A DNA stretch of 64,000 nt from a virus (Duplodnaviria > Caudoviricetes), in the IMG/VR virus record IMGVR_UViG_642791618_000001, positions 1 to 64,000 of that record. The stretch is one strand, 5' to 3'. Positions 1 to 64,000 of this stretch are shown here, piece by piece (the stretch's first letter is position 1; each line of letters starts with the position of its first letter). The position numbers and the translations under genes were made by a program. The notes beneath the pieces were generated by a model. It did not search any database and had not been told where the DNA came from. It saw only the letters and a program-made list of their open reading frames with translations.

Positions 1-3000
1 TCAACGGCCTGCTGCACTTCCAGGGCGAAGTCGTGCGCCAGTGCGCAGCAACTCGGCGAACTGCACCGGGTCGCTGGTGGTGGCATACTTCGCTTCGACG
101 GTGTCGAGTTTTTCGAGGCACTCCTTTGCCCGGTCCAGCTTTTCCCTGGCGCCGAGTGTCTTGACGCCGGTCGGCCCGAAAAGAGCGCGCACACGATCAT
201 CGCCGAACACCACCACAAGCTGGTCGTTTACGATCTTCGTGTAGGTGTCGTTGAGCCAGTTCTCCGCCGCTTGTCTTTCTCCCGCGAGATGCTCGCGAAG
301 GATAACACAATAACGCTTCTCATTGTCACCGACGGCGGGATCAAGCCGGGCAAAGCCCATCTCGCAGAGAAGTGCCATCCACTGTCCGAACACCTCTTTT
401 TTTCTGAACTGTGGCTCGAAGGCGTAGCCCCAAAACCACTCGCGTTCTGCAACATCGAGCGACCACGTGCGACCGGCGAATAGGCGACGCAAGAGCGTGG
501 CGACGAAGGCCGGCAGTTGGGGCTCGGCTCCTTCATTCAACCGATCGAACAAGCCGGCGCGTTCTTCCGCACGATACGAACTCCTGGCCGCGGCGGAGCT
601 TTCCATTCGGCGCAGCAGATCGAGAATCTCCTCGACCTTGAGCCCGCTGTGTTCATCGGCATGAGCAAGCGTTCGGCGCGCCTCATCGCCGAGAAACATC
701 CAGCGCCAGGCGCTGAGCAATTGGTCGCGGTCTTCATCACGCAGCACGCCGCCCGGTCGGAAGGGCCAAGCGATGCGTCCGAGCTTATCCAGCGCCTCCC
801 GCCAGTTGCCGACGTGATCCTTGAGCAAACGATAAAAGCTCTGTGCGCGGGTGTGAAAGGCCGAGGTAAGCTGCCCGGAGCCCAGGACGAAGCCGCTCCA
901 CGTGGCCCGCGGGAGACCGATCTGATGGAGCATAGTCTCCTCGCGAGGCGATAGCTGAAAGACAGTAGCGAAGGTGCGGGAATCGCGCACCTTCGTCGAT
1001 GCGGCCGAGGCGATTTGATCCGCGAGAGCGCGCGACGACGTTAAGACCACCACGGGCGTTCGACCCAGCTTGTCGAACTGCGCCGTCACCACGTCACAAA
1101 GCTTCTCGTATTCCTCGATGTTCCGCACCCATGCGAGCACCGCGCGACCATCAGGATGCAGCTTCAGCCAATCCGCACGGAGTAGTCCCTTCTTCGTGCC
1201 GCCGACGGTCTCGATCGCGACGAAGTCCCCGCGCAGCGCCGGTGTGACTGGATCGTATTCCCAATGATCATCGAGCACCCGCATTGCACCGGTGAGGATC
1301 TGGCGGGCGCGTTCATTTTCGTTCTGCGCCTTGACGGCGACGAGAGCGGACTCGAGCGCGGTGTTGCCTTCCGTGTCGCGAAGCACCTGCGTCTGCGCGT
1401 TGTCGCGGCGGAGCCGCAGGTTGACCCGCTGAAGCATCGAGGCAGACGGTCCGAGATGCGTGGCGCGCTCGGGCGGAAACTCCGTCGTGTTGTGGAAAAA
1501 GAAACGCCAGAGAGCACGGGCCGCATCCTCCACCGCCGGATGCGGATAAAGCATCGCTGCAAGGTCGCAGAAATCCCGCTGTGCCAGCGGAACGAGTAAA
1601 ACGTGCCGGCCACCTTGCGGCGGTTGACCTTTGGTCTCGTGGATCGCGTAGGTGCCGAGATTGGCGAGGAGCTGCCGCAGGTCGAAGAAGCTGGTCGATG
1701 CCGCCGAGTTTCCAGCGCTCTTTCTCCCGCTGAACCGTCCGTCGCGCAACGCCTGCGCACATTGCTCCTCCGACCAGTCCACGCGCTGAAAGTATTCCGA
1801 GATTTCCTCGCCGTATTCGTTGTTCGCCTTGGTCAGCAGCTCGCGCTGTTCGTCCGTCCAAGCGGTGAGCGGTCGCGGGAGCTGGCCGTAGAGAAATTCC
1901 TCGACCGGTGCCTTCTGCGCCGCGGGAACGTTGATTCCGCGGAGCACGGTGTGGTCGAGCACATGCGTCTTCACGCGGGCGGATTTCGCCACGCACTCGC
2001 TGAAAATTCGCCCGAGCGTCGCTTCGCCACCGAGATCCCGCAGCACCTGATCCACGGAGGACATGATGACATTGAACCAACCGAAGTTGCCGCCGCTCAT
2101 CGCGTAGGCAGCTTCGACGACGCCGGTCGGATATTCCTGCGCCAGCCGCCCCTCTTCGCGGAGCTTGCGCACGAAATCGCTCACGTCGGCGAAGGCATTG
2201 CGGCTCAGGTCCACGAGTTCAAAGCGCCGCGCCGTGGACTGCACCTCGCGCAATTCGTCACCGATAGCTGGCGAGCAGAGCGCGACGTAGCGGAGCCACG
2301 GGAGTTTATGCCGCGGGTCTTCCTCCTTGATCGCCCGGGCGATTAGTTTGATCGCAGCACCGTCGAGCCGGCGGAGGTCGCCTTCCTCTTTCCCAAAGGT
2401 CACGGACTCAGTGATCGTTTCCAACTCGTCGAGCACCACAACGACGTAGGCGATGCCGAATGCTTTAAAATAGGCGTAGGCTGCTTCGCACAGGCGTGTG
2501 ACCAGTGTCTTGTCGCCATAGAGTTTTTCCGGCGTGTGTCCGGCATCTAGCTCCAGCGCCGCGGCGAGCTTGTCCTTTTCAAAGCCGAGAGCGAAGAGCC
2601 GGTCGTAGGCTTCCTTGGCGATGTTGCCCTGGATCGAGCCATCGAACTCCTCCTTCGCGAGCGGTAGCAGTGCTTTGTAGAGCCCGTAGCCAAACCAGTT
2701 GTCTGTGTTTTGGTGCTCATTCGCGATCTGCGTGTAGCGGATGAATAGGCCGAGATACTTGTCACGATCGGGCGCGTCGCGGAAGAGCGCGGAATCCGCG
2801 ATGTTGCTCCCCGACTGACGGGTGAACCAACCGCGACCCGCATCATTGATCTGTCCGATGAGTTCGTAGCCAAGACGCGATTTACCCACGCCCCACGGAG
2901 CCACCGCGGCGAAGACCTGCACGAAGCCTTCCTGGTCGTGTTCGACCACATGGATGAAGTGCTGGAAGGTTTGGAAAAACTCACCCTGACCGACGATCGG

Positions 3001-3087
3001 ATGCGTGAGAGGATAACCGGAGACACCACCGGGAGACCACTGGTGCTGGCGGCGTAAAGCTTTGGAGTCTGGAACAGAGGCCGGCAT
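1..3087 (-). CDS. Large P-loop NTPase (1028 aa), last visible gene of the defence-like operon
   Basis: Walker A APWGVGKS and Walker B VVVVLDELE. The TGA lies at positions 1-3, so the true C-terminus could be longer if there is an indel. Confidence 0.8.
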   Translation of the reverse strand: MPASVPDSKALRRQHQWSPGGVSGYPLTHPIVGQGEFFQTFQHFIHVVEHDQEGFVQVFAAVAPWGVGKSRLGYELIGQINDAGRGWFTRQSGSNIADSALFRDAPDRDKYLGLFIRYTQIANEHQNTDNWFGYGLYKALLPLAKEEFDGSIQGNIAKEAYDRLFALGFEKDKLAAALELDAGHTPEKLYGDKTLVTRLCEAAYAYFKAFGIAYVVVVLDELETITESVTFGKEEGDLRRLDGAAIKLIARAIKEEDPRHKLPWLRYVALCSPAIGDELREVQSTARRFELVDLSRNAFADVSDFVRKLREEGRLAQEYPTGVVEAAYAMSGGNFGWFNVIMSSVDQVLRDLGGEATLGRIFSECVAKSARVKTHVLDHTVLRGINVPAAQKAPVEEFLYGQLPRPLTAWTDEQRELLTKANNEYGEEISEYFQRVDWSEEQCAQALRDGRFSGRKSAGNSAASTSFFDLRQLLANLGTYAIHETKGQPPQGGRHVLLVPLAQRDFCDLAAMLYPHPAVEDAARALWRFFFHNTTEFPPERATHLGPSASMLQRVNLRLRRDNAQTQVLRDTEGNTALESALVAVKAQNENERARQILTGAMRVLDDHWEYDPVTPALRGDFVAIETVGGTKKGLLRADWLKLHPDGRAVLAWVRNIEEYEKLCDVVTAQFDKLGRTPVVVLTSSRALADQIASAASTKVRDSRTFATVFQLSPREETMLHQIGLPRATWSGFVLGSGQLTSAFHTRAQSFYRLLKDHVGNWREALDKLGRIAWPFRPGGVLRDEDRDQLLSAWRWMFLGDEARRTLAHADEHSGLKVEEILDLLRRMESSAAARSSYRAEERAGLFDRLNEGAEPQLPAFVATLLRRLFAGRTWSLDVAEREWFWGYAFEPQFRKKEVFGQWMALLCEMGFARLDPAVGDNEKRYCVILREHLAGERQAAENWLNDTYTKIVNDQLVVVFGDDRVRALFGPTGVKTLGAREKLDRAKECLEKLDTVEAKYATTSDPVQFAELLRTGARLRPGSAAGR

Positions 3088-3091
3088 AACT

Positions 3092-4294
3092 TCAGGCTGT
3101 GACGAGAGTGGCAGGTTTATCCAGCGCCGAGCGGCTGGCTGGAGCTTTTTTAATTAGACGTTCCTGTGCCCATTGCTCGGCCGCGGTGCGCAGCGCGCGG
3201 GCGAGCCGTTCACCGGCGCGATAGAAATGGTTGCTGCCAAAAATGCGCAGGCAGGCGCTGCCGAATTCCTCCGCAATCCAGTATCCGGGCCGGCGGGCGA
3301 CGCGTCCGCGTTCGTCGAAGGTCCACACTTTGCACCGTAGCAGCTCGCGGATGACTGGGGCAAGGCGGGCGTCGAGGGTGGCGGCATCTCGCGTGGGAGC
3401 GATCAGGCCCACGCCGAGGATGGCCAGAGCGCGTTGAAGCAGTTCGCTCAGTGGACCGCACACGACTTCGCGAGCATCCGGCAGGGTCACCACCACATCC
3501 ACACGCGGTGGCTGATGAAATTGCGCGATGTCGGCCACTTCGAGCGCCAGGCCGCCGGTGAGCCGCTCCGCCGCCCACGTTTCTTGCGCGAAGACAAGCT
3601 GCGCGAGCAGCATCGGCCACGGGCGCATCACTACCCAGCGCAGCACGGCTTCGTGGGGAGCATCGTCGGCTTCCCTTTCGGCTTTTGAGAGCGGCGCCCA
3701 GGTCCCGTCGAGAACCGCGGTTGCGTCATAGCAGGGCGCTTCGTCGGCATCGGGAAGGCGGAGGAGGCGGTTGCGCACCCAGGCCCCGGTCGGGTCGAGG
3801 GGGCGGAGGTCCACCGGGGCGATAATCTCCGAGGTTGGCAGCGATGCGGTTGCAGCGAGGAGCCTCAAGAGCGGCGGCGTGACGACGGCATTCTCGGCTG
3901 ACGCGCCCAGCAGGCTGCGTTCGAGTTCCGCGTGGGCCGTGGGTTTGAGCGAACCTTCCGGTAGGACGGCGCGCACTTCTTCGGCGGCGGGACCGAGCGG
4001 GCCGATGAGGTTACAGAGCGACGCAACATCTCCGCGTAGGCCGGCCTCGTGGACGCGGGCGGCGATGACGCGGAGCCAGCCGACACGCACCGCCGGTTCG
4101 ACGGCGGCGAGGGTGGCCACGGCTTCGGCTTCGTTCGGGAGCGCGGACCAAAGCTGCATGAGCGCGGGCGTAGCCACGGCACGGTTGCCGTCGGTAGAGA
4201 GCGCCCAAAGCCCGCGAGCCCGGCTGGCGGGAAATTCCCGTAAGTCGGACGCCGCCGTTTCGCCGGTCTGCAGGAGCCGAAGCAACCCGCGCAT
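3092..4294 (-). CDS. Uncharacterised 400-aa protein of the defence-like operon
   Basis: Long ORF whose ATG overlaps the protease stop (TGATG) and which ends 4 nt before the ATPase start. Confidence 0.75.
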   Translation of the reverse strand: MRGLLRLLQTGETAASDLREFPASRARGLWALSTDGNRAVATPALMQLWSALPNEAEAVATLAAVEPAVRVGWLRVIAARVHEAGLRGDVASLCNLIGPLGPAAEEVRAVLPEGSLKPTAHAELERSLLGASAENAVVTPPLLRLLAATASLPTSEIIAPVDLRPLDPTGAWVRNRLLRLPDADEAPCYDATAVLDGTWAPLSKAEREADDAPHEAVLRWVVMRPWPMLLAQLVFAQETWAAERLTGGLALEVADIAQFHQPPRVDVVVTLPDAREVVCGPLSELLQRALAILGVGLIAPTRDAATLDARLAPVIRELLRCKVWTFDERGRVARRPGYWIAEEFGSACLRIFGSNHFYRAGERLARALRTAAEQWAQERLIKKAPASRSALDKPATLVTA

Positions 4295-5127
4295 CAGGAT
4301 CGCCTCCTTTCCAAGGCTTCGGTCTCTCGATCCAGATAAGCGTCAGCTTCCGGGAAATCCTTTGCCAGCAGGTGAATCAACGCCTCGATCCGGTTAGCTT
4401 GGATTTCGCGGTCTTCCTCAAAGAACATGCTGTTGATTCCGATAAGGCGCATGCGCGCGGGAATCCAAAACAGCGAATCTTTGAACCGAGCTCTCCAAAT
4501 GCCACCACCGCTCATTCCATAGGGCTCAGGGAGGTCTTGCCATTCGCCCGTGAACACGTCGAGCACCCGCTCCGGATATTCCATTCGCATATTCAATGGG
4601 CGTGATCCCGGCTTGCCCCAATCAAAGTCCTCCGGAACGTTTGTTTGGTAGAGGAACGAGTCGTAGAGGTGGATTATGCCGTGTTCGGTCTTGTGCGCGG
4701 CTTCTGGCATTCCAAAAGTCATCGTCAGGTCTTCCGCCAGGCCTTCTGGAAACAATTCGAAGTCATCCAACGTCAGCCAGGATTTATGCGCCAATTGCCG
4801 CAGACACCATTCGGACGGGCGGAGATAGCCCACGTCGAGATCATCATCGCTCACGCCGCTCATAAAATCCTTCTCCTCGGGTGCGGCACGCAGATTGGAA
4901 GGTTTTTCCTGCGCCACAATCTGCAGCCGCTCCACGTCATGTCGCTCGATCACATGCGCCGCCGTCACGATTAGAGGAGTGTCGTTCGCACGCACCAACA
5001 TTCCCGTGCCATGGTCATAAGGCGTCTGCTCATTATGAGCAGCGATCACGACGGTCCGATCGAACAAATACCGGTTAATGGCGGGCTTTGCCTCCTTCAT
5101 TATCGCGATTTTCGTCTGATCAGTCAC
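4294..5127 (-). CDS. Trypsin-like serine protease
   Basis: HGTG..., VTAAHV (His), DLDVGYL (Asp), GMSGGGIW (Ser). No signal peptide evident. Confidence 0.85.
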   Translation of the reverse strand: MTDQTKIAIMKEAKPAINRYLFDRTVVIAAHNEQTPYDHGTGMLVRANDTPLIVTAAHVIERHDVERLQIVAQEKPSNLRAAPEEKDFMSGVSDDDLDVGYLRPSEWCLRQLAHKSWLTLDDFELFPEGLAEDLTMTFGMPEAAHKTEHGIIHLYDSFLYQTNVPEDFDWGKPGSRPLNMRMEYPERVLDVFTGEWQDLPEPYGMSGGGIWRARFKDSLFWIPARMRLIGINSMFFEEDREIQANRIEALIHLLAKDFPEADAYLDRETEALERRRS

Positions 5128-5133
5128 AGCGTC

Positions 5134-6675
5134 CTAAGTGGCTTGAGGTTGGTCGCTCTGTTGCAAGGCGCCATAAAGCGTCTCGATGTCGGGAAAGAGC
5201 GGATCGCCGGGCAGGTCAAAGCCAGCACGAGTGAGACGGGAGAGGAGAGCGCGGTCGGGCGCAGTGTCGCCGCGATCTAGTGCTTGCTGAGCAGCAGCCA
5301 GTTCTGCCTCCGTCACGCGGCCTTCGATGAGGGCTTCAACTAGTTGCTTTGAAGCAGTCGTCAGGCGCACTGCAGTGCGTCGCAGGTCAATAGATTGCCG
5401 TCGACCGGAAGAAACTGATTGGAAGAAATATGGGCTAACGCTTGCCGGGTCAGGCACGGGGAAAACGCGAAGGTTCTCTAATGAGAAAAATGCATTTATC
5501 GCTCCGTAGACCTGTTGTTCGATCAACACTTGGCCGAGGTTCGACTCGCAAAAGGCGGCAACGAAGTCCGCTGTCGCCAAATCGCGAATCGGAACACGCG
5601 CGATGTCTTGGTTGATATTGCAACCTCGAAGTTCCTCGTCGATGGCTGCCGCGTCACCGACGGTTCCTTTGATTGAGATAACCAAATCTCCCACAGCCAA
5701 TCTGCTCCGTTTGATCGTTTCTTCGCTGTCCGTGTCCATTCGTGGAAGCGTGTCCCGATAGATGTCGCCGTCATGAAAATCTTGCCCCCGAATCCAAGGC
5801 ACACCCACAGCGCCAAAGCGCGCATCCCCTGGTGTCCCCCCATTAGTGATGCCGGGATAAAGCGCCCCTAAAAAAGCGAGAGCGGTGCCAGATTTGCGGA
5901 TTGCCGCCTCGGCGTGCACGAAGCGCGGGTTGTGATACCATGCGTCCACGCGCCCGTTGAGCCGCTCAGGCCGAACCCTATAACCGCGCGTCATCGGTGC
6001 TGGTGAATAGTGGCTGAAGTATTCGTTGAAGGACGCCGCGACTCTCCGCGCTAAAGCCTTCCCTGCCTCCCTCAAGCCCTCGGCCTGGCGCACTTTCTCT
6101 CCGACGTAGCGTTCACCGTCCGAACTAAGCTCCGGTAACAAGACGTCCTTTGCATCCGTCACGCCCAAATACTGAATGATGCTACCCAGCGAGCGTCGTT
6201 CGAGTTGCCTCCGCCCGTAAGGAGTGAACAAAAAAGCTGCAACGAATTCGGTGTCGTGACTGCCATTGGGATGAATGGCGATGATGTGCTGGGTGATGTT
6301 CGCACGCGGAATCCAGTCCGGGACGACGCAAATTTTTTCGCCGACGCTGGCTTTGACGATGAGCAGGTCGCCGGGGCGAACCTCCGACGCAATCAGGTCA
6401 TGATGCACCGCCTCATCAAGGTGAGCCATGCCATCGTAGATGACAGTCATCTCGCCGACATTGCCGACACGGAAAAGGGGAACACCCGAGGCAAGGTAAA
6501 GCTCGCTCGGCAGTGCGGACCCGAACGGGCCGGCGAAGAACTTGCCGGTCTCGCGAAGTTCAACGGAGCCGAACTCACGCAAGATGCGTTCGTCGCGAAT
6601 GTGCTCGGGCCGGTAATAGTCCGGGTCGAGCCGCTTGGGCGCGAGAAGCAGAGAAGGAACGCGGGTGGCCAGCAT
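5134..6675 (-). CDS. hsdS: Type I RM specificity subunit (HsdS-like, two TRDs)
   Basis: TRD motifs GPFGSAL..GVPLFRVGNV, PGDLLIVKASVG, NITQHII, and NGGTP..GVPWIRGQD, GDLVISIKGTVG, NINQDIA. The ATG at 6675 follows the hsdM stop; the track start at 6753 overlaps hsdM. Confidence 0.85.
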   Translation of the reverse strand: MLATRVPSLLLAPKRLDPDYYRPEHIRDERILREFGSVELRETGKFFAGPFGSALPSELYLASGVPLFRVGNVGEMTVIYDGMAHLDEAVHHDLIASEVRPGDLLIVKASVGEKICVVPDWIPRANITQHIIAIHPNGSHDTEFVAAFLFTPYGRRQLERRSLGSIIQYLGVTDAKDVLLPELSSDGERYVGEKVRQAEGLREAGKALARRVAASFNEYFSHYSPAPMTRGYRVRPERLNGRVDAWYHNPRFVHAEAAIRKSGTALAFLGALYPGITNGGTPGDARFGAVGVPWIRGQDFHDGDIYRDTLPRMDTDSEETIKRSRLAVGDLVISIKGTVGDAAAIDEELRGCNINQDIARVPIRDLATADFVAAFCESNLGQVLIEQQVYGAINAFFSLENLRVFPVPDPASVSPYFFQSVSSGRRQSIDLRRTAVRLTTASKQLVEALIEGRVTEAELAAAQQALDRGDTAPDRALLSRLTRAGFDLPGDPLFPDIETLYGALQQSDQPQAT

Positions 6676-6679
6676 CTTG

Positions 6680-8731
6680 TTACTCCCCGCGGATGTATGA
6701 ACCCGTGATCCCTGCGAGATCGTTAGGTACGCCTTTGCTGTAGTCTTCGACATTGTTCTTCACCTCGTAGCCGAGGTGGTCGGCCACGCCCATGAACACA
6801 TCCTTCTGCGGCTCATCGGCAAAGTGCTCGGGGTCATTGGGACGGGCGTGACGTTTCTGGAGGTAGAGGTAGCTGGTCTTGGCTCCGGTCCCGGAGAGTT
6901 TGAAGGTGTCTGACGGCAGAGACACGACCGCTTTGACGATCGCCTTGCCCCCGTGGAACTCACCGGTGACCGGGTCTTTCTTCCCCATGATGTATTCGCG
7001 AACGTAGCGCTCGCCGGAATTGCAGAGGACTCCATCGGGCAGGATGATGATGAGTCGTCCGCCGGGCTTGAGCAGTTCCAGGCAGCGATCGATGAAGAGG
7101 ACGGCGGGATCGATGCTGGTGGGGCTGATGGGAGTCCACCGGCCCTTTTTGTCGGGGCTCGCGCCCATCGCCTTGCCGGCGACCGTCGGTGTGTAGCGAT
7201 AGACCTCTTTTTTCCCAATCGGGAACCAACCCATGCCTGCCACAAAGGTATAGGCCGTCTTGTCGCCATCGGGTTCGAGGTCGGTGCGAAAGCGTTTGAG
7301 AATCTCGCCCATTTCGGTCTCGTAGCGCTCGCGAGCTTCGTGCTGGCCTTTCTTGAACTTGGGCGTGCCGAATGGCGGATTGGTGCAGATGAGATCGAAG
7401 GTGCCGGGTTCGAGCTGATCGGTGGTGAGCGAGTTCTGGACGTAGAAGATGCGGGCCTTGGGCGCGCCGAGCAAAGCCATGTTCACGCGGGCGAGCGTGA
7501 CCATGACCGGCGCCGAGTCGGCTCCACAGAAGCTGTAGGTGAGATGGTCCTCGAAGAGTTTCTTCCGCTTCACGTCGTCGAGGTTCAGCTCGGCAAGAGC
7601 GCGCTGGAGCCGGCCGACGGCGACGACTCCGAAGCCGTAGGTGCCGCACGCCGGATCGCAATAGCGGAAGACGGGCTTGTCGCCTTTGTAGGCGGCGAGC
7701 AGCTCGGGGGTCTCGGCGAGGATGTCGTGGAAGGCGATGTCGAGCATCGACTGCTTGACCGGCGCAGGTGTGAGGTAGATGCCAAGCCCGCCCTTGCTGT
7801 CGAAATTGCCGCGCAGGAAGACATCGAACGCCCGCCCGAGGGCATCGGCCGCCATGTCGGCGAAGGTGCCGTTGGCTTTGATTTGGACGCCACGGTTGTC
7901 GGTGACGGGGCCGAGGTTTTGGATTAGGTCGAGGAGCGTCTCGTAATTGCGCTGCTGCTCGAGCTGGAGGTGGACATTCTTGTCGAAGATGGGGTGGGAC
8001 TCGCCCTTGTCGTCGGTGACGACGTAGTCCGCGTGGCCCTTGAACTGATCGAACGCGGCCTGGATCTCGGCGACGGCGGCTTTGCCGTTTGCCCGGACGT
8101 AGTCGGCATCGAAGACATCGGCGAAGCGGCGCTTCCGGTTTTCGTGGGTGAACTCAATGTTCGGATGATGAAGCCGGAAGGATTCGAGGAAGAGGAACTT
8201 GGCGACTTCGAGAATGATGTCGTTCTTGCCGTTCACTCGGTCCTTCACGGTCTGATAGACTTGCTCGTGGAACGAGTTGAAGCCGTTCATCAGGCGCTCG
8301 TATTGGCGCATCGACCAGCGATAGGTCGGGTCGGCTTTGAGGCGTTTGTATTCGCCGATCTCCTGGACAGTGGGAAGCTGGTCGATCTCGTGCGGCGGAT
8401 GATTCGCGATGTCGAAAGTGCGCTCGTGCTCGCCATCGGTGGCGATGGCGAAGACCGGGTAGGCATCCTCGGCCGTCTCGGTCGGCGTCAGCGCCCAGGC
8501 GCGGGATTGCACATGCTCCGGTCGCGCCTTATCCCACTGCTCGGGCGTGAGCGCGAGGAGCAGGAGGCGTGGGGTGAGCACGCCTTTATGCCGACCCCAG
8601 ACGATGGCGGCGGATTCGTCGTCGCCGTCGGTGAGCGGCTGTTCGAGATCGAAGCCGCGTTCGGCGAGCTTGGTGGTGAGGGACGCGAGGGCGTCCTTGG
8701 CGGTGAGTGTTTCAGTTTCAGTTTCAGGCAT
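6680..8731 (-). CDS. hsdM: N6-adenine DNA methyltransferase, HsdM family
   Basis: GIYLTP, motif I variant DPACGTYGF, motif IV TNPPFG, ILPDGVL, VVSLP..F. Confidence 0.92.
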   Translation of the reverse strand: MPETETETLTAKDALASLTTKLAERGFDLEQPLTDGDDESAAIVWGRHKGVLTPRLLLLALTPEQWDKARPEHVQSRAWALTPTETAEDAYPVFAIATDGEHERTFDIANHPPHEIDQLPTVQEIGEYKRLKADPTYRWSMRQYERLMNGFNSFHEQVYQTVKDRVNGKNDIILEVAKFLFLESFRLHHPNIEFTHENRKRRFADVFDADYVRANGKAAVAEIQAAFDQFKGHADYVVTDDKGESHPIFDKNVHLQLEQQRNYETLLDLIQNLGPVTDNRGVQIKANGTFADMAADALGRAFDVFLRGNFDSKGGLGIYLTPAPVKQSMLDIAFHDILAETPELLAAYKGDKPVFRYCDPACGTYGFGVVAVGRLQRALAELNLDDVKRKKLFEDHLTYSFCGADSAPVMVTLARVNMALLGAPKARIFYVQNSLTTDQLEPGTFDLICTNPPFGTPKFKKGQHEARERYETEMGEILKRFRTDLEPDGDKTAYTFVAGMGWFPIGKKEVYRYTPTVAGKAMGASPDKKGRWTPISPTSIDPAVLFIDRCLELLKPGGRLIIILPDGVLCNSGERYVREYIMGKKDPVTGEFHGGKAIVKAVVSLPSDTFKLSGTGAKTSYLYLQKRHARPNDPEHFADEPQKDVFMGVADHLGYEVKNNVEDYSKGVPNDLAGITGSYIRGE

Positions 8732-9119
8732 GGTCGAGGAGTTGGACGAGACCGGGGCCGAACAGGCGAAGGGCGCGATGTTCGCGGGTCAGAGCTTTGA
8801 GTTGCGCAGTCGAAGTCTGGAATTGAGCGGGGAGGAGTTTGCGGATTTCGTCCGGGTGGAGTGGCCCTCCGCCGCGGGCGCGGAGAATGCCGATGACGGC
8901 TTCGAGCAGCGCCTCCTGCGGGGAACGCTGGCCGGCAGATACGGCGATGTCGTTGCCTTCACTCCTGAGGTGGATCCCGGGCGCGACGGTGAGAAAGAGC
9001 CGGAGTTGTTCGCGAGTCCAATTACTGCCCGATTCACGGACCATGGCGTGGACCTGCGAGAGCGCCACGGGTGCGGCGCGCAGAGTCGGGAGCAGTCGAT
9101 CGAAAATGGCGGGGGTCAT
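8724..9119 (-). CDS. Small (131 aa) possible winged-helix protein
   Basis: ATG at 9119 overlaps the upstream stop (ATGA) and its stop overlaps the hsdM start. C-terminal PLHPDEIRKLL..STAQLKAL pattern is HTH-like (inference). Confidence 0.6.
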   Translation of the reverse strand: MTPAIFDRLLPTLRAAPVALSQVHAMVRESGSNWTREQLRLFLTVAPGIHLRSEGNDIAVSAGQRSPQEALLEAVIGILRARGGGPLHPDEIRKLLPAQFQTSTAQLKALTREHRALRLFGPGLVQLLDHA

Positions 9120-10465
9120 GGGCGCCGGAGTGTGGCTTGTTGGATAGCACGCGCGCGATGCAAAACGGAGCGCCATTGGCCATGGAGATCGTTCCGCCGA
9201 CGGAGCACGCGCGCGAGCGTGCGTTCCCAGCGGACGAGGGTTTCGTGCGGAAAGCGCGGGAGGAAGACGTGGGCAAGATCGGCGGCGCGGATGAACTGCT
9301 GAGCGGTGCCCGAGGTGAACAGGCGGATTTGCCGGGCGACGGGTTCGGTGGCGAGGATGAGCGCCCATGCGCCAGGCGTGTCGTGGAAACGCAGCCGCGC
9401 CCAATGATCGACGGCGAATACCGGAGCTGGCGGGTCGTCGGCCAGCCAGGCGACACGGGGATCGGAGCCGAGCGTGGACATCAGCACATCGCCGGCGTGA
9501 AGCGGCCGGCCGTAAAGCCGGGAGCCGGCCGAGGTGGAACGAGGTTCATCCGGGATGTTCAGGTCGAACGAGCGGCGAACATCGCTGAGGCGCAGTGTAC
9601 GCACTGGCTGGCCGGTTTCACCGAGCCGCTCCGACGGGGTCGGAAAGACAAGGTCAGGCAAGCGCTGCCAGTCGGCGTCCCGGTGAAGAGTCTCCGCCTG
9701 GGCGTTAGCCGCGACATGCACCGGGACCAGCGAGTCATCAATCAACTCGCAGGAGAACCAATCGCACCACGTCGGCGCGCCATAGCGAGATGCGGTTTCG
9801 TTCCAGCTCGTCCGGGCAACTTCGTTCTCGACGGTAGTACCGACCTCCCCGTGGAGTCGCATCAGCTCGGTGTCGGCCTCGGCCAACGCTGCTAGGGCCA
9901 CCCAGGCTTCCTGCGCCAAAGGCGCGAGCACTGCTGGCGGCGGAGGCAACGCGAGATCGCGCAGCACAGAAAGCCTAAGCCGCGGCAAAACGGCAGCTCC
10001 CGACCGGCGTACCAGCATATCCGTGAACGCCGCAGTGTTCAGCCAAAGAAGCCACCAAAAGGCCACGCTGCGGTCGAGGCCACGTAGGATTATGCAGTTT
10101 GCATCCACGGGATGCCGATGATGCACGGGCATGACCCACGCGGCGCGGATCGGCGCGATCTTCGTAATGAGAACGTCTGCAGGGCGAATGCACCGCGAAT
10201 GCTCGACCTCGGGCACTTCGCCATGCTGGGAGTCCATGGACAGGAAAAATTCTCCGATGTGGGCGGATCGGTACAAAATGGAGGCCTTCCCGTCGGCATC
10301 CGGATCCGCCCTCAGCCCTTCCAGGAAGTGGCGGGACGCTCCGCGAACTTTATTACTAAAGAATAAAAGATACGGACTGCGACAGAAGAAGGCGGCGTCC
10401 AGAACGTCAAAACCCGCTATGGCACTAGGGGAGATGCGCGAAGTGGCTGACGTTTCTGATTCCAT
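9116..10465 (-). CDS. Second, divergent HsdS-like specificity subunit
   Basis: IRPADVLITKI, LPRLRLSVLRDLALPPPP, LHAGDVLMSTLG, GTAQQFIRAADLAHVFLP: degenerate TRD and conserved-region pattern. Confidence 0.7.
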   Translation of the reverse strand: MESETSATSRISPSAIAGFDVLDAAFFCRSPYLLFFSNKVRGASRHFLEGLRADPDADGKASILYRSAHIGEFFLSMDSQHGEVPEVEHSRCIRPADVLITKIAPIRAAWVMPVHHRHPVDANCIILRGLDRSVAFWWLLWLNTAAFTDMLVRRSGAAVLPRLRLSVLRDLALPPPPAVLAPLAQEAWVALAALAEADTELMRLHGEVGTTVENEVARTSWNETASRYGAPTWCDWFSCELIDDSLVPVHVAANAQAETLHRDADWQRLPDLVFPTPSERLGETGQPVRTLRLSDVRRSFDLNIPDEPRSTSAGSRLYGRPLHAGDVLMSTLGSDPRVAWLADDPPAPVFAVDHWARLRFHDTPGAWALILATEPVARQIRLFTSGTAQQFIRAADLAHVFLPRFPHETLVRWERTLARVLRRRNDLHGQWRSVLHRARAIQQATLRRP

Positions 10466-10616
10466 GCAGGCTCACACCTTGCAATAGTTTGCGCGAACGT
10501 GCAAGACAAAATGAAATGTGAGTTCGCATGTATGAACACATTTCTGATTGACGACGCCAAAAAACCTGCCAAGATCGGGACCGTGATTCACCGATTCGCG
10601 AGTGCGGTCGGGGAAG

Positions 10617-10712
10617 AGCATCGGGTGGGAACGCGGAGTTACACGCGCCCCACCCGACGCTGGAGACAGACCGAAGCCCGTCCGTGAGAAGACTTCAGCT
10701 TCGGTCGGTCTG
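10617..10712 (+). promoter_or_regulatory. Structured 5-prime leader (two hairpins) upstream of the DUF1883-MBL-membrane cassette
   Basis: Stem 10617-10635 pairs with 10644-10661. Arm 10667-10677 can pair with 10698-10706 (9 bp) or 10705-10712 (8 bp). Confidence 0.4.
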
Positions 10713-10767
10713 AAAGCGGAATCAAGACAAACCAACGCCGGTAACCTCGGCAGCAGTTCAGACCGAT

Positions 10768-11028
10768 ATGAAATATCTACACGAAGAGTTCGATTGTGCG
10801 GGCGGCGAGACCGTCCGCGTGGACCTCAACAAGCAGGCCAACGTGCGCCTGCTCGACGACAACAACTACCGCCACTTCCGCTCCGGCGGCAGGTATCGAT
10901 GCGGAGGCGGCTTGGCGAAAACGACGCCGGTCTTGCTCACCGTTCCCAACGCGGGTCGCTGGCATGTCGTCGTGGACCTCGGCGGTTACGCCGGCAGCGT
11001 CCGCGCGTCCATCACCCTGCTCAACTGA
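10768..11028 (+). CDS. DUF1883-family small beta protein
   Basis: ANVRLLDDNNY..F..G.RY..GG.A..TPV.L.VP..G.WHVVVDLGGYAGSVRAS matches the DUF1883 pattern as recalled. Confidence 0.8.
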   Translation: MKYLHEEFDCAGGETVRVDLNKQANVRLLDDNNYRHFRSGGRYRCGGGLAKTTPVLLTVPNAGRWHVVVDLGGYAGSVRASITLLN

Positions 11029-11038
11029 GGAAACGACC

Positions 11039-12031
11039 ATGGCAAAAATTCATTTCCTCAACGTTGGACATGGCGATTGCACCGTCATCGAACACGGAAA
11101 CGGCAACCTGTCGGTCATCGACATCAACAACGGCACTGAACTCGACGACGATTCCGCCGATATCCTCCTCCACGCTTATGCCCGCAACACCACGGACTAC
11201 TTGGCGAAATGGATGGAGTGGAAAATTGGAGGGGTTCAAACGACCAGAATTCTCGCGGAGGCGGGATACGAAATCGAACTCACGAACCCGATTGAATTCC
11301 TCAAGAAGAACTATCCGGGACAACCGATTTTCCGATACATTCAAACCCACCCTGATTTCGACCACATGCGTGGCCTCGCGGCTCTTGAGAACTCTGGCAT
11401 CCCGGTGCTCAATTTTTGGGACGTGGCGCACACCCGGAAGTGGAAGGAGGGTGAGGACAAAGAGAGCGACAAAGCGGACTGGGAAGCCTACCAGCGCTAT
11501 CGTTCGGGGAAGAACAGCGCCACGGTGCTCAACCTGCTCCGCGGCTCCCATGGGAAATACTACAACCAGGACGACACTCCTGGTTCCGGCGGCAACGGTC
11601 TCCACATCCTCGCGCCCACCACAGAACTGGTCGCGGACTTCGACGAAGACGGGAAGCGGAACGAACTGAGCTACGTCCTCCAATATCGGGTCGCCAACCG
11701 CCGGATTATCTTCGGTGGCGACGCCGAGCAGGCGGGCTGGGAATCCATCCACAACCATTACGGCGCGAATTTGAAATGTGATGTGCTGAAGGCCAGCCAT
11801 CACGGTCGCGATACGGGATACTATCAACCGGCGGTGAAGGACATGAGCCCAACGGTGGTCATCGTCTCGGTCGGCAAGAAACCCGAGACCGATGCGAGCG
11901 ACAAATACGCCCAATATTGCCAGGAGGTCGCTTCCACCCGCTGGTATGGAGACATCACCCTGGAAATTGATGGTGAGGGAAACATGGCATGGACGACGAG
12001 CAAGCAGCGCAAGAGTAGGAGGGCGGCCTGA
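11039..12031 (+). CDS. Metallo-beta-lactamase-fold hydrolase, ComEC/Rec2 type (probable nuclease/phosphodiesterase)
   Basis: FLNVGHGDC, QTHPDFDHMRG, FGGDAE, LKASHHG. Confidence 0.88.
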   Translation: MAKIHFLNVGHGDCTVIEHGNGNLSVIDINNGTELDDDSADILLHAYARNTTDYLAKWMEWKIGGVQTTRILAEAGYEIELTNPIEFLKKNYPGQPIFRYIQTHPDFDHMRGLAALENSGIPVLNFWDVAHTRKWKEGEDKESDKADWEAYQRYRSGKNSATVLNLLRGSHGKYYNQDDTPGSGGNGLHILAPTTELVADFDEDGKRNELSYVLQYRVANRRIIFGGDAEQAGWESIHNHYGANLKCDVLKASHHGRDTGYYQPAVKDMSPTVVIVSVGKKPETDASDKYAQYCQEVASTRWYGDITLEIDGEGNMAWTTSKQRKSRRAA

Positions 12032-12777
12032 TGAAGACGAACTACTTCGACCACTATAGTTTCCGGGCTCGGCTCCAGCCGGCGTTTCTGGCGCTGGTGC
12101 CGCTCGCCGTGGGCGTGATGGCCTGGGCACAGCCCGGAGCAAAATGGGTGACGGCACTGTGGAGTTTGCTCGGCGCAGCGGGCTTTACCTTCTTCCTCGC
12201 GAATATCGCCCGAAACAGGGGGAAGAGCATCGAGCCGAAACTGTGGGAATCGTGGGGCGGCACACCGACGACGCAACTCCTGCGGCATCGAGGCGAAGGA
12301 AATCCCGTCCTTCGGGAACGCTGGCATCAGCAACTCGCGAAGCTGCTCGGCCGACCGATGCCGACCGCGGCAGAGGAGGTCGAGGACCCGGCTGCCGCAG
12401 ACGCCCTGTATGAAGCCGGAACGAAACTACTCATCGGGAAAACCTACGACGCAAAGGCGCATCCGTTCGTTTACCGGGACAACGTGAACTATGGCTTCTG
12501 CCGCAACCTACATGGCCTTCGCGGGCTCGGCATCGCTGCCTCGGTTGTCGGTGCTCTCGTGAGCGTCGGCGCGGGTGTCTGGTTTGTTGCGCAAGGGAAA
12601 GCACAACTGCTCCCGTGGGGCTCTGCCGGTATCTGCGTTGTCATGCTCCTCTGGTGGGTCTTCACCGTGACCGCAGCGTGGGTAAAAGTGCCGGCGATGA
12701 ACTACGCGCAGCATCTTTTCGCGGCGACGGAGAGCCTGACAAAAGCGAAGAAAGTGAAGCAACCACGCGACGATTAG
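12031..12777 (+). CDS. Multi-pass membrane protein (two N-terminal and two C-terminal hydrophobic helices)
   Basis: TGATG overlap with the MBL gene. Hydrophobic segments around residues 15-58 and 165-222. Confidence 0.8.
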   Translation: MKTNYFDHYSFRARLQPAFLALVPLAVGVMAWAQPGAKWVTALWSLLGAAGFTFFLANIARNRGKSIEPKLWESWGGTPTTQLLRHRGEGNPVLRERWHQQLAKLLGRPMPTAAEEVEDPAAADALYEAGTKLLIGKTYDAKAHPFVYRDNVNYGFCRNLHGLRGLGIAASVVGALVSVGAGVWFVAQGKAQLLPWGSAGICVVMLLWWVFTVTAAWVKVPAMNYAQHLFAATESLTKAKKVKQPRDD

Positions 12778-12908
12778 GCGTGCGTCTTCAAATAATTTTC
12801 GACGCGAAACTCAATCCCGCGAATGCTCTCCCACGTGTGCGCTTCGGGCCTGAGAACAGTTCGTAAGCGTCGTGGTAGAGCTTTGTGTCATCGATCTGCT
12901 GCACCGAG

Positions 12909-13928
12909 CTAACGGATTTGATAGTGCCCCACTTCTCCGGCCCCTACGAACTCGATTTGTGGCCCAAGGCTCGCCAAATCCCGTTTCGCGGTGGCGATTG
13001 AGACGGTGAACTGCTTCTCGTAATCTCGTCGTGTCAGCCGCTTGCCTTTGCGGAGCTGGGTGAGGAACCACTGCTTTCGTTCTTCCCCATCCGATTTCTC
13101 CGGCACAGCCACCTTGCCGTTCTTGCGCGTGACGCCGGCAGCAACCTCGACGGTGAGTTTGGGCGAGAGCTGATACCCGCGAGGCGTGGTGGCAATGATG
13201 TCGTTGCCGTCGCACGCCAGCCCGGCCTGTTCGGCGAGCAACTCAGATGCTCGCTTGCGGAACGTCTTCACCGCTTCAGCGATGGCCTTCTCCCCGCGCT
13301 CCACCTTGATTCGGTCAGCGAGGTCTTTGCCGGAGCAGGCTGGGAGGACGCATTTCGCCGTCCGGACGCAGAGCAGATTGATGATCTGCCAGATGCGACC
13401 GCTCGTGTTTTCGCAGAGTCGGACGCCGCACAATTCAACCGCCTCAGCGGTGACGATGAAATCGCCGCCGGTGAATGGCGTCAGAGCATGGCGTTTGGTC
13501 GTCGAAATCCGCGTGCGTTCGGTCGATGGAAGCCGGCGAGCGATGGCGTCGCCGATGGCTGTTTCGAGATTGTCGAAGGGCTTCTTCACGAAGTCGCTGG
13601 CACCGAGCTTGAAGACGCGCGTGGCGAGGTCGGGGCTGTCGTGACCATGCGCGGTGACGACGATAACGGGCGTGTGCCGATGCAGGACTGAGCCGCGAAT
13701 CTGTGACAGCAAGTTCGTGCCGGTCGGGATGAGCGGGGTCTTGCCGAAGCGCGTCGGGAGTTCGAGATCGAGCAGGATGTAGTCGTAACCTTGCTCCTTG
13801 AGCCGCAGGAGCGCGTCGTCCTGGCAGCCGACGGAATCGAACGTGTGACCCATTGATTCGACGCGGTCTTCAAGCGCCTCACGGACGCCTGGATTGTCGT
13901 CGATGATGAGGGCGTGCAGTTTCACCAT
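12909..13928 (-). CDS. Response regulator: REC domain plus winged helix plus C-terminal DeoR-like HTH
   Basis: LIIDDN, ILLDLELP (phospho-Asp), VVTAHG, FVKKP; GYQL wing; LTRRDYEKQFTVSIATAKRDL. Confidence 0.88.
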   Translation of the reverse strand: MVKLHALIIDDNPGVREALEDRVESMGHTFDSVGCQDDALLRLKEQGYDYILLDLELPTRFGKTPLIPTGTNLLSQIRGSVLHRHTPVIVVTAHGHDSPDLATRVFKLGASDFVKKPFDNLETAIGDAIARRLPSTERTRISTTKRHALTPFTGGDFIVTAEAVELCGVRLCENTSGRIWQIINLLCVRTAKCVLPACSGKDLADRIKVERGEKAIAEAVKTFRKRASELLAEQAGLACDGNDIIATTPRGYQLSPKLTVEVAAGVTRKNGKVAVPEKSDGEERKQWFLTQLRKGKRLTRRDYEKQFTVSIATAKRDLASLGPQIEFVGAGEVGHYQIR

Positions 13929-15073
13929 AGCGTTTCCTCCCGGCCTTCAATGGGCAGCAGCACAGTTACCCGCGTTCCTTCGTTCTCCACGCTGTCGATG
14001 TTTATCGATCCTCCGTGGGCGGCGATGTTCCGCCGGGCGATGGGCAGGCCAAAGCCAGTGCCGCTAAGCTGCTTCGAAGTCCGCCCCGGCACGAAGCGGC
14101 GGACCTCTTCCAGTTCGAGCGCGGAAAAGCCCATCCCATCGTCGGCAATCTCGACCTCGATCCACTCGCCTCGCAAGGCACGGGCAACGAGACGTATTTC
14201 GCCAGCACGGAAGCGGTTCGCGTCAATGGCGTGAGCTTCAAACGCGTTCTTCACCAGATTGCGAAAGGCGAGGACGATCTGGACTCGAGAGACGCCGACG
14301 GTGAGGTCCAAAGGCACCTCGGCGGAAAACTGCACGGACGAAGCATCGCACCCCCGAGCGGCAAATTCCTCACGCACCATGTTCACGGCCTCATTCACCA
14401 AGTCGGCAATGCGTTCCGTTCGCCGTTCCCGCGACGGTGCTTGCGTGTAGAGGCGCATATCGTCGAGGAGACGTTCGAGGTAGCCGACGTGGGTAGTCAT
14501 CCGACCCGCGAGCCTTTGAGTCAGCGCGGCATCGGTGCCACCACTGCGGACGAGCTGCTCGATGTTGGATTTCATCGCCGTGGCCACGCTCCTCATCTCG
14601 TGGACCGACGCGCCGACGAGTCCTTCATACATCCGCTGCGCCACATCGCGGGCGAGCCGCGCAATCTTTATACCCTGCGATTTTTCCAGCCGAGCCAGAT
14701 CGTCTTCCACTTTATCCAGCCCGCGGCGGCGTTTCGCTTCAGTGTTCTGCCCACGTCGACGGCGCTCGACCGCACGTTCGGCGGAACCTTTGACGAAAGC
14801 ATTTTCATCGGCGGTCAGTTGTGCGGCGAGTGGGGCGAAATCCGAATCGGGCAGGACGTGCAGGGCGTCGGCGACTTCCTTCCGAACCTCCCACTTCGTA
14901 TCGCCTGCGAGCAGCCGGAGCAGCGCGGAAGCCGACGACGGCGCGGTTTGGCCTGGACTGAGCAGCAGTGCTGCGTCGCGCACGAACTGCGCGCGGCGGG
15001 TCCACGCGAAGGCGTTTCGATCCGCTGTCAACGCGGCCACTGCATCATCCAAACTGGGCACGGCCTCGGACAT
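13922..15073 (-). CDS. Cytoplasmic histidine kinase with N-terminal HEAT-like repeats
   Basis: H-box SVHEMRS, N-box RNLVKNAFEA, G1 IADDGMGF, G2 GTGFGLPIAR. EVRKEVADAL and FVKGSAERAV are HEAT-like. No TM segment. ATG 15073 overlaps the ATPase stop. Confidence 0.85.
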   Translation of the reverse strand: MSEAVPSLDDAVAALTADRNAFAWTRRAQFVRDAALLLSPGQTAPSSASALLRLLAGDTKWEVRKEVADALHVLPDSDFAPLAAQLTADENAFVKGSAERAVERRRRGQNTEAKRRRGLDKVEDDLARLEKSQGIKIARLARDVAQRMYEGLVGASVHEMRSVATAMKSNIEQLVRSGGTDAALTQRLAGRMTTHVGYLERLLDDMRLYTQAPSRERRTERIADLVNEAVNMVREEFAARGCDASSVQFSAEVPLDLTVGVSRVQIVLAFRNLVKNAFEAHAIDANRFRAGEIRLVARALRGEWIEVEIADDGMGFSALELEEVRRFVPGRTSKQLSGTGFGLPIARRNIAAHGGSINIDSVENEGTRVTVLLPIEGREETLW

Positions 15074-16950
15074 CAGAATTGGTATCGCTTGCCGCGTTTG
15101 CGGAATGCTTCCTCCCCGCCTTCGAGCAGTGTGACGATGCTGTCCTTGCACTCATCCACGGTGCCTTCGCGCGTCTTTCGTCCGTGCTCGCCATCGGACT
15201 CCATCACGACGACGCGCTCGGCCTCTCCAAGCACGGGGATGTTTGGATTGTGGGTCACGAAGATGAGCTGCCGGGTCGCTTTCACCGCTTGGATATTGGC
15301 CACAACAGCCTCGAAAATGAAGCTGTTATCGAGGTTGTCCTCCGGCTGATCGATGAGCAGCGGGTTTTCGCTTTCAAGTAGCAGGATTGGCAGAATCGTC
15401 GTGCATTTCTGGCCGGTCGAAAGCTGCGTCGAGGGTTTGTAGCCTTCGCCGTCGCGCAATTCGATGGTTGGCTCATCGAGTAACTCCACGGTTTCCAGCT
15501 CAGCGAGCGTTGTCGGACGATTGAACGTGACCATCATCTTGGCAGCCTGGTCTGCGTTGAGTTCGCCACGATCCATCAGCAAGCGCGAATCGCCCGCACG
15601 CACGAGAGCCGCCAATTGCGTTGGAGGCAGCAGCCGGACGAGCTTTTGCGCGATCATACCCCGCTGCACACCGGCGCCTTTGAGCGTGTCTTCGATGAGA
15701 CGCTGGTAGGTATCCGGGTTGCCATCCTGCGCCACGGTCACGCGGATATTCGGTGCGAGAGCACGGTTCAGCCGGTCGGCGATGCCCTTGCGAAGATTGA
15801 AGCGCCGATCGCGTAATTCGGACAGTTGCGTGATCAGCTTCTGATGTGACTCAGAGTGTTTCGCGAGTTGCCGGGCAATTTCGTCCGCTTCGCGTTTGCG
15901 CTCACCGAGTTCATTGCGGCGGCGTTCAAGAGTGGCGCGCTCTGCCGACTGTGCTTGATGCTGCTTGTGTTTCTCGATCAACTCGCGGAACGCGAGTTCC
16001 TGCTGCTCGTGTGCGTTTTGCAGCTCCGTCTTGAGGGCGCTCAGATTCGCGAGAAAATCCTCAATTGTGTGGCGCGCCTTGTTGAGGTGGCCGTCGGTCG
16101 TGGTCGCGCTCGCGAGCATTTGCGTGTGCAGCCGGGTCAGGATCGCGGCATTAGGGCCGGTGAGCAGGTCTTTAGGAAGGTGGGTTCCGGTGATCGCCTT
16201 GGCATGTCCGATGAGTGACTGGATCTGCTCTACGTATTCGCAAAGTGAAGTGCTCGCTGTGCGCACAGCCCGAACTTCCCGGTCGCGGTTCCCCTTGAGC
16301 CGGTGGGCTTCGTTGATCACGGCTGCGTCGTTGCCTTGCCCACCCGCGAATGCGGCGAGCTTCGCCTCAATCACGGGCAACTGCTTGGCTTCTTCCTCAG
16401 CGGTCGCGCGCTTCGTGGTCAGCGTTTCAACCTCGCGGGCCAGCGCTGTGATGTTCTGGCAGACCACGCTGATATGCGCATTCAGACCGACAATGTCGTC
16501 CGCCGTGAAACTGTCGATGAGGTCGAGTTGATACCGACTCTGATCGGCGATGGATTCGACTTCGTTTTGGCTGAACACATCGGCGCGGAAGAGCGACTTC
16601 ACTGCGATGCCTGTCGGCTGACGTTTCAGGTCCAGAACAATGGGGTCCTCGTCGACTGCCCGGCTGATGATGTAGTGGAGCCCGTCCGCGGTTTCGATCT
16701 CGAGTTCAATCCGGCCGCCTTCGAGGTTGCCATCGACGAGCGCCTCAATGCGTTTCCGAGCCGAAGCGGCCACTTCGCGACGCGGCAGCGCGTCCATCGC
16801 GTAGCGGATGAGTTCGAGGATGGTCGTCTTGCCGGTGCCGCGCGCGCCGATGATGCAATTGAGGCCGGTGGCGAGGTCGATGCGCACGCCATCGAGGAAG
16901 CCGCCAATGATCGAGAGGCTTTTGAGTTGGTGTCTGCGTTTCGTTTTCAT
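15073..16950 (-). CDS. SMC/RecN-like coiled-coil ABC ATPase (TrlF/AAA_23-like, no PHP domain)
   Basis: Walker A GARGTGKTT, long coiled coil, signature LSTGQK, Walker B LLIDQPEDNLD, H-loop FVTHN. Confidence 0.88.
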   Translation of the reverse strand: MKTKRRHQLKSLSIIGGFLDGVRIDLATGLNCIIGARGTGKTTILELIRYAMDALPRREVAASARKRIEALVDGNLEGGRIELEIETADGLHYIISRAVDEDPIVLDLKRQPTGIAVKSLFRADVFSQNEVESIADQSRYQLDLIDSFTADDIVGLNAHISVVCQNITALAREVETLTTKRATAEEEAKQLPVIEAKLAAFAGGQGNDAAVINEAHRLKGNRDREVRAVRTASTSLCEYVEQIQSLIGHAKAITGTHLPKDLLTGPNAAILTRLHTQMLASATTTDGHLNKARHTIEDFLANLSALKTELQNAHEQQELAFRELIEKHKQHQAQSAERATLERRRNELGERKREADEIARQLAKHSESHQKLITQLSELRDRRFNLRKGIADRLNRALAPNIRVTVAQDGNPDTYQRLIEDTLKGAGVQRGMIAQKLVRLLPPTQLAALVRAGDSRLLMDRGELNADQAAKMMVTFNRPTTLAELETVELLDEPTIELRDGEGYKPSTQLSTGQKCTTILPILLLESENPLLIDQPEDNLDNSFIFEAVVANIQAVKATRQLIFVTHNPNIPVLGEAERVVVMESDGEHGRKTREGTVDECKDSIVTLLEGGEEAFRKRGKRYQF

Positions 16951-16974
16951 CGAGACGACCAATCTTGCGAAAAG

Positions 16975-17140
16975 CCGGTATCACCAAGCGAAACCCGGCT
17001 CGGTATCACAGTCCATATGGCGCGCGTGATACCGGTATCACGGATCGGCTGATACCGGCATCGTCAGCCGGGCGGCGCCATCCGGCTGACCGTACGGGAT
17101 TGGTAATTCGGAACCGCACCGGGAGGACACGATACCGGCA
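16975..17140. promoter_or_regulatory. Array of five GATACC(GG) operator-like sites in the divergent intergenic region
   Basis: Perfect 18-bp palindrome CGTGATACCGGTATCACG at 17025-17042. Related sites at 16975-16984, 17001-17009, 17050-17062 and 17131-17140. Confidence 0.7.
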
Positions 17141-17206
17141 CTCATGGGATTTCTCGGCCCGTCACGCAAACCGCGGGGCACCGAAAATCAAAACCAAATC
17201 GCAACC

Positions 17207-18162
17207 ATGAGTATTCTCGCATCCACCATCCATCGCGGCCCGCTTGTTCGGGCGCAGAAGACAGTCATTTACGGCCCCGAGGGCATCGGCAAGACCACCC
17301 TTGCGGCGCAGTTCCCATCGCCTGTGTTTCTCGACACCGAGGGCGGTACCCATCATCTCGACGTGGCGCGTTTCCCCGCGCCAAAGACTTGGGATGACGT
17401 GACGAAAACTATCGCCGCACTCGCGTCCGAGCCGCACGAGTTCAGGACTCTTGTCGTCGATACGGCGGACTGGCTTGAAAAGCTCCTCATCGAGGACGTC
17501 TGCCGCCGCGCGAACAAAACGAGCATCGAGGAATTCGGCTACGGCAAAGGCTACGTGGTGCTCGCGGAGGAGGTAACAAAGTTCCTCGCATCGCTCAATG
17601 CGCTGCTCGCTCGCGGAATGCACGTCCTGCTGCTCGCGCACTGCCGAATTGCGAAGTTCGAGCAGCCCGACGCGGCGGGCGCGTATGATCGCTACGAGCT
17701 GAAGCTCACCAAGCAGGTCGCGCCGCTGGTGAAGGAGTGGTGCGACATGCTGCTCTTCGCGAACTACTTCACGAAGATCGCGGAGAATGACAGTGGCAGA
17801 AACGCGGTGTCGGCGGACGCGAGCGCAAGCTCTATACGACCCACACGGCCGCGTGGGACGCCAAGAACCGGCACGGCTTCGAGGAAAATCTGCCGTTCGA
17901 GTTCGCCGCCGTTGCGTCGGCTTTCGGTGCCAGCACAGAAATCAAACCAGTGGCTCCGGTCGCGAATCCCGTCGAGAGGCTCGCGGAGTTGGTCTCCGGA
18001 AAAGAAGACGTGGTGAACGCATTCCTTGTCGCTCGGCAGCAAATCAAGACCGGGCAGACGTGGCGTGATGTCGCACCCGACTACGCCCTGCGCGTCATCA
18101 GCAAACCGGATGATTTCCTCCGCGCCGTCGAAGCGCAGCTCGCGAACGGAGGTGCGAAATGA
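17207..18162 (+). CDS. Phage ATP-binding recombination protein (AAA_24/Sak4-like), one frameshift near 17800
   Basis: IYGPEGIGKTT, FLDTEGG, LVVDTADWLE. The conserved tail GGRERKLYTTHTAAWDAKNR continues in another frame to the stop at 18162. Confidence 0.85.
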
Positions 18163-19177
18163 CCCTTCGCCCCTCGAATCTCCCGAAGCTCGCCATCTGC
18201 GCGTGTTTTGAGCCGAATCCGGATGCGGGCTCCGCAGCAGCACGCGGTACCATGCTGGATGGTGTGTTCCGGCGCCGCGTCCACGGCGACAAGTCCGACG
18301 ACACGGCCGTCGCGAAGGACGAACTCGACGCGGTGGATTGGGCGATCAACCAGATCGCCGCGATTGCCGGCACGACGGAAATCGTCACCGCAGAAGCCCG
18401 CTGCAAAATCGAGTGCCTTGGCCTCACCGGGACGGCGGATGCCTGGCTGCCGGAGCTGGGCATGAGCGCGGATCTCAAGACCGGTCAGCTCCGAAACTAC
18501 CGGGAGCAGATGGCCGCCTACGCACTTGGTTTCATGGAAGCAACCTTTTGCAGCGAATGGACGGCGCATTTGCTGTTCTGCGATCAGCGGCAGTTCGTCA
18601 CGTATCGTTTCAACTATGAGGAAGCGAAAGCGGTTGTGAGTGAAGTGATCGCCCAATTCCACGACCCCGCGAAACAGCCGGTGCCGTGTGACTACTGCTC
18701 GTGGTGCGCGAAAGCTGAGACGTGTCCAGCCCGGCTTGAACTTGCGGCGGCGGGGCGCTGACGCCCGCCGGGCCGGCGTTCAACTTCGAGGCCGTCCTCG
18801 CGGACGACGAGCAGCTTGGTCAATTCCTCTCCGCCTGTGCGGTGCTCGATGATTTCCGCGAACGCGCGGAGGAAATCGCGAAGAAGCGCCTCATTGGCGG
18901 CGACAAGATTCCGGGCTGGAAGCTGAGCAGCCGGAAGGCGCCGGAGTTCGTCTATCACGATGCGGTCGGACGCTACATCGACCGCTTTGGTTTCGGCGCG
19001 GTACTCGGCGCTTACGGCAATCTCAGCGGCGCGAAATTCCGCGAGCTGTGGGCCGCGAAGATGCCGGCTGACACGCCCTTTCCCGAGGAACTCATCCAAC
19101 GCGGAGCCGGCTCGGTCAGCTTGCGGCGCGTCTCCACCAAACCCACGACCACCAAACCCACACTCACTAACGCCTAA
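18159..19177 (+). CDS. PD-(D/E)XK exonuclease (DUF2800/Cas4-like), frameshift near 18750
   Basis: LRPSNL..C, GTADAW, DLKTG, QMAAYA, C.YCSWC...CP. Second half lies in the 18842-19177 frame. Confidence 0.8.
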
Positions 19178-19182
19178 ACGCC

Positions 19183-19620
19183 ATGCCTTCCTACCGCTCA
19201 TCCGAACCCACCGCCCGCCCAGATTTCGTCGAGCCGGGCGAATACACCGTCGAAGTCGTCAACGCCGAGGAAACCGTTTCCCAGAAAGGAAGCGACATGA
19301 TCGAGCTGAAGCTCCGCGTGCATCCCAGCGGCGCGACCATGTTCGACCATCTCGTGTTCATGGAGTCGGCGTTTTGGAAGATCGACTCCTTCCGCGCCGC
19401 GACCGGCGAATCGGTCACGCCGGACGAAGAAGTCGATATCCACGCCGATGACCTCATCGGTCGCACCGGCCGCGCGCGGCTCACCATCGAGGAATTCAAC
19501 GGTCGCAAGCGCAACAAGATCGCCGCCTGGCTGCCGCCGAAACCGGCAGCATCCGCGCCGGCGGCAGTCGCAGCAACTGCAGGCACCAAGCCCAAGGACG
19601 ATGACAACATCCCCTTCTAA
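19183..19620 (+). CDS. DUF669-family phage ssDNA-binding protein
   Basis: PGEY.V.V..AEET.S.KG..MIELKL; acidic SSB-like tail DDDNIPF. Confidence 0.82.
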   Translation: MPSYRSSEPTARPDFVEPGEYTVEVVNAEETVSQKGSDMIELKLRVHPSGATMFDHLVFMESAFWKIDSFRAATGESVTPDEEVDIHADDLIGRTGRARLTIEEFNGRKRNKIAAWLPPKPAASAPAAVAATAGTKPKDDDNIPF

Positions 19621-21143
19621 GGTCGCATTGCGCGGCTATCAGGTCGCGGCACACGAAGCGATCCAGCGCGGCTTCGCGGAGCATCAGCGTCAGTTGCTGG
19701 TGCTCCCGACCGGCGGCGGCAAGACCGTCGTGCTCGCACATCTTGCGGCTACGCATCAACCGCGGCGGACGCTCGTGCTCGCGCACCGCGAGGAACTCAT
19801 CACGCAGGCCGTGGACAAAATCCGCGCCGTCACCGGACTGATTCCCGAGGTTGAAATGGCCGACTTCCGCGCCAGCCTGAACGCTCCGGTCGTCGTGGCC
19901 AGTGTGCAAACGCTGGTACGCAGCTCGCGGCGCGAACGCTGGCCCCACGATCATTTCGGCCTTCTGGTCGTGGACGAAGCCCATCACTCGCTCGCGGACA
20001 GCTACCTCAACACGCTCCGCTACTTCGATGAAAACGCTTTCGTGCTCGGCGTCACCGCGACGCCTGATCGTGGCGACAAGAAGAATTTGGGTCGCTACTA
20101 CCAGAACATCCCGTACGAGGTGACACTGCTCGATCTCGTGCAGCAGAATTGGCTCTCTCCCATCCGGGTGAAGACGGTGCCGCTGGAAATCGACCTGGAC
20201 GACGTGGGCACGACCGCCGGCGACTACAACGCCCAGGATCTCGGCCATGCCATCGAGCCCTACCTGGAGCGCGTCGCCGACGTGCTCGCGGAGCACGTGC
20301 AACGGAAGATTCTCGTCTTCCTCCCGCTGATCTCGCTCAGTCGCGGCTTCGCCGAGCTCTGCCGCCAACGTGGACTGCGTGCGGAGCACGTCGATGGCAC
20401 GAGCGACGACCGGGGCGACATCCTCGCACGCTTTCGCCGCGGCGAAACGCGTGTGCTCACTAACGCCATGTTGCTCACCGAGGGCTATGACGAGCCGAGC
20501 ATTGATTGCGTTGTCTGCCTGCGGCCGACAAAAATCCGCTCGCTCTACAGCCAGATCGTCGGGCGAGGCACTCGGCTCTATCCGGGCAAGGATCACCTGC
20601 TGTTGCTCGACTTTTTGTGGATGAGCGAGGAGCACGTGCTGATGAAGCCGGCGAACCTCATCGCCGCCGACGCCGAGGAAGCAAACGCCATCACCGAGGC
20701 GCTCGGCTTTGGCGGCGATCTCGAGGAAGCGAAGGGCAAAGCCGACGCCGACCCGTGCGGCCACGCTGCGCCAGCGCCTCCGCCAGAATGCAAAGCGCAA
20801 CGCGCGGACATTCGACGCGCTGGAGTTCGCCCTGTCGCTGGGCGACGTGGACCTGGCCGACTTTGTGCCGACGATGCCCTGGCATGGCGACCCGGCCACG
20901 AGCCGACAGCGCGAGATTTTGGGCAAGTTCGGCGTTGATCCCGGCACGCTTACCTGTAAAGGCCAGGCAGCGGCGCTGCTGGACAAGCTCTTCCTCCGCC
21001 GCGACCTCGGCCTCGCCAGCGCCCGCCAGGTGCTCTGGTTGCGGAAGCTCGGCCATCCGAAACCGGAACTCGCCACCTTTGACGAAGCGAAGCAATTCCT
21101 CGATGCGAAGTGGAGCAAACCCGCCGTGCCGGCCCAGCCATGA
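19601..21143 (+). CDS. SF2 DEAD/DEAH helicase, frameshift near 20755
   Basis: LRGYQ, PTGGGKT, VVDEAHH, GVTATP, LTEGYD, QIVGRGTR. C-terminus continues in the 20709-21143 frame. Confidence 0.88.
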
Positions 21144-21343
21144 GCCGCCTACTATTCAACGAGTTGGAGGCGAGGCTGTCGCGCGTCCACACGATCCTCA
21201 CGGAGCTTCTATTGAACGAGCAGTGCCTACCCACAGATGCGTCAGACCTTGCCGATGAAGCCGAGGAACTGACGAACGAGGCAAGGGATATCCTTCATCA
21301 AGGGTATGCCTACTTCGACTCACAGCTCGGAGACCGCTTATGA
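21140..21343 (+). CDS. Small hypothetical phage protein
   Basis: ATGA overlaps at both ends. Confidence 0.6.
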   Translation: MSRLLFNELEARLSRVHTILTELLLNEQCLPTDASDLADEAEELTNEARDILHQGYAYFDSQLGDRL

Positions 21344-23371
21344 GCTTCCGATACCACTCGCGCCCGCCCCTACCGCCACGCACGCTCGATTATCTCGCGC
21401 GTGGGGCGGCCGAGGGGCAGCGCAACGCCGAGTTGTTCGACGCTGCGTGCCAGTTCCGCGATGCGGGTTTCCGCGCCGAGGAAGCCGAGCAGCAATTGCT
21501 CGCCCGCGCCACGCTCGATGGCTTGAGCGAAGCCGAAGCGCGCTCGGCGATCCGTTCCGCCTTTACCCACGGTGCCCGCGAGCCGGCGGTGGGTCATGCG
21601 GCTGAACCTGGGGCCTTGCCGCCGCCGAAACGCGTGTCCGCGGTACAGCCGCCAAAAGCGCCACTAGCGCCGGTGTCGCTGCCTTCGCCCATTGAGGGTG
21701 GATTCACCAAACTGCTCGACGCTTGCTTTGCCGCCGAGGAGTTCGTCGCCATCGCCCCGGCGCGCGAAGACGAGGCTGGAGACGTCGTGCCGACGCGCGG
21801 CGTGACGATGACACGGGAGGAATGGAAACAGCGCATCGTCGCGCGAGGCGGTATCGAGAAGTGTTTCAGTACGACGCTCGGATTGTTCGTGCGCATCAAT
21901 CCGATGGCGAAAAACGGAGCGAAGAACGAGCACGTTACGTCCTTCCGGCACGCGCTCGTCGAGTTTGACCGCGACGATGGCGGCACGCAGATCCCGAAGG
22001 AACAGCAACACGCCGCCATTCTCGCTAGCGGGCTGCCGGTCTCGGCCGTCATCGACTCCGGCAACAAGTCGCTCCACGCCTGGGTGCGCGTGGACGCGCC
22101 CGATGCGGCGGAGTACCGGCGGCGCGTGGACATCATCTGGGATTGGTTTGAAGGACGCTGCCTCGATCGCCAAAACAAGAATCCATCACGGCTGTCCCGC
22201 TGTCCCGAGGGCCGACGCACCGTGGAGGGCGAGGTCCGCATGCAGCAACTCCTCGCCCTCCATGTCGGCGCGAAATCGTGGTCCGAATGGGAAGCAGCGC
22301 ATGCGGCCGATGGTCTGCCGAAGATCATTGGCGGCGCGGAGTTCATGGCCGTGCCGAAGCCGGAACCGCCGCAACTCATTACCGGCGTGCTGCATCAGGG
22401 CAGCAAGATGATCCTCGGCGGCGCGAGCAAAAGCCGCAAATCATGGACGTTGATCGACATGATGCTCTCCGTGAGCACCGGCGTGACGTGGTGGGGTTTT
22501 GCCACGCAACGCGGGCGTGTGCTCTACATAAATTTCGAGCTGCCGGATTTCGCCTTCCAGCATCGGTTGCAAGCCATCGCCAGGCACAAAGGCATTACCG
22601 ACTTTACCGGCATCGATCTTTGGAATCTGCGCGGGTTCGCCACCGATTTCTCCGTGCTCATCCCGAAGATTCTGGCCCGGGTGAAGGATGAGCGATACGC
22701 GCTCATCGTCCTCGACCCCGTCTACAAGGGCCTCGGCAAGCGCGACGAGAACAAGGCCGGCGATATCGCATCGCTCTGCAACGAGATCGAGCAACTCGCC
22801 GTTCAATCCGGAGCGGCTGTTGTCTTCGGTGCGCACTACTCCAAGGGCAACCAGGCGGGCAAAGATGCCATCGACCGTATCGGCGGCAGCGGCGTTTTCG
22901 CGCGCGATCCCGACGTGATCCTGACTATGACGCCGCACGAGGATGACAATGCCTACGTCGTGGATCTGACGCTGCGGGCCTTGCCGCAGGTCCCATCCTT
23001 CGTTGTGCGGTGGGCTGGCTGCATCTTCCAACGTGACCAGCACGCGGACGCCACGCGGGGTGAAGACCATCGCCAAACCTGGCGGCAAAAAGAAACCCGA
23101 GCCGCAGGCCCATTACCGGCGCGGCAGCCATGCCGACCGCTATGGCGCCATGTTCGAGCAAATGCCGCCAATGGCGAACCACGCGGAGATGGAGCACAGC
23201 GATGTGCTTCACCATATCCTGCGCACCATCGAGGCCTCCGGCGAGAGCTGCACGCCGGTCAAAGCCAAGAACGTCTTCGACAGTCTGCGCCACAAGAGCT
23301 GCGGCATTATGGTCTTTGAAATGCCGTGCTGGCGGGGTCGCAAATACCGCCCGGAAGGAGGCGCGCAATGA
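21340..23371 (+). CDS. Phage primase-helicase (PriCT-like N-terminus, primase, AAA_25/RepA helicase), frameshift near 23055
   Basis: GQRNAELF, ALVEFD, IDSGNKSLHAW, NPSRLSR, GGASKSRKSW, IVLDP, HYSKG, IGGSG..ARD. Confidence 0.85.
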
Positions 23372-23588
23372 GCGCGTTTTCCGTCGTAAGTCGTTCCAGG
23401 GAGCTTTTCCCTGGCATTCCCCAGGGGAAACTTTCCCTGAGTTTCCCTTGGGGAATTCCCTATTTATTCTCTTACGAGAATAAAGCGCGAAACCGCTTCC
23501 ACGGTCTTCGCGCGCGCCATCGCGCTCACTTGGAGTTCGCGCGAGCGCAAGTGGTGTCCGCCAGATCGCCAAACGGAGTCGTCAACCC

Positions 23589-24158
23589 ATGAGCTACCAA
23601 GCCGACGACTACTCCAAAAAGCAGACGATCAAGGACGCCTCCTACGCCCGCGACTACAAGGCCTGGCTTGCCACGCTCACGCCCGAGGAACGCTGGCGTG
23701 TGGCGGAGCTGGGCCTCGACGCCCCGCTGCTGCCCAAGGACGGCGGTGGCTTCCTCGACAAGGATGCTGCGGATTCGCCAATGGCCTCCGAGGCACCCGC
23801 GCCGATCCCCGAGGACGCGCCGCCGGAAGCCACTGCCGGGATTCTCGGGACCGAGGACGTCTGGGACGTTCTCCGCCGACTGGTTGGCCAGTTATTGGCC
23901 GAACGCAACGCGCGCCTCAGTCTCGAATGCCTCGCGCTGGTCAGCGGGCTTTCTTTTCTGGGCGACTCGATGACCGCAGTAGCCCGGCGCCACGGCGTCA
24001 CCCGCGCGGCGGTCTCAAAACGCTGCGTCGAACTGACCGAACATCTCAATCTCCTGCCTTCGCGCGCCATGCGCTCTTTGACAGCCCGCCGCGCCTATCG
24101 CGCGGCCCAGGTTTCCACCCGCACCCACTATGAACGATTTGGCCATCATCACTCCTAA
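23589..24158 (+). CDS. Hypothetical protein with C-terminal HTH
   Basis: SMTAVARRHGVTRAAVSKRC. Confidence 0.65.
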   Translation: MSYQADDYSKKQTIKDASYARDYKAWLATLTPEERWRVAELGLDAPLLPKDGGGFLDKDAADSPMASEAPAPIPEDAPPEATAGILGTEDVWDVLRRLVGQLLAERNARLSLECLALVSGLSFLGDSMTAVARRHGVTRAAVSKRCVELTEHLNLLPSRAMRSLTARRAYRAAQVSTRTHYERFGHHHS

Positions 24159-24795
24159 AGTCAGGATCACACCGCTGGGCCTCGATGTTCTAGAGGACCT
24201 CACGTTCGAGGAATGGAGTGAACTCGCTCCTCACCTCGGCCAGGCCGCCCGCTCCATCTCCTTCGTGATCGGCGACTGGCTGATCTATGGCGACCGCTTT
24301 GCCGTCCAGTTCCCGCTTCCCGGTTTCACCGAGAAACTGCCCCGGACGGAACCCGAGCGCTATGAGAAGGCGATGGTCAATACCACCCTGGATCGGGTCA
24401 CGCTGCGCAACTACGCTTACGTCGCCCGGAATGTTGGAAAGTCGTGCCGAAACGACTTCCTCTCGTTTGACCACCACCGCGCTCTTGCGTCGCTGGATGA
24501 GACCAGTCAGCGGCACTGGATTGCCACCGCTTTGGCCGAGATCGACGCCGGACGGCGCATGACCGTTCGCCGTTTCCGGCGCTCCATCGAGGCCGGGCGC
24601 GTCCTCGGTGTGGAGGAACTCTACACCGATACCGGCGACACGGGTCTAACCAATCACATTCCGTTCGTGAACGGTTTGGTAGGTTGGTGGGCGCGGATGC
24701 GCAAGGCCGGATGGCTCCGGACCGCGACCGCCGAAAAGCGCGCTGCACTCAAACGCGATCTTCAGCCAGTGGCCGACATCATTTCCGAACTATGA
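24130..24795 (+). CDS. Phage protein with LmbU-like N-terminal motif
   Basis: LTFEEW..L...SISFVIGDWLIYG; LSFDHHRALA. Confidence 0.55.
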   Translation: MNDLAIITPKVRITPLGLDVLEDLTFEEWSELAPHLGQAARSISFVIGDWLIYGDRFAVQFPLPGFTEKLPRTEPERYEKAMVNTTLDRVTLRNYAYVARNVGKSCRNDFLSFDHHRALASLDETSQRHWIATALAEIDAGRRMTVRRFRRSIEAGRVLGVEELYTDTGDTGLTNHIPFVNGLVGWWARMRKAGWLRTATAEKRAALKRDLQPVADIISEL

Positions 24796-25040
24796 TCACC
24801 GACATCCAAGACCTCGAACAACAGAAAGCCCTCGACCACATCCGCGAACTGATGACCGCCCACTGGCGCGAAGCGCAGGACGCACAGGACGACGACGGCA
24901 AATTCGGTATCGCCTTCAAGGCTACTTTCGACCACGGGGCATCGCCGACAAAGTTGAAGGTGACCTGCCGCATTGCCAAGACGATCAGCGACGAAATCGA
25001 GAGTGAGGTCGAAGATCCACGGCAGCCGAAGCTGTTGTGA
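24792..25040 (+). CDS. Small hypothetical phage protein
   Basis: ATGA overlap with the previous gene; 82 aa. Confidence 0.6.
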   Translation: MITDIQDLEQQKALDHIRELMTAHWREAQDAQDDDGKFGIAFKATFDHGASPTKLKVTCRIAKTISDEIESEVEDPRQPKLL

Positions 25041-25128
25041 CGAGCAAAACGGCCGTACCAAGCGTCAGCAATATGAAAAGTGCTATCCCGGACGGCTTTT
25101 GAGACAAAAGCGTTCTCCACCCCAAAGT

Positions 25129-25365
25129 ATGTCTGATTTCGATTCATCGCAGCGACCGCCACCGTCCCCGCCGATTGCCTCAGAAAAGGTCTCTATCGAG
25201 CGAAAAATCTTTTTCCTCGACCTGAAAGAGAATCAAAGAGGGCGCTTCCTCAAAATCACTGAGGATGTCGGCGGGCGGCGTGATACGATCATGCTACCAG
25301 CGGAAGCTTTTAAGGAATTCGTCGAGGCGTTGGAGCGACTGATCGATTTTGAGGCAAAGCTTTAG
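25129..25365 (+). CDS. PUR-alpha/PurA-family ssDNA/RNA-binding protein (single PUR repeat)
   Basis: SEKVSIERKIFFLDLKENQRGRFLKITE..GGRRDTIMLP. Confidence 0.8.
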   Translation: MSDFDSSQRPPPSPPIASEKVSIERKIFFLDLKENQRGRFLKITEDVGGRRDTIMLPAEAFKEFVEALERLIDFEAKL

Positions 25366-25424
25366 AAGGCGATCCGGGCGGCTCTCGAAGGTAACTGCCT
25401 TTATTTTGACAGCCGCCAGGGAGC

Positions 25425-25784
25425 GTGAAGCTCCTACGTCATCGAGACGCCATTCCGCCGTCCCGGCTCGAACGGAAGTTCTTCCTCTTCTGGCAATCGC
25501 TGGGCGGCCCCGATCTAAAACGCGAGTTCCGATTCCACCAGACGCGCAAATGGCGCGCGGATTTCGCCCACATCGAGAGCCGCACCCTCATCGAGATCGA
25601 GGGCGGCATCTACATCCAGGGCCGACATAACCGTCCGCAGGGCTTCGCTGCGGACGCCGAGAAGTATCTCGAAGCGGCCCTCGACGGCTGGTGCGTTCTT
25701 CGCCTGACCGAGCTTCAGATCACCGCTTCCACCGTTGAGCGGATCATCGCGCTCATCCAAACGGCAGGTGTAAAGTCGGTGTAA
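25425..25784 (+). CDS. Phage PD-(D/E)XK endonuclease (DUF559/Vsr-like)
   Basis: EFRFH..RKWRADFA, IEIEGG, GRH, D.EKY..A...GW.VLR. Confidence 0.82.
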   Translation: MKLLRHRDAIPPSRLERKFFLFWQSLGGPDLKREFRFHQTRKWRADFAHIESRTLIEIEGGIYIQGRHNRPQGFAADAEKYLEAALDGWCVLRLTELQITASTVERIIALIQTAGVKSV

Positions 25785-25810
25785 AGTCAGAGCCCAACTT
25801 TACACCTTTT
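25778..25810 (+). terminator. Probable intrinsic terminator closing the replication operon; left arm tandemly duplicated
   Basis: GGTGTAAAGT-9 nt-ACTTTACACC followed by TTTT. An extra GGTGTAAAGTC copy lies at 25767-25777. Confidence 0.5.
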
Positions 25811-26077
25811 GGAGGCTCGTTTTGGCCACGTTTCCGGCCAGATATATCCGGTATAAACGGCTCATCAAAAGCACTTTGTAATCGCGTTTTCAGTGCGTAG
25901 CAGGCCGATTTTGCGACGACAAAAAGTGGAAGGTTCAAAAACACTTCCTCATAGGATTTGAGTGATGGTCGCCTCACCCAAGTGCCAGAACGAACTCGGG
26001 AATAGATTTCCTCCTCACCGCAGTCGTAAACGGAAAATCGCCTCGCCGTCTGCTGAGTTTCCGCCAAAGTAGGGGAA

Positions 26078-27250
26078 ATGTCACAGGCGGATTCTATTGG
26101 AGCCTTAACACTCAACCTGCTGGGACGCAAGTTTCGGCAGGGGCGGCCACTATTTGCTCCCCCGGCTCAGTCGGTGCGCAGTTATGGGGCCGCGTACGCC
26201 GAAATCTGGTTCCCATCTGGGGGATGCCACTTCGACGCGAAGGGCGAATGCACAATGTGCAATTATGGGCGTTCGAGGAAGGTCAGCGCCGCGACGATGA
26301 TTGAGGCGGTACGGGCGGGACTCGCCAGTCTGCCAATAATCCCAAAAACTTTATGGGTGAGTGCGTTCAATGTCTTGGACGATCGCGAAGTCTCCCCGGA
26401 AGCGCGCCGCGGTATTTTTGCCGTGCTCGAAACTACGCCGGTGGAGCGTGTGTTGCTCGAGACGCATCCGTTGAGTGTAACCACAGAGAAGATCCAAGAA
26501 TTGCAGGCTTTAATTCCTGGAAAATCCCTCGGCATCGAACTTGGGATTGAAACGATGGCAGATTTCGCGCGCAAGTGGTGTATAAACAAGCAACTTACGA
26601 AACAAGAGATTCGGCACGCGATCGCGACCATCCAGGCGGCGGGCGCAATTCCCTATGTAAATCTTTTAATCGGCACGCCTTTCCTCTCGGCGGCCGAATG
26701 CCTCCGCGAGACTCGGGCTTCCATTGAGGCCCTGTTGGCGCTCGGCGTCCGCGACATCTGTCTTTTTCCCACCCATGTCAAAGAATTCACAGTCGTCGAG
26801 CAACTTGCCCGCCTCAACCTTTACCAACCACTTCCGCTGTGGGCACTGGTAGAGTTGCTCGTAAGCGTGCCTCCCGAGACCAGATGTAGTCTTTACTACG
26901 CTTGGGTGACCGATGTCGACCATCCCGGAAAGCCGGTCTCCATCCCCCCGCGCACAGGAGCCGAGGTCTACGCCGACGTCGTCTCTTTGCTTTATGCGTA
27001 CTTGGCGACGCGTGACGACGAGCAGATCGCGAGACTCGCTGCTTTACGAACGCCGTGCCGTGATGAGTTTTGCACCCGCCTCGCGCAGAAGCCCGCTTCG
27101 CCGCTGCCGCAACGCATTCTGGAAGGGGTCGAGGCACTTTGCGGAAGTGCCTTGCCTGGTCACTTCGAACGCTACAAGCAGGAAATCATTCAGGAAATTA
27201 CGAATGACTGGGAAATCGCGTGCCAAGAAACGCACCATCAACTATGTTAA
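26078..27250 (+). CDS. Radical SAM enzyme, RaSEA/TIGR01210-like (copy 1)
   Basis: CX7CX2C motif GCHFDAKGECTMCNY; IELGIET; LYQPLPLWALVELL. Confidence 0.8.
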   Translation: MSQADSIGALTLNLLGRKFRQGRPLFAPPAQSVRSYGAAYAEIWFPSGGCHFDAKGECTMCNYGRSRKVSAATMIEAVRAGLASLPIIPKTLWVSAFNVLDDREVSPEARRGIFAVLETTPVERVLLETHPLSVTTEKIQELQALIPGKSLGIELGIETMADFARKWCINKQLTKQEIRHAIATIQAAGAIPYVNLLIGTPFLSAAECLRETRASIEALLALGVRDICLFPTHVKEFTVVEQLARLNLYQPLPLWALVELLVSVPPETRCSLYYAWVTDVDHPGKPVSIPPRTGAEVYADVVSLLYAYLATRDDEQIARLAALRTPCRDEFCTRLAQKPASPLPQRILEGVEALCGSALPGHFERYKQEIIQEITNDWEIACQETHHQLC

Positions 27251-27690
27251 CAATGCGCTCAGCCGCCGAACACGAGGTTCCGACACTGCATCGGCTCGGT
27301 CTGTCGAGCTTTCAAAATCGGGATCGTTTCGATTGGGGTTGGACTGAGGAGTATTTGCAGTACCTGCTGAGCACTTCAAGCGGGTTCCTCCACGTGGCGG
27401 AGGTTGCCGGAGAACCGCAGATCGTTGGTTTGCATTGCGGTGTCTGGAACTACCCGGAATGCCGGGAGGACCAGTGCCGCTTTTATTGGCTGTACATCGA
27501 CAGCCGATTTCGCCGGCGCGGAATCGGAACACAGTTGATTCAGTATTCGCTAGCGCGCGCCGCAGAAAGAGGCAAGCGGAGCGCCATCGTGGGAATATGG
27601 GGTTCGGATGAGCCGGCGAGGCAGGTCGTTGAGCACCTCGGTTTTCAGCAAGTGGAAACGTTGAATCTGATGCGTCTCACGCTGGATTAA
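27244..27690 (+). CDS. GNAT N-acetyltransferase
   Basis: LYIDSRFRRRGIGTQL; A...Y..LGF-type end. Confidence 0.85.
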   Translation: MLTMRSAAEHEVPTLHRLGLSSFQNRDRFDWGWTEEYLQYLLSTSSGFLHVAEVAGEPQIVGLHCGVWNYPECREDQCRFYWLYIDSRFRRRGIGTQLIQYSLARAAERGKRSAIVGIWGSDEPARQVVEHLGFQQVETLNLMRLTLD

Positions 27691-27738
27691 ACGAGTTGGA
27701 GACAATAGGCTGCTTGTCTTCCACCAATCTTTTCCCAA

Positions 27739-28695
27739 GTGAGTTCTACATCCGGCCCATCCCCAATTTTGATCGCGGAAACCCCGCTGCACGCCGCGGA
27801 AAATTATCACCCGCCGGGAAACTTGTTTGTGAAGCTCGAGGGCGAGCAGCCTACGGGCAGCATCAAGCATCGTGCGGCAGTTTTCATGCTAGAAGCAACT
27901 CGCCGCGAACTGCAAGATGCCAAACTGGAGCTCATCGAGTCGACCTCTGGCAATCTCGGTGTTGCGCTCGGCTCGCTTGCACCTCATTACGGATACGAAC
28001 TTCTCTGCATTGTGGACCAGTTGATTCCGTCCTCGAAACTCGATAGGCTGCAGCGGGTCGCAAAAATTCAGAGTGTTCCGGCGACCGGTCATTCCGATGC
28101 GCGTGCCGCCCGTATTGCTTTGGCGGAGGAGCTAAGCCATCGCCCGGGCTATTTTTGGGTCAACCAGTATGCCAGCGAATCCAACCGGCGCGCGCATCTC
28201 GAATCGACCGGGCCAGAGCTCTCGCGTCAGGTCGGAGCTTCATTGAGGTGGCTCGTCTGTTCCATCGGCTCGGGCGGCACGGCCTGCGGTTTGGCCGCTT
28301 GGTTCGCTCGCCAGAATCCCGCCGTCTCCGTGGTTGCCGTGGAACCTTGGGGGTCCACCATTTTCGGAACGCACGCGGCACCTTACCTCTCCGTCGGAGC
28401 GGGCTTGCACGAACCGAGCGCCATCGTGAAGCGGTGGGGCAGTCCGCTGGCAGCTCATGCGCAGGTACCGGATTCTGCGGCCATCTCCGAGGTTAAGCGT
28501 TTCCAGGAACTCGAAGGAATCGCCCTTGGCATTACCTCCGGCGCTTGTCTAGCCATCGCCCGGCAGCTGGCCGCTTCGCACCCGGGGGACATGGTCGTCG
28601 CGCTCTCGGCCGATTACGGAACGGCTTATCGCGATATCATCGACGCCGGCCAAATCATCGACCGCTATCCCTTCCCCATAAACTCACTCAAATAG
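27739..28695 (+). CDS. PLP-dependent cysteine-synthase-family enzyme, SbnA-like
   Basis: KLEGEQPTGSIKHR (PLP Lys), IESTSGNLGVAL, WVNQY, IGSGGT. Confidence 0.85.
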   Translation: MSSTSGPSPILIAETPLHAAENYHPPGNLFVKLEGEQPTGSIKHRAAVFMLEATRRELQDAKLELIESTSGNLGVALGSLAPHYGYELLCIVDQLIPSSKLDRLQRVAKIQSVPATGHSDARAARIALAEELSHRPGYFWVNQYASESNRRAHLESTGPELSRQVGASLRWLVCSIGSGGTACGLAAWFARQNPAVSVVAVEPWGSTIFGTHAAPYLSVGAGLHEPSAIVKRWGSPLAAHAQVPDSAAISEVKRFQELEGIALGITSGACLAIARQLAASHPGDMVVALSADYGTAYRDIIDAGQIIDRYPFPINSLK

Positions 28696-30962
28696 TGCGC
28701 CCGCCGTCCACCGATCAACTTTCCGTCACGGGGGTACGACTTCACAACCTGAAGAGCGTTTCTGTCTCGATTCCACATTTTCGGCATACCGTCTGCACCG
28801 GTGTCTCGGGTTGCGGCAAGAGTTCCTTAGTTTTCGACTGCATTTACGCCCTGTGCGAATACGAGTTGCTGCAGTCGCTTTCCACATACGCTCGCGGCGC
28901 CATCCCACTGCCTGTCGTGCCGGACGTTGAGCACGCAAGCGGGTTGCTCCCACCGGTTGTAATCGATCAAGCGGACTTGGGACGAAACCCGCGGTCAACC
29001 ATCGGTACTTCTACGGAAGCCTACACGTTTCTACGGCTTCTTTTCGCCCGTGCCGCCGTGCCGGTGCTCGACGCCAGTGCGTTCTCCTTCAATTCTCCCG
29101 AAGGAGCGTGTCCGGCTTGCCGTGGGCTCGGCCAGATTTTGACGCCAGATCCGGAACGCCTTTTCGATCTCTCCAAATCGCTCGGCGAAGGCGCCATCCG
29201 ACACCGCGCGTGGAAGGTTGGAGGCCGGTACTGGAACATCATCAAAGCCACAGAGTTTTTTGAGATGGACGCTCCTCTCGGTCAGTGGCCCAAGGAAAAG
29301 CTCGATCACCTTATGCACGCGGCCCCGGCCGAAGTTGCCAACCGTGTGCCCGGATTCGTTCAACGGTTTACCTTTGAGGGGGTGGTTGAACGCCTCCGCG
29401 AGCGGCTCGCCGACGATCGCGGACTCGATTCGGCGGACTACGACGCGCAGTTCTTCACAACACAGTGGTGCGCGACCTGCGGGGGAACAAGGCTCCAGCA
29501 GAGGGCGCTGGCCTGCCGTCTGAATGGACTCAATATCGCCGATGCAGCGGGGCTTGCTGTTCCAGAACTGAAGAACTTCGTCCGCAGCCTGGAGATGAGC
29601 ACCCTCGCCACCGTCGTCGATTCGCTAAGTCGCATCCTGGAAAACCTGGAGATGGTGGAACTCAGTTACCTCACCTTGGATCGCCCTATTACCACCGTTT
29701 CCGGTGGCGAAATGCAGCGGATCAAGATTGCGCGGGAGCTGGGTTCCCGTTTGATGGGCATACTCTATATTCTCGATGAGCCTTCGAGGGGTCTTCACGC
29801 CAAGAACGTCGAGGCGGTGAATTCGATAATCACCAAACTCAAAGAGCGGGGGAATACGATCCTGAGTGTCGAGCACAACCGCGCGGTCGTGGAGTTGGCT
29901 GATAACATCGTCGAACTCGGTCCTGGCGCCGGCTCGCGGGGTGGCCAAATCACCGAGACGGGAACTCCAGCGGATTTCAAAAACAGCAGCGGGCCGACGG
30001 GCAGGCTCCTATCTGCGGCGAAGCAGCACATCTCACCGCCCCCGCCGAAAGCGTTTACTGAGTGGCACTTTTTTAGCGATTTGCGGCGCAATAACTTGAA
30101 GATTGAGAAACTCAAAATTCCGCGCGCGGCACTCACTTGCCTCGTGGGGGTTTCTGGCGCAGGAAAATCGTCACTCCTGGAGGAGATGCAGTTACGCGAT
30201 CCCGCTAGCGTGCGCGTGGCTCAGCGGCAGATCGGAGCGTCCGTGCGCTCGAACGTCTGCACCTATCTCAATTTTTTCGACGAAATTCGCAATCTGTTCG
30301 CCAAGAAAGCAAATGCGTCCGCAAGCCTTTTCGCGTTCAACAGTGACGGCGCTTGTCCCGAGTGCGGCGGACGCGGCAGCATCACTCTCGATCTCCACTT
30401 TCTGGGCAGCGCAATGGCACCCTGTCGCACCTGCAATGGAAAACGCTACCGGGCCGAAGTCCTTGGGTATACTTGGCAGGACCGCAACATCTCCGAAGTC
30501 TTGGAACTTCCTGTAGAGGAGGCCGCCACTTTTTTCCGGGAAGGGAAGAAAATCCGCAGCGCGCTGGAGTTGCTCTTGGGATGTGGCCTGGGCTATATCC
30601 GGCTTGGGCAGTCGCTGGACACCTTTTCCGGCGGCGAACTGCAAAGAGTGAAGTTGATTTATGGTCTGAACGATCCCACTGCTCTCTATCTGCTTGATGA
30701 GCCGTCGCGCGGGTTGCATCCGGACGACATCGAACGCATCGTCTCTTTGCTACGTACGCTCACTGCTCGCGGCAAGACCGTGGTTGCCTCGGAACACTCG
30801 TTGGATCTGGTTGCTCGCGCAGACTGGGTGGTGGAATTGGGACCCGGGGCAGCCAATGCCGGCGGGAAGGTGATCGCTGCTGGCACGGTTCGAGAGATCA
30901 TAAGAGCGACGACAAGCATCACCGCGCAATATCTTAAGTCCTATGTCAGACCTGGAACTTGA
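28695..30962 (+). CDS. Short UvrA paralogue (about 755 aa, DrrC/class II type)
   Basis: Two ABC modules (GVSGCGKSS and GVSGAGKSS; SGGEMQR and SGGELQR; LDEPSRGLH twice) with Zn-finger CxxC pairs. GTG start overlaps the previous TAG. Confidence 0.88.
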   Translation: MRPPSTDQLSVTGVRLHNLKSVSVSIPHFRHTVCTGVSGCGKSSLVFDCIYALCEYELLQSLSTYARGAIPLPVVPDVEHASGLLPPVVIDQADLGRNPRSTIGTSTEAYTFLRLLFARAAVPVLDASAFSFNSPEGACPACRGLGQILTPDPERLFDLSKSLGEGAIRHRAWKVGGRYWNIIKATEFFEMDAPLGQWPKEKLDHLMHAAPAEVANRVPGFVQRFTFEGVVERLRERLADDRGLDSADYDAQFFTTQWCATCGGTRLQQRALACRLNGLNIADAAGLAVPELKNFVRSLEMSTLATVVDSLSRILENLEMVELSYLTLDRPITTVSGGEMQRIKIARELGSRLMGILYILDEPSRGLHAKNVEAVNSIITKLKERGNTILSVEHNRAVVELADNIVELGPGAGSRGGQITETGTPADFKNSSGPTGRLLSAAKQHISPPPPKAFTEWHFFSDLRRNNLKIEKLKIPRAALTCLVGVSGAGKSSLLEEMQLRDPASVRVAQRQIGASVRSNVCTYLNFFDEIRNLFAKKANASASLFAFNSDGACPECGGRGSITLDLHFLGSAMAPCRTCNGKRYRAEVLGYTWQDRNISEVLELPVEEAATFFREGKKIRSALELLLGCGLGYIRLGQSLDTFSGGELQRVKLIYGLNDPTALYLLDEPSRGLHPDDIERIVSLLRTLTARGKTVVASEHSLDLVARADWVVELGPGAANAGGKVIAAGTVREIIRATTSITAQYLKSYVRPGT

Positions 30963-31755
30963 GGGCTCGCCGGCAGTGGCTCTGGCCGACTACGATTCGA
31001 TTGCGCGCGTGTACGATCTCTGGGCCTCTTGCGATCCAGCTTCCAAGCCGTGCTGGGATTTCTATCGCAGGGAAGTGACGCGTCATGGTGGAGTTTGCCT
31101 CGAAGTCGGCGTGGGAACCGGTGCTGTCATGCTTGGGGCGGGTCCTACCGTCGCTCACTATTACGGGATCGATCTTTCCCGCAGCATGCTCGCAGAACTG
31201 GAAACAAAACGGGCTAGCCTGCCTCCTCTCCCTTTCTCCTACACACTCATCCATGGCGACGTTCGACAAATCCGGCTGAGCGGCCCCCCGCCAACGCTAG
31301 CGATTGTTCCCTTTCGCACTGTGGGGCATTTTCTGACTGCAGACTCTAGGATAGCTCTGTTGCGCCACTTACGGGAAATCTGTGCGCCGGGAGCACGCTG
31401 CATCCTCGATCACTACAAGTTTAACCTGAAGTGGGCTCAGCAGCACGATCGCGTTACCCGATGGATGGGCGAGGGAACCATCAATGGCCAAACTTTCGTA
31501 CTCTCGGACACGTATGCTTATGATTTCGCGCGCCGCGAGATGGAATGTCTGCTCTGCGTGGAGGAGATCGCCAGGCATGGGACGGTGGTGAACAAGCGAT
31601 ACAGCGCGTTTCGTTTTTCGTGGCTCGAAGACGACGAAGTCTATCGCTACGCGGAAATAGCGGGGTGGCGGGTCGAGCAACGGTGGGGTGACTTTGAGTA
31701 TTCCGATTTCTCCGGCGACGCGAAAGACCAGGTCTGGCTCTTACGTGCGCCATGA
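30943..31755 (+). CDS. Class I SAM-dependent methyltransferase
   Basis: CLEVGVGTG, GIDLSRSML, GDVR. Confidence 0.88.
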   Translation: MSDLELEGSPAVALADYDSIARVYDLWASCDPASKPCWDFYRREVTRHGGVCLEVGVGTGAVMLGAGPTVAHYYGIDLSRSMLAELETKRASLPPLPFSYTLIHGDVRQIRLSGPPPTLAIVPFRTVGHFLTADSRIALLRHLREICAPGARCILDHYKFNLKWAQQHDRVTRWMGEGTINGQTFVLSDTYAYDFARREMECLLCVEEIARHGTVVNKRYSAFRFSWLEDDEVYRYAEIAGWRVEQRWGDFEYSDFSGDAKDQVWLLRAP

Positions 31756-32663
31756 GGCCGAACGATTGCTACTCGCTCGCCCGTACATCGGCCCGGAGTT
31801 CCACATTCCTGTCCCTGCTAGCGCATGCAACTGGCTTGCCTGGAGCAGCCGTTTGGACAGGATACCTGGCTTCGTTGAGTCTCGATCTGGATCTCCCTCG
31901 GCGCTGGCTTGCCTCCTGCGTGCCCTATCTCGATCTACTTTTACAGGCCATGGCCTACATGCCTTCCGGCGCGTCCGTTGGCGAGGTCGAGTCGGGGCAG
32001 ATCGATGATTTGGCCCGTGGCTTTTCGACCGGCGAACACCTCATTCTCGGTCCCTTGGACAGAAGTTCCTTGTGCGGACGACCGGCGCCTTTGCTATGGG
32101 AAGGCGCGCCAACTTTTGTGCAAATCATAGGGTGCGAAGAAAATACGGGCGCGATGATCCTTCGCCTACCGGGGACGCATTCGCTTTGCAGCTTGTCCGC
32201 AGAGGCATTGGTAGCGCCGCCGGGAATGCGGAGCGCGTGGTTTGCTGCCACCCCGCTTGGCCTACAGGCTTGCGAAGAGCACCTCCGACGCCTTCTGTCC
32301 TCCTGCCGTTTGGAGGTAGTTTGCCTTGCGGATCTGGCACGGTGGATGCGTGCGCTGTGCGAACGAATTGCCGGGTGTCCGCTAACCTCGACGGAAAGGC
32401 ATTGCCTTCGGGCTGCTCTTCGGGCTCTACAGGAGTGTCTGTGCGATGCTACTCTGTTTGCGCAGCGGCTCCAAAAGGTGGCGCAGTTTCTGCCGCCTGC
32501 CGAGCACGCATTCCTCATCGAACGGGCTGTATCAGCGATGCACCTGCTCGCACGCGCTCCGTCCGTCCTTGTAGGCTTCGACGTAAATCCAGCGTCCTGG
32601 CTGGAGGAGCTTGGGCGCGTGCTGGCGACGACGACGGTGGTGAGACTGGCACCCAAACAATAA
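31752..32663 (+). CDS. Hypothetical protein, probable degenerate BtrH-like/papain-fold paralogue of 38216-39151
   Basis: N-terminal NDCY and LILGPLDRSSL resemble YGCH and LVGPLDMGLL of the other gene. Confidence 0.45.
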   Translation: MRPNDCYSLARTSARSSTFLSLLAHATGLPGAAVWTGYLASLSLDLDLPRRWLASCVPYLDLLLQAMAYMPSGASVGEVESGQIDDLARGFSTGEHLILGPLDRSSLCGRPAPLLWEGAPTFVQIIGCEENTGAMILRLPGTHSLCSLSAEALVAPPGMRSAWFAATPLGLQACEEHLRRLLSSCRLEVVCLADLARWMRALCERIAGCPLTSTERHCLRAALRALQECLCDATLFAQRLQKVAQFLPPAEHAFLIERAVSAMHLLARAPSVLVGFDVNPASWLEELGRVLATTTVVRLAPKQ

Positions 32664-32664
32664 T

Positions 32665-33282
32665 ATGCCAATTTCCCATGCAAACGTCCTGTTCGGACTG
32701 GATTGCGCCAGCGCACCTGTGCGCGGTTCCGTTCCGGCCGAAAACCTGCTGTTGAAGCTCAATCCTGCGCTGCTTCCGGAAAGCGAACCTGCGGCCATAA
32801 TTATCGCTGCCGAGGCACCGATACTGTCCGATGCGACAATCTCCTACCAGACACTCGTGCATCTGCGGCAGCCCCGCGCTTCCTCACTTGTTTTTCTCAC
32901 GAGCGCCGGTGAAACGCTCGCGATGGCGCTCCTCGCTGCGAGCCTCACACTTGATGGTGCCGAAGCCGGTGCTTTTGTGCTGGCCTACATTCTTGAAAGC
33001 GTCTCCCCCGCTCCTGTCGGCGCGCGGGATTACGAGGCGTTCGCTTTCCTGATCCATCGGGTTCCCCCGCCGGACTGCGCCGTGTTGGTGGCGGAACTTA
33101 AGGAAGGCACGTCCAAGAGTTTCGCCCGTGAGGTTCTTTCCGCGGCGGCACTGCAGCGGATTGTCGAGCATGCCCGTGCGGCTCGGCCTCTCAGGCAAAC
33201 CACGCTGCTAATCGGTCGCGCTCCCGGGTTGGACGGGGAGCAAAAATGTCATTTGCTGCGCCTACATGAGAAAGAAATGTGA
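32665..33282 (+). CDS. Hypothetical protein, possibly a degenerate ketosynthase/thiolase-fold fragment
   Basis: Coupled ORF. SAGETLAMALL..SLTLDGAEAGA weakly recalls KS N-terminal-like proteins. Confidence 0.4.
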   Translation: MPISHANVLFGLDCASAPVRGSVPAENLLLKLNPALLPESEPAAIIIAAEAPILSDATISYQTLVHLRQPRASSLVFLTSAGETLAMALLAASLTLDGAEAGAFVLAYILESVSPAPVGARDYEAFAFLIHRVPPPDCAVLVAELKEGTSKSFAREVLSAAALQRIVEHARAARPLRQTTLLIGRAPGLDGEQKCHLLRLHEKEM

Positions 33283-34447
33283 AGCTTTCTGGCAACGATG
33301 GGCAGCCGAGCCGGGGAACTTGTCTGCCACGCTCGAAACGCCGAGGTATTTCTATTCGGGCGAACTGCTCACCCTCGCTTGGCACGCCCTGCACTCGAGT
33401 CTGCCCGCGGACGCGCAACTGCTGTACTCGCTGAAGGCCAACCCGCATCCGACGATCGTACGCTACTTTGCCGAGCACGGTGCGCTTTTCGATGTGGCCA
33501 GCCGTGGGGAAATGGAACTGCTCCTGGCGACCCAGGGCTCGCTGCAGCGGGCGGTATGGATCAGCCCGTGCAAAAGGGAAGCAGACTATCTCTGGGCGGT
33601 GCAACACGGCCTAGGCGCATCCGTGATCGATTCCAGAGAGGAAATAGGCACCGTGCGCCGGGTTGCGGCGACCCAGCCAGACACCATGCCCAGCTATCTG
33701 CTACGCGTTCAGCGACGCGCGGCTTCCGCGGGGACTTCCCTCTGGGCGGACTCGCAGTTCGGTGTCACTTTGGATGAGGCAATCGAGTTTACGCACACCC
33801 TGCGCCGGGACGGGATCCAGATCGCCGGGTTGCACGGCTATTTTGCCTCAAACCTTTTCGCCGAACAGGAGATTGCCCAAAATACCCAGGACTTGATGGC
33901 GCAGGCGCTCACCTGGCAGGCGTCTACTGGCACCTCGATGCGTGTCCTTGACGTCGGAGGAGGGTTTGGCTGGCCGCTTGGCGTTGAGGACGGCGAGCTT
34001 TCGTTACCGAGACTCCGGGACTGCCTAGCCCCCCTGGCCGCGGAGTTTTCCCCAGGCACTGCATTGTGGTTCGAATCGGGCCGTTTTCTCACCGCCGGCG
34101 CGGGTGTGCTCGTGCTCACCGTGATGAGCGTAAAAGAGCGCCCCGGCACGACCTCCGTCGTGCTAGACGGCGGAATGAATATCTTCGGCCTTCCCTCGAT
34201 GCGCCTGGGATTTCGTCCGCTGACGGTGATTCTTCTCGCGCGCGAGTGGGCTGGTCCCCTGCAGCCGCACACGCTTTTCGGCCCCTTGTGCACCCCGGGG
34301 GACAAATTTTGCGAGAAAGTGCTGCTGCCACCGCTTAAGGCCGGTGACCGCTTGGCTATTCTGCATGCGGGTGCTTACGGAGCCACGGCGGGGCGCTCTT
34401 CATTTCTCTCTTTCCCGGACGCGCACGAAACTGTACTTGCCGGTTGA
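33266..34447 (+). CDS. Fold-type III PLP decarboxylase (LysA/ODC/BtrK family)
   Basis: YSLKANPH, DVASRGE, DVGGGFG, FESGRFL, GPLCTPGD, AGAYG. Confidence 0.88.
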   Translation: MRKKCEAFWQRWAAEPGNLSATLETPRYFYSGELLTLAWHALHSSLPADAQLLYSLKANPHPTIVRYFAEHGALFDVASRGEMELLLATQGSLQRAVWISPCKREADYLWAVQHGLGASVIDSREEIGTVRRVAATQPDTMPSYLLRVQRRAASAGTSLWADSQFGVTLDEAIEFTHTLRRDGIQIAGLHGYFASNLFAEQEIAQNTQDLMAQALTWQASTGTSMRVLDVGGGFGWPLGVEDGELSLPRLRDCLAPLAAEFSPGTALWFESGRFLTAGAGVLVLTVMSVKERPGTTSVVLDGGMNIFGLPSMRLGFRPLTVILLAREWAGPLQPHTLFGPLCTPGDKFCEKVLLPPLKAGDRLAILHAGAYGATAGRSSFLSFPDAHETVLAG

Positions 34448-34456
34448 CCACATCCC

Positions 34457-34714
34457 ATGAACGAAGTCACCGAAATCGAAGAGTTGAAGCGGCTGCTTGC
34501 GCAACTTGCCCCAGGGAATCAACCCGCGATCCTCTCCCTTGCGCCCGAAGACAAGCTGCCGTTGGACTCGATGGGAATGGTTAGTTTTGCGGTCGCCTTA
34601 GAAGATTATTATGGGCTCAGATTCCGGCCCGATGTCCACGATCTCGTTTCAATTTTTTCCAACCTGCGGTCGCTTGACGAATTCATCGCTCGCGAACGCC
34701 AGGCCGCCACATGA
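34457..34714 (+). CDS. Acyl/aminoacyl carrier protein
   Basis: 85 aa, acidic, LPLDSMGMVSFAVALED phosphopantetheine Ser motif. Confidence 0.88.
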   Translation: MNEVTEIEELKRLLAQLAPGNQPAILSLAPEDKLPLDSMGMVSFAVALEDYYGLRFRPDVHDLVSIFSNLRSLDEFIARERQAAT

Positions 34715-35889
34715 GAGACACCAATCCTTTTCTCTCCGCGGTAATGCGGAAGGTGCGAAGCGGCCGTCCCCGGCTAGAGACCGCCGAACCTTTCTTCACG
34801 CGGGTCGAGCCGGTCCCCCGGGGAAACTACGTCGAGATTTGGTTCCTGACCTCGGGTTGCACTTGGGATGCCCGCGGCGGATGCACCATGTGCAATTATG
34901 GCGCCGGTCCTCAAAACATTGCGCCACTGTTCATGCAGCAAGCCGTGGAGCAGGCGCTCGCGGTGCTTCCAGTCGCTCCTGCCGAGCTCATGGTATCGCC
35001 GTCCGGTGGCATGCTGGATGACCGCGAAGTTCCGCCGAAAGCTCGCCAAGGAATTTACGCCGCGATGGCGAAGAGCACTGCCGATCTGCTGCTGATCGAG
35101 ACGCGCTCGGAGACGGCTACCGAGCGCCATCTCGACGAGTACCGCGCGACCTTTCCACACCGATCCCTAGCCATTGAGTTTGGGTTGGAATCGGCCTCTT
35201 CGTGGATCTCGACGTTCTGTGTGAATAAGGGCGCCGAGCCGGACCGCTTTGCCGCCGCCGCCGCCGCCGCACATCGGCGCGAGATCGGCGTCTATGCAAA
35301 CGTCTGTATCGGCACGGCCTTTCTCTCGGCGCGTGAGTCTGTTGAAGACGCGGTGCAGACCGCGCGGTGGGCCTTCGCGCACGGAGGCGAGCGGGTGGTC
35401 CTTTTCCCTCTGCACATCAAGCGATTCACACTTCTGGAGGTCTTGCACCATGCCGGCCTATATCCGCGCGTCTCTCTCTGGTCGCTGGTAGAATGCCTGC
35501 GCCGCTTGGGTTCGGAAAACAGTCACCGGGTCGAGATCGCGTGGTACAAATCGTACTACACGCAAAAATCGAAGATGACCTTCTCCCCTACGACCTGCGA
35601 CATCTGCCTGCCGACCGTCCTGACGCTCATGGACACCTATCGCCAAACGCAGGATTTCGCCGTTATCGAGAAGCTCGCAGCCTTTTCCTGCGCTTGCCAC
35701 GAGGAATGGAGAGCCGCCATCGAAGCGGAGCCTTCGTCGTCGCTGCCGGAACGCGTCCTGCGCTCGTACGAATTTCTAGACGATCACCTCGGCGTTGGTG
35801 CGCGTGATGAACTTGCGAGCGTTTCGCGTCGGCTTTTTGTAGAAGAACCCTTCACCTATGCTACTTGGAAGGCCCATGATCTCGCTTGA
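34711..35889 (+). CDS. Radical SAM enzyme, RaSEA/TIGR01210-like (copy 2)
   Basis: CX7CX2C motif GCTWDARGGCTMCNY; IEFGLES; LYPRVSLWSLVECL. Confidence 0.8.
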   Translation: MRDTNPFLSAVMRKVRSGRPRLETAEPFFTRVEPVPRGNYVEIWFLTSGCTWDARGGCTMCNYGAGPQNIAPLFMQQAVEQALAVLPVAPAELMVSPSGGMLDDREVPPKARQGIYAAMAKSTADLLLIETRSETATERHLDEYRATFPHRSLAIEFGLESASSWISTFCVNKGAEPDRFAAAAAAAHRREIGVYANVCIGTAFLSARESVEDAVQTARWAFAHGGERVVLFPLHIKRFTLLEVLHHAGLYPRVSLWSLVECLRRLGSENSHRVEIAWYKSYYTQKSKMTFSPTTCDICLPTVLTLMDTYRQTQDFAVIEKLAAFSCACHEEWRAAIEAEPSSSLPERVLRSYEFLDDHLGVGARDELASVSRRLFVEEPFTYATWKAHDLA

Positions 35890-36748
35890 AGTCGCGCAGA
35901 ATTTTCTCCGCCGGAACGTTCCTTCCGGCAGACCTATGCTTGTCTTCCTTTCCGGCGGAGTCGACTCCGATGTCGTGGCCCGTCTGGCTGTCGCCACCTT
36001 CGGCGCCGCGCGCGTCGTCGGCGCCACCTGCTTGCAAGCCGCGCAAGATCCCGCTCATCCAGAGAATGCCGCGCGGCTCGCCCGCACTTTGGGCATCGAA
36101 TACGCGCAATTGAACTTGGGGCAGATGCCAGCCGAACTCGCCGCCGAGCTGGCGCGGGCCTCTCCCCGATTCGACGATGGGGAAAACGGCTGGCTGATCG
36201 AGGCGAGAGCCAAGTGCGCTTTGCGAACCTCCATCGCCGCACTCTACCACGATCGGGGCTACTACATCTTAGGGTGTGGCAATCGCACAGAATTGCGCTT
36301 GGGGTTCTTCATGCCACTTGGGGACGGAATTTGCCACGCCGCCCCAATCCTGCACTTGTTCAAAACCGAGGTGTATGTCCTTGCCCAGGCATTGGGCACC
36401 GACTCCCAAGTGATCGAGCAACCGCCGTCTGCGGGTTTTTGGCCCGGTCAGTCGGACTTGGAGGATATCGCCTACTGGATGCTCCATGGTGGCCCCATCG
36501 TCCGGCCCGTGCATTTTTCGGAAGAAGATATCGCGGAGGTCGAACGGATGCGCCGCGTCCTGAGCTTTGCAGGGCTCGACGCGGCCCTTAAGGAATACGA
36601 GCGCGGCTCTGCTCCCGCCTTTGCGGCGTCCGTCTCAGGTCTGGAGCTCAAGATCGTGGAACGTGTTTACCGCGTCGCCGAGGCAGCGCGGGCGCTCAAG
36701 CTAATTCCCATGTGTGCGTCGCTTCTCTCGGAAGCTGCGCCGACATGA
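35876..36748 (+). CDS. NAD+ synthetase (NadE)-like ATP-dependent amidotransferase
   Basis: FLSGGVDS PP-loop, GNRTE, GDG, PILHLFKTEV, PPSAG. Canonical TKYGD reads MPLGD here. Confidence 0.82.
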   Translation: MISLEVAQNFLRRNVPSGRPMLVFLSGGVDSDVVARLAVATFGAARVVGATCLQAAQDPAHPENAARLARTLGIEYAQLNLGQMPAELAAELARASPRFDDGENGWLIEARAKCALRTSIAALYHDRGYYILGCGNRTELRLGFFMPLGDGICHAAPILHLFKTEVYVLAQALGTDSQVIEQPPSAGFWPGQSDLEDIAYWMLHGGPIVRPVHFSEEDIAEVERMRRVLSFAGLDAALKEYERGSAPAFAASVSGLELKIVERVYRVAEAARALKLIPMCASLLSEAAPT

Positions 36749-38241
36749 AGACGCTGGCGCTCCTTCTCCGAGCCGCGAGCGCTGACGCCGGATCCGCCGT
36801 AGCCCTGCTTTCGGACCGGCATCGGCTCTCTTATGCAGATACGTGGCGGCAAGTGGAGCAACTCGGTTGCGAGTTGCAGGCTGCGGGACTGACGCCTGGG
36901 AAGCGTGTAATCGCGATCACATCCCTGACCGTCGAGACTGTGCTCATGTTGGTCGCCATTTCGTGGACTGGCGCCATCATCATTCCGGCCGTCGCCTCGG
37001 GGCCTGGAGCCGATCTGAACGGCGTTAGGCAGTTCAGTCCTTGTCATTTGATCGGCACAGCCGAGCATCTCGAACCCTTCGATGTAGAGCTTTGTGCAGA
37101 ATTCAGGGTGGGTGAAAAGCGTTACTTCCTAGGCCGGTGGGAAGACGACCAAGATGGTGATGCACCGACCCGCGACGAAACCATCTTCCTCACCTCGGGC
37201 ACCACGGATGGCCCGCTGGGTGTGGTCTGTTCGCAAGCCCAAATCGCTTTCTGCCAAGCGGCAATCCAACAACGGCTCCGTTACGTTCCACAAGATCGCG
37301 TGTTGATCGGCGGCCCACTTTCATTCGATTACCACTACTATCAACTGCTGCTCGCCTTTGCCGCGCGCGCGACGTTAGTCGTCTGCGATCAGGTGCAAAA
37401 CCCCCTGGCAATGGCCGACCGAATTCTCCGGATGAAAGTCACCGTCCTGCCGTTGATCCCATACAGCTTCCGCCTGCTGCTAAAGTCGCGCATGCTGGAA
37501 AGGGGCGACTATTCCTGCGTGCGCCTGCTCTCTGCCACCGGAGAGGTGTGGCCCAAGCGCGAAATCGAACTCCTTGCGCAAGCGTTTCCCGCTGCCAGCG
37601 TATTTCCAATGTATGGGCTCACGGAGTGCAAGCGGGTCAGTATCCTCGATCAGCGGCTCAATCCGGAGTTACTCGGGGCGGTGGGCTTTCCGCTCACAGG
37701 GACACGAGTGCAGATTTTTGACCCCAACCACAGCGCATTGTCCACTGGCGACGTTGGCGAGATCGCCGTTGAAGGACCTCATTTGGCTGATGGGTACTTT
37801 CAGCGTCCCGAGGCCACATGCAGACGTTTTCATCAGCACCCGGATGGGAGACGCTTCCTGCTCACGGGCGACCAAGGCTACCTGGACGAGCGGGGCGCTC
37901 TTTGGTTCGTCGGGCGTGATACCCAACTGATCAAATACCGGGGCATTCGCACCTCCGCGGCGGCGATTGAAACCGCCTTCCTCCAGTGCCCGAATGTCCA
38001 GCGCGCCGTCGCGATGAATGTTCTCACGCGGTCCGGAGAAAAGGTCGCCGTGATGATCGAACTGGCCGATCAGAGCGCTGCCGGCGACACGAAGATCGCG
38101 GAGACTGTGCGAAGTCTGTGGCCCTTACACGGGCAGCCGGATTACTTTGAATTCGGCTTCATTCCTCTCCTTGCCAATGGCAAACCAGCCCGCGCCAAGG
38201 TTGCCACTTTACTCCATGAACGGTGCACCCGAATCGAATGA
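36745..38241 (+). CDS. AMP-binding adenylation enzyme (acyl-CoA/acyl-ACP ligase family)
   Basis: LTSGTTDGP, YGLTE, LTGDQG, GRDTQLIKYRG, PLLANGK. Confidence 0.88.
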   Translation: MKTLALLLRAASADAGSAVALLSDRHRLSYADTWRQVEQLGCELQAAGLTPGKRVIAITSLTVETVLMLVAISWTGAIIIPAVASGPGADLNGVRQFSPCHLIGTAEHLEPFDVELCAEFRVGEKRYFLGRWEDDQDGDAPTRDETIFLTSGTTDGPLGVVCSQAQIAFCQAAIQQRLRYVPQDRVLIGGPLSFDYHYYQLLLAFAARATLVVCDQVQNPLAMADRILRMKVTVLPLIPYSFRLLLKSRMLERGDYSCVRLLSATGEVWPKREIELLAQAFPAASVFPMYGLTECKRVSILDQRLNPELLGAVGFPLTGTRVQIFDPNHSALSTGDVGEIAVEGPHLADGYFQRPEATCRRFHQHPDGRRFLLTGDQGYLDERGALWFVGRDTQLIKYRGIRTSAAAIETAFLQCPNVQRAVAMNVLTRSGEKVAVMIELADQSAAGDTKIAETVRSLWPLHGQPDYFEFGFIPLLANGKPARAKVATLLHERCTRIE

Positions 38242-39151
38242 ACGGAACCCGTGGATCGAAGGAGCTCTGTCGCTCCGTCAACTCTCGTATGGATGCCACG
38301 TTCTGGCAGCCTTTCAGCTCATGCCGGAACTCGAGGAATTGCTGAGCGCTACCGAACTAGCCGGTCTTACGGGACTCTGTTTTGGTTTGTCTCACGTCGA
38401 CAGAGATCGCGCGCGTCAACTCGTTCCTAGTGTTTCTCCTCTTCCGGCATTGTCCAGCGCCTTGGGTGCCTTGGGAATTGCCTCGTCGCTGAAACACTGG
38501 GGCGAACAGGAGGGCGATGCCGCGTACCGCGATCTGGCCGTGCAGACCGAACGCCGTCCCACGTTGGTCGGTCCGTTGGATATGGGACTGCTTTTCCACA
38601 ATCCGTCGGCGCTGGTTTACCGTGGTCTTGATCACATGCTCGTCGCGCTCGAGGTGCACGAACACGAGATACTCGTAACCGACAGTGAAGGATTTCCCGC
38701 CGTCGTCATTCCACGGGAAGAATTCTTGACGGCGTGGCGGGCTATCTCCGTTCCTGAATCGCATCGCTCTTTCAATAGTCTATGCGTCGACAGAGTTTCG
38801 CCGTTTAGGGATGAGGAGCGTGAACGTGCGCACCTCCGGGAGGCGCTGCTTGCGCAGCGCCCTGCTTCCAGTGCGCACGTCGCGGCCATAATACAGCGGA
38901 TCAGCGCCAGCCAATCTGAGGACGAGGGCAGTGGATTGGAACTCAATCTGGCGGCTCTCTTGGAGAGAGCGTCATGCACGTTGCAGATTACCTATTATTT
39001 CTCCGACGGAGATTGGGCTACCATCTCTGAAGCTCTGCTCGAATTGGTCGCGACGCTCGGCGGCATTCTCGGCCCGCCGCTGGCTCCAGGGCGCCGCATG
39101 GCCGCCCTCAAGGGTGTGGCGCGCTATTTCGACCGCCTTTGCGCAGTATAA
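38216..39151 (+). CDS. Papain-fold protein, BtrH N-terminal-like (putative ACP-dependent acyltransferase); start uncertain
   Basis: Candidate triad Cys (YGCH), His (GLDHML), Asp (VTDSEG); GPLDMGLL motif. Confidence 0.55.
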   Translation: MNGAPESNERNPWIEGALSLRQLSYGCHVLAAFQLMPELEELLSATELAGLTGLCFGLSHVDRDRARQLVPSVSPLPALSSALGALGIASSLKHWGEQEGDAAYRDLAVQTERRPTLVGPLDMGLLFHNPSALVYRGLDHMLVALEVHEHEILVTDSEGFPAVVIPREEFLTAWRAISVPESHRSFNSLCVDRVSPFRDEERERAHLREALLAQRPASSAHVAAIIQRISASQSEDEGSGLELNLAALLERASCTLQITYYFSDGDWATISEALLELVATLGGILGPPLAPGRRMAALKGVARYFDRLCAV

Positions 39152-39154
39152 CCC

Positions 39155-40090
39155 ATGCAGATTATTGCGATCACCTACGCCTTGGGTTCAGAGCAAATTC
39201 CCGTTGAAAAGCTCGGACTTCAGGCCGCACTTCCTCCGGCGGCGATTGCTCAAATGCTGGACAATGGTTTGCAGACGGTTCCCGTTTGGCCTGGTGAAAA
39301 GCGCCCCCTGGCTTTGCAAAGCTTTATCGCCAGCTTTGGACGCGAACAATGCGAAGCGCTTCATTCCCTCAAGGCGGTGATCGTGGCCAAAACTCACTTG
39401 GGAGCGCACACGTTGCGAGCCGAGGATGCTCGCGATTGGTTTTCCAGCCGGGAGGGCCATCCGGCGCTCGCAATGGAGGTTACGGGCCAGCCCTGCGCCA
39501 TCCTGCACAGTGGCGTCGAACTCGCACGAAGGCTTCTTGCGCGATCGAATGGAGAAGAACCCAGCTGCGTCTTGCTGGTCGGTTGCGACGTTGCGGAAAA
39601 CGCTGCAGAGCGGTGCTATTTTGGAAGCGCCATGGGGGATGCCTGTGTAGCGATGCTATTGAGCATGCGGGCGGGAGGACCAGCCATACTGGGATCCCAC
39701 GTCGAAACGAACATTGTAGCGCCCCTCGGAGAGCAAAGCGATCCGAACGAGATTGCTCGATTCCGCCAGCATAATGTATTTTGGATTCGCGAGGCCATTT
39801 TCAGAGGGTTGGCGAAAGCGGATCGCTCGCTTGATACCCACTGCATCATACTTCCTCACACTCCAAACAGGCACATCGTCGAAGCCATCCGCCAGTCACT
39901 GGCTCTGCCGCACGACCGCATCATTTCGGAGTTCATGGCAACGACTGGTCATTGCTGCTCGAACGACTCATTCATCACCTTTGCCCGCCTCGTGGCCCAA
40001 GGTAGACTCCAGAAATACTCCACAGCAGTGCTTGTGAATGGCGGATTTGGTGGTACTCGTGGCGTGACGGTGATCGAGCCCTCATCATGA
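39155..40090 (+). CDS. KAS III/FabH-like condensing or acyl-transfer enzyme
   Basis: GQPCAILH (Cys), LPHTPN (His), TGHCCSND (His in place of the FabH Asn), NGGFG. Confidence 0.82.
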   Translation: MQIIAITYALGSEQIPVEKLGLQAALPPAAIAQMLDNGLQTVPVWPGEKRPLALQSFIASFGREQCEALHSLKAVIVAKTHLGAHTLRAEDARDWFSSREGHPALAMEVTGQPCAILHSGVELARRLLARSNGEEPSCVLLVGCDVAENAAERCYFGSAMGDACVAMLLSMRAGGPAILGSHVETNIVAPLGEQSDPNEIARFRQHNVFWIREAIFRGLAKADRSLDTHCIILPHTPNRHIVEAIRQSLALPHDRIISEFMATTGHCCSNDSFITFARLVAQGRLQKYSTAVLVNGGFGGTRGVTVIEPSS

Positions 40091-41028
40091 AGCTTCCGCT
40101 CAACATCCACCTCTACATCACCCCGTATTGCCCGGTGCCATGCCGGCACTGCTATTATGAGGCGTTGCGGCCCGGGGCACCTTACAGTGGACAGCTTTCG
40201 GCAGAGCAAATGGCCAGCGTGATTGTGGCGCTGGATACGGAATACGACATGGACGTTCATTTGGAGGGAGGGGAAGCATTCCTGAGCGACGACCTGGCCG
40301 AGCTTCTGGCACGCGTGCCGACGGACACATGGCAAAAGATCACCATCACAACCAGCGGCGCCCTAAAGCCGAAATTCGACGTCAAACTCCTGCGCTCGGT
40401 CGGAGATTTGCGCGTGTCGGTGGAAGGAATGAACGCCGAGCAGCATTTCACCTTACGAGGAATGCAGATCGATCGCACCGAGAGCTTCATGCTCGATCTC
40501 CAGCGCGATGGCGTTCGCTTTTCCATCCGCTCGACCCTGTTCACGGAGAACGTGCAGCATTGGATGGGGCTTGCTCAATACGCCCGTCAATTGGGAGCTG
40601 CCCAATTGTCCTGGTATGAACTCCAACCGGTGGGCCGCGCGAACCAAACGGCCGAGCATGGCTTCCTGACCCCGCAACAGATCGATAGTTTTTTGGCCTC
40701 GCTCAGTGCGCAGAGAAGTTCGGACCTTCCGCTCCTGTGTCGCTTTCAGTTTCCTGAGCGGCGCGTGGAAGCCGTCGGCCAACGAACACGCTCATTGAGC
40801 GCCTCGGGTTGGCACGTGCGAAGCCTGCCCGATATCCCTAGCCTCACGATCAACCCCAATGGAGATATCGGCGTCAGTCCCTGGAAGATTACTGCTCAAC
40901 ATGTAGGCGACCGGTTCGGAAACGTGAGGGACTCGGGATGGTTGGAAAAGGTCCGAAAAGCTTACGGGGAAGGCAATCTACATGACGCCTCGCCGAGCAC
41001 CTCTAGGCTTCGCATCAGTTCCGATTAA
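40087..41028 (+). CDS. Radical SAM enzyme (canonical CX3CX2C)
   Basis: ITPYCPVPCRHCYY, GGEAFL, ITTSG. Confidence 0.85.
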   Translation: MKLPLNIHLYITPYCPVPCRHCYYEALRPGAPYSGQLSAEQMASVIVALDTEYDMDVHLEGGEAFLSDDLAELLARVPTDTWQKITITTSGALKPKFDVKLLRSVGDLRVSVEGMNAEQHFTLRGMQIDRTESFMLDLQRDGVRFSIRSTLFTENVQHWMGLAQYARQLGAAQLSWYELQPVGRANQTAEHGFLTPQQIDSFLASLSAQRSSDLPLLCRFQFPERRVEAVGQRTRSLSASGWHVRSLPDIPSLTINPNGDIGVSPWKITAQHVGDRFGNVRDSGWLEKVRKAYGEGNLHDASPSTSRLRISSD

Positions 41029-41050
41029 GACCTGCGCAAACCAAGATGGC

Positions 41051-41539
41051 GTGAGCGGAAACAGTAAAATAGACATCCCGTTATTGAATCGGGTCACGTC
41101 CCCGGGTTCCGTCCGACTCGCCGACAGAGAGGAGGCAGACGTGTGTGTCGAATTCTTTGCTCGTCACCTCACTGAGGACAATGTTTTCTCTCGGGAATTC
41201 CTGTGTCCGATGGGAGTGAGAGCGGCAGTGACCCGCGGGCAAGTCATCGTTTGCAAGGTCGGTTTGGAAGTAATTGCGGCAGTCCGGTTTTACTGTCGCA
41301 AACGAACTGCCTGCGTTTCAATTTACCAATTTGCGGTGAACCCCACCTGGCGCGGCCATCGGCTTTCGCTAGAGATGATAAAGGCGGTGCCTCGGGGTTT
41401 GCGCATTTCATGTTGCTCGCCATCGTCCTCCTTAAATGAGTATTACGTCAAAACGGGGTGGACGTTGCGCCGCCGAAGCTGTCAGAAGAACGAGTGGACA
41501 TTGCCATGCAGCAGCGCAGAGCAATCACCACCCCTTTGA
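41051..41539 (+). CDS. GNAT-fold acetyltransferase
   Basis: IYQFAVNPTWRGHRLS; LNEYYVKTGW. Confidence 0.7.
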   Translation: MSGNSKIDIPLLNRVTSPGSVRLADREEADVCVEFFARHLTEDNVFSREFLCPMGVRAAVTRGQVIVCKVGLEVIAAVRFYCRKRTACVSIYQFAVNPTWRGHRLSLEMIKAVPRGLRISCCSPSSSLNEYYVKTGWTLRRRSCQKNEWTLPCSSAEQSPPL

Positions 41540-41656
41540 GTGGTTTCCAAAGCGCCGGGCTCCGCATGCGGGCGGACGAATCCGCGCGACCCTCTTTGGC
41601 GCGCAAACCTCGGAGTGACCCGCCGCGCCGAGATCGCGAGTTTCAGCTCGTTACCG

Positions 41657-42289
41657 CTAAAACAAGTGAATGCCGTGCTGGGTGCGTCCGTTGGTAAATT
41701 GCCGTGAATTATCTTTCCGCACCACCGGGCAGTAGACTTTGGTTAAAAACTTTGACTCATCTAATGCAGGCACCATTGAGCCAGCCCCTCCCCCTGCAAT
41801 CAAAGAGCCATATATTTCGAGCCAGTCTCCGCCTGAGTAGGCGAACTCAGTGCTCGGAAGCTGGTCGTGGAGCAACGTCTCTACAGAAGGCCGGATGTTC
41901 GCATACGGACCCTCCACTACAAGCTCCGCATATTGTCCTCCCTGCGTATATGTTAGTGCAAGCGCAGACTCGCGCCCCGCACCATCCTTGTCGAGAATCT
42001 CTCGCAGAGCAGAGAACGGGGATGCATTGTTCTGCAAGAACAGACACAACGAAAACGCGGTCAAGGCTGAGTGATCTCCCCTCCACTCGCCGCGCCATCT
42101 TGCGCCGTGTGTGATAAGTTGCCCCGGTGCCAATTCACAACCGAGGAGCGAAGTTCTTACGCCAGTCCTTTGCTCCCAATTCACAAAGGACGCATGAAGA
42201 TCTCTCATTTCAGAATCCGGCGACCGCCCGCTCGTAAAGTGGGTTGGGATTGACGCAATACGCAACGAGGGCAATTCTAGAATTTGCAT
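41657..42289 (-). CDS. GyrI-like small-molecule-binding domain protein
   Basis: GGQYAELVVEGPYANIRPSVETLL..LP, WLEIY, FLTKVYCPV. Confidence 0.7.
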   Translation of the reverse strand: MQILELPSLRIASIPTHFTSGRSPDSEMRDLHASFVNWEQRTGVRTSLLGCELAPGQLITHGARWRGEWRGDHSALTAFSLCLFLQNNASPFSALREILDKDGAGRESALALTYTQGGQYAELVVEGPYANIRPSVETLLHDQLPSTEFAYSGGDWLEIYGSLIAGGGAGSMVPALDESKFLTKVYCPVVRKDNSRQFTNGRTQHGIHLF

Positions 42290-42724
42290 GGTCTATTCGA
42301 CAACTTTTAATAAATGGAAGAGAAGCGCAGACGATTTGTGCCTCTGGAGTCAATTGACCGTCAACCAAAATTCTTAAAGGTGGACAGACGGGTTTAGGCG
42401 GTTGGAACGGAGCATGATGCTCTTGGCTTTCTGCGTAGAGGCACGTTCAAGGCTTTGGCGCCTGCGTCTTGGAAAGGGCCGAGATTGCGCGTTTAACAGG
42501 CGAATTCGGCCTGCGATTTCGGTGAGATGGGCGCTTGTCTCGGACGCACGAAGCACGAACGGCCTTCTGTTTCCAACACGCCGAACGCCCACCGGCTCGT
42601 GGCCGCAGGCGCTTGCGTTCAGCCCGGGCGTCTCAACTCTCGTCCAGGTTGCCAAACAGCCGGGCTGGGATGGCTTCAACGCCTTCTGGTCATGCCGGAA
42701 GAAATCCGCCTTTCGCTTCCCGTA

Positions 42725-43348
42725 CTACCCCAGAAACCGATGCTTGCACCACCCCCGGCACTCCTCCATCGCGCTCCGTAGCTGCACCGGGTAGCTCGAA
42801 CCTGCCTTCTTCATCACCACGCCTTCGAAGAAATCGCAGCCAAGCGCGCGGTTCGCCTCGCGAAGCCTCGCGTAAAACGTCAGTGCACCGGCTTGATCTT
42901 CAACGCGCAGATTCGGCGTTAGGCACACAGCATTGATCGGAACTGAGCGCGTCGTATCTCCCGAGAACACCGGATCGCGAGGCAGCAAAGATTCCAGCAT
43001 CGCCCGCCGCTGCTCGTAGCTCGGCGTTTTGGCTTCTTGAACCACATCCAGCACGACGAGCGTGCCACGACCGAGATTGTGGCGGCGTTCCAACGCTTCA
43101 CAATCAGCCCAAACGAGGCCGCGGCTGGCCAACTTCGCCAGGGAAGCCAGCGCGGGCCAGAAGCAATCTGCGATTGTGAGCAATGCACCGTGCCGATTCC
43201 ACATCGTCCCGGTCGGCGTGTGGATGAGTGCGCGCCACCCGTTCAATTTTGGCTCAGCATACCACAGCCCGCGTTTCGGCGGAGCCAACTCGAGTCGCCC
43301 GCCCTGAATCGGCCGTGCGGGATACGTGATCAGCGGAGGCACGTTCAT
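42725..43348 (-). CDS. ATP-dependent ligase-family nucleotidyltransferase domain, no OB domain
   Basis: Motif I EPKLNGWR, III DCEAL, IIIa VVLDV, IV EGVVMK, V GWCK at the C-terminus. Confidence 0.78.
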   Translation of the reverse strand: MNVPPLITYPARPIQGGRLELAPPKRGLWYAEPKLNGWRALIHTPTGTMWNRHGALLTIADCFWPALASLAKLASRGLVWADCEALERRHNLGRGTLVVLDVVQEAKTPSYEQRRAMLESLLPRDPVFSGDTTRSVPINAVCLTPNLRVEDQAGALTFYARLREANRALGCDFFEGVVMKKAGSSYPVQLRSAMEECRGWCKHRFLG

Positions 43349-43566
43349 GGCCTTGGAACCTCCGTCTCGGAAGGGTCGGATTGCGCATTTATCACACGAA
43401 TTTGGCCTTCGATTTCCGCGCCAAGTATGGAGGGATTGGCGTTCGTCTCGGAATCACGAGCGGCCTTCTGATGGATGGCTTTCGCGGCAGCTTCGAGATC
43501 ATCGAGCGTGGTGACGCAGCGTTCGCCGTCGAAGATCGTCAGGACAATTGGTTTGCTAGTCTTCAT
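43345..43566 (-). CDS. Small hypothetical protein
   Basis: Overlaps both neighbours. Confidence 0.55.
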   Translation of the reverse strand: MKTSKPIVLTIFDGERCVTTLDDLEAAAKAIHQKAARDSETNANPSILGAEIEGQIRVINAQSDPSETEVPRP

Positions 43567-44299
43567 CTGGGAGCATCACGGTTATCGCAGGCTGCGGATC
43601 GTCGAGATCGCTGGGACCACACACTGCCTTCAGGTTCACGAGTGGCGGCGTACGGTCGCGATTGTCGTTGCGGACATGCAGGCCGAAGAGCATCTGCGGG
43701 CCGCTGGTTCGTCGGGCGGCGCAACGCAACATCCACATCACATCCCACAGCCGGCCTTTCTCATCCTGGCAGCGTACGCCCTCGGGCACTCGCACGTAGT
43801 TCTCCCACACCGCCCGGGTGAGATAGACCGGGAATTTCAGCCCGGCCTCGCGGGCCATTTCGCTCACGTCGATCTGGACGCCATCGGAGAGCGCGTCCTT
43901 CCGGGTGTAGCTGTAAATCACGTCACCGAACAAGCGGTCATCGGGGACAAACTTGTGCCGGCCGGCGTGCCCGGCGCCAAGCTGGCAGCGACGGCCGCCA
44001 AACTTACTTTCGTAAGCGTCGCACTGCATATTCGAGCCGCAGTCGTCGCATTTCAGGTGATCGGGCGGTTGACCGGAACGGCCGCAGGCTGGGCACGTTG
44101 AGCCACTCTCTTTCTCCTGCCACAGCACGATTTCCAACGGGCCATGAACGCGCTCCATCGCCTGCCGCAGTTCCGCCGCCGACTCTTCATCGGCGGCGGT
44201 GAACACTCCCGCGAGGTTCGGGTTGCTCGTCACGGTTTTCGTCGGCGAACTGACCCAGTGGCCGTCAGCGAGCCGCAGCGTGAACTTGATCTCATTCAT
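43556..44299 (-). CDS. Zn-ribbon plus DUF6573-like protein
   Basis: CPAC and CDDC; VIYSYTR.DAL.DGVQIDV..AREAG.K.PV.LT.AVW..YV..P..QDE.GRLWDV. Confidence 0.7.
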   Translation of the reverse strand: MNEIKFTLRLADGHWVSSPTKTVTSNPNLAGVFTAADEESAAELRQAMERVHGPLEIVLWQEKESGSTCPACGRSGQPPDHLKCDDCGSNMQCDAYESKFGGRRCQLGAGHAGRHKFVPDDRLFGDVIYSYTRKDALSDGVQIDVSEMAREAGLKFPVYLTRAVWENYVRVPEGVRCQDEKGRLWDVMWMLRCAARRTSGPQMLFGLHVRNDNRDRTPPLVNLKAVCGPSDLDDPQPAITVMLPDED

Positions 44300-45020
44300 C
44301 TTCGTTTCCTCCGCGTCCGAGTTTCGTCTTCACGCTCGCGCTGATCGGCACGACCTTGTCGAGTTCGTGGTTCTCAGCGACCGAGAACAGCGTGTGTCGC
44401 GCGGTGTGAAACTCCTTCGTCGGCTTGATGGTCGCCTTCGCCGAGAGCGCCGTGCTGGCCCCGTGCCGGGCAAACAACTCCTGCAGTTCCGCGAGCAGCG
44501 GCTCGACCGCAGCATCCGGAATGAGATCACCTTTGATCTTCAACTCGAAGGACTGCTTGAAATACCGGGCCGCGTGCCCACCGGCGATTCGCGTGATGGC
44601 GGGTTCGTCGCTCGTGCCACGGTAGGAGTTGGAGAACCCCACGCGCACGACCTTGCCGTCTTCCGACCGCGCCTCGACCGACGAGGCCACGGCGTGCTGG
44701 CCGTGGTAGTGCTGGAAGTAGAACGGCTTCGCGATAGCGATCAGCTCGGCTTTCTCCAGTTCGAGTGCGCCTTCGAGCGCTTCGACCTGGGCGCTCTTGT
44801 CGAGGATGCTGGTGACCAACTCGCCGACTTGGCCGTCGGGGTCGGGCAACAGCGGGTAGGCTTTCGCCGATTTGCTGGCCGGCGTCTGCGTGGCGAACCC
44901 TGCGAGGCTGACCTTCTTTAAGGCCGGAGCGGGTGCGGGTGTGGGTGCTTTCGGTTCTGCGGGTCCGGAGCCGGACTGGCGTTCGGGCGCCGCACTGGTG
45001 GTTGCTTTCGTTTTCTTCAT
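44292..45020 (-). CDS. Hypothetical phage protein
   Basis: 242-aa ORF with an A/C-rich leader, coupled to the next gene. Confidence 0.7.
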   Translation of the reverse strand: MKKTKATTSAAPERQSGSGPAEPKAPTPAPAPALKKVSLAGFATQTPASKSAKAYPLLPDPDGQVGELVTSILDKSAQVEALEGALELEKAELIAIAKPFYFQHYHGQHAVASSVEARSEDGKVVRVGFSNSYRGTSDEPAITRIAGGHAARYFKQSFELKIKGDLIPDAAVEPLLAELQELFARHGASTALSAKATIKPTKEFHTARHTLFSVAENHELDKVVPISASVKTKLGRGGNEDE

Positions 45021-45059
45021 TGGTTTTTCGGTTTGGTTGTTTCTGGTTCTCGCCGTCGA

Positions 45060-45992
45060 CTACGCGGACTGCGTAGCTTCACGGCAAAAAGTGGTGCGGT
45101 GATCGGCGTGGGCGGACTTCACCTTGGCAACTTCGGCGATCAGGGCCGTGCCGGTGACCTTCCACCGCTGCGGGTCGTCCGCCGTGGAGCCCGCGAAGAT
45201 CGCGTTCAGGCAGACGTTCAAAATGTCGCCGCCAGACAGCCCCTTCGATTCCGTGGCGAGGATGTTCAGGTCGGCGAACACGCGCTCGCGGTTCGGCAGG
45301 TGCAGCTCGAAGAGCCGCCGGCGCATCGCCTTGTCCGGCAGCCGGAACTTGATGTGGCGTGAAATGCGCCGGAGCAGCGCCGGATCGTAATTGCCGAACA
45401 GATTCGTCGTCACAATCACCACGCCGTTGAACCGGTCGAGTTCCTGCATCAGCACATTGCGGTTCTGATTGATCGAGGTCGCGCAGCTCTCCCCGATGTT
45501 CACACGGCGGGAGAGCAGCGAATCCGCCTCATCGAAGAACAGGACTGCGCCGAGTTCGCTCGCCCGCTTGAAACACGCGGCGATGTGCTTGGCCGTGTCG
45601 CCGAGGTATTTCGAGATCACCGCGCTGTAGTCCACTTGATAGAGCGGCTGGCTGAGCCACAGCGCTACGCCGAGAGCGGCGCGCGTCTTGCCCGTGCCCG
45701 GCGAGCCGTGGAAGTTCAGGATGCAGCGGCCGTCCTGCGGCTGAAGGCGGCTGATGCTCCACACGGCCTCGAGGTCGGCGCGACGCTGGATGGCGCGCAG
45801 GCCGGCGGCGATGTCTTCGCGCACGTCCGCGTGGAGTACTAGGTCATCGAGCGCGTGGTGCGGCTGCGGGGTGACGAGCACGCCCAGATCGGGCGCTTCG
45901 CCATTGGATGCGCCGTTATTGCGGCGGCGCGGGTTACGATGGTCTGCCGCGGTCGCGGCATCCGGTGGCAGGGTTTCTTCGTGTTCAGGCAT
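45060..45992 (-). CDS. AAA+ ATPase (classical AAA clade)
   Basis: HGSPGTGKT, LFFDEADSLLSRR, TTN...YDPALLRR. Confidence 0.85.
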   Translation of the reverse strand: MPEHEETLPPDAATAADHRNPRRRNNGASNGEAPDLGVLVTPQPHHALDDLVLHADVREDIAAGLRAIQRRADLEAVWSISRLQPQDGRCILNFHGSPGTGKTRAALGVALWLSQPLYQVDYSAVISKYLGDTAKHIAACFKRASELGAVLFFDEADSLLSRRVNIGESCATSINQNRNVLMQELDRFNGVVIVTTNLFGNYDPALLRRISRHIKFRLPDKAMRRRLFELHLPNRERVFADLNILATESKGLSGGDILNVCLNAIFAGSTADDPQRWKVTGTALIAEVAKVKSAHADHRTTFCREATQSA

Positions 45993-45999
45993 AGGTGGT

Positions 46000-46206
46000 T
46001 TAAGGTTGCGTCCTTGTCCTCGTTCGCGCCGCTCGCGGAAGTCCATCGCTGATAGGCTCCAAATTTTTCGCCTTTTGCTTCACGCCCTGGCGCTTGGCGC
46101 GAGAAGTGAGTCGCGGGCGTTTTTCGTAGGTCCGCTCGCAACGGGCGCAGACTCCCGACCCGTCCTCGCTTGGTCGGCCGCAGTATCGGCATCGGGTCTC
46201 TTTCAC
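46000..46206 (-). CDS. Small Zn-finger protein
   Basis: CRYCG...CARC; GTG overlaps the previous stop. Confidence 0.55.
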   Translation of the reverse strand: MKETRCRYCGRPSEDGSGVCARCERTYEKRPRLTSRAKRQGVKQKAKNLEPISDGLPRAARTRTRTQP

Positions 46207-46892
46207 AGCAGCCCGCCTCCTTCCACATCGAGCCACGTCTCCAGATCAGCCATCGCCGCGCGCACGCAGCCGCCGCTTCCGACGGCAATACGCAGGGCCA
46301 CATCGCGCGGCACTTTCCAATGCGCCCGCAGGAAATCCGCGATTTCCTCGGTGCCCGGCGCCGTCAGCTTGATCGACTGGAACCGGGTCTGGAACCGCTC
46401 CGTCAGCAGGTCGAGCTGCAGGTTGCTCGTGCCGATCAGCGCTTTCCCGGGCGGCAGCTTATCGAGATACGTCAGGAGGATGTCCTGCGCGTCCTTTGAG
46501 CAGCGGTCCAGCTCGTTGATGATCTTCACCGACCAGTTCGAGAACAGCGACCCGTAAGGCAGCGTCTCCATCCAACTTCGCACGGCATCGACGGTCACTT
46601 CCTTACCGTTGAAGCTCTCAATCCCGAGCGCCGTGCCGGTCAGTTCGCGCGCCACGAGTTCGGCGACCGTAGTCTTGCCGACGCCGGGCGGGCCGTAGAG
46701 CAGGAGCTTGCAGGCCGCATTCCGCACATCACGCACCCGTCGCGCCTTCGAGGCCTGGGCTGCACACACCGAACGGGCCTGACCGATCAGGTCGTCCGCC
46801 GACTGCGGCCGCCAGTTCATCGGTGAAGGCCTGGGCTCTGGCTTCAGTGGCGCAGGCTTGTGGCCGTTCCTTGAGTTAAGCCGCAACCGCAT
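46203..46892 (-). CDS. Clamp-loader-clade AAA+ domain (RarA/RFC-like), stand-alone
   Basis: WRPQSADDLIGQ, LLYGPPGVGKTT, IINELDRCS.DAQD.LL, RFQTR. Strong AGGAGG SD. Confidence 0.8.
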   Translation of the reverse strand: MRLRLNSRNGHKPAPLKPEPRPSPMNWRPQSADDLIGQARSVCAAQASKARRVRDVRNAACKLLLYGPPGVGKTTVAELVARELTGTALGIESFNGKEVTVDAVRSWMETLPYGSLFSNWSVKIINELDRCSKDAQDILLTYLDKLPPGKALIGTSNLQLDLLTERFQTRFQSIKLTAPGTEEIADFLRAHWKVPRDVALRIAVGSGGCVRAAMADLETWLDVEGGGLL

Positions 46893-47034
46893 AGCCGCCT
46901 CCTTTCAGGCTCACCAATTCGCGCAGCTTCTCGGCCACGGTGGCCGCGCCCCTTTTATAGAGCGCGACCACCACCAGTTCGCCGTCGAGCCAAACGGCCC
47001 AGTGCCGCGTGCCGTAACGAGTGACTGTGACCAC
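46876..47034 (-). CDS. Small conserved-type phage protein
   Basis: VTRYG.R.WAVW.DGELV.V.LYKRGA; GTG start just after the upstream stop. Confidence 0.55.
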   Translation of the reverse strand: MVTVTRYGTRHWAVWLDGELVVVALYKRGAATVAEKLRELVSLKGGGYAVAA

Positions 47035-47036
47035 GG

Positions 47037-47630
47037 CTACCAGCCCTCCCGGCGCACGCGTGCCTTCACGGTGTTGATCGACAGGTCGAAGTGCGCCGCC
47101 GTCTGCTTCGGGCTGCGGCAGTGCTTGTAGAACCGCTTCACAGCCCGCCAATCCGTCATCGCGGGCAGCGGCGTCTCCGGCTCCGCGCTGCGTCCGTTAG
47201 TGGCCGGTGTATCAGCCTCTCGGGAGCGCGTGGAATCGCGTTGGAAGGCGTCGAAGCGACGGCTGGATGGGGAGTGAGTCCCATTCGTCGAGGCCGCGGT
47301 CTGTCGGCCTTCGAGTGCGGCGAGACGCTGCTCGATGGGGCGCAGCCGGTCGGCCACGGCGACGTTCGCCGCGTCCCCGACGATCTTGCTCACGTCGATG
47401 GACGAGCAGCCGCTCCTGCGGGAGCCGATCACTTCGAGCACCTTGGTGGCGACGATCTCACGGATCAGTTCCACGGGGATTTCCGTGATCGAATAGACCA
47501 CGCCGGTGAGCGACTGCAGCCCGAGCAGACTCTTCATCTGCTCGCGTGCCGTCCGCGGATTCTCGGCCTCGATGCGATCATCGAAGACGACTTTGCCAGC
47601 CTTGCTGGCGATCAATTTGAACAACTTCAT
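47037..47630 (-). CDS. Hypothetical protein with C-terminal HTH
   Basis: SPKQTAAHFDLSINTVKARVRR. Confidence 0.7.
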   Translation of the reverse strand: MKLFKLIASKAGKVVFDDRIEAENPRTAREQMKSLLGLQSLTGVVYSITEIPVELIREIVATKVLEVIGSRRSGCSSIDVSKIVGDAANVAVADRLRPIEQRLAALEGRQTAASTNGTHSPSSRRFDAFQRDSTRSREADTPATNGRSAEPETPLPAMTDWRAVKRFYKHCRSPKQTAAHFDLSINTVKARVRREGW

Positions 47631-47651
47631 TTTGGTTTCTGTGGATGCGGG

Positions 47652-48311
47652 TCAGCTTTGGTGATTGCCGAGTGCCAGCGGGAGCTGCCCCATGTTTCCC
47701 GTTGGATTCGGTTTGCGACGCGGCTCCGCAGACTGCGGAGTTTGTGCCGAAAAAGATGCGCGCCCCGCGCTCGCGGTGAGGTAGGGCAGAAAGCTAGTGT
47801 TGCTGACGAGGAAGCGGCGCCACGGCTGCCAGTCGCCATAGAGTTCAATTTCCTTGTCCGTCATCACCGCCCAACGCCCCGGCAGCTTTTTGAGCAGCTT
47901 CGTTCCCTTGTGATGCACGAGCGCGGCCACCGCGCGGCTGTCGCTCATCGGGCCTTCAAGGTCGCCGATGACTTCCGACGCCGCTTCCCAGTTGCCCCAT
48001 GTGCCGTTGTGGAAGAGCACCGATTTGCACACACCCTCATAGCCCAGCGCCGCCTCTGCGGTCACGGGAAACGGATGGCAGAGCAGCGGCTCGACGCCAC
48101 CAACACTCGCCCACCGAAAATGGATGACCACTTCACCCGGCACCTGCTGAATCAGATGGTTCACTTCCCCGGGCGTGAGCGACTTCTCCCAGTGAATGCG
48201 GCGCTTCTCGCGCCATGCCACACCCGCTCCGTGCGGATTGGCGGCGTGACACGCGCGGAGGACAGTCAGGTCAGGGCGTTGCTTGGGCGGGCAGATCAGG
48301 ACGACACACAT
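47652..48311 (-). CDS. Class II (Ntn) glutamine amidotransferase-like protein
   Basis: N-terminal MC, NPHGAG, HFRWAS, CHPF, LFHNG. Confidence 0.82.
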   Translation of the reverse strand: MCVVLICPPKQRPDLTVLRACHAANPHGAGVAWREKRRIHWEKSLTPGEVNHLIQQVPGEVVIHFRWASVGGVEPLLCHPFPVTAEAALGYEGVCKSVLFHNGTWGNWEAASEVIGDLEGPMSDSRAVAALVHHKGTKLLKKLPGRWAVMTDKEIELYGDWQPWRRFLVSNTSFLPYLTASAGRASFSAQTPQSAEPRRKPNPTGNMGQLPLALGNHQS

Positions 48312-48348
48312 GGGAAATGGATGGGCTGAGGATTGAGAAAGGCGGGGT

Positions 48349-49287
48349 TCACAGCCGGGCCTCCGGGTAGCGCTCATCGAACTTGCGGCAGAGGCGTAGC
48401 GCCTCCGGGCCGTAGCTGGGGAAATCGCGGTGCAGCCGGCCGAACAGTCCCAGCGCGCAGGGCCGCGCGCCGCCGGTCCACCCGAGGTAATCCCAGAGAA
48501 AATGCATCGCGCTCTCGGCGGTGGCCGTCCGCTTGGCTTGCAGCTTGTTTTTGCGAAACGCGCCAAGGCACTGGACTTGGGCGGCCCGGCGGCAGAGCCC
48601 AAGCACCGTCGCCAAGTGATGCAGCACCTTCTCGAGGCTCGTGGTGCCAGCGAACACGCGGAACTCCACCGCGCCCACATACTCGTCGCCGCGCATCCGA
48701 AAGGATTTTTGGAGGTTCAACATTCCGCGCCCGCAGGCCACTGCCGCGGCTTCTTTGTCCGCGACGCTGCTCGTGTTCACGATCTTCCTCATGTGGCGCT
48801 CGACATCGGCAGCAAGCGTGTGGCTGTAGCGGCTCAGGTGGCGTCCGGTGCCCGTCTGGCCATAGAGCGACATGGCGTGCCACTGGGCGATGTGCGCGAG
48901 CTTCCGGACAAACTCGCTCACCTTGCCCGCCTCCTGGCTGCCGATCACCGACTCGATGCCCACGGTGATATGTACACCGCACGAGGTATCGACGGGTCGC
49001 GCCGATCGCGGTCATCCAATCGATGAAGCTGGCCAGAGCGCCTCAACGCCCTCGGTTCCGTGGAGGATAGGCGAAACAAACTCGCAGGGCATCTCGCCCG
49101 GCTCACAGGTGATGGAACCGTCGCGATCAGCCCGCCACGTCGCACCGTTAAAGGTGGGCGCGGTGAGAGTCTCTCCGTTGGTCGCACGGGCGCTCCTCAC
49201 CGGATAACCGGCGTGATAGCCGCCGACGGCGAGCCCGCACGTACGCGGCACTTTGGTTTCAAGTTCAACGCCGAAGCGGATGTTCAT
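48349..49287 (-). CDS. Putative amidoligase (COOH-NH2 ligase type 2), two frameshifts near 49040 and 48990
   Basis: FGVELE, WRADRDGSI, EFVSPIL, SCGVHITVG (reassembled across frames), VEFR. Confidence 0.78.
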
Positions 49288-49364
49288 CGCTTCAACGTCC
49301 TCGGGTTTCCGCAGACTACGCGGAGTGCGTAGTTTTTGCGCATGGCTTGGGATGGTGGTTGCAG

Positions 49365-49469
49365 ACATGCCCTTGCCTCGTTCAGACGGCCCGCGAACGG
49401 GAAGCCGAAGTGATCGCCATATTTTTCACCATTTTGCGGAGCGGCCTTCGGTTGGCGCGAAAGATGAAG
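49365..49469 (-). repeat. 105-nt duplicated upstream element, copy A
   Basis: Gapless alignment with 50755-50859: identical terminal 25 nt CCTTCGGTTGGCGCGAAAGATGAAG and 16 of 17 identical at the other end. Confidence 0.8.
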
Positions 49470-49504
49470 TTCAAAAAGCCTGCTAACGCTCGCGGCCATT
49501 TTGT

Positions 49505-50386
49505 TCACAGGTCCCATGCCTCGCGGAACCCGACGAACTTGGGGAAACGCGGCGCTTCCTTCGCGCCGCTGGGCTGATGCTTGAACTTCACCAGCCGGCC
49601 AATCAGCGACTCCCGCTGATGCCACAGCGTCACACGATCAACGCCGCCCAGGACGTGGTTGTAGCCCAAGCGGAACTCCACGTCCGAATCGACGAGCTTG
49701 ACGATGAATCCGCCGAGTTCGCCCCGGCCCACCTTGCCCGCCTGCGCCGAGCTGCGCTTGGTGCGCCCGAAGGCGTCACGCTGCGCCTCGTTCAGGTTGC
49801 TCATGCCTTCGTAGGTGTCGAGCACCACGGCTTCCGCATCCTCGAACCGTTTGATCTTTAGCAACCAGCCCTCGCGCTCGGTCGAGCGTCCGCATTTGTA
49901 GGGCGATTCCGGCGTGCGGATCATTACGCCCTCGTAGCCGTCTGCGAGACAGTCTTCCTCGTAGTGTGCGAGCTGCGCGGCATCGCGAATCTCAACCGGC
50001 AAGACTTTCTCGACGTGTGCGAACTGCGGCAGCCGCTTGAGTTCCTGCATCCGGCAGGCATAGGGCACGTCCACGCCGTCGCTCACGTAATCGAACACGG
50101 CGAAGGTGAAGTCCGGCTCCCCGGACTCGCGCCCGATGTGACCGGCGGTTTCACTGAACGTGGTCCCGTTGACGACCAGCTCGCCATCGAGGCCGTCGGG
50201 TAGGTTCGCTTCAATCCAGCCGCGCGTGAAGCGGTTGGAAACGGGCTTGAACGAGCGCGTCAGGGCGCGCCCGTTGATCTTCAGGCAACGTATGCCGTCG
50301 AGCTTCGGCGTGGCGAGCACGGGGAAGCTCAGGGCATCGGGGCGCTCGCACTTTCCGGCGAGCATCGGCTTGGTGATGTGGTTCAT
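49505..50386 (-). CDS. ATP-dependent DNA ligase (minimal NTase plus OB, phage type)
   Basis: TPKLDGIR, DGEL, FAVFD, EGVMIR, LLKIKRFEDAEA, PRFP.F. Confidence 0.9.
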   Translation of the reverse strand: MNHITKPMLAGKCERPDALSFPVLATPKLDGIRCLKINGRALTRSFKPVSNRFTRGWIEANLPDGLDGELVVNGTTFSETAGHIGRESGEPDFTFAVFDYVSDGVDVPYACRMQELKRLPQFAHVEKVLPVEIRDAAQLAHYEEDCLADGYEGVMIRTPESPYKCGRSTEREGWLLKIKRFEDAEAVVLDTYEGMSNLNEAQRDAFGRTKRSSAQAGKVGRGELGGFIVKLVDSDVEFRLGYNHVLGGVDRVTLWHQRESLIGRLVKFKHQPSGAKEAPRFPKFVGFREAWDL

Positions 50387-50499
50387 CGTTTGGTTCCTGG
50401 TTTTGGTTTCTGGTCTAGGCTGCGGAGGAACACGCCGAGTTCGGCGAGCGACTCCGCGAAAATGGCGCGCATCAACCGGCGGAGGATTTTGTACGGCAT
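50383..50499 (-). CDS. 38-aa small ORF coupled to the ligase
   Basis: Stop overlaps the ligase ATG (ATGA). Confidence 0.35.
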   Translation of the reverse strand: MPYKILRRLMRAIFAESLAELGVFLRSLDQKPKPGTKR

Positions 50500-50515
50500 A
50501 CGCGGACTGCGTAGT

Positions 50516-50758
50516 TCACGCACAAAAGGAGAGCTGGCCGTCCGTCGTGACCGCGCTCAGCCGGCCGACGAGCGTGGCGAGGTTGAACTTGCGCAGGCTG
50601 CGCTTCTCCACGTCGAAAACGGTGATCAGCCCGCCGCCGCGCAATTTTTCCGGCGAGGTGACAAAGCGCATCGTGCGCGTAGCGCCCGAGGCTTTAATGA
50701 AGGTGCCGACAAATTCAGTGCGCCTGCCGGCTTGGGCGGTGGTGGATTGCATATACAT
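50516..50758 (-). CDS. Small SH3/WYL-like beta-barrel protein
   Basis: F.K..G..R.M...VFDVEK...R.F pattern. Confidence 0.55.
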   Translation of the reverse strand: MYMQSTTAQAGRRTEFVGTFIKASGATRTMRFVTSPEKLRGGGLITVFDVEKRSLRKFNLATLVGRLSAVTTDGQLSFCA

Positions 50759-50859
50759 GGCCTTGCCTCGTCCGCCGCCCCTCGCGGAGTCCATCCGTTT
50801 GCTTCTCCTTATTTTCCACCATGTTTTCGAGCGCCCTTCGGTTGGCGCGAAAGATGAAG
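50755..50859 (-). repeat. 105-nt duplicated upstream element, copy B
   Basis: See copy A; ends at the ATG of the 50516-50758 gene. Confidence 0.8.
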
Positions 50860-51016
50860 GCGAGCCGGAATCCTGCTGGCAGCCTACGCCATTTGCGGAA
50901 AATGTGCCGGCAAGTTGCCCGCTCGTTTATCACCCGAAATTGCCCTTCGATTTGGACAGCGGCAAAAGAGTCAGCGCCCGCGGGTGGTATGGTGATATTG
51001 CCCGCAGCCGCACAGA

Positions 51017-51567
51017 TCAGTCGTCGATAATATCGTCGAACAGCCCCGGCTGGAATGGTTCCAGTGCCGCCTGCTCATCGCGGAAAAACTCGGCCTTGGT
51101 CTTGCCCATCTTGCGGCCCTTCTGCGTGTGGCAGTCGAAAGGCATTATTCGGGAATCTTCTCGCGCCCGCCCTTGAGTAGGTCGCCGGCGAGCTTATCCG
51201 CATCGAGGCCGGCCATCTGGTCATAGACGAAGTTCTGCAAATGGTCGGCGTCGCGATTCTTCTTCGCCGCGCACAGTAGGATCACGGCCTTGCTGATAAA
51301 GATGCGGCCTTTCGGCTGCTTCGCCGGCACATTGGCGTTCACGACCGCGTAGCTGTCGTGCAGAGCCTTCACCTCTTGGGTCAGGATGCCCCAGCAATCT
51401 TCCGCCGAAACCGTGAGTAGTCGCTTCCAGACATAATTGCCGTAACCGCTGGCCCACAGTTCCAGTGCCCAATAACCCGCAAGACGAGTATCTCCCCGGC
51501 GAATAGCCTTCTGCATCGCCGAGGAAACCTCGCCAAATTCATACCCGCGTTTGGTTAGGAATCGCAT
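51017..51567 (-). CDS. Stand-alone RarA/MgsA C-terminal-like helical domain, frameshift near 51150
   Basis: SAMQKAIRRGD...A.YWA.EL...VWKRL..SAEDCWG. Tail FDCHT..G continues in another frame. Confidence 0.72.
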
Positions 51568-51723
51568 GTCTTGATTTTCGTTCGCCAAGAACGTGAGGCC
51601 AAAAAGAAAGGAGGGTGTTGAGGGGTGCCGCGAGCGGTCGGACGATGGGTTTGAGGACATTCCTTCCTCCTCGTCGTCCGGCCCGGGTGGTGTCCATCGC
51701 GGAATAGCTCCATTTGCATCGCG

Positions 51724-52557
51724 CTACGCATCGAGGCTGAAGGACTGGCGCCGGTGCACGTCAATCGCGGTCTTGTCCTGGCTCTGGTAACTCTCGAACC
51801 GGATGTGGGCCTTCCATTTCCGCTTGAGGTACCGTTTCTCAGCCGCAATGCGATCGGCGGAACGGAAGAGCGAATTGCCGCCGAGGTTTTTGTCCCGCTC
51901 CTGCACGAAACAGAAACGGGCCTCGTTGAACACGAGACGATTGATCATCAGTTCTTCGAGCGTGGCGTCGATGTCACACTTGCACTTGAGCAATTCATCC
52001 CATCTTGGCACGCCGCCGCTCGCATCACGCACGACACCAACTGCCCCACCGACCCAATGGTGAACACCAAACGGATCATTGCGCTGGAGCAGCCGCGGAT
52101 CGCTGCGCTGATGCCACCCAAACAATCGCGCCCCGGCGCCGCGCGCACAGTAGACGCTGTTTTCCAGCATGGCCAGCGTTTCGTCCGTCGAGAGCTTCCG
52201 GCAGCGCAGCGACACCATGCAGACACACGCGGTGATGTCGTCGTCGAGCATCACAATGGCGCCTTCGGTGAAGTGCGCGAGGATCCAATTCCGCACGGCG
52301 CTGACTCCGGTCACTTCGTCGGGAATCGTGACCGTCTCCAGCGTGACGTGCGCGTAATCAGCCCGCTCGCTTTCGGGGACGACGAGCGTCGCCGTCGGGA
52401 ACAGGCGATGGCTGGTGATCGCCCGTGGGCGGCTGCGGGACATGATCACCAGGCGCAGGCTCAGTGGGGTCAGTTCCGGCCAGTCCTTCGGGGAGAGACG
52501 GTTGATTTCCGCTGGCCGCAGCGGCTTTGCGGGCGAGTTCGAGGAGACGTTTTCCAT
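51724..52557 (-). CDS. GT-A-fold glycosyltransferase, TAGT/GREB1-like; start uncertain (52557 or 52443)
   Basis: MSRSR..TS, LVVPESE..DY, GVSAVRNWIL, VMLDDDI, D..L, N.GG, L.RKW. Confidence 0.68.
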   Translation of the reverse strand: MENVSSNSPAKPLRPAEINRLSPKDWPELTPLSLRLVIMSRSRPRAITSHRLFPTATLVVPESERADYAHVTLETVTIPDEVTGVSAVRNWILAHFTEGAIVMLDDDITACVCMVSLRCRKLSTDETLAMLENSVYCARGAGARLFGWHQRSDPRLLQRNDPFGVHHWVGGAVGVVRDASGGVPRWDELLKCKCDIDATLEELMINRLVFNEARFCFVQERDKNLGGNSLFRSADRIAAEKRYLKRKWKAHIRFESYQSQDKTAIDVHRRQSFSLDA

Positions 52558-53164
52558 GGAGCACACGGCCGAGGCCGATCTTTTTGGTTTTGCGGGTGAT
52601 CGAGAAATCCACTTCGCGGACACCGAGGAGCTGGAGTGCGAGCATCCAGTCGCGGAGATCGTGGAAAAAAAATGCGAGATAGTCGTGATGTTCGAACGCC
52701 TGGATCTCCATCCGCGGCACCGTTTCCACGTCATCCTCCGGCTTCTCGTCGTAGAGCCGGGCGATCTCATCTTCCATGAAACCCGTGAGTTCCACGTCGA
52801 ACGAAGGGTCGCTCGTACGGATGGCTTCGATCACACGCTTGAGATCGTCTTCATCCAGCTCCGCCAGTTCCGAGAGGCGGTTGTCGGCGAGCAGGTCCGC
52901 GAGTTCCTCCGCCTCGCTCGCGTAGTCCTGATAATCCACCGGCACTTTCTCCGCGCCCATGAGCAGCGCGGCCTCCAGGCGTCCGTGGCCGCGCACGATC
53001 ATGCCGCTGCGTTTGCTGACAGTGATCGGTCCGCGCCAGCCCTGCTCCTGAATGATGGAGGCGAGAAGCTGAATCTGATGCGCGCTGTGGCGATTCGGAT
53101 TGGCCGGGTTCGGCTTGAGGGTCGCTGGATCGACGAGGGCGTTGTGGGCGCAGTGGACTTTCAC
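52358..53164 (-). CDS. ParB/Srx-like N-terminal domain protein
   Basis: LKPNPANPNRH..QI..L..I...GW..PI.V, GHGRL.AA, ADNRL.E. Confidence 0.85.
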   Translation of the reverse strand: MKVHCAHNALVDPATLKPNPANPNRHSAHQIQLLASIIQEQGWRGPITVSKRSGMIVRGHGRLEAALLMGAEKVPVDYQDYASEAEELADLLADNRLSELAELDEDDLKRVIEAIRTSDPSFDVELTGFMEDEIARLYDEKPEDDVETVPRMEIQAFEHHDYLAFFFHDLRDWMLALQLLGVREVDFSITRKTKKIGLGRVLHGKRLLELARKAAAASGNQPSLPEGLAGTDPTEPAPGDHVPQPPTGDHQPSPVPDGDARRPRKRAG

Positions 53165-53231
53165 GATGCCCGCCGCGTGTCAAAGCGGCCCGCCTTGACC
53201 GAACTACGCTACCTGCGGACATTGGGCGGCG

Positions 53232-53450
53232 ATGAAGCACAAAAAGTTCAAGGAGACGCTCGTCGCGTGGCGCAAGGATAACGCCTACACGCAGCAGGAA
53301 GCGGCGGACCGGCTGGGTGTTTCGCGGCGGTCGCTGGAGAATTGGGAACAGGAGCGAGCGATGCCGCAGGGCTTCGGACTCAGCGCCATGCTGAAGATCA
53401 TTCAGGAGCCGAATGCGAAATCGGCGCGGCGGCACAAGCGCGGAAAGTGA
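53232..53450 (+). CDS. XRE/Cro-like HTH regulator
   Basis: TQQEAADRLGVSRRSLENWEQ. Confidence 0.85.
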   Translation: MKHKKFKETLVAWRKDNAYTQQEAADRLGVSRRSLENWEQERAMPQGFGLSAMLKIIQEPNAKSARRHKRGK

Positions 53451-53474
53451 GATAATCGTTTCGGCACGATTATC
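53451..53474. promoter_or_regulatory. 24-bp palindrome (terminator or operator), copy 1
   Basis: GATAATCGT-TTCGGC-ACGATTATC, identical to 58553-58576. Confidence 0.65.
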
Positions 53475-53498
53475 GTGTGTTGACGCACGGCGGGGCGC

Positions 53499-54092
53499 AT
53501 GGACGCCATTCCGCCGGACGTAGCCAAGAAACTCCTCAACCGCGACTTCGCCAATCTCGTCAAACGAGTGCAGGCGGGCGGGAAGATTAGCCGCGCCGAA
53601 CGCGCGATGTTGCAGTCGCTGGCGGCGGGCGCCGGCGGTGACGGCCCCGCCTACGTGCGCAATTTCGTCGAGCTGGCCGAGACGCTGAAGGTCACCCGCC
53701 AGACGATCAACGGCTGGAAGAAATTCGAGGATGCGCCGAAGCCCGAATCAAACGGCCTGCATGACGTGGCGAAATGGAAGGAATTCATGCGTCAGCGCGG
53801 GCTCAAAGGCGGCGAGGAAACCCCGGACATCCAGCAGGCGCTCAGGGCGCGGAAACTTCTCGCCGAGGTCGAGGAGCGGGAATTGCGGCTAGCGGTGAAA
53901 CGCGGCGAGTTCATTTCCGTTGAGCAGGTGCGTGGCGACTGGACGAATCTCGTCGGCCAGGCGACTGCGTTGCTGCGCCGCAAGTTCGAGAACGAGCTGC
54001 CGCCGATCCTTTCGGGCCTCGACGCCACCGGCATCCAGGAGGAGTGCCGCAAAGCCATCGACGAAGTGCTGGCAGTGCTGCACGCGGAATGA
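53499..54092 (+). CDS. Probable terminase small subunit
   Basis: HTH (LAETLKVTRQTINGW) plus coiled coil, ATGA-coupled to the large terminase. Confidence 0.7.
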   Translation: MDAIPPDVAKKLLNRDFANLVKRVQAGGKISRAERAMLQSLAAGAGGDGPAYVRNFVELAETLKVTRQTINGWKKFEDAPKPESNGLHDVAKWKEFMRQRGLKGGEETPDIQQALRARKLLAEVEERELRLAVKRGEFISVEQVRGDWTNLVGQATALLRRKFENELPPILSGLDATGIQEECRKAIDEVLAVLHAE

Positions 54093-55926
54093 ACGAGAAG
54101 CTTGTCGCCATCTGGCGCGAGGCATGGCGGCCTCCGGATCGCCGACCGCCGTGGGCGTGGGCCGAGGAACACATCGGTTCGATCCCGTACTCGCCGATTC
54201 CGGGCCGCTTTCGCTCGGACAACTCCCCGCAGATCCGCGAGCCGCTCGAGGCCATCGTCGATCCCAAGGTCCGGCTCGTCTTCATCATCGCGGCGATTCA
54301 ATCGAGCAAGACGAGCGTGGGCGAGATCGGGCTTTGCCACATCATCGCGAATCTCCCAGGCCCAGCGCTGTGGCTCGACCAGACGGACGACGACGCCAAA
54401 GACCAGGCGGAATCGCGTCTGCACAAGCTTTTCGAGGATTGCGCGCCAGTGCGGGCGCTCTTTCCCGGTGACCGGCACAAGAAGCGGAACACCACGATCC
54501 ATTTCCGCAATGGCATGACGCTCTGGGTGCTCGGTGCGCACAACAAGACGAATCTTCAGCGCCGGTCGATTCGCTGGCTTTATCGGGCGATGAAACATGG
54601 CGCTGGCTTTCTCGGTCACATGGCCGAGGGCCGAGGGCGCGCGTCACCGCATTCGGGCTGGCTGGGCAAGTGCATCTTTCATGTCGCAGGGTGGCGAGGA
54701 AAACGACGATACGCATCGGAAATTCGAGACGACCGACATGCGGGAGTGGGACGTTCCAATGCCCGAAATGTGGCACGCGGCAGCCGTGGTCGTGGGAACA
54801 AATCGAGTGGTCCAAATCGGCGCGTGATGACCAGGGAGAATGGGACTACGCGGAAGTACGGCGGACGGCGGCGATGCGCTGCGCCTCCTGCAACCACTAC
54901 TTCGACGATAGCGACCGCACGCGCCGTGAACTCAACGCCAACGGTCGCTTCATCCCACAGAACCCACGCGCCGCGAAAGAAAGCGTCGGCTTCCACTGGA
55001 ACAGCATTTCCGCGATGAGCTGGGGCGCTCTGGCGGAGCTGTATCTGCGCGCCAAGGCCATTGCCCGGCGCGGCGACATCAGCGCGCTCAAGCAATTTTA
55101 CCAGAAGAGGCTGGCGTTTCCGTGGCGTGAATACGAAGAGGACTACAAGCTGGAGATCACGCGAGGCGGTTACCGCAAAGGCGAACTCTGGGAGGACGAA
55201 GCCGGCGTAAACGGCCGTGGCCAGCTCGTGGCGGCACCTTTCGAGCCGGGCGACATCGCCGCTCCGCTGCGCATCCTGACTGTGGACTGCCAGATGGATC
55301 ATGTGTTCGCCGTGGTGCGCTCGTGGAGCGCCAATGGTTCATCGCGACTGATCTGGAATGAACGGCTCCTCACGTTCGACGATGTGGAGGCGCTGCAAAT
55401 GCGCTTCGGCATTCATCCGAGCCTCGTCTTTCTCGATGCCGGCTACGCGACCTACGACGTGTATAGGGAATGCGGCAAACGCGGCTGGGTTGCGCTCATG
55501 GGCGACCGCCGGCCAACGTTCGTCCACCGCACCAAAACAGGGAAGTCCGTGCAGCGGTTCTACTCGCCGAGACGCAAGGTGGTCCTCGGGCACGCCAGCC
55601 ATTGCTACGTCCATTACTGGAGCAACCTGAACCTTAAGGACACGCTGGCCCGACTGCGGCGCAACCAGGACCCGGAGCGGGGCGCGACCTGGGAGGTGCC
55701 CGACGACATCGACGACGAGTATCTCGCGCAGATGGAAAGCGAACGCCGGGTGAAAAAGGGCGGCAAATGGATATGGGAACGGGTCGGCAAGCGGCCGAAT
55801 CATTACTGGGATGCCGAGTGTCTCCAGGCGGTAGCGGCCACGATGCTCAAGCTGATCGGCCGCGAATCGGTGAGTGCCGAACCCGTGAAGGAAGGAGCCG
55901 CAGTTGACGCGGCGGAGTCGGCATGA
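54089..55926 (+). CDS. Terminase large subunit, lambda GpA family; several indels at about 54580-54770
   Basis: W...W.PP...P..WAE, QSSKT, GDE (reassembled), CPKCG, TVDCQ, FLDAG, NHYWDAE. Confidence 0.88.
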
Positions 55927-56153
55927 AACACGACTCTTTCTTTTATCCGCTCAAACTTACCCTCGGTTTCCTGGCGATTGTCGCGGTGGGACTTCTCGGA
56001 GGCTGCGCCGGCAGCGCCCTCGACCGCGAATTTCGCTCGAAGGTCAAATCCGACACTGTCGACGTCCAGGGCACCTACGACCCGGCCACCGATTCAGTGG
56101 GCGGCGAGATTCGCAACACTCTCGAGTTTCGCGACCCCAAAACCGTCCGCTGA
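55923..56153 (+). CDS. Small lipoprotein (possible lysis accessory)
   Basis: Hydrophobic signal and lipobox LGGC. Confidence 0.6.
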   Translation: MKHDSFFYPLKLTLGFLAIVAVGLLGGCAGSALDREFRSKVKSDTVDVQGTYDPATDSVGGEIRNTLEFRDPKTVR

Positions 56154-56162
56154 TCGCGCGCC

Positions 56163-56852
56163 ATGTTCACCGTCCCGCCTGCCTCCGCCGCCACACTTGG
56201 CGGCATTGATTTCAGCGTCGCCACGCCCGTGGCCGGCTTTTGCCAATCGCTTTTCGATACGTTTGATCGCCAAGACAGCCAAAGCGATCCGAGCCAATGC
56301 AAAGCGATCCTCCGCTTCCCGAGCGGCGTGATTTCCTGGAGTTCCAAGCTCGCCATCGATGCCGACGGTGTTGCCGCCGACCCCGGCCGCCGCTGTGGCA
56401 CGCAACTCGACCCGCTCGACGGCCAGAACGACACGTCGTTTCATTTTCCGAACGGTTGCCCGCTCTCCAGCGAGCGGCATCCCTTCATCGTTCTCCCCCT
56501 CGGCGTCTTCCGTGCCGCTACGGGCCTCTCGATCGGCGATCTCGCTGTCGTCATCTATCGCGACATTCTCACCGCAGCGATCTGCGGCGATCTCGGGCCG
56601 AGCCACAAGATCGGGGAAGGCTCGATCCGCGTGCATGAAGCGTTTCATCCACCCGCGCCCGACCCGTGTGCGGTGCGAAATCCCGACGGCAGTTGCCGCC
56701 GCATTCACGATGCGAGCATCGAGCAGGATGTGCTCTTCTTTGTCTTCCCCGGTTCCGCCATCGGTTCCGCGCTGACTCCGGACAACGCCGAGATGCTCAT
56801 CAAAGCGCGCGCGTTCGCGCTGTTCGCCCAACTCCACAGCCCATCGGCATAA
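56163..56852 (+). CDS. Glycoside hydrolase family 75 (chitosanase-like), candidate endolysin
   Basis: LAIDADG, QNDTSF, PFIVLP, GDLAVV, GDLGP..IGEGS. Confidence 0.72.
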   Translation: MFTVPPASAATLGGIDFSVATPVAGFCQSLFDTFDRQDSQSDPSQCKAILRFPSGVISWSSKLAIDADGVAADPGRRCGTQLDPLDGQNDTSFHFPNGCPLSSERHPFIVLPLGVFRAATGLSIGDLAVVIYRDILTAAICGDLGPSHKIGEGSIRVHEAFHPPAPDPCAVRNPDGSCRRIHDASIEQDVLFFVFPGSAIGSALTPDNAEMLIKARAFALFAQLHSPSA

Positions 56853-56854
56853 GC

Positions 56855-57109
56855 ATGGCCGCTCCCGATTACTCCATCGGCTTCACCCGTGAAGAGGTGG
56901 AGGAGATTCTGGCCGCGCAGAAAGCAGAACTGAAGCGCGCGCTTGCGGCCTGGCAGGAGTCGGGTTCGACCATCACCAAACGCCGGATCGACGAGATCCA
57001 CGCGATCATCGAGGCCTGCCAGATCGCGCTCAAGAAACTTGCCCCCGAGGTCTATGGAAAACGGGCGCGCGTCGACACGAGCGCGGTCTTCGGCTTTCTC
57101 CCGAAATGA
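56855..57109 (+). CDS. Probable head-tail joining protein (gpW position)
   Basis: Small helical protein directly before and overlapping the portal start. Confidence 0.55.
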   Translation: MAAPDYSIGFTREEVEEILAAQKAELKRALAAWQESGSTITKRRIDEIHAIIEACQIALKKLAPEVYGKRARVDTSAVFGFLPK

Positions 57110-58548
57110 ACCCGTTGCTCAAATTGGCGCGTGCGATTCTGCCGCGCGCGTGGTTCAGCCCGTATGAGGGAGCCAATTACTCGCCGCGCCGCGCGCGCGT
57201 GCCGGGGTTCTTTCCACGCGACGCGAAGCTCGACCTTTCGTCGGGGCCGCGCCGGGAATTGGTCCGCCGCTCGCGCTACCTGCACAAGAATTCCGGGTTC
57301 GTGCGCGAACTGGTCGGCAGCATGGCCATCTACGCTACGGGTGACGGCATCAAGCCGCAGGCGCTTTCTGCGGATGCCAATTGGAACAAAGCCGCCCATG
57401 AATACTTTGCACGCTGGGCAGCGCGGTGTGAAATCACCCAGCGATTCTCGTTCGCGGAATGCCAGTCGCTCGTCTGCCGCGGCATGGACGTGGACGGTGA
57501 ATACTTCCTCCTCAAGACGCGGGACGCCCTTGGGGCGGCAAAGCTCCAGCTTATCGAATCGCACCGGATCGGGGATGCCGAGCAGGGTAATACAGAAGAT
57601 GGCATCGAGTTCGATGCCTACGGCGCGCCCGCATTCTACCGGATCTTGCTCGATGGCGGAGGGTTCAAGGACATCCCCGCGCCGTTGATGCTCCACGTCT
57701 TCGAACCGGAGAATGTGACCGGCGTCCGCAATGCGCCGACCTTGCAGCATTCGGTCAATCATCTCCTGGATGAAATGGAGCTAATCGCCCTGGAGAAACA
57801 CGCGGTCAAAGACAACGCCGACGTGGCGCGGGTGCTCAAAACCGAGCGCGGCGATCTCGATGAGGACGGAGACTTCACGATCCGGCAGCCGGGAAACGTC
57901 GACCCGGCGGCAACCGAGCCGAGCGCGTTGCAACGGATCGTCGGCGGCAAACTCGTGGCGCTCAAACCCGGCGAATCCTTGGACAGCTTTCAATCGAACC
58001 GGCCAAGCCCGACCTTCACCGGATTCCTCGAATATCTGCGGCGGGATTCCGCGCTTGGCCACATCCCGTACGAGTTTGCGGCGGATTCGAGCAAGGTCGG
58101 CGGCGCGGGTGTGCGACTCGTCGTCGCTAAAGCCGACCGCCGGTTCAGTTATCGGCAACTCATCCTCATCGAACGGTTCCTCAAGCCGGTGTGGCTCTTT
58201 GTCATCGGCGACGCCATCGCCACGAAGCGTCTGCCCGAGGTCGTGAATTGGACGAAGGTCGCATTCACTACGCCGCGGCGCATCACCGTCGATGCGGGCC
58301 GCGAAGCGCAGCAAAACCGGGCGGACGTGGAAACCGGCTTAAAAACCATCGAGGAACATTTCGCGGAACAGGGCATGGACTTCGCCGAGGAAATGGAGAT
58401 TCGCGCGCAGAACGCTCGGGCGCTGCTCGATCTGGCCAAGAAATACGACATTCCGCTGGAGATGCTTTGGAACCCGGATGGCGGCACCGCCGCAACGCCC
58501 GCTGTCGGCGAAAGCGACGACCCGCCGCCTTCGGGCGTTGCGCGATAA
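57106..58548 (+). CDS. Phage portal protein, lambda family
   Basis: YEGA, RSRYL..N, DGEYF, LQLIESHRI, GIEFD..G.P..Y, RI.VD..RE. Confidence 0.9.
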   Translation: MNPLLKLARAILPRAWFSPYEGANYSPRRARVPGFFPRDAKLDLSSGPRRELVRRSRYLHKNSGFVRELVGSMAIYATGDGIKPQALSADANWNKAAHEYFARWAARCEITQRFSFAECQSLVCRGMDVDGEYFLLKTRDALGAAKLQLIESHRIGDAEQGNTEDGIEFDAYGAPAFYRILLDGGGFKDIPAPLMLHVFEPENVTGVRNAPTLQHSVNHLLDEMELIALEKHAVKDNADVARVLKTERGDLDEDGDFTIRQPGNVDPAATEPSALQRIVGGKLVALKPGESLDSFQSNRPSPTFTGFLEYLRRDSALGHIPYEFAADSSKVGGAGVRLVVAKADRRFSYRQLILIERFLKPVWLFVIGDAIATKRLPEVVNWTKVAFTTPRRITVDAGREAQQNRADVETGLKTIEEHFAEQGMDFAEEMEIRAQNARALLDLAKKYDIPLEMLWNPDGGTAATPAVGESDDPPPSGVAR

Positions 58549-58550
58549 GC

Positions 58551-58586
58551 GAGATAATCGTTTCGGCACGATTATCTCCCTGTTTT
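58551..58586 (+). terminator. Palindrome copy 2 followed by a U-tract (probable terminator/operator)
   Basis: GAGATAATCGT-TTCGGC-ACGATTATCTC then CCTGTTTTT. Confidence 0.6.
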
Positions 58587-58604
58587 TGACAGACGGCGTG
58601 GGAC

Positions 58605-59414
58605 GTGACCCAGCTCTTGCACTCCCTCTACCATCAGCCCTGGCTCATCACGCCCGAGGCTCACGCTGCAATGCGCCGGGCGGCCCGGGCCTGCGACCTC
58701 TTCAGCGATCCGCCGGCTGAGCCGCCGGACTCCGATCTTCTGCAAATCGAGAACGGCATCGGCATCATCCCGATCACCGGCGTGCTGATGAAGCGCCCGG
58801 ATATTTTCTCGCGCGTACTGCTCGGCGCGGCCGACATGGACGAAATCAGCGAGGCTATCAACGAGGCTGGCGACCGCGAAGATGTGCAGGCGGTTCTTTT
58901 GGACATCGACTCGCCTGGCGGCACCGTCACCGGCACGCCCGAGCTCGCGGCCGCGGTGGCGGCGCTCTCAAGAGCCAAATACGTCTATGCGTTCTCGGAC
59001 GGGCAGATGTGCAGCGCGGCCTACTGGATCGCGTCACAGGCCGATGTAATCTTCTCGACGCCCAGCGCGCGGGTCGGCTCCATCGGGGTGCTACTCCCGA
59101 TGCTGGATGAGACCGAGGCGTTCAAGCAGGAGGGGCTGAAGGTCGATCTCTTTGCCGCCGGCAAATACAAGAGTGTCGGCGTGCCGGGCGTGGCGCTGAC
59201 CGACGACCAGCGCACCTGGCTCCAGTCCATGATCGACGAGATCAATGGCGAATTTCAGGCGGCGGTGCTGGCCCGTGGCCGTGCCATCGATCCCGCCGCG
59301 ATGGAAGGGCAGGATTTCTCGGGGCAGAAAGCGTTTGAGAATTCCCTCACCGCCGGGGTCATGCTGGATCGCGCCACGGTGCTGACCAAGATGCAGGCGC
59401 GGCATGTGAGTTGA
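58605..59414 (+). CDS. S49-family prohead protease (lambda gpC-like)
   Basis: LLDIDSPGG, CSAAYWIAS, VGSIGV, GKYK. Confidence 0.9.
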   Translation: MTQLLHSLYHQPWLITPEAHAAMRRAARACDLFSDPPAEPPDSDLLQIENGIGIIPITGVLMKRPDIFSRVLLGAADMDEISEAINEAGDREDVQAVLLDIDSPGGTVTGTPELAAAVAALSRAKYVYAFSDGQMCSAAYWIASQADVIFSTPSARVGSIGVLLPMLDETEAFKQEGLKVDLFAAGKYKSVGVPGVALTDDQRTWLQSMIDEINGEFQAAVLARGRAIDPAAMEGQDFSGQKAFENSLTAGVMLDRATVLTKMQARHVS

Positions 59415-59433
59415 CAGCGAACGCCGGGAAACA

Positions 59434-59955
59434 ATGAAAACTCTCGACGAGCAACTCGAAGACGCCCTCGCACGGGTCAAGCAACTCGAAGCCGACGCCC
59501 AGGCGAGCAGCACGCTGCTCACCGAGGCGGCCCGGCAATCGGACGAGTTGCGGACGAAAGTCACGGCGTTCACCAAGGAATCCGACGCACTCACCCTGGC
59601 CAATCAGGAACTCTCCGAACAGCGCGACCAACTTTCCCGCGACCTGGTGGCCGCCAAACAGTCACTTACCTCCACGGCAAACACGATCGAGGAACTGGCC
59701 AAGGCCAAGGAACAAATCACCACGCTGACCAGCGAGATCGAAACGCTCAAGGCCAACGCCAAGACCGCTGAGCGTATCGCCGCCGAGCACTACGGCGCCG
59801 CCAGTCCGCAGCCCGTGCCCGTCACGCCCCGGGGCGATGCCGAGGCCGAAGCTCTGCTCACCCGGTTCAAGGCCATCACCGACCCGAAGGAGCAAACCAC
59901 CTTCTGGCGCTCCCTCACCGCCCAACAGCGCACCCAGATCCTCAACGCCAAGTAA
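59434..59955 (+). CDS. Coiled-coil scaffolding-like protein
   Basis: Heptad-rich protein between the protease and capsid genes. Confidence 0.6.
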   Translation: MKTLDEQLEDALARVKQLEADAQASSTLLTEAARQSDELRTKVTAFTKESDALTLANQELSEQRDQLSRDLVAAKQSLTSTANTIEELAKAKEQITTLTSEIETLKANAKTAERIAAEHYGAASPQPVPVTPRGDAEAEALLTRFKAITDPKEQTTFWRSLTAQQRTQILNAK

Positions 59956-59967
59956 CCGACCACTCCC

Positions 59968-60861
59968 ATGCCGAACACACTCACCAATGTAAATGACATC
60001 AAGGTCGCGCAAACGGCGCTCCAGCCGTGGATGGCTGCGCTCCTGCCGTTGCGCGCCTTTTCGACCAACTTTTCGCCCGAACCCGCCGATAAGCTCGACA
60101 CCGTGCGGGTGCCCGTCGTGGGCGCTCCGTCCCAGTCCAGCGATTTCGTCGACAGCTACACGGGCAACCCGGATTCCACGGTCACGGTAATCCCGGTGCA
60201 GTTGAACCGGCACAAATTCAAGACGATCCACGTCACGGCGCGGGAGGCAAGCGAGACGGCGCTCAATGTCCTTGAAACGCTGGTTTCCAGCGCGGTCAAG
60301 CAGCTCGCGACCGATGTTCTCCAGGACATCTTCTCGACGATCACCGCAGCCAATTTCGGCAATCCCGCCATTCCCGCGGTTGCTGCCGCCAATTTCGACT
60401 ACAAGAAGGTGCTCGCCATCCGCGGTGCGTGCAGCAACGCGAAGATGCCCGTGACGGATCGCGGCCTAGTGCTCGATGGCGCCTACTACACCAATCTGCT
60501 CGGCGACGATGTGGTGGCGAAGAGCTTCATCCAGCCGGTCGCACAGCCCGGCGTGGTCGAGGCGCAGATCCGCCGCCTCGCTGGATTCGACATGTATGAG
60601 ACGGTCATCCTGCCGGACAACGGAGAAAAGCTTGTGGGCTTCGCCTCGCACCCGAGCGGCATGGCCGTCGCGATGCGCTACCTTCCGCCGGTCGCCGATT
60701 ACGATGAATCGGGCGCGGTCACCGATCCCGAGACGGGCCTCACCTTCGGCTACCTGCGCTTCACGGAGATTCAATCCAACCGGATCTTCGTCACAGTGGA
60801 ATGCCTCTACGGCTTCATGCCTGCCGTCGCGAACGGCATCCAGCGCATCGTTCAGCCGTAA
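59968..60861 (+). CDS. Major capsid protein (HK97 fold inferred)
   Basis: 297 aa, after the scaffold gene; DTVRVP, GVV..RLAGFDMYE, ECLYG features. Confidence 0.75.
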   Translation: MPNTLTNVNDIKVAQTALQPWMAALLPLRAFSTNFSPEPADKLDTVRVPVVGAPSQSSDFVDSYTGNPDSTVTVIPVQLNRHKFKTIHVTAREASETALNVLETLVSSAVKQLATDVLQDIFSTITAANFGNPAIPAVAAANFDYKKVLAIRGACSNAKMPVTDRGLVLDGAYYTNLLGDDVVAKSFIQPVAQPGVVEAQIRRLAGFDMYETVILPDNGEKLVGFASHPSGMAVAMRYLPPVADYDESGAVTDPETGLTFGYLRFTEIQSNRIFVTVECLYGFMPAVANGIQRIVQP

Positions 60862-60894
60862 GCGCGGCACGAAACATTTCGGTGGTTGCAAAAG

Positions 60895-60927
60895 CCCCGC
60901 TGCTGGAAACGGCAGCGGGGTTATTTC
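60895..60927 (+). terminator. Intrinsic terminator after the capsid gene
   Basis: CCCCGCTGCTG-GAAA-CGGCAGCGGGG followed by TTATTTC. Confidence 0.8.
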
Positions 60928-61731
60928 TTAAACCGCGCCCGCCTCCCGACGAATCGCATGTACGCTTCGGTTCCATAGCATGCGCAACGGTTGAAAAGCA
61001 CCGATCCGCGACCAGAGCATTCTAACTTCCCCGTTGCGATTTAAGAAAGAGCCGGCGACTCCAGGGCGGATGGCGTGACGTGAAATAAAGAATTGAAACG
61101 CGAATCCGCGAAACGTCAGCAGACAGCCGTTGTGTCCCTCAGTTCTAGTGCTGAAAGGCTGCGAAAGTAGCTGGCGCACGTCGATTTCCGGCTCAGGCAA
61201 AAAGGGCGCTACCAAACATCCGTATTCATCGGGCTCCCCTGGGTCTTCTTTGTCCAACATGCGTCGCATGATTTCCTCGTGAGGCCCAAGATCGACACAT
61301 CGAAAAAATGCACCTTTCGCAACTCCTACGCGCCATAAAAGTGACAACAAAAAGAGCTTTAGCCGAGGGTAATCTAGACCACGGAGAGTGACAATTCTGT
61401 CCTCTGGCTTCTGAGGAAGAGGAAGCACGACGCTCAACACGCTCTCAGACGCATACTGTTCGTACCTGCTAAAGCGCCTTTCGCAATTTTCGCACAACAG
61501 ACGCTCCCAAAAGCCAGTCTGATGCGTCGTGTCCGAGATCCGGCCTGATTGAAGATCACGAACGACAACCATGCGAGGATGAACCGTAGGATCAAGCACC
61601 GCCTTGTAGGCCAAATCGGGCAAGATGTGTGATCGGCATAGCTTTGCGGATCTCCCGCAAAGCGCGCAAGATTGGGAAGATGGATTCAAGATTGTGGCAC
61701 TCTTTATAGTGCAGAAGTAAGACGACCGCAA
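60928..61731 (-). CDS. HNH-like endonuclease moron inserted antisense in the head-tail region
   Basis: CALC..SHILP, LLCENCE..FS.YE; visibly AT-richer codon usage. Confidence 0.65.
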   Translation of the reverse strand: MRSSYFCTIKSATILNPSSQSCALCGRSAKLCRSHILPDLAYKAVLDPTVHPRMVVVRDLQSGRISDTTHQTGFWERLLCENCERRFSRYEQYASESVLSVVLPLPQKPEDRIVTLRGLDYPRLKLFLLSLLWRVGVAKGAFFRCVDLGPHEEIMRRMLDKEDPGEPDEYGCLVAPFLPEPEIDVRQLLSQPFSTRTEGHNGCLLTFRGFAFQFFISRHAIRPGVAGSFLNRNGEVRMLWSRIGAFQPLRMLWNRSVHAIRREAGAV

Positions 61732-61788
61732 AGCCGCGCTCGGACTTCAATTCTGGAGCGCCGCCGCCTTTGACATCCGCGCGGGAGC

Positions 61789-62097
61789 ATGTCGCTCCAG
61801 GATGAAAAAGCCGCCGCCCTCACCGAGATTCTAGCTGTCACCGGCGAACCCGTCGTGTGGCAAGGTCAGACCTACCAGGCTCTGGTCACCGACAATCCGC
61901 TGAGCCTCGAACTCGCGCTTGGTGGCTTCGTGGCCAAAGGCGATTGCACGATGAAGATCCCGCGCGCGGCGTTCACGGACGAGAAACCGAAGATCGGCGA
62001 TCCGATTCAATTCCAGGAAACGGACTACCGCATCACACGCGTCACTGACCATCCGCAGTATCCAATGCTGGTGCTCGTGGCCGAACCGAAGGAGTAA
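61789..62097 (+). CDS. Head-tail joining protein (gpFII-like)
   Basis: Small beta protein, PKIGDPI....DYRITRV; expected position. Confidence 0.65.
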   Translation: MSLQDEKAAALTEILAVTGEPVVWQGQTYQALVTDNPLSLELALGGFVAKGDCTMKIPRAAFTDEKPKIGDPIQFQETDYRITRVTDHPQYPMLVLVAEPKE

Positions 62098-62099
62098 CG

Positions 62100-62507
62100 A
62101 TGATCGACCACGCTCTCGACGATACGCTGCTTGCGTATCTCAAACAAATGCCCCAGCTCACGGCGCTCAACGGTTACACCGGCCAGGAAAACGCAGAACA
62201 CAAGCTGCCGGCGCTCACGGTCAGCACCACAACGGCCGAGGCGCTTGCCGGCTCCGACCTGGCTTTCAAGGGCGAAGTGGACGTGATCATCGAAAGCGAG
62301 GCGCACGACACGACTGCCGATGCCCATGCCGAGCGCGTGGAATCGGTGCGCGCAGCCCTCGCGGATCGCGCCACGGTCATTGCCGCGCTGAACGCGACGG
62401 AAAAACTGCACATCTATGGCTATGCCCCAATCGGCACCGAGCCCACCGTGGGCGACGCCCGTTTCAACACGAAGATCAAGTATCGGTTCGGCTTCGGGCC
62501 AGCATGA
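62100..62507 (+). CDS. Tail completion/terminator-like protein
   Basis: Position and size; LPALTV motif. Confidence 0.5.
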   Translation: MIDHALDDTLLAYLKQMPQLTALNGYTGQENAEHKLPALTVSTTTAEALAGSDLAFKGEVDVIIESEAHDTTADAHAERVESVRAALADRATVIAALNATEKLHIYGYAPIGTEPTVGDARFNTKIKYRFGFGPA

Positions 62508-62533
62508 GCGTTGACACCGAAAGCGAGGCAACC

Positions 62534-62713
62534 GTGAACGCCATCCAGGAAACCCTCACCAAACATCGGCAGGAAAAGGCCATGATCGAAAAGCGCTCGG
62601 CGGGCGATCAGCAACGCCTGCGCGAACTCGACGCCATCATTGCGGCGCTGGAAGCCATTCCCCCGGCACCCACCGACGTTCTGGCCGAAGCACTCACCAC
62701 GAACCAGAACTAA
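62534..62713 (+). CDS. Small coiled-coil protein
   Basis: GTG preceded by the TTGACA motif; in frame with track ORF 62504-62713. Confidence 0.5.
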   Translation: MNAIQETLTKHRQEKAMIEKRSAGDQQRLRELDAIIAALEAIPPAPTDVLAEALTTNQN

Positions 62714-62716
62714 GCC

Positions 62717-63049
62717 ATGCCCGCCAGCGACGTATCATTCGGCATTACGCGCCATGAAGGCGCGCTCATCGACTCGGTGGAGACCGACGACAGCGTGCAG
62801 GTCAAGGAATTGGCGGGCAGCGACGGCGAAATCGCCCGCGTCCGGCCCTATCGCAAAATGACCGAGGGCTCGGTGAAGGGACACGGCACACTTTCGGTGG
62901 TACCCGGCGTCGGCGACCCCGGCGTGACCGGCGTGGGCAGCACGGGCGTGACCGTGATCACGAACGTGAAGCAGAACGAGACCAACGAGGATTTCGACGG
63001 CTGGGAATACAGCTTCAAGAATTACCCGAACGCCGAGGCCGTGAGCTAA
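62717..63049 (+). CDS. Probable small tail tube protein
   Basis: Beta-rich 110-aa protein upstream of the chaperone genes (synteny only). Confidence 0.5.
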   Translation: MPASDVSFGITRHEGALIDSVETDDSVQVKELAGSDGEIARVRPYRKMTEGSVKGHGTLSVVPGVGDPGVTGVGSTGVTVITNVKQNETNEDFDGWEYSFKNYPNAEAVS

Positions 63050-63051
63050 CC

Positions 63052-63495
63052 ATGAAAAAAGGCGATCAACTTTGCATCCTGCGCGCCGATGTGAACACCG
63101 AAGCGGACGCACTCAATATCCTGCGCCTGGTCGGGGCGCTCACGGCAGTCGGCGTTCAACTCGATGACGATTGCCCGTATCTGGAAACGCGCGAGCTGGT
63201 CGAAGCCGGCGAACGCCGTTTGGTCACTTGGACCCTCAAGGCCCGGAGCATTTGCGGCCGGTTTGAAACGCGCAAACTCATCGACGCCTGGCACGATCCG
63301 GTCTGGACGACGCAACACCTGGAGCATCCCTTCGCCTACATCAAGACGGCGTTCCAAAACGCCAGCTTGCTCGGCGCGGAAGTCGCCCGGCTCGCACCGG
63401 TCGCACTCATCCGTAAAGGCCGTCGATTCGCGCTCGTGCCCTTCGATGCGACGCCGGAACGCCGCCAGGAACTTCTCACCGCTCTCGAAAAATGA
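63052..63495 (+). CDS. Hypothetical tail-region protein
   Basis: Coupled ORF in the tail operon. Confidence 0.6.
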   Translation: MKKGDQLCILRADVNTEADALNILRLVGALTAVGVQLDDDCPYLETRELVEAGERRLVTWTLKARSICGRFETRKLIDAWHDPVWTTQHLEHPFAYIKTAFQNASLLGAEVARLAPVALIRKGRRFALVPFDATPERRQELLTALEK

Positions 63496-63941
63496 ACGCT
63501 GCCGAAAGAACGCAAGCCAATCTCGACACGTTCGTCGAACCCGCGCCGTGCGCAGGCGGTATCACGCTGCGCCCGTTCTCCGCTGGAACACTTACGCTCT
63601 GCCGTGCGCTCGGGCTCACCATGATCACTGGGGCCGCCAAGGAGGAGCTTGAGGCGATGTCGGCCGAGGACAAGCAACGGCAGCTCACGACGTTTCTGTT
63701 CATTCAATCCCAGCCGCTGGGCGTGGTGAAAAAGGCCGTGAAGATCGCTCGCGAAAATCGGGCGGCATTTGAGGAGGAGTATCTGCTGCCATTTGAGCTG
63801 GACCTGCCGGTGGCGGCGATGTTCGAGACTATGAGCCAGCTTGAGCAGAGCCTCGTTTCCATCGAGGCCGCGCAGGTGGAAGTCCACGCCCGGCCAGGCG
63901 GACGACAGAACGAGTCGAAGACTCAGCCAACCCCAAACTGA
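63492..63941 (+). CDS. Tail assembly chaperone (gpG-like) with a -1 frameshift extension running off the window
   Basis: Ends ACC CCA AAC TGA. Slippery heptamer C CCA AAC at 63932-63938; -1 frame open to 64000 (LIEPVWTASFVFTLARETGWP). Confidence 0.72.
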   Translation: MNAAERTQANLDTFVEPAPCAGGITLRPFSAGTLTLCRALGLTMITGAAKEELEAMSAEDKQRQLTTFLFIQSQPLGVVKKAVKIARENRAAFEEEYLLPFELDLPVAAMFETMSQLEQSLVSIEAAQVEVHARPGGRQNESKTQPTPN

Positions 63942-64000
63942 TTGAGCCGGTGTGGACGGCGAGTTTCGTCTTCACACTGGCGCGAGAAACCGGGTGGCCC

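Follow-up and report, generated by a model that had tools for sequence, protein, structure and literature searches.

In Euryarchaeota, archaeosine is made by ArcS together with a radical SAM enzyme, RaSEA. Two genes for proteins resembling this enzyme lie 8.6 kb apart in a 64,000-nt stretch of viral (Caudoviricetes) DNA, hereafter the window, and we asked what such enzymes could be doing there.

Two paralogous radical SAM genes in one array

Both genes were present as full open reading frames, here called rSAM-A and rSAM-B:

26078..27250, + strand, rSAM-A, ORF of 390 aa
34711..35889, + strand, rSAM-B, ORF of 392 aa

BLASTP comparison of the two proteins gave 34% identity over 349 residues (E 6e-61), far beyond chance, indicating that they are paralogs. 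The motif EIWF..GC-x7-CTMCNY reads GGCHFDAKGECTMCNY in rSAM-A and SGCTWDARGGCTMCNY in rSAM-B, the E.G.E motif IELGIET and IEFGLES, and the LW.LVE motif LWALVEL and LWSLVEC, respectively. With the starts 8,633 nt apart, these results bear out the sequence-only reading, which had described two paralogs of about 390 aa sharing these motifs. Public gene calls start after the cysteine motif in both proteins (P0121, 297 aa; P0001, 318 aa); conservation of the N-termini in homologs supports the full-length frames over these shorter calls. All genes from 26078 to 41539 are on the + strand with overlaps or gaps of less than 50 nt, and a search within this array revealed no convincing internal terminator. 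The single operon that had been proposed is therefore plausible.

Relation to RaSEA

TIGR01210, the RaSEA model, was the best NCBIfam family for both proteins, with 115.4 bits for rSAM-A (E 2.9e-33) and 144.5 bits for rSAM-B (E 4.1e-42), yet both scores are under the curated cut-off of 212 bits. The spacing of the GC-x7-C-x2-C motif is identical in both proteins and in a true archaeal RaSEA (L050, 333 bits). The latter and rSAM-B share 29% identity across 318 residues and the C-terminal CX2C...CXC pattern, so that the RaSEA-like character first read from the motifs holds for both proteins at the cysteine motif and for rSAM-B at the C-terminus as well. ESM Atlas models from RaSEA clusters matched the rSAM-B model (AF2, pLDDT 93.7) with TM 0.79-0.84, and the best PDB fold for this model was the Elp3 radical SAM domain. 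In the tree, true RaSEA was split from the bacterial proteins with support of 100*/99*, the bacterial group being composed of clades A (support 100*), B (98*), C and D; the existence of a bacterial subfamily distinct from RaSEA is thus supported. Four residues conserved in the bacterial clades, E160, N197, H235 and K237 (rSAM-B numbering), are A/G, Y, N and Q in RaSEA, suggesting a different substrate and possibly a different reaction.

No que, tgt or arcS gene was found in the window. Our search of the whole 7.85-Mb assembly (genome 92% complete) for archaeosine and queuosine genes covered QueC, TGT and the ArcS domain DUF5591. QueC maps to contig C56, TGT to C32 and C52, and the window itself to C60; DUF5591 was not found. 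This agrees with the claim that the pair lies outside any archaeosine context. With bit scores under the cut-off, a separate bacterial clade and no ArcS domain detected in the assembly, the identification of either protein as RaSEA itself was ruled out. In the overall explanation that we favour on balance (see below), both would belong to a bacterial sister group of RaSEA in the ELP3-like radical SAM subgroup, and would not make archaeosine.

The two paralogs differ in their motifs. rSAM-B, of clade B, combines CX7CX2C with an SGG motif and the C-terminal CX2C...CXC site. rSAM-A, of clade A, has kept CX7CX2C and lost both the C-terminal four cysteines and the SGS glycine SAM motif (motif table), which are retained in RaSEA and in clades B, C and D. 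Two radical steps of equal kind are less likely in view of this loss, and the two sequential steps suggested by the sequence-only reading appear doubtful. rSAM-A is a derived copy and may be catalytically altered or act as an accessory subunit. The A-type gene is usually followed by a GNAT gene, a pair that recurs in loci L001 and L073; the clade-A genes of L074 and L002 have no GNAT neighbour.

The gene cluster and its prophage setting

The array comprises 16 genes, located between a phage primase on one side and terminase and portal genes on the other. The cluster was sought in 40 relatives and was not found in them. Besides rSAM-A and rSAM-B, the following genes were identified in and just upstream of it:

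24130..24795, + strand, LmbU-family transcriptional regulator, 1.3 kb upstream of the cluster (NF038070 E 1.3e-22, under cut-off)
27220..27690, + strand, GNAT acetyltransferase overlapping the end of rSAM-A (PF00583 E 3e-12)
27739..28695, + strand, SbnA/cysteine-synthase-like PLP (fold II) enzyme (PF00291 E 1.9e-47; TIGR03945 181 bits, under cut-off)
28545..30962, + strand, short UvrA-like ABC ATPase, conserved in full cassettes (UvrA models 618-627 bits, under full-length cut-offs)
30943..31755, + strand, class I SAM methyltransferase (PF13649 E 1.7e-8)
31752..32663, + strand, unassigned 303-aa protein
32665..33282, + strand, 205-aa protein with no match in Pfam, NCBIfam, PHROG or PADLOC
33266..34447, + strand, fold-III PLP decarboxylase, BtrK/CtaF/LysA-like (PF02784 and PF00278)
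34457..34714, + strand, free-standing carrier protein (PCP/ACP) with a DSM serine site (NF006617 E 5.9e-7; orthologs PP-binding)
35858..36748, + strand, NadE-like PP-loop ATP-pyrophosphatase of the AANH superfamily, with no glutaminase domain (PF02540 E 7.8e-32)
36712..38241, + strand, stand-alone adenylating (ANL) enzyme (PF00501 E 8e-45; TIGR01733 186 bits, under cut-off)
38147..39151, + strand, CtaG/CcbD/AziU-like papain-fold enzyme with invariant Cys-His-Asp (alignment A2)
39155..40090, + strand, KAS III-like protein whose active-site region is atypical (PF08541 E 1.7e-11)
40087..41028, + strand, rSAM-C, canonical CX3CX2C radical SAM with an AhbD/NirJ-like core (PF04055 E 4e-9; TIGR04545 E 3.5e-15, far under cut-off)
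40982..41539, + strand, last gene of the array, encoding a 185-aa protein that faintly resembles GNATs (Pfam E 0.03-0.16 only)

The UvrA-like gene probably starts near 28695, and a start near 38234 is probable for the CtaG-like gene. The best solved relative of the decarboxylase is BtrK, an L-glutamyl-[ACP] decarboxylase (E 7e-31). In the NadE-like family, SGGxDSD and one cysteine are invariant (alignment A3). The best model for the ANL enzyme is an amino-acid adenylation domain, and its FD.. (A4) and NGK (A10) motifs are present. Foldseek searches with the CtaG-like enzyme (AF2 pLDDT 85) gave AziU3/U2, CtaG and CcbD as top matches. Alignment of the 303-aa protein to the CtaG-like alignment by hhalign gave a probability of 55% over 48 columns, and 93% was obtained in the same comparison for its positional equivalent in L026, which makes it possible that this protein is a degenerate paralog of the CtaG-like transacylase. 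The third radical SAM protein, rSAM-C, is unrelated to the RaSEA-like pair. The 185-aa protein has an ortholog in L001 with a weak PF00583 match.

A cassette found across phyla

Syntenic loci were found in Nocardia, Azospirillum, Marichromatium, Methylococcaceae, Bacteroides, Melioribacter, Vallitalea and many Lachnospiraceae. The cassette order is BtrK/CtaF-like decarboxylase, carrier protein, rSAM-B, NadE-like ATP-pyrophosphatase, adenylating enzyme and CtaG-like transacylase, the last two being fused in Nocardia, and rSAM-B is its core enzyme. In 32 of 46 loci, the start of the NadE-like gene lies no more than 960 nt downstream of the B-type gene, and in 25 of 46 the decarboxylase gene ends 266-480 nt upstream of the latter. 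In one relative, within the same cassette, the RaSEA-like and NadE-like proteins are fused (P0191). Each locus has 2-3 RaSEA-like paralogs. The carrier-protein stop (34714) overlaps the rSAM-B start (34711), and this arrangement is conserved; the ACP-bound substrate that had been suggested is consequently plausible, while its nucleoside alternative received no support.

Full cassettes contain the short UvrA-like gene, and minimal cassettes of gut Lachnospiraceae a pentapeptide-repeat protein (L026, L071), with LytTR-type two-component regulators in L026. By family precedent, the UvrA-like ATPase is a probable self-protection gene and the pentapeptide-repeat protein a candidate one, and the two together point to DNA or gyrase as the probable target of the end product. 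Some relatives adjoin defence genes (BREX, NB-ARC proteins, Cas5d).

Proposed pathway and alternatives

Taken as a whole, the explanation that we consider somewhat probable is that the prophage carries an NRPS-independent, carrier-protein-based cluster of the closthioamide/butirosin "non-canonical thiotemplate" type, in which rSAM-B takes part in a couple-then-cleave reaction and whose product targets DNA or gyrase. The adenylating enzyme would load an amino acid onto the carrier protein, and the decarboxylase would then trim it. The ATP-pyrophosphatase would adenylate a carboxyl or carbonyl group and join it to an amine. The 5'-deoxyadenosyl radical of rSAM-B would then cut the alkyl C-N bond of the adduct, the nitrogen staying on the product. 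Such a nitrogen transfer on a carrier-bound substrate would follow ArcS-RaSEA logic. rSAM-A and its GNAT partner would perform a different step, or rSAM-A would be an accessory subunit. C-N cleavage by rSAM-B is our best guess from homology and gene linkage; the conserved pairing with a C-N-forming ATP-pyrophosphatase, and the one fusion, lend it some weight, and the amidine or imine outcome of the sequence-only reading is drawn by analogy. Besides the four residues that differ from RaSEA and the motifs lost from rSAM-A, two observations stand against this explanation: the single invariant cysteine of the NadE-like enzyme also fits sulfur transfer, and profile searches of the cluster did not find an ATP-grasp ligase, which is defining for the closthioamide and butirosin pathways.

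Sulfur insertion is the most probable of the alternatives, although we regard it as unlikely. The NadE-like enzyme and rSAM-B would equip the carrier-bound chain with a thioamide or thiocarboxylate, in the manner of the AANH enzyme CtaC in closthioamide synthesis, with sulfur supplied or relayed by the four-cysteine site of rSAM-B or by the invariant NadE-like cysteine. The cassette has a CtaF-like decarboxylase, a PCP, a CtaI-like ANL enzyme and a CtaG-like transacylase in common with the closthioamide pathway, for which CtaF and CtaG chemistry has been described and whose product inhibits gyrase (PMC7183216); the pentapeptide-repeat protein of minimal cassettes is of the kind that protects gyrase, and the NadE-like protein also has a weak LarE match (E 6e-7). 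However, CtaC belongs to the TtcA/TtuA-type branch and has a [4Fe-4S]-binding cysteine motif (PMC6772006), whereas the enzyme of this cluster is of NadE type and has one conserved cysteine. Moreover, CtaC needs no radical SAM partner, and true RaSEA has the four-cysteine site as well and inserts no sulfur.

C-C bond formation of the Elp3 type seems a little less likely still. Hydrogen would be abstracted from an acyl thioester (acyl-PCP or GNAT-held acyl-CoA), and the carbon radical would add to an unsaturated acceptor, rSAM-A and the GNAT forming a split Elp3-type enzyme. The structural matches of rSAM-B, the PCP gene abutting it, and the GNAT directly after rSAM-A in the window, L001 and L073 are consistent with this. 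On the other hand, the GNAT does not specifically resemble the KAT domain of Elp3 (HMM), it is missing beside the clade-A genes of L074 and L002, rSAM-A lacks the glycine SAM motif, and the sequences are much nearer to RaSEA than to Elp3.

Hypermodification of bases in DNA or tRNA, whether of the phage or of the host, is the least probable; the UvrA-like protein would then handle the DNA. In its favour, all characterised relatives (RaSEA, Elp3, MnmL/YtqA) act on tRNA, the cluster sits between phage replication and packaging genes, some relatives have the defence neighbours mentioned above and the UvrA-like protein matches the PADLOC model mad3 (E 5e-59). Against it, small-molecule assembly is the hallmark role of several proteins encoded here (carrier protein, adenylating enzyme, CtaG-like transacylase, KAS III-like protein), the window was found to contain no TGT/DpdA-type base-exchange enzyme, the radical SAM proteins have no PADLOC or PHROG match, and in Lachnospiraceae the minimal cassette is accompanied by LytTR-type regulators (L026) and pentapeptide-repeat proteins (L026, L071).

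Comparison with known systems

Elp3 is a tRNA carboxymethylase combining radical SAM and GNAT/KAT domains. Its radical SAM domains are the best solved structural matches of rSAM-B, and the adjacent rSAM-A and GNAT genes mimic its two domains; however, the structurally aligned residues are only 12-16% identical, the GNAT, a separate protein, is not Elp3-like by HMM, and there is no tRNA context. In the argininosuccinate synthetase/lyase pair, an ATP-pyrophosphatase couples an amino-acid amine and the lyase then cuts. Here too, a glutaminase-less PP-loop ATP-pyrophosphatase is closely linked, and once fused, to an enzyme with a nearest relative that cleaves the C-N bond of an amino acid, but the cleaving enzyme is a radical SAM protein and the analogy is one of logic only.

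Like the closthioamide (cta) and butirosin (btr) systems, the cluster uses a carrier protein that stands free, a stand-alone ANL enzyme for loading and an AANH-superfamily enzyme, along with a BtrK/CtaF-like fold-III PLP decarboxylase that is carrier-dependent and a CtaG/BtrH-like transacylase with papain fold and Cys-His-Asp. Closthioamide acts on gyrase, and the candidate protection genes of the cassette are of the gyrase or DNA type. It differs from them in having no ATP-grasp ligase and an AANH enzyme of NadE type, with no CtaC Fe-S motif, while the RaSEA-like proteins, the KAS III-like protein, the SbnA-like PLP enzyme and the third radical SAM have no cta or btr counterpart.

RaSEA differs in bit score, clade, four conserved residues and the number of paralogs per locus, in the two motifs missing from rSAM-A, and in context: the ArcS/ArcTGT partner is absent, and the genes alongside encode a carrier protein, a decarboxylase and an ATP-pyrophosphatase instead of tRNA-modification enzymes. 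It is nevertheless the top family for both proteins, with an identical GC-x7-C-x2-C motif, a predicted fold that agrees over the full length (TM about 0.8), for rSAM-B also agreement at the SG(S/G) motif, in the LWSLVE region and at the C-terminal CX2C...CXC site, and a similar pairing with a C-N-bond-forming enzyme. If the favoured explanation is true, this would be the first non-tRNA job for the RaSEA-like enzyme group.

Two paralogous radical SAM genes in a single-strand array

The sequence-only reading had described a pair of paralogous radical SAM genes with shared motifs in an array on one strand, and this description was confirmed. The two open reading frames are as follows.

26078-27250, + strand, 390 aa: rSAM-A, RaSEA-like radical SAM enzyme
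34711-35889, + strand, 392 aa: rSAM-B, RaSEA-like radical SAM enzyme

The proteins are 34% identical over 349 aligned residues (E 6e-61), which establishes their paralogy, and both carry the spacing GC-x7-C-x2-C within EIWF..GC..CTMCNY, together with E.G.E and LW.LVE. Their starts lie 8,633 nt apart. Between 26078 and 41539 all genes are on the + strand and either overlap or are separated by less than 50 nt, and a terminator scan of this array returned fewer sites than shuffled sequence. In the public gene calls (P0121 for rSAM-A, 297 aa; P0001 for rSAM-B, 318 aa) both proteins are truncated at the N-terminus and the CX7CX2C motif is omitted. The long open reading frames are the versions backed by conservation; the truncated calls would conceal both genes from motif-based mining of radical SAM enzymes.

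Genes of the array, in order, with an LmbU-type regulator upstream
Gene 1, + strand: rSAM-A
Gene 2, + strand: GNAT
Gene 3, + strand: SbnA-like PLP enzyme
Gene 4, + strand: short UvrA
Gene 5, + strand: methyltransferase
Gene 6, + strand: 303-aa protein
Gene 7, + strand: 205-aa protein
Gene 8, + strand: fold-III PLP decarboxylase
Gene 9, 34457-34714, + strand: free-standing carrier protein (PCP)
Gene 10, + strand: rSAM-B
Gene 11, + strand: NadE-like ATP-pyrophosphatase
Gene 12, + strand: adenylating enzyme
Gene 13, + strand: 334-aa protein (modelled part 38234-39148)
Gene 14, + strand: KAS III-like protein
Gene 15, + strand: canonical radical SAM enzyme
Gene 16, + strand: 185-aa protein

A RiPP reading of the cluster was rejected, as no precursor-like open reading frame was evident at 24800-26078.

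A bacterial sister group of RaSEA

The Pfam Radical_SAM profile matched rSAM-A faintly and rSAM-B not at all, and neither PADLOC nor PHROGs has a model for either protein. The top NCBIfam family for both was TIGR01210, that of RaSEA, the radical SAM partner of ArcS in euryarchaeal archaeosine synthesis. This part of the earlier prediction stood, but the scores of 115.4 bits (rSAM-A) and 144.5 bits (rSAM-B) lie below the curated equivalog cut-off of 212.15 bits. A genome-wide profile search gave the same scores and revealed only these two TIGR01210-like genes in the assembly (7.85 Mb, 92% complete). For comparison, archaeal RaSEA exceeded the cut-off in 38 of 41 genomes sampled from the phylum of the Methanomethylophilaceae, at 242-369 bits. 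One true RaSEA, from a Methanomethylophilaceae genome (locus L050, 1462-2457, 333 bits), carries the cluster motif GCCWVRQGGCTMCGY, with the same GC-x7-C-x2-C spacing as the window proteins. Its C-terminal CX2C...CXC site reads CGEC...CGC, against TCDIC...CAC in rSAM-B. rSAM-B is 29% identical to this protein over 318 residues (E 9e-32), and rSAM-A 28% over just 218 residues.

The AlphaFold model of rSAM-B (pLDDT 93.7) shows a partial TIM-barrel radical SAM fold. Among solved structures, Foldseek placed Elp3 radical SAM domains at the top (E 2e-7, TM 0.44-0.52), followed by many other radical SAM enzymes. A PDB sequence search with rSAM-B gave no relevant match, and neither this search nor Foldseek, with the same query, found a solved structure of RaSEA. 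The ESM Atlas's own model of rSAM-B matched RaSEA-named clusters with TM 0.79-0.84. Taken together, the TIGR01210 ranking, the motifs and identity shared with the L050 protein and the structural matches indicate that the resemblance to RaSEA, as first proposed from the sequence, is real, and membership of the family is established.

We then compared 107 aligned sequences, in which the three motif cysteines are invariant. In a FastTree phylogeny the 14 true RaSEA proteins formed one clade (support 100), next to a small archaeal paralog group, and all bacterial proteins, rSAM-A and rSAM-B included, formed another (support 99). The bacterial clade splits into B (49 rows, support 98, with rSAM-B), A (11 rows, support 100, with rSAM-A), C (8 rows) and D (14 rows). 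Four conserved positions separate the bacterial clades from RaSEA: E160, N197, H235 and K237 in the former, A/G, Y, N and Q in the latter. The bacterial sister group comprises about 100 clusters at 50% identity (E 1e-30 or better).

No match to the ArcS domain DUF5591 (PF17884) turned up in the 92%-complete genome; the only matches came from three archaeal control genomes, each of which also has a true RaSEA. The QueC and TGT genes of the genome lie on contigs other than that of the window. A true archaeosine function was rejected on the cut-off, the clade placement and the failure to find an ArcS partner in this genome. The suggestion that these enzymes stand outside any archaeosine context was correct. 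A second TGT-family match (G000:C52:92810-93859, given as genome, contig and positions; 465 bits) lies in a 717-aa open frame; the standard bacterial TGT is much shorter.

Within the literature searched, of which coverage was incomplete, we found no description of the cassette or of bacterial RaSEA-like enzymes. The bacterial RaSEA-like subfamily is real and so far uncharacterised, and it resides within a conserved, mobile, thiotemplate-type cluster.

A conserved cassette linked to a carrier protein and an ATP-pyrophosphatase

A word-based homolog search returned only five relatives of rSAM-A, and an exhaustive search was used for the wider set. Scanning 185,579 species genomes for the motif GxC[TV]MCNYG yielded 42 loci. 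A full cassette was present in about a dozen loci, from Nocardia, Azospirillum, Methylococcaceae, Bacteroides, Melioribacter, Vallitalea and some Lachnospiraceae. About 17 Lachnospiraceae loci contained a minimal cassette, made of the decarboxylase, the carrier protein, a B-type radical SAM enzyme, the NadE-like enzyme, the adenylating enzyme and the 334-aa protein. Such a cassette occupies 7712-14343 in locus L026, and its counterpart in the window is 33266-39151. In 32 of 46 loci the NadE-like gene starts no more than 960 nt past the B-type gene, and in 25 of 46 the decarboxylase ends 266-480 nt ahead of the B-type gene. In P0191, encoded within a minimal cassette, the radical SAM enzyme and the NadE-like enzyme form one polypeptide. 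Conservation of the cassette is thereby established, as are the linkage to a carrier protein and both linkage to and fusion with the ATP-pyrophosphatase. Further fusion partners are a nitroreductase, a methyltransferase and a pentapeptide-repeat-plus-nitroreductase segment.

Fusions of a RaSEA-like domain with a nitroreductase were seen in locus L004 (10001-13765), P0232 and P0262, one of them with pentapeptide repeats in between. The neighbours of the L004 fusion are a decarboxylase, a QueC-like ATP-pyrophosphatase, NB-ARC/TPR proteins and BREX genes. Separately, the archaeon Methanodesulfokora (G002) encodes three RaSEA-like paralogs (loci L042, L053 and L055; 179-199 bits) and has no copy that reaches the cut-off. 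The radical SAM gene of L042 is followed after 4 nt by the start of a fold-III decarboxylase gene, and the link between the two enzymes may therefore be old.

Unequal copies

Two or three RaSEA-like paralogs occur per locus. The three cluster cysteines are retained in every clade. The C-terminal four-cysteine site is kept in rSAM-B, whereas rSAM-A lacks three of the four cysteines, a loss found throughout clade A and only there. Similarly, the glycine SAM motif after strand 2 is SGG in rSAM-B, and RaSEA and clades B, C and D retain SGS or SGG; in clade A it is replaced by S-AFN, with a one-residue deletion. From its sequence, rSAM-A looks degenerate, and the two-step amidine chemistry suggested by the sequence-only reading is hypothetical.

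In the window rSAM-A is directly followed by an overlapping GNAT gene, an order also seen in loci L001 and L073. Other cassettes have clade C and D paralogs instead of A. These are fused in tandem in locus L005 (4564-6843), and P0128, P0131 and P0145 are likewise two-domain proteins of 622-757 aa; in locus L012 (4246-6659) the D and C paralogs are neighbouring overlapping genes. These arrangements suggest that the C and D paralogs act as a pair.

Phage surroundings

Phage genes border the cluster on both sides.

17144-18016: Sak4-like annealing protein
19448-20938: helicase
21340-23319: primase
54670-55926: terminase large subunit
57106-58548: portal

The first three lie on one side of the cluster and the last two on the other, which gives the entire cluster the appearance of prophage cargo. 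Its G+C content is slightly lower, and rSAM-B was not found in 24 genomes of the same genus and 16 of the same order.

The interval from the regulator to rSAM-A contains two small open reading frames (24973-25784), which probably belong to the accessory genes of the phage rather than to the cluster. One of them resembles PurA (PF04845, E 5.7e-12); the other has, by eye only, the look of a DUF559/Vsr-type endonuclease. A convergent 210-aa frame (41657-42289, - strand) matched nothing in Pfam (E up to 1) or PHROGs, so that a GyrI-like label is unsupported. A 348-aa frame (51724-52770, - strand) matched phrog_842, a beta-glucosyl-HMC-alpha-glucosyltransferase (E 8.6e-12), which hints at possible glycosylation of modified DNA bases by the prophage.

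Possible product and chemistry

Every full cassette contains a short UvrA, and the minimal cassettes contain a pentapeptide-repeat protein instead. UvrA proteins of the DrrC/Ecm16 type and pentapeptide proteins of the Qnr/McbG/AlbG type shield producers from DNA-binding agents and gyrase poisons. By this precedent, the product of the cluster is probably of the DNA-binding or gyrase-poison kind. The cassette hints at an undescribed natural-product family with DNA- or gyrase-type protection genes, whose hosts are gut Lachnospiraceae, Nocardia and the prophage in the present window.

For the chemistry, we put forward tentatively a coupling step followed by C-N cleavage. The NadE-like ATP-pyrophosphatase would adenylate a carboxyl or carbonyl group and couple it to an amine provided by a carrier-bound amino acid, after which rSAM-B would cleave the alkyl C-N bond radically, as RaSEA does after ArcS. 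Among the rivals, C-C coupling of the Elp3 type is attractive for the rSAM-A/GNAT pair. Sulfur insertion is another. The last is nucleic-acid modification; to our knowledge, all RaSEA/Elp3/MnmL radical SAM members with assigned functions act on tRNA. If coupling and C-N cleavage took place as proposed, the RaSEA/Elp3 subgroup would have its first chemistry outside tRNA.

More speculatively still, the NadE-like ATP-pyrophosphatase and the RaSEA-like enzyme might form a general module, "amino-acid amine donor, then radical lyase", that puts nitrogen on carrier-bound intermediates; the prophage would use it to produce a new antibiotic aimed at DNA or gyrase, and the extra paralogs (A, C and D, some tandem-fused) would repeat or vary the radical step. 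A bacterial sister group tied to carrier-protein chemistry and, in one case by fusion, to an ATP-pyrophosphatase offers a testable route into new radical chemistry, and the minimal cassette is small enough for heterologous expression.

Comparison with known thiotemplate pathways

BtrK, a glutamyl-ACP decarboxylase, is the closest solved relative of the cluster's decarboxylase at 110.6 bits, with diaminopimelate decarboxylases barely behind (103.7 bits). For the adenylating enzyme, the highest-scoring models were those of amino-acid adenylation domains, and its sequence shows the FD and NGK motifs. The Nocardia version is a fusion with the 334-aa protein, in which Cys, His and Asp are invariant. 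Full-length structural matches to the model of the latter (pLDDT 85) were AziU3/U2, CcbD and CtaG, the transacylase of closthioamide biosynthesis; a PDB search with the profile of the 334-aa family gave no match. Judging from sequence, the 334-aa protein may have a degenerate paralog in the 303-aa protein or its positional equivalent. The ATP-pyrophosphatase, an AANH enzyme, is of the NadE type, lacks a glutaminase domain and has a single invariant cysteine among 21 orthologs. No cluster protein matched an ATP-grasp ligase in Pfam or NCBIfam.

The non-canonical thiotemplate logic is known from the closthioamide and butirosin pathways (PMC7183216, PMC6772006). Both use an iterative ATP-grasp ligase (CtaD/BtrJ), which the window cluster lacks. 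CtaC, the AANH thioamide synthetase of closthioamide, has an Fe-S cysteine motif (PMC6772006) and binds Fe-S, whereas the window enzyme is NadE-type with its one invariant cysteine. With neither an ATP-grasp ligase nor a CtaC-type enzyme, a closthioamide cluster proper was rejected. What the window cluster has in common with the closthioamide and butirosin pathways is a free-standing carrier protein, an adenylating enzyme and a papain-fold Cys-His-Asp transacylase.
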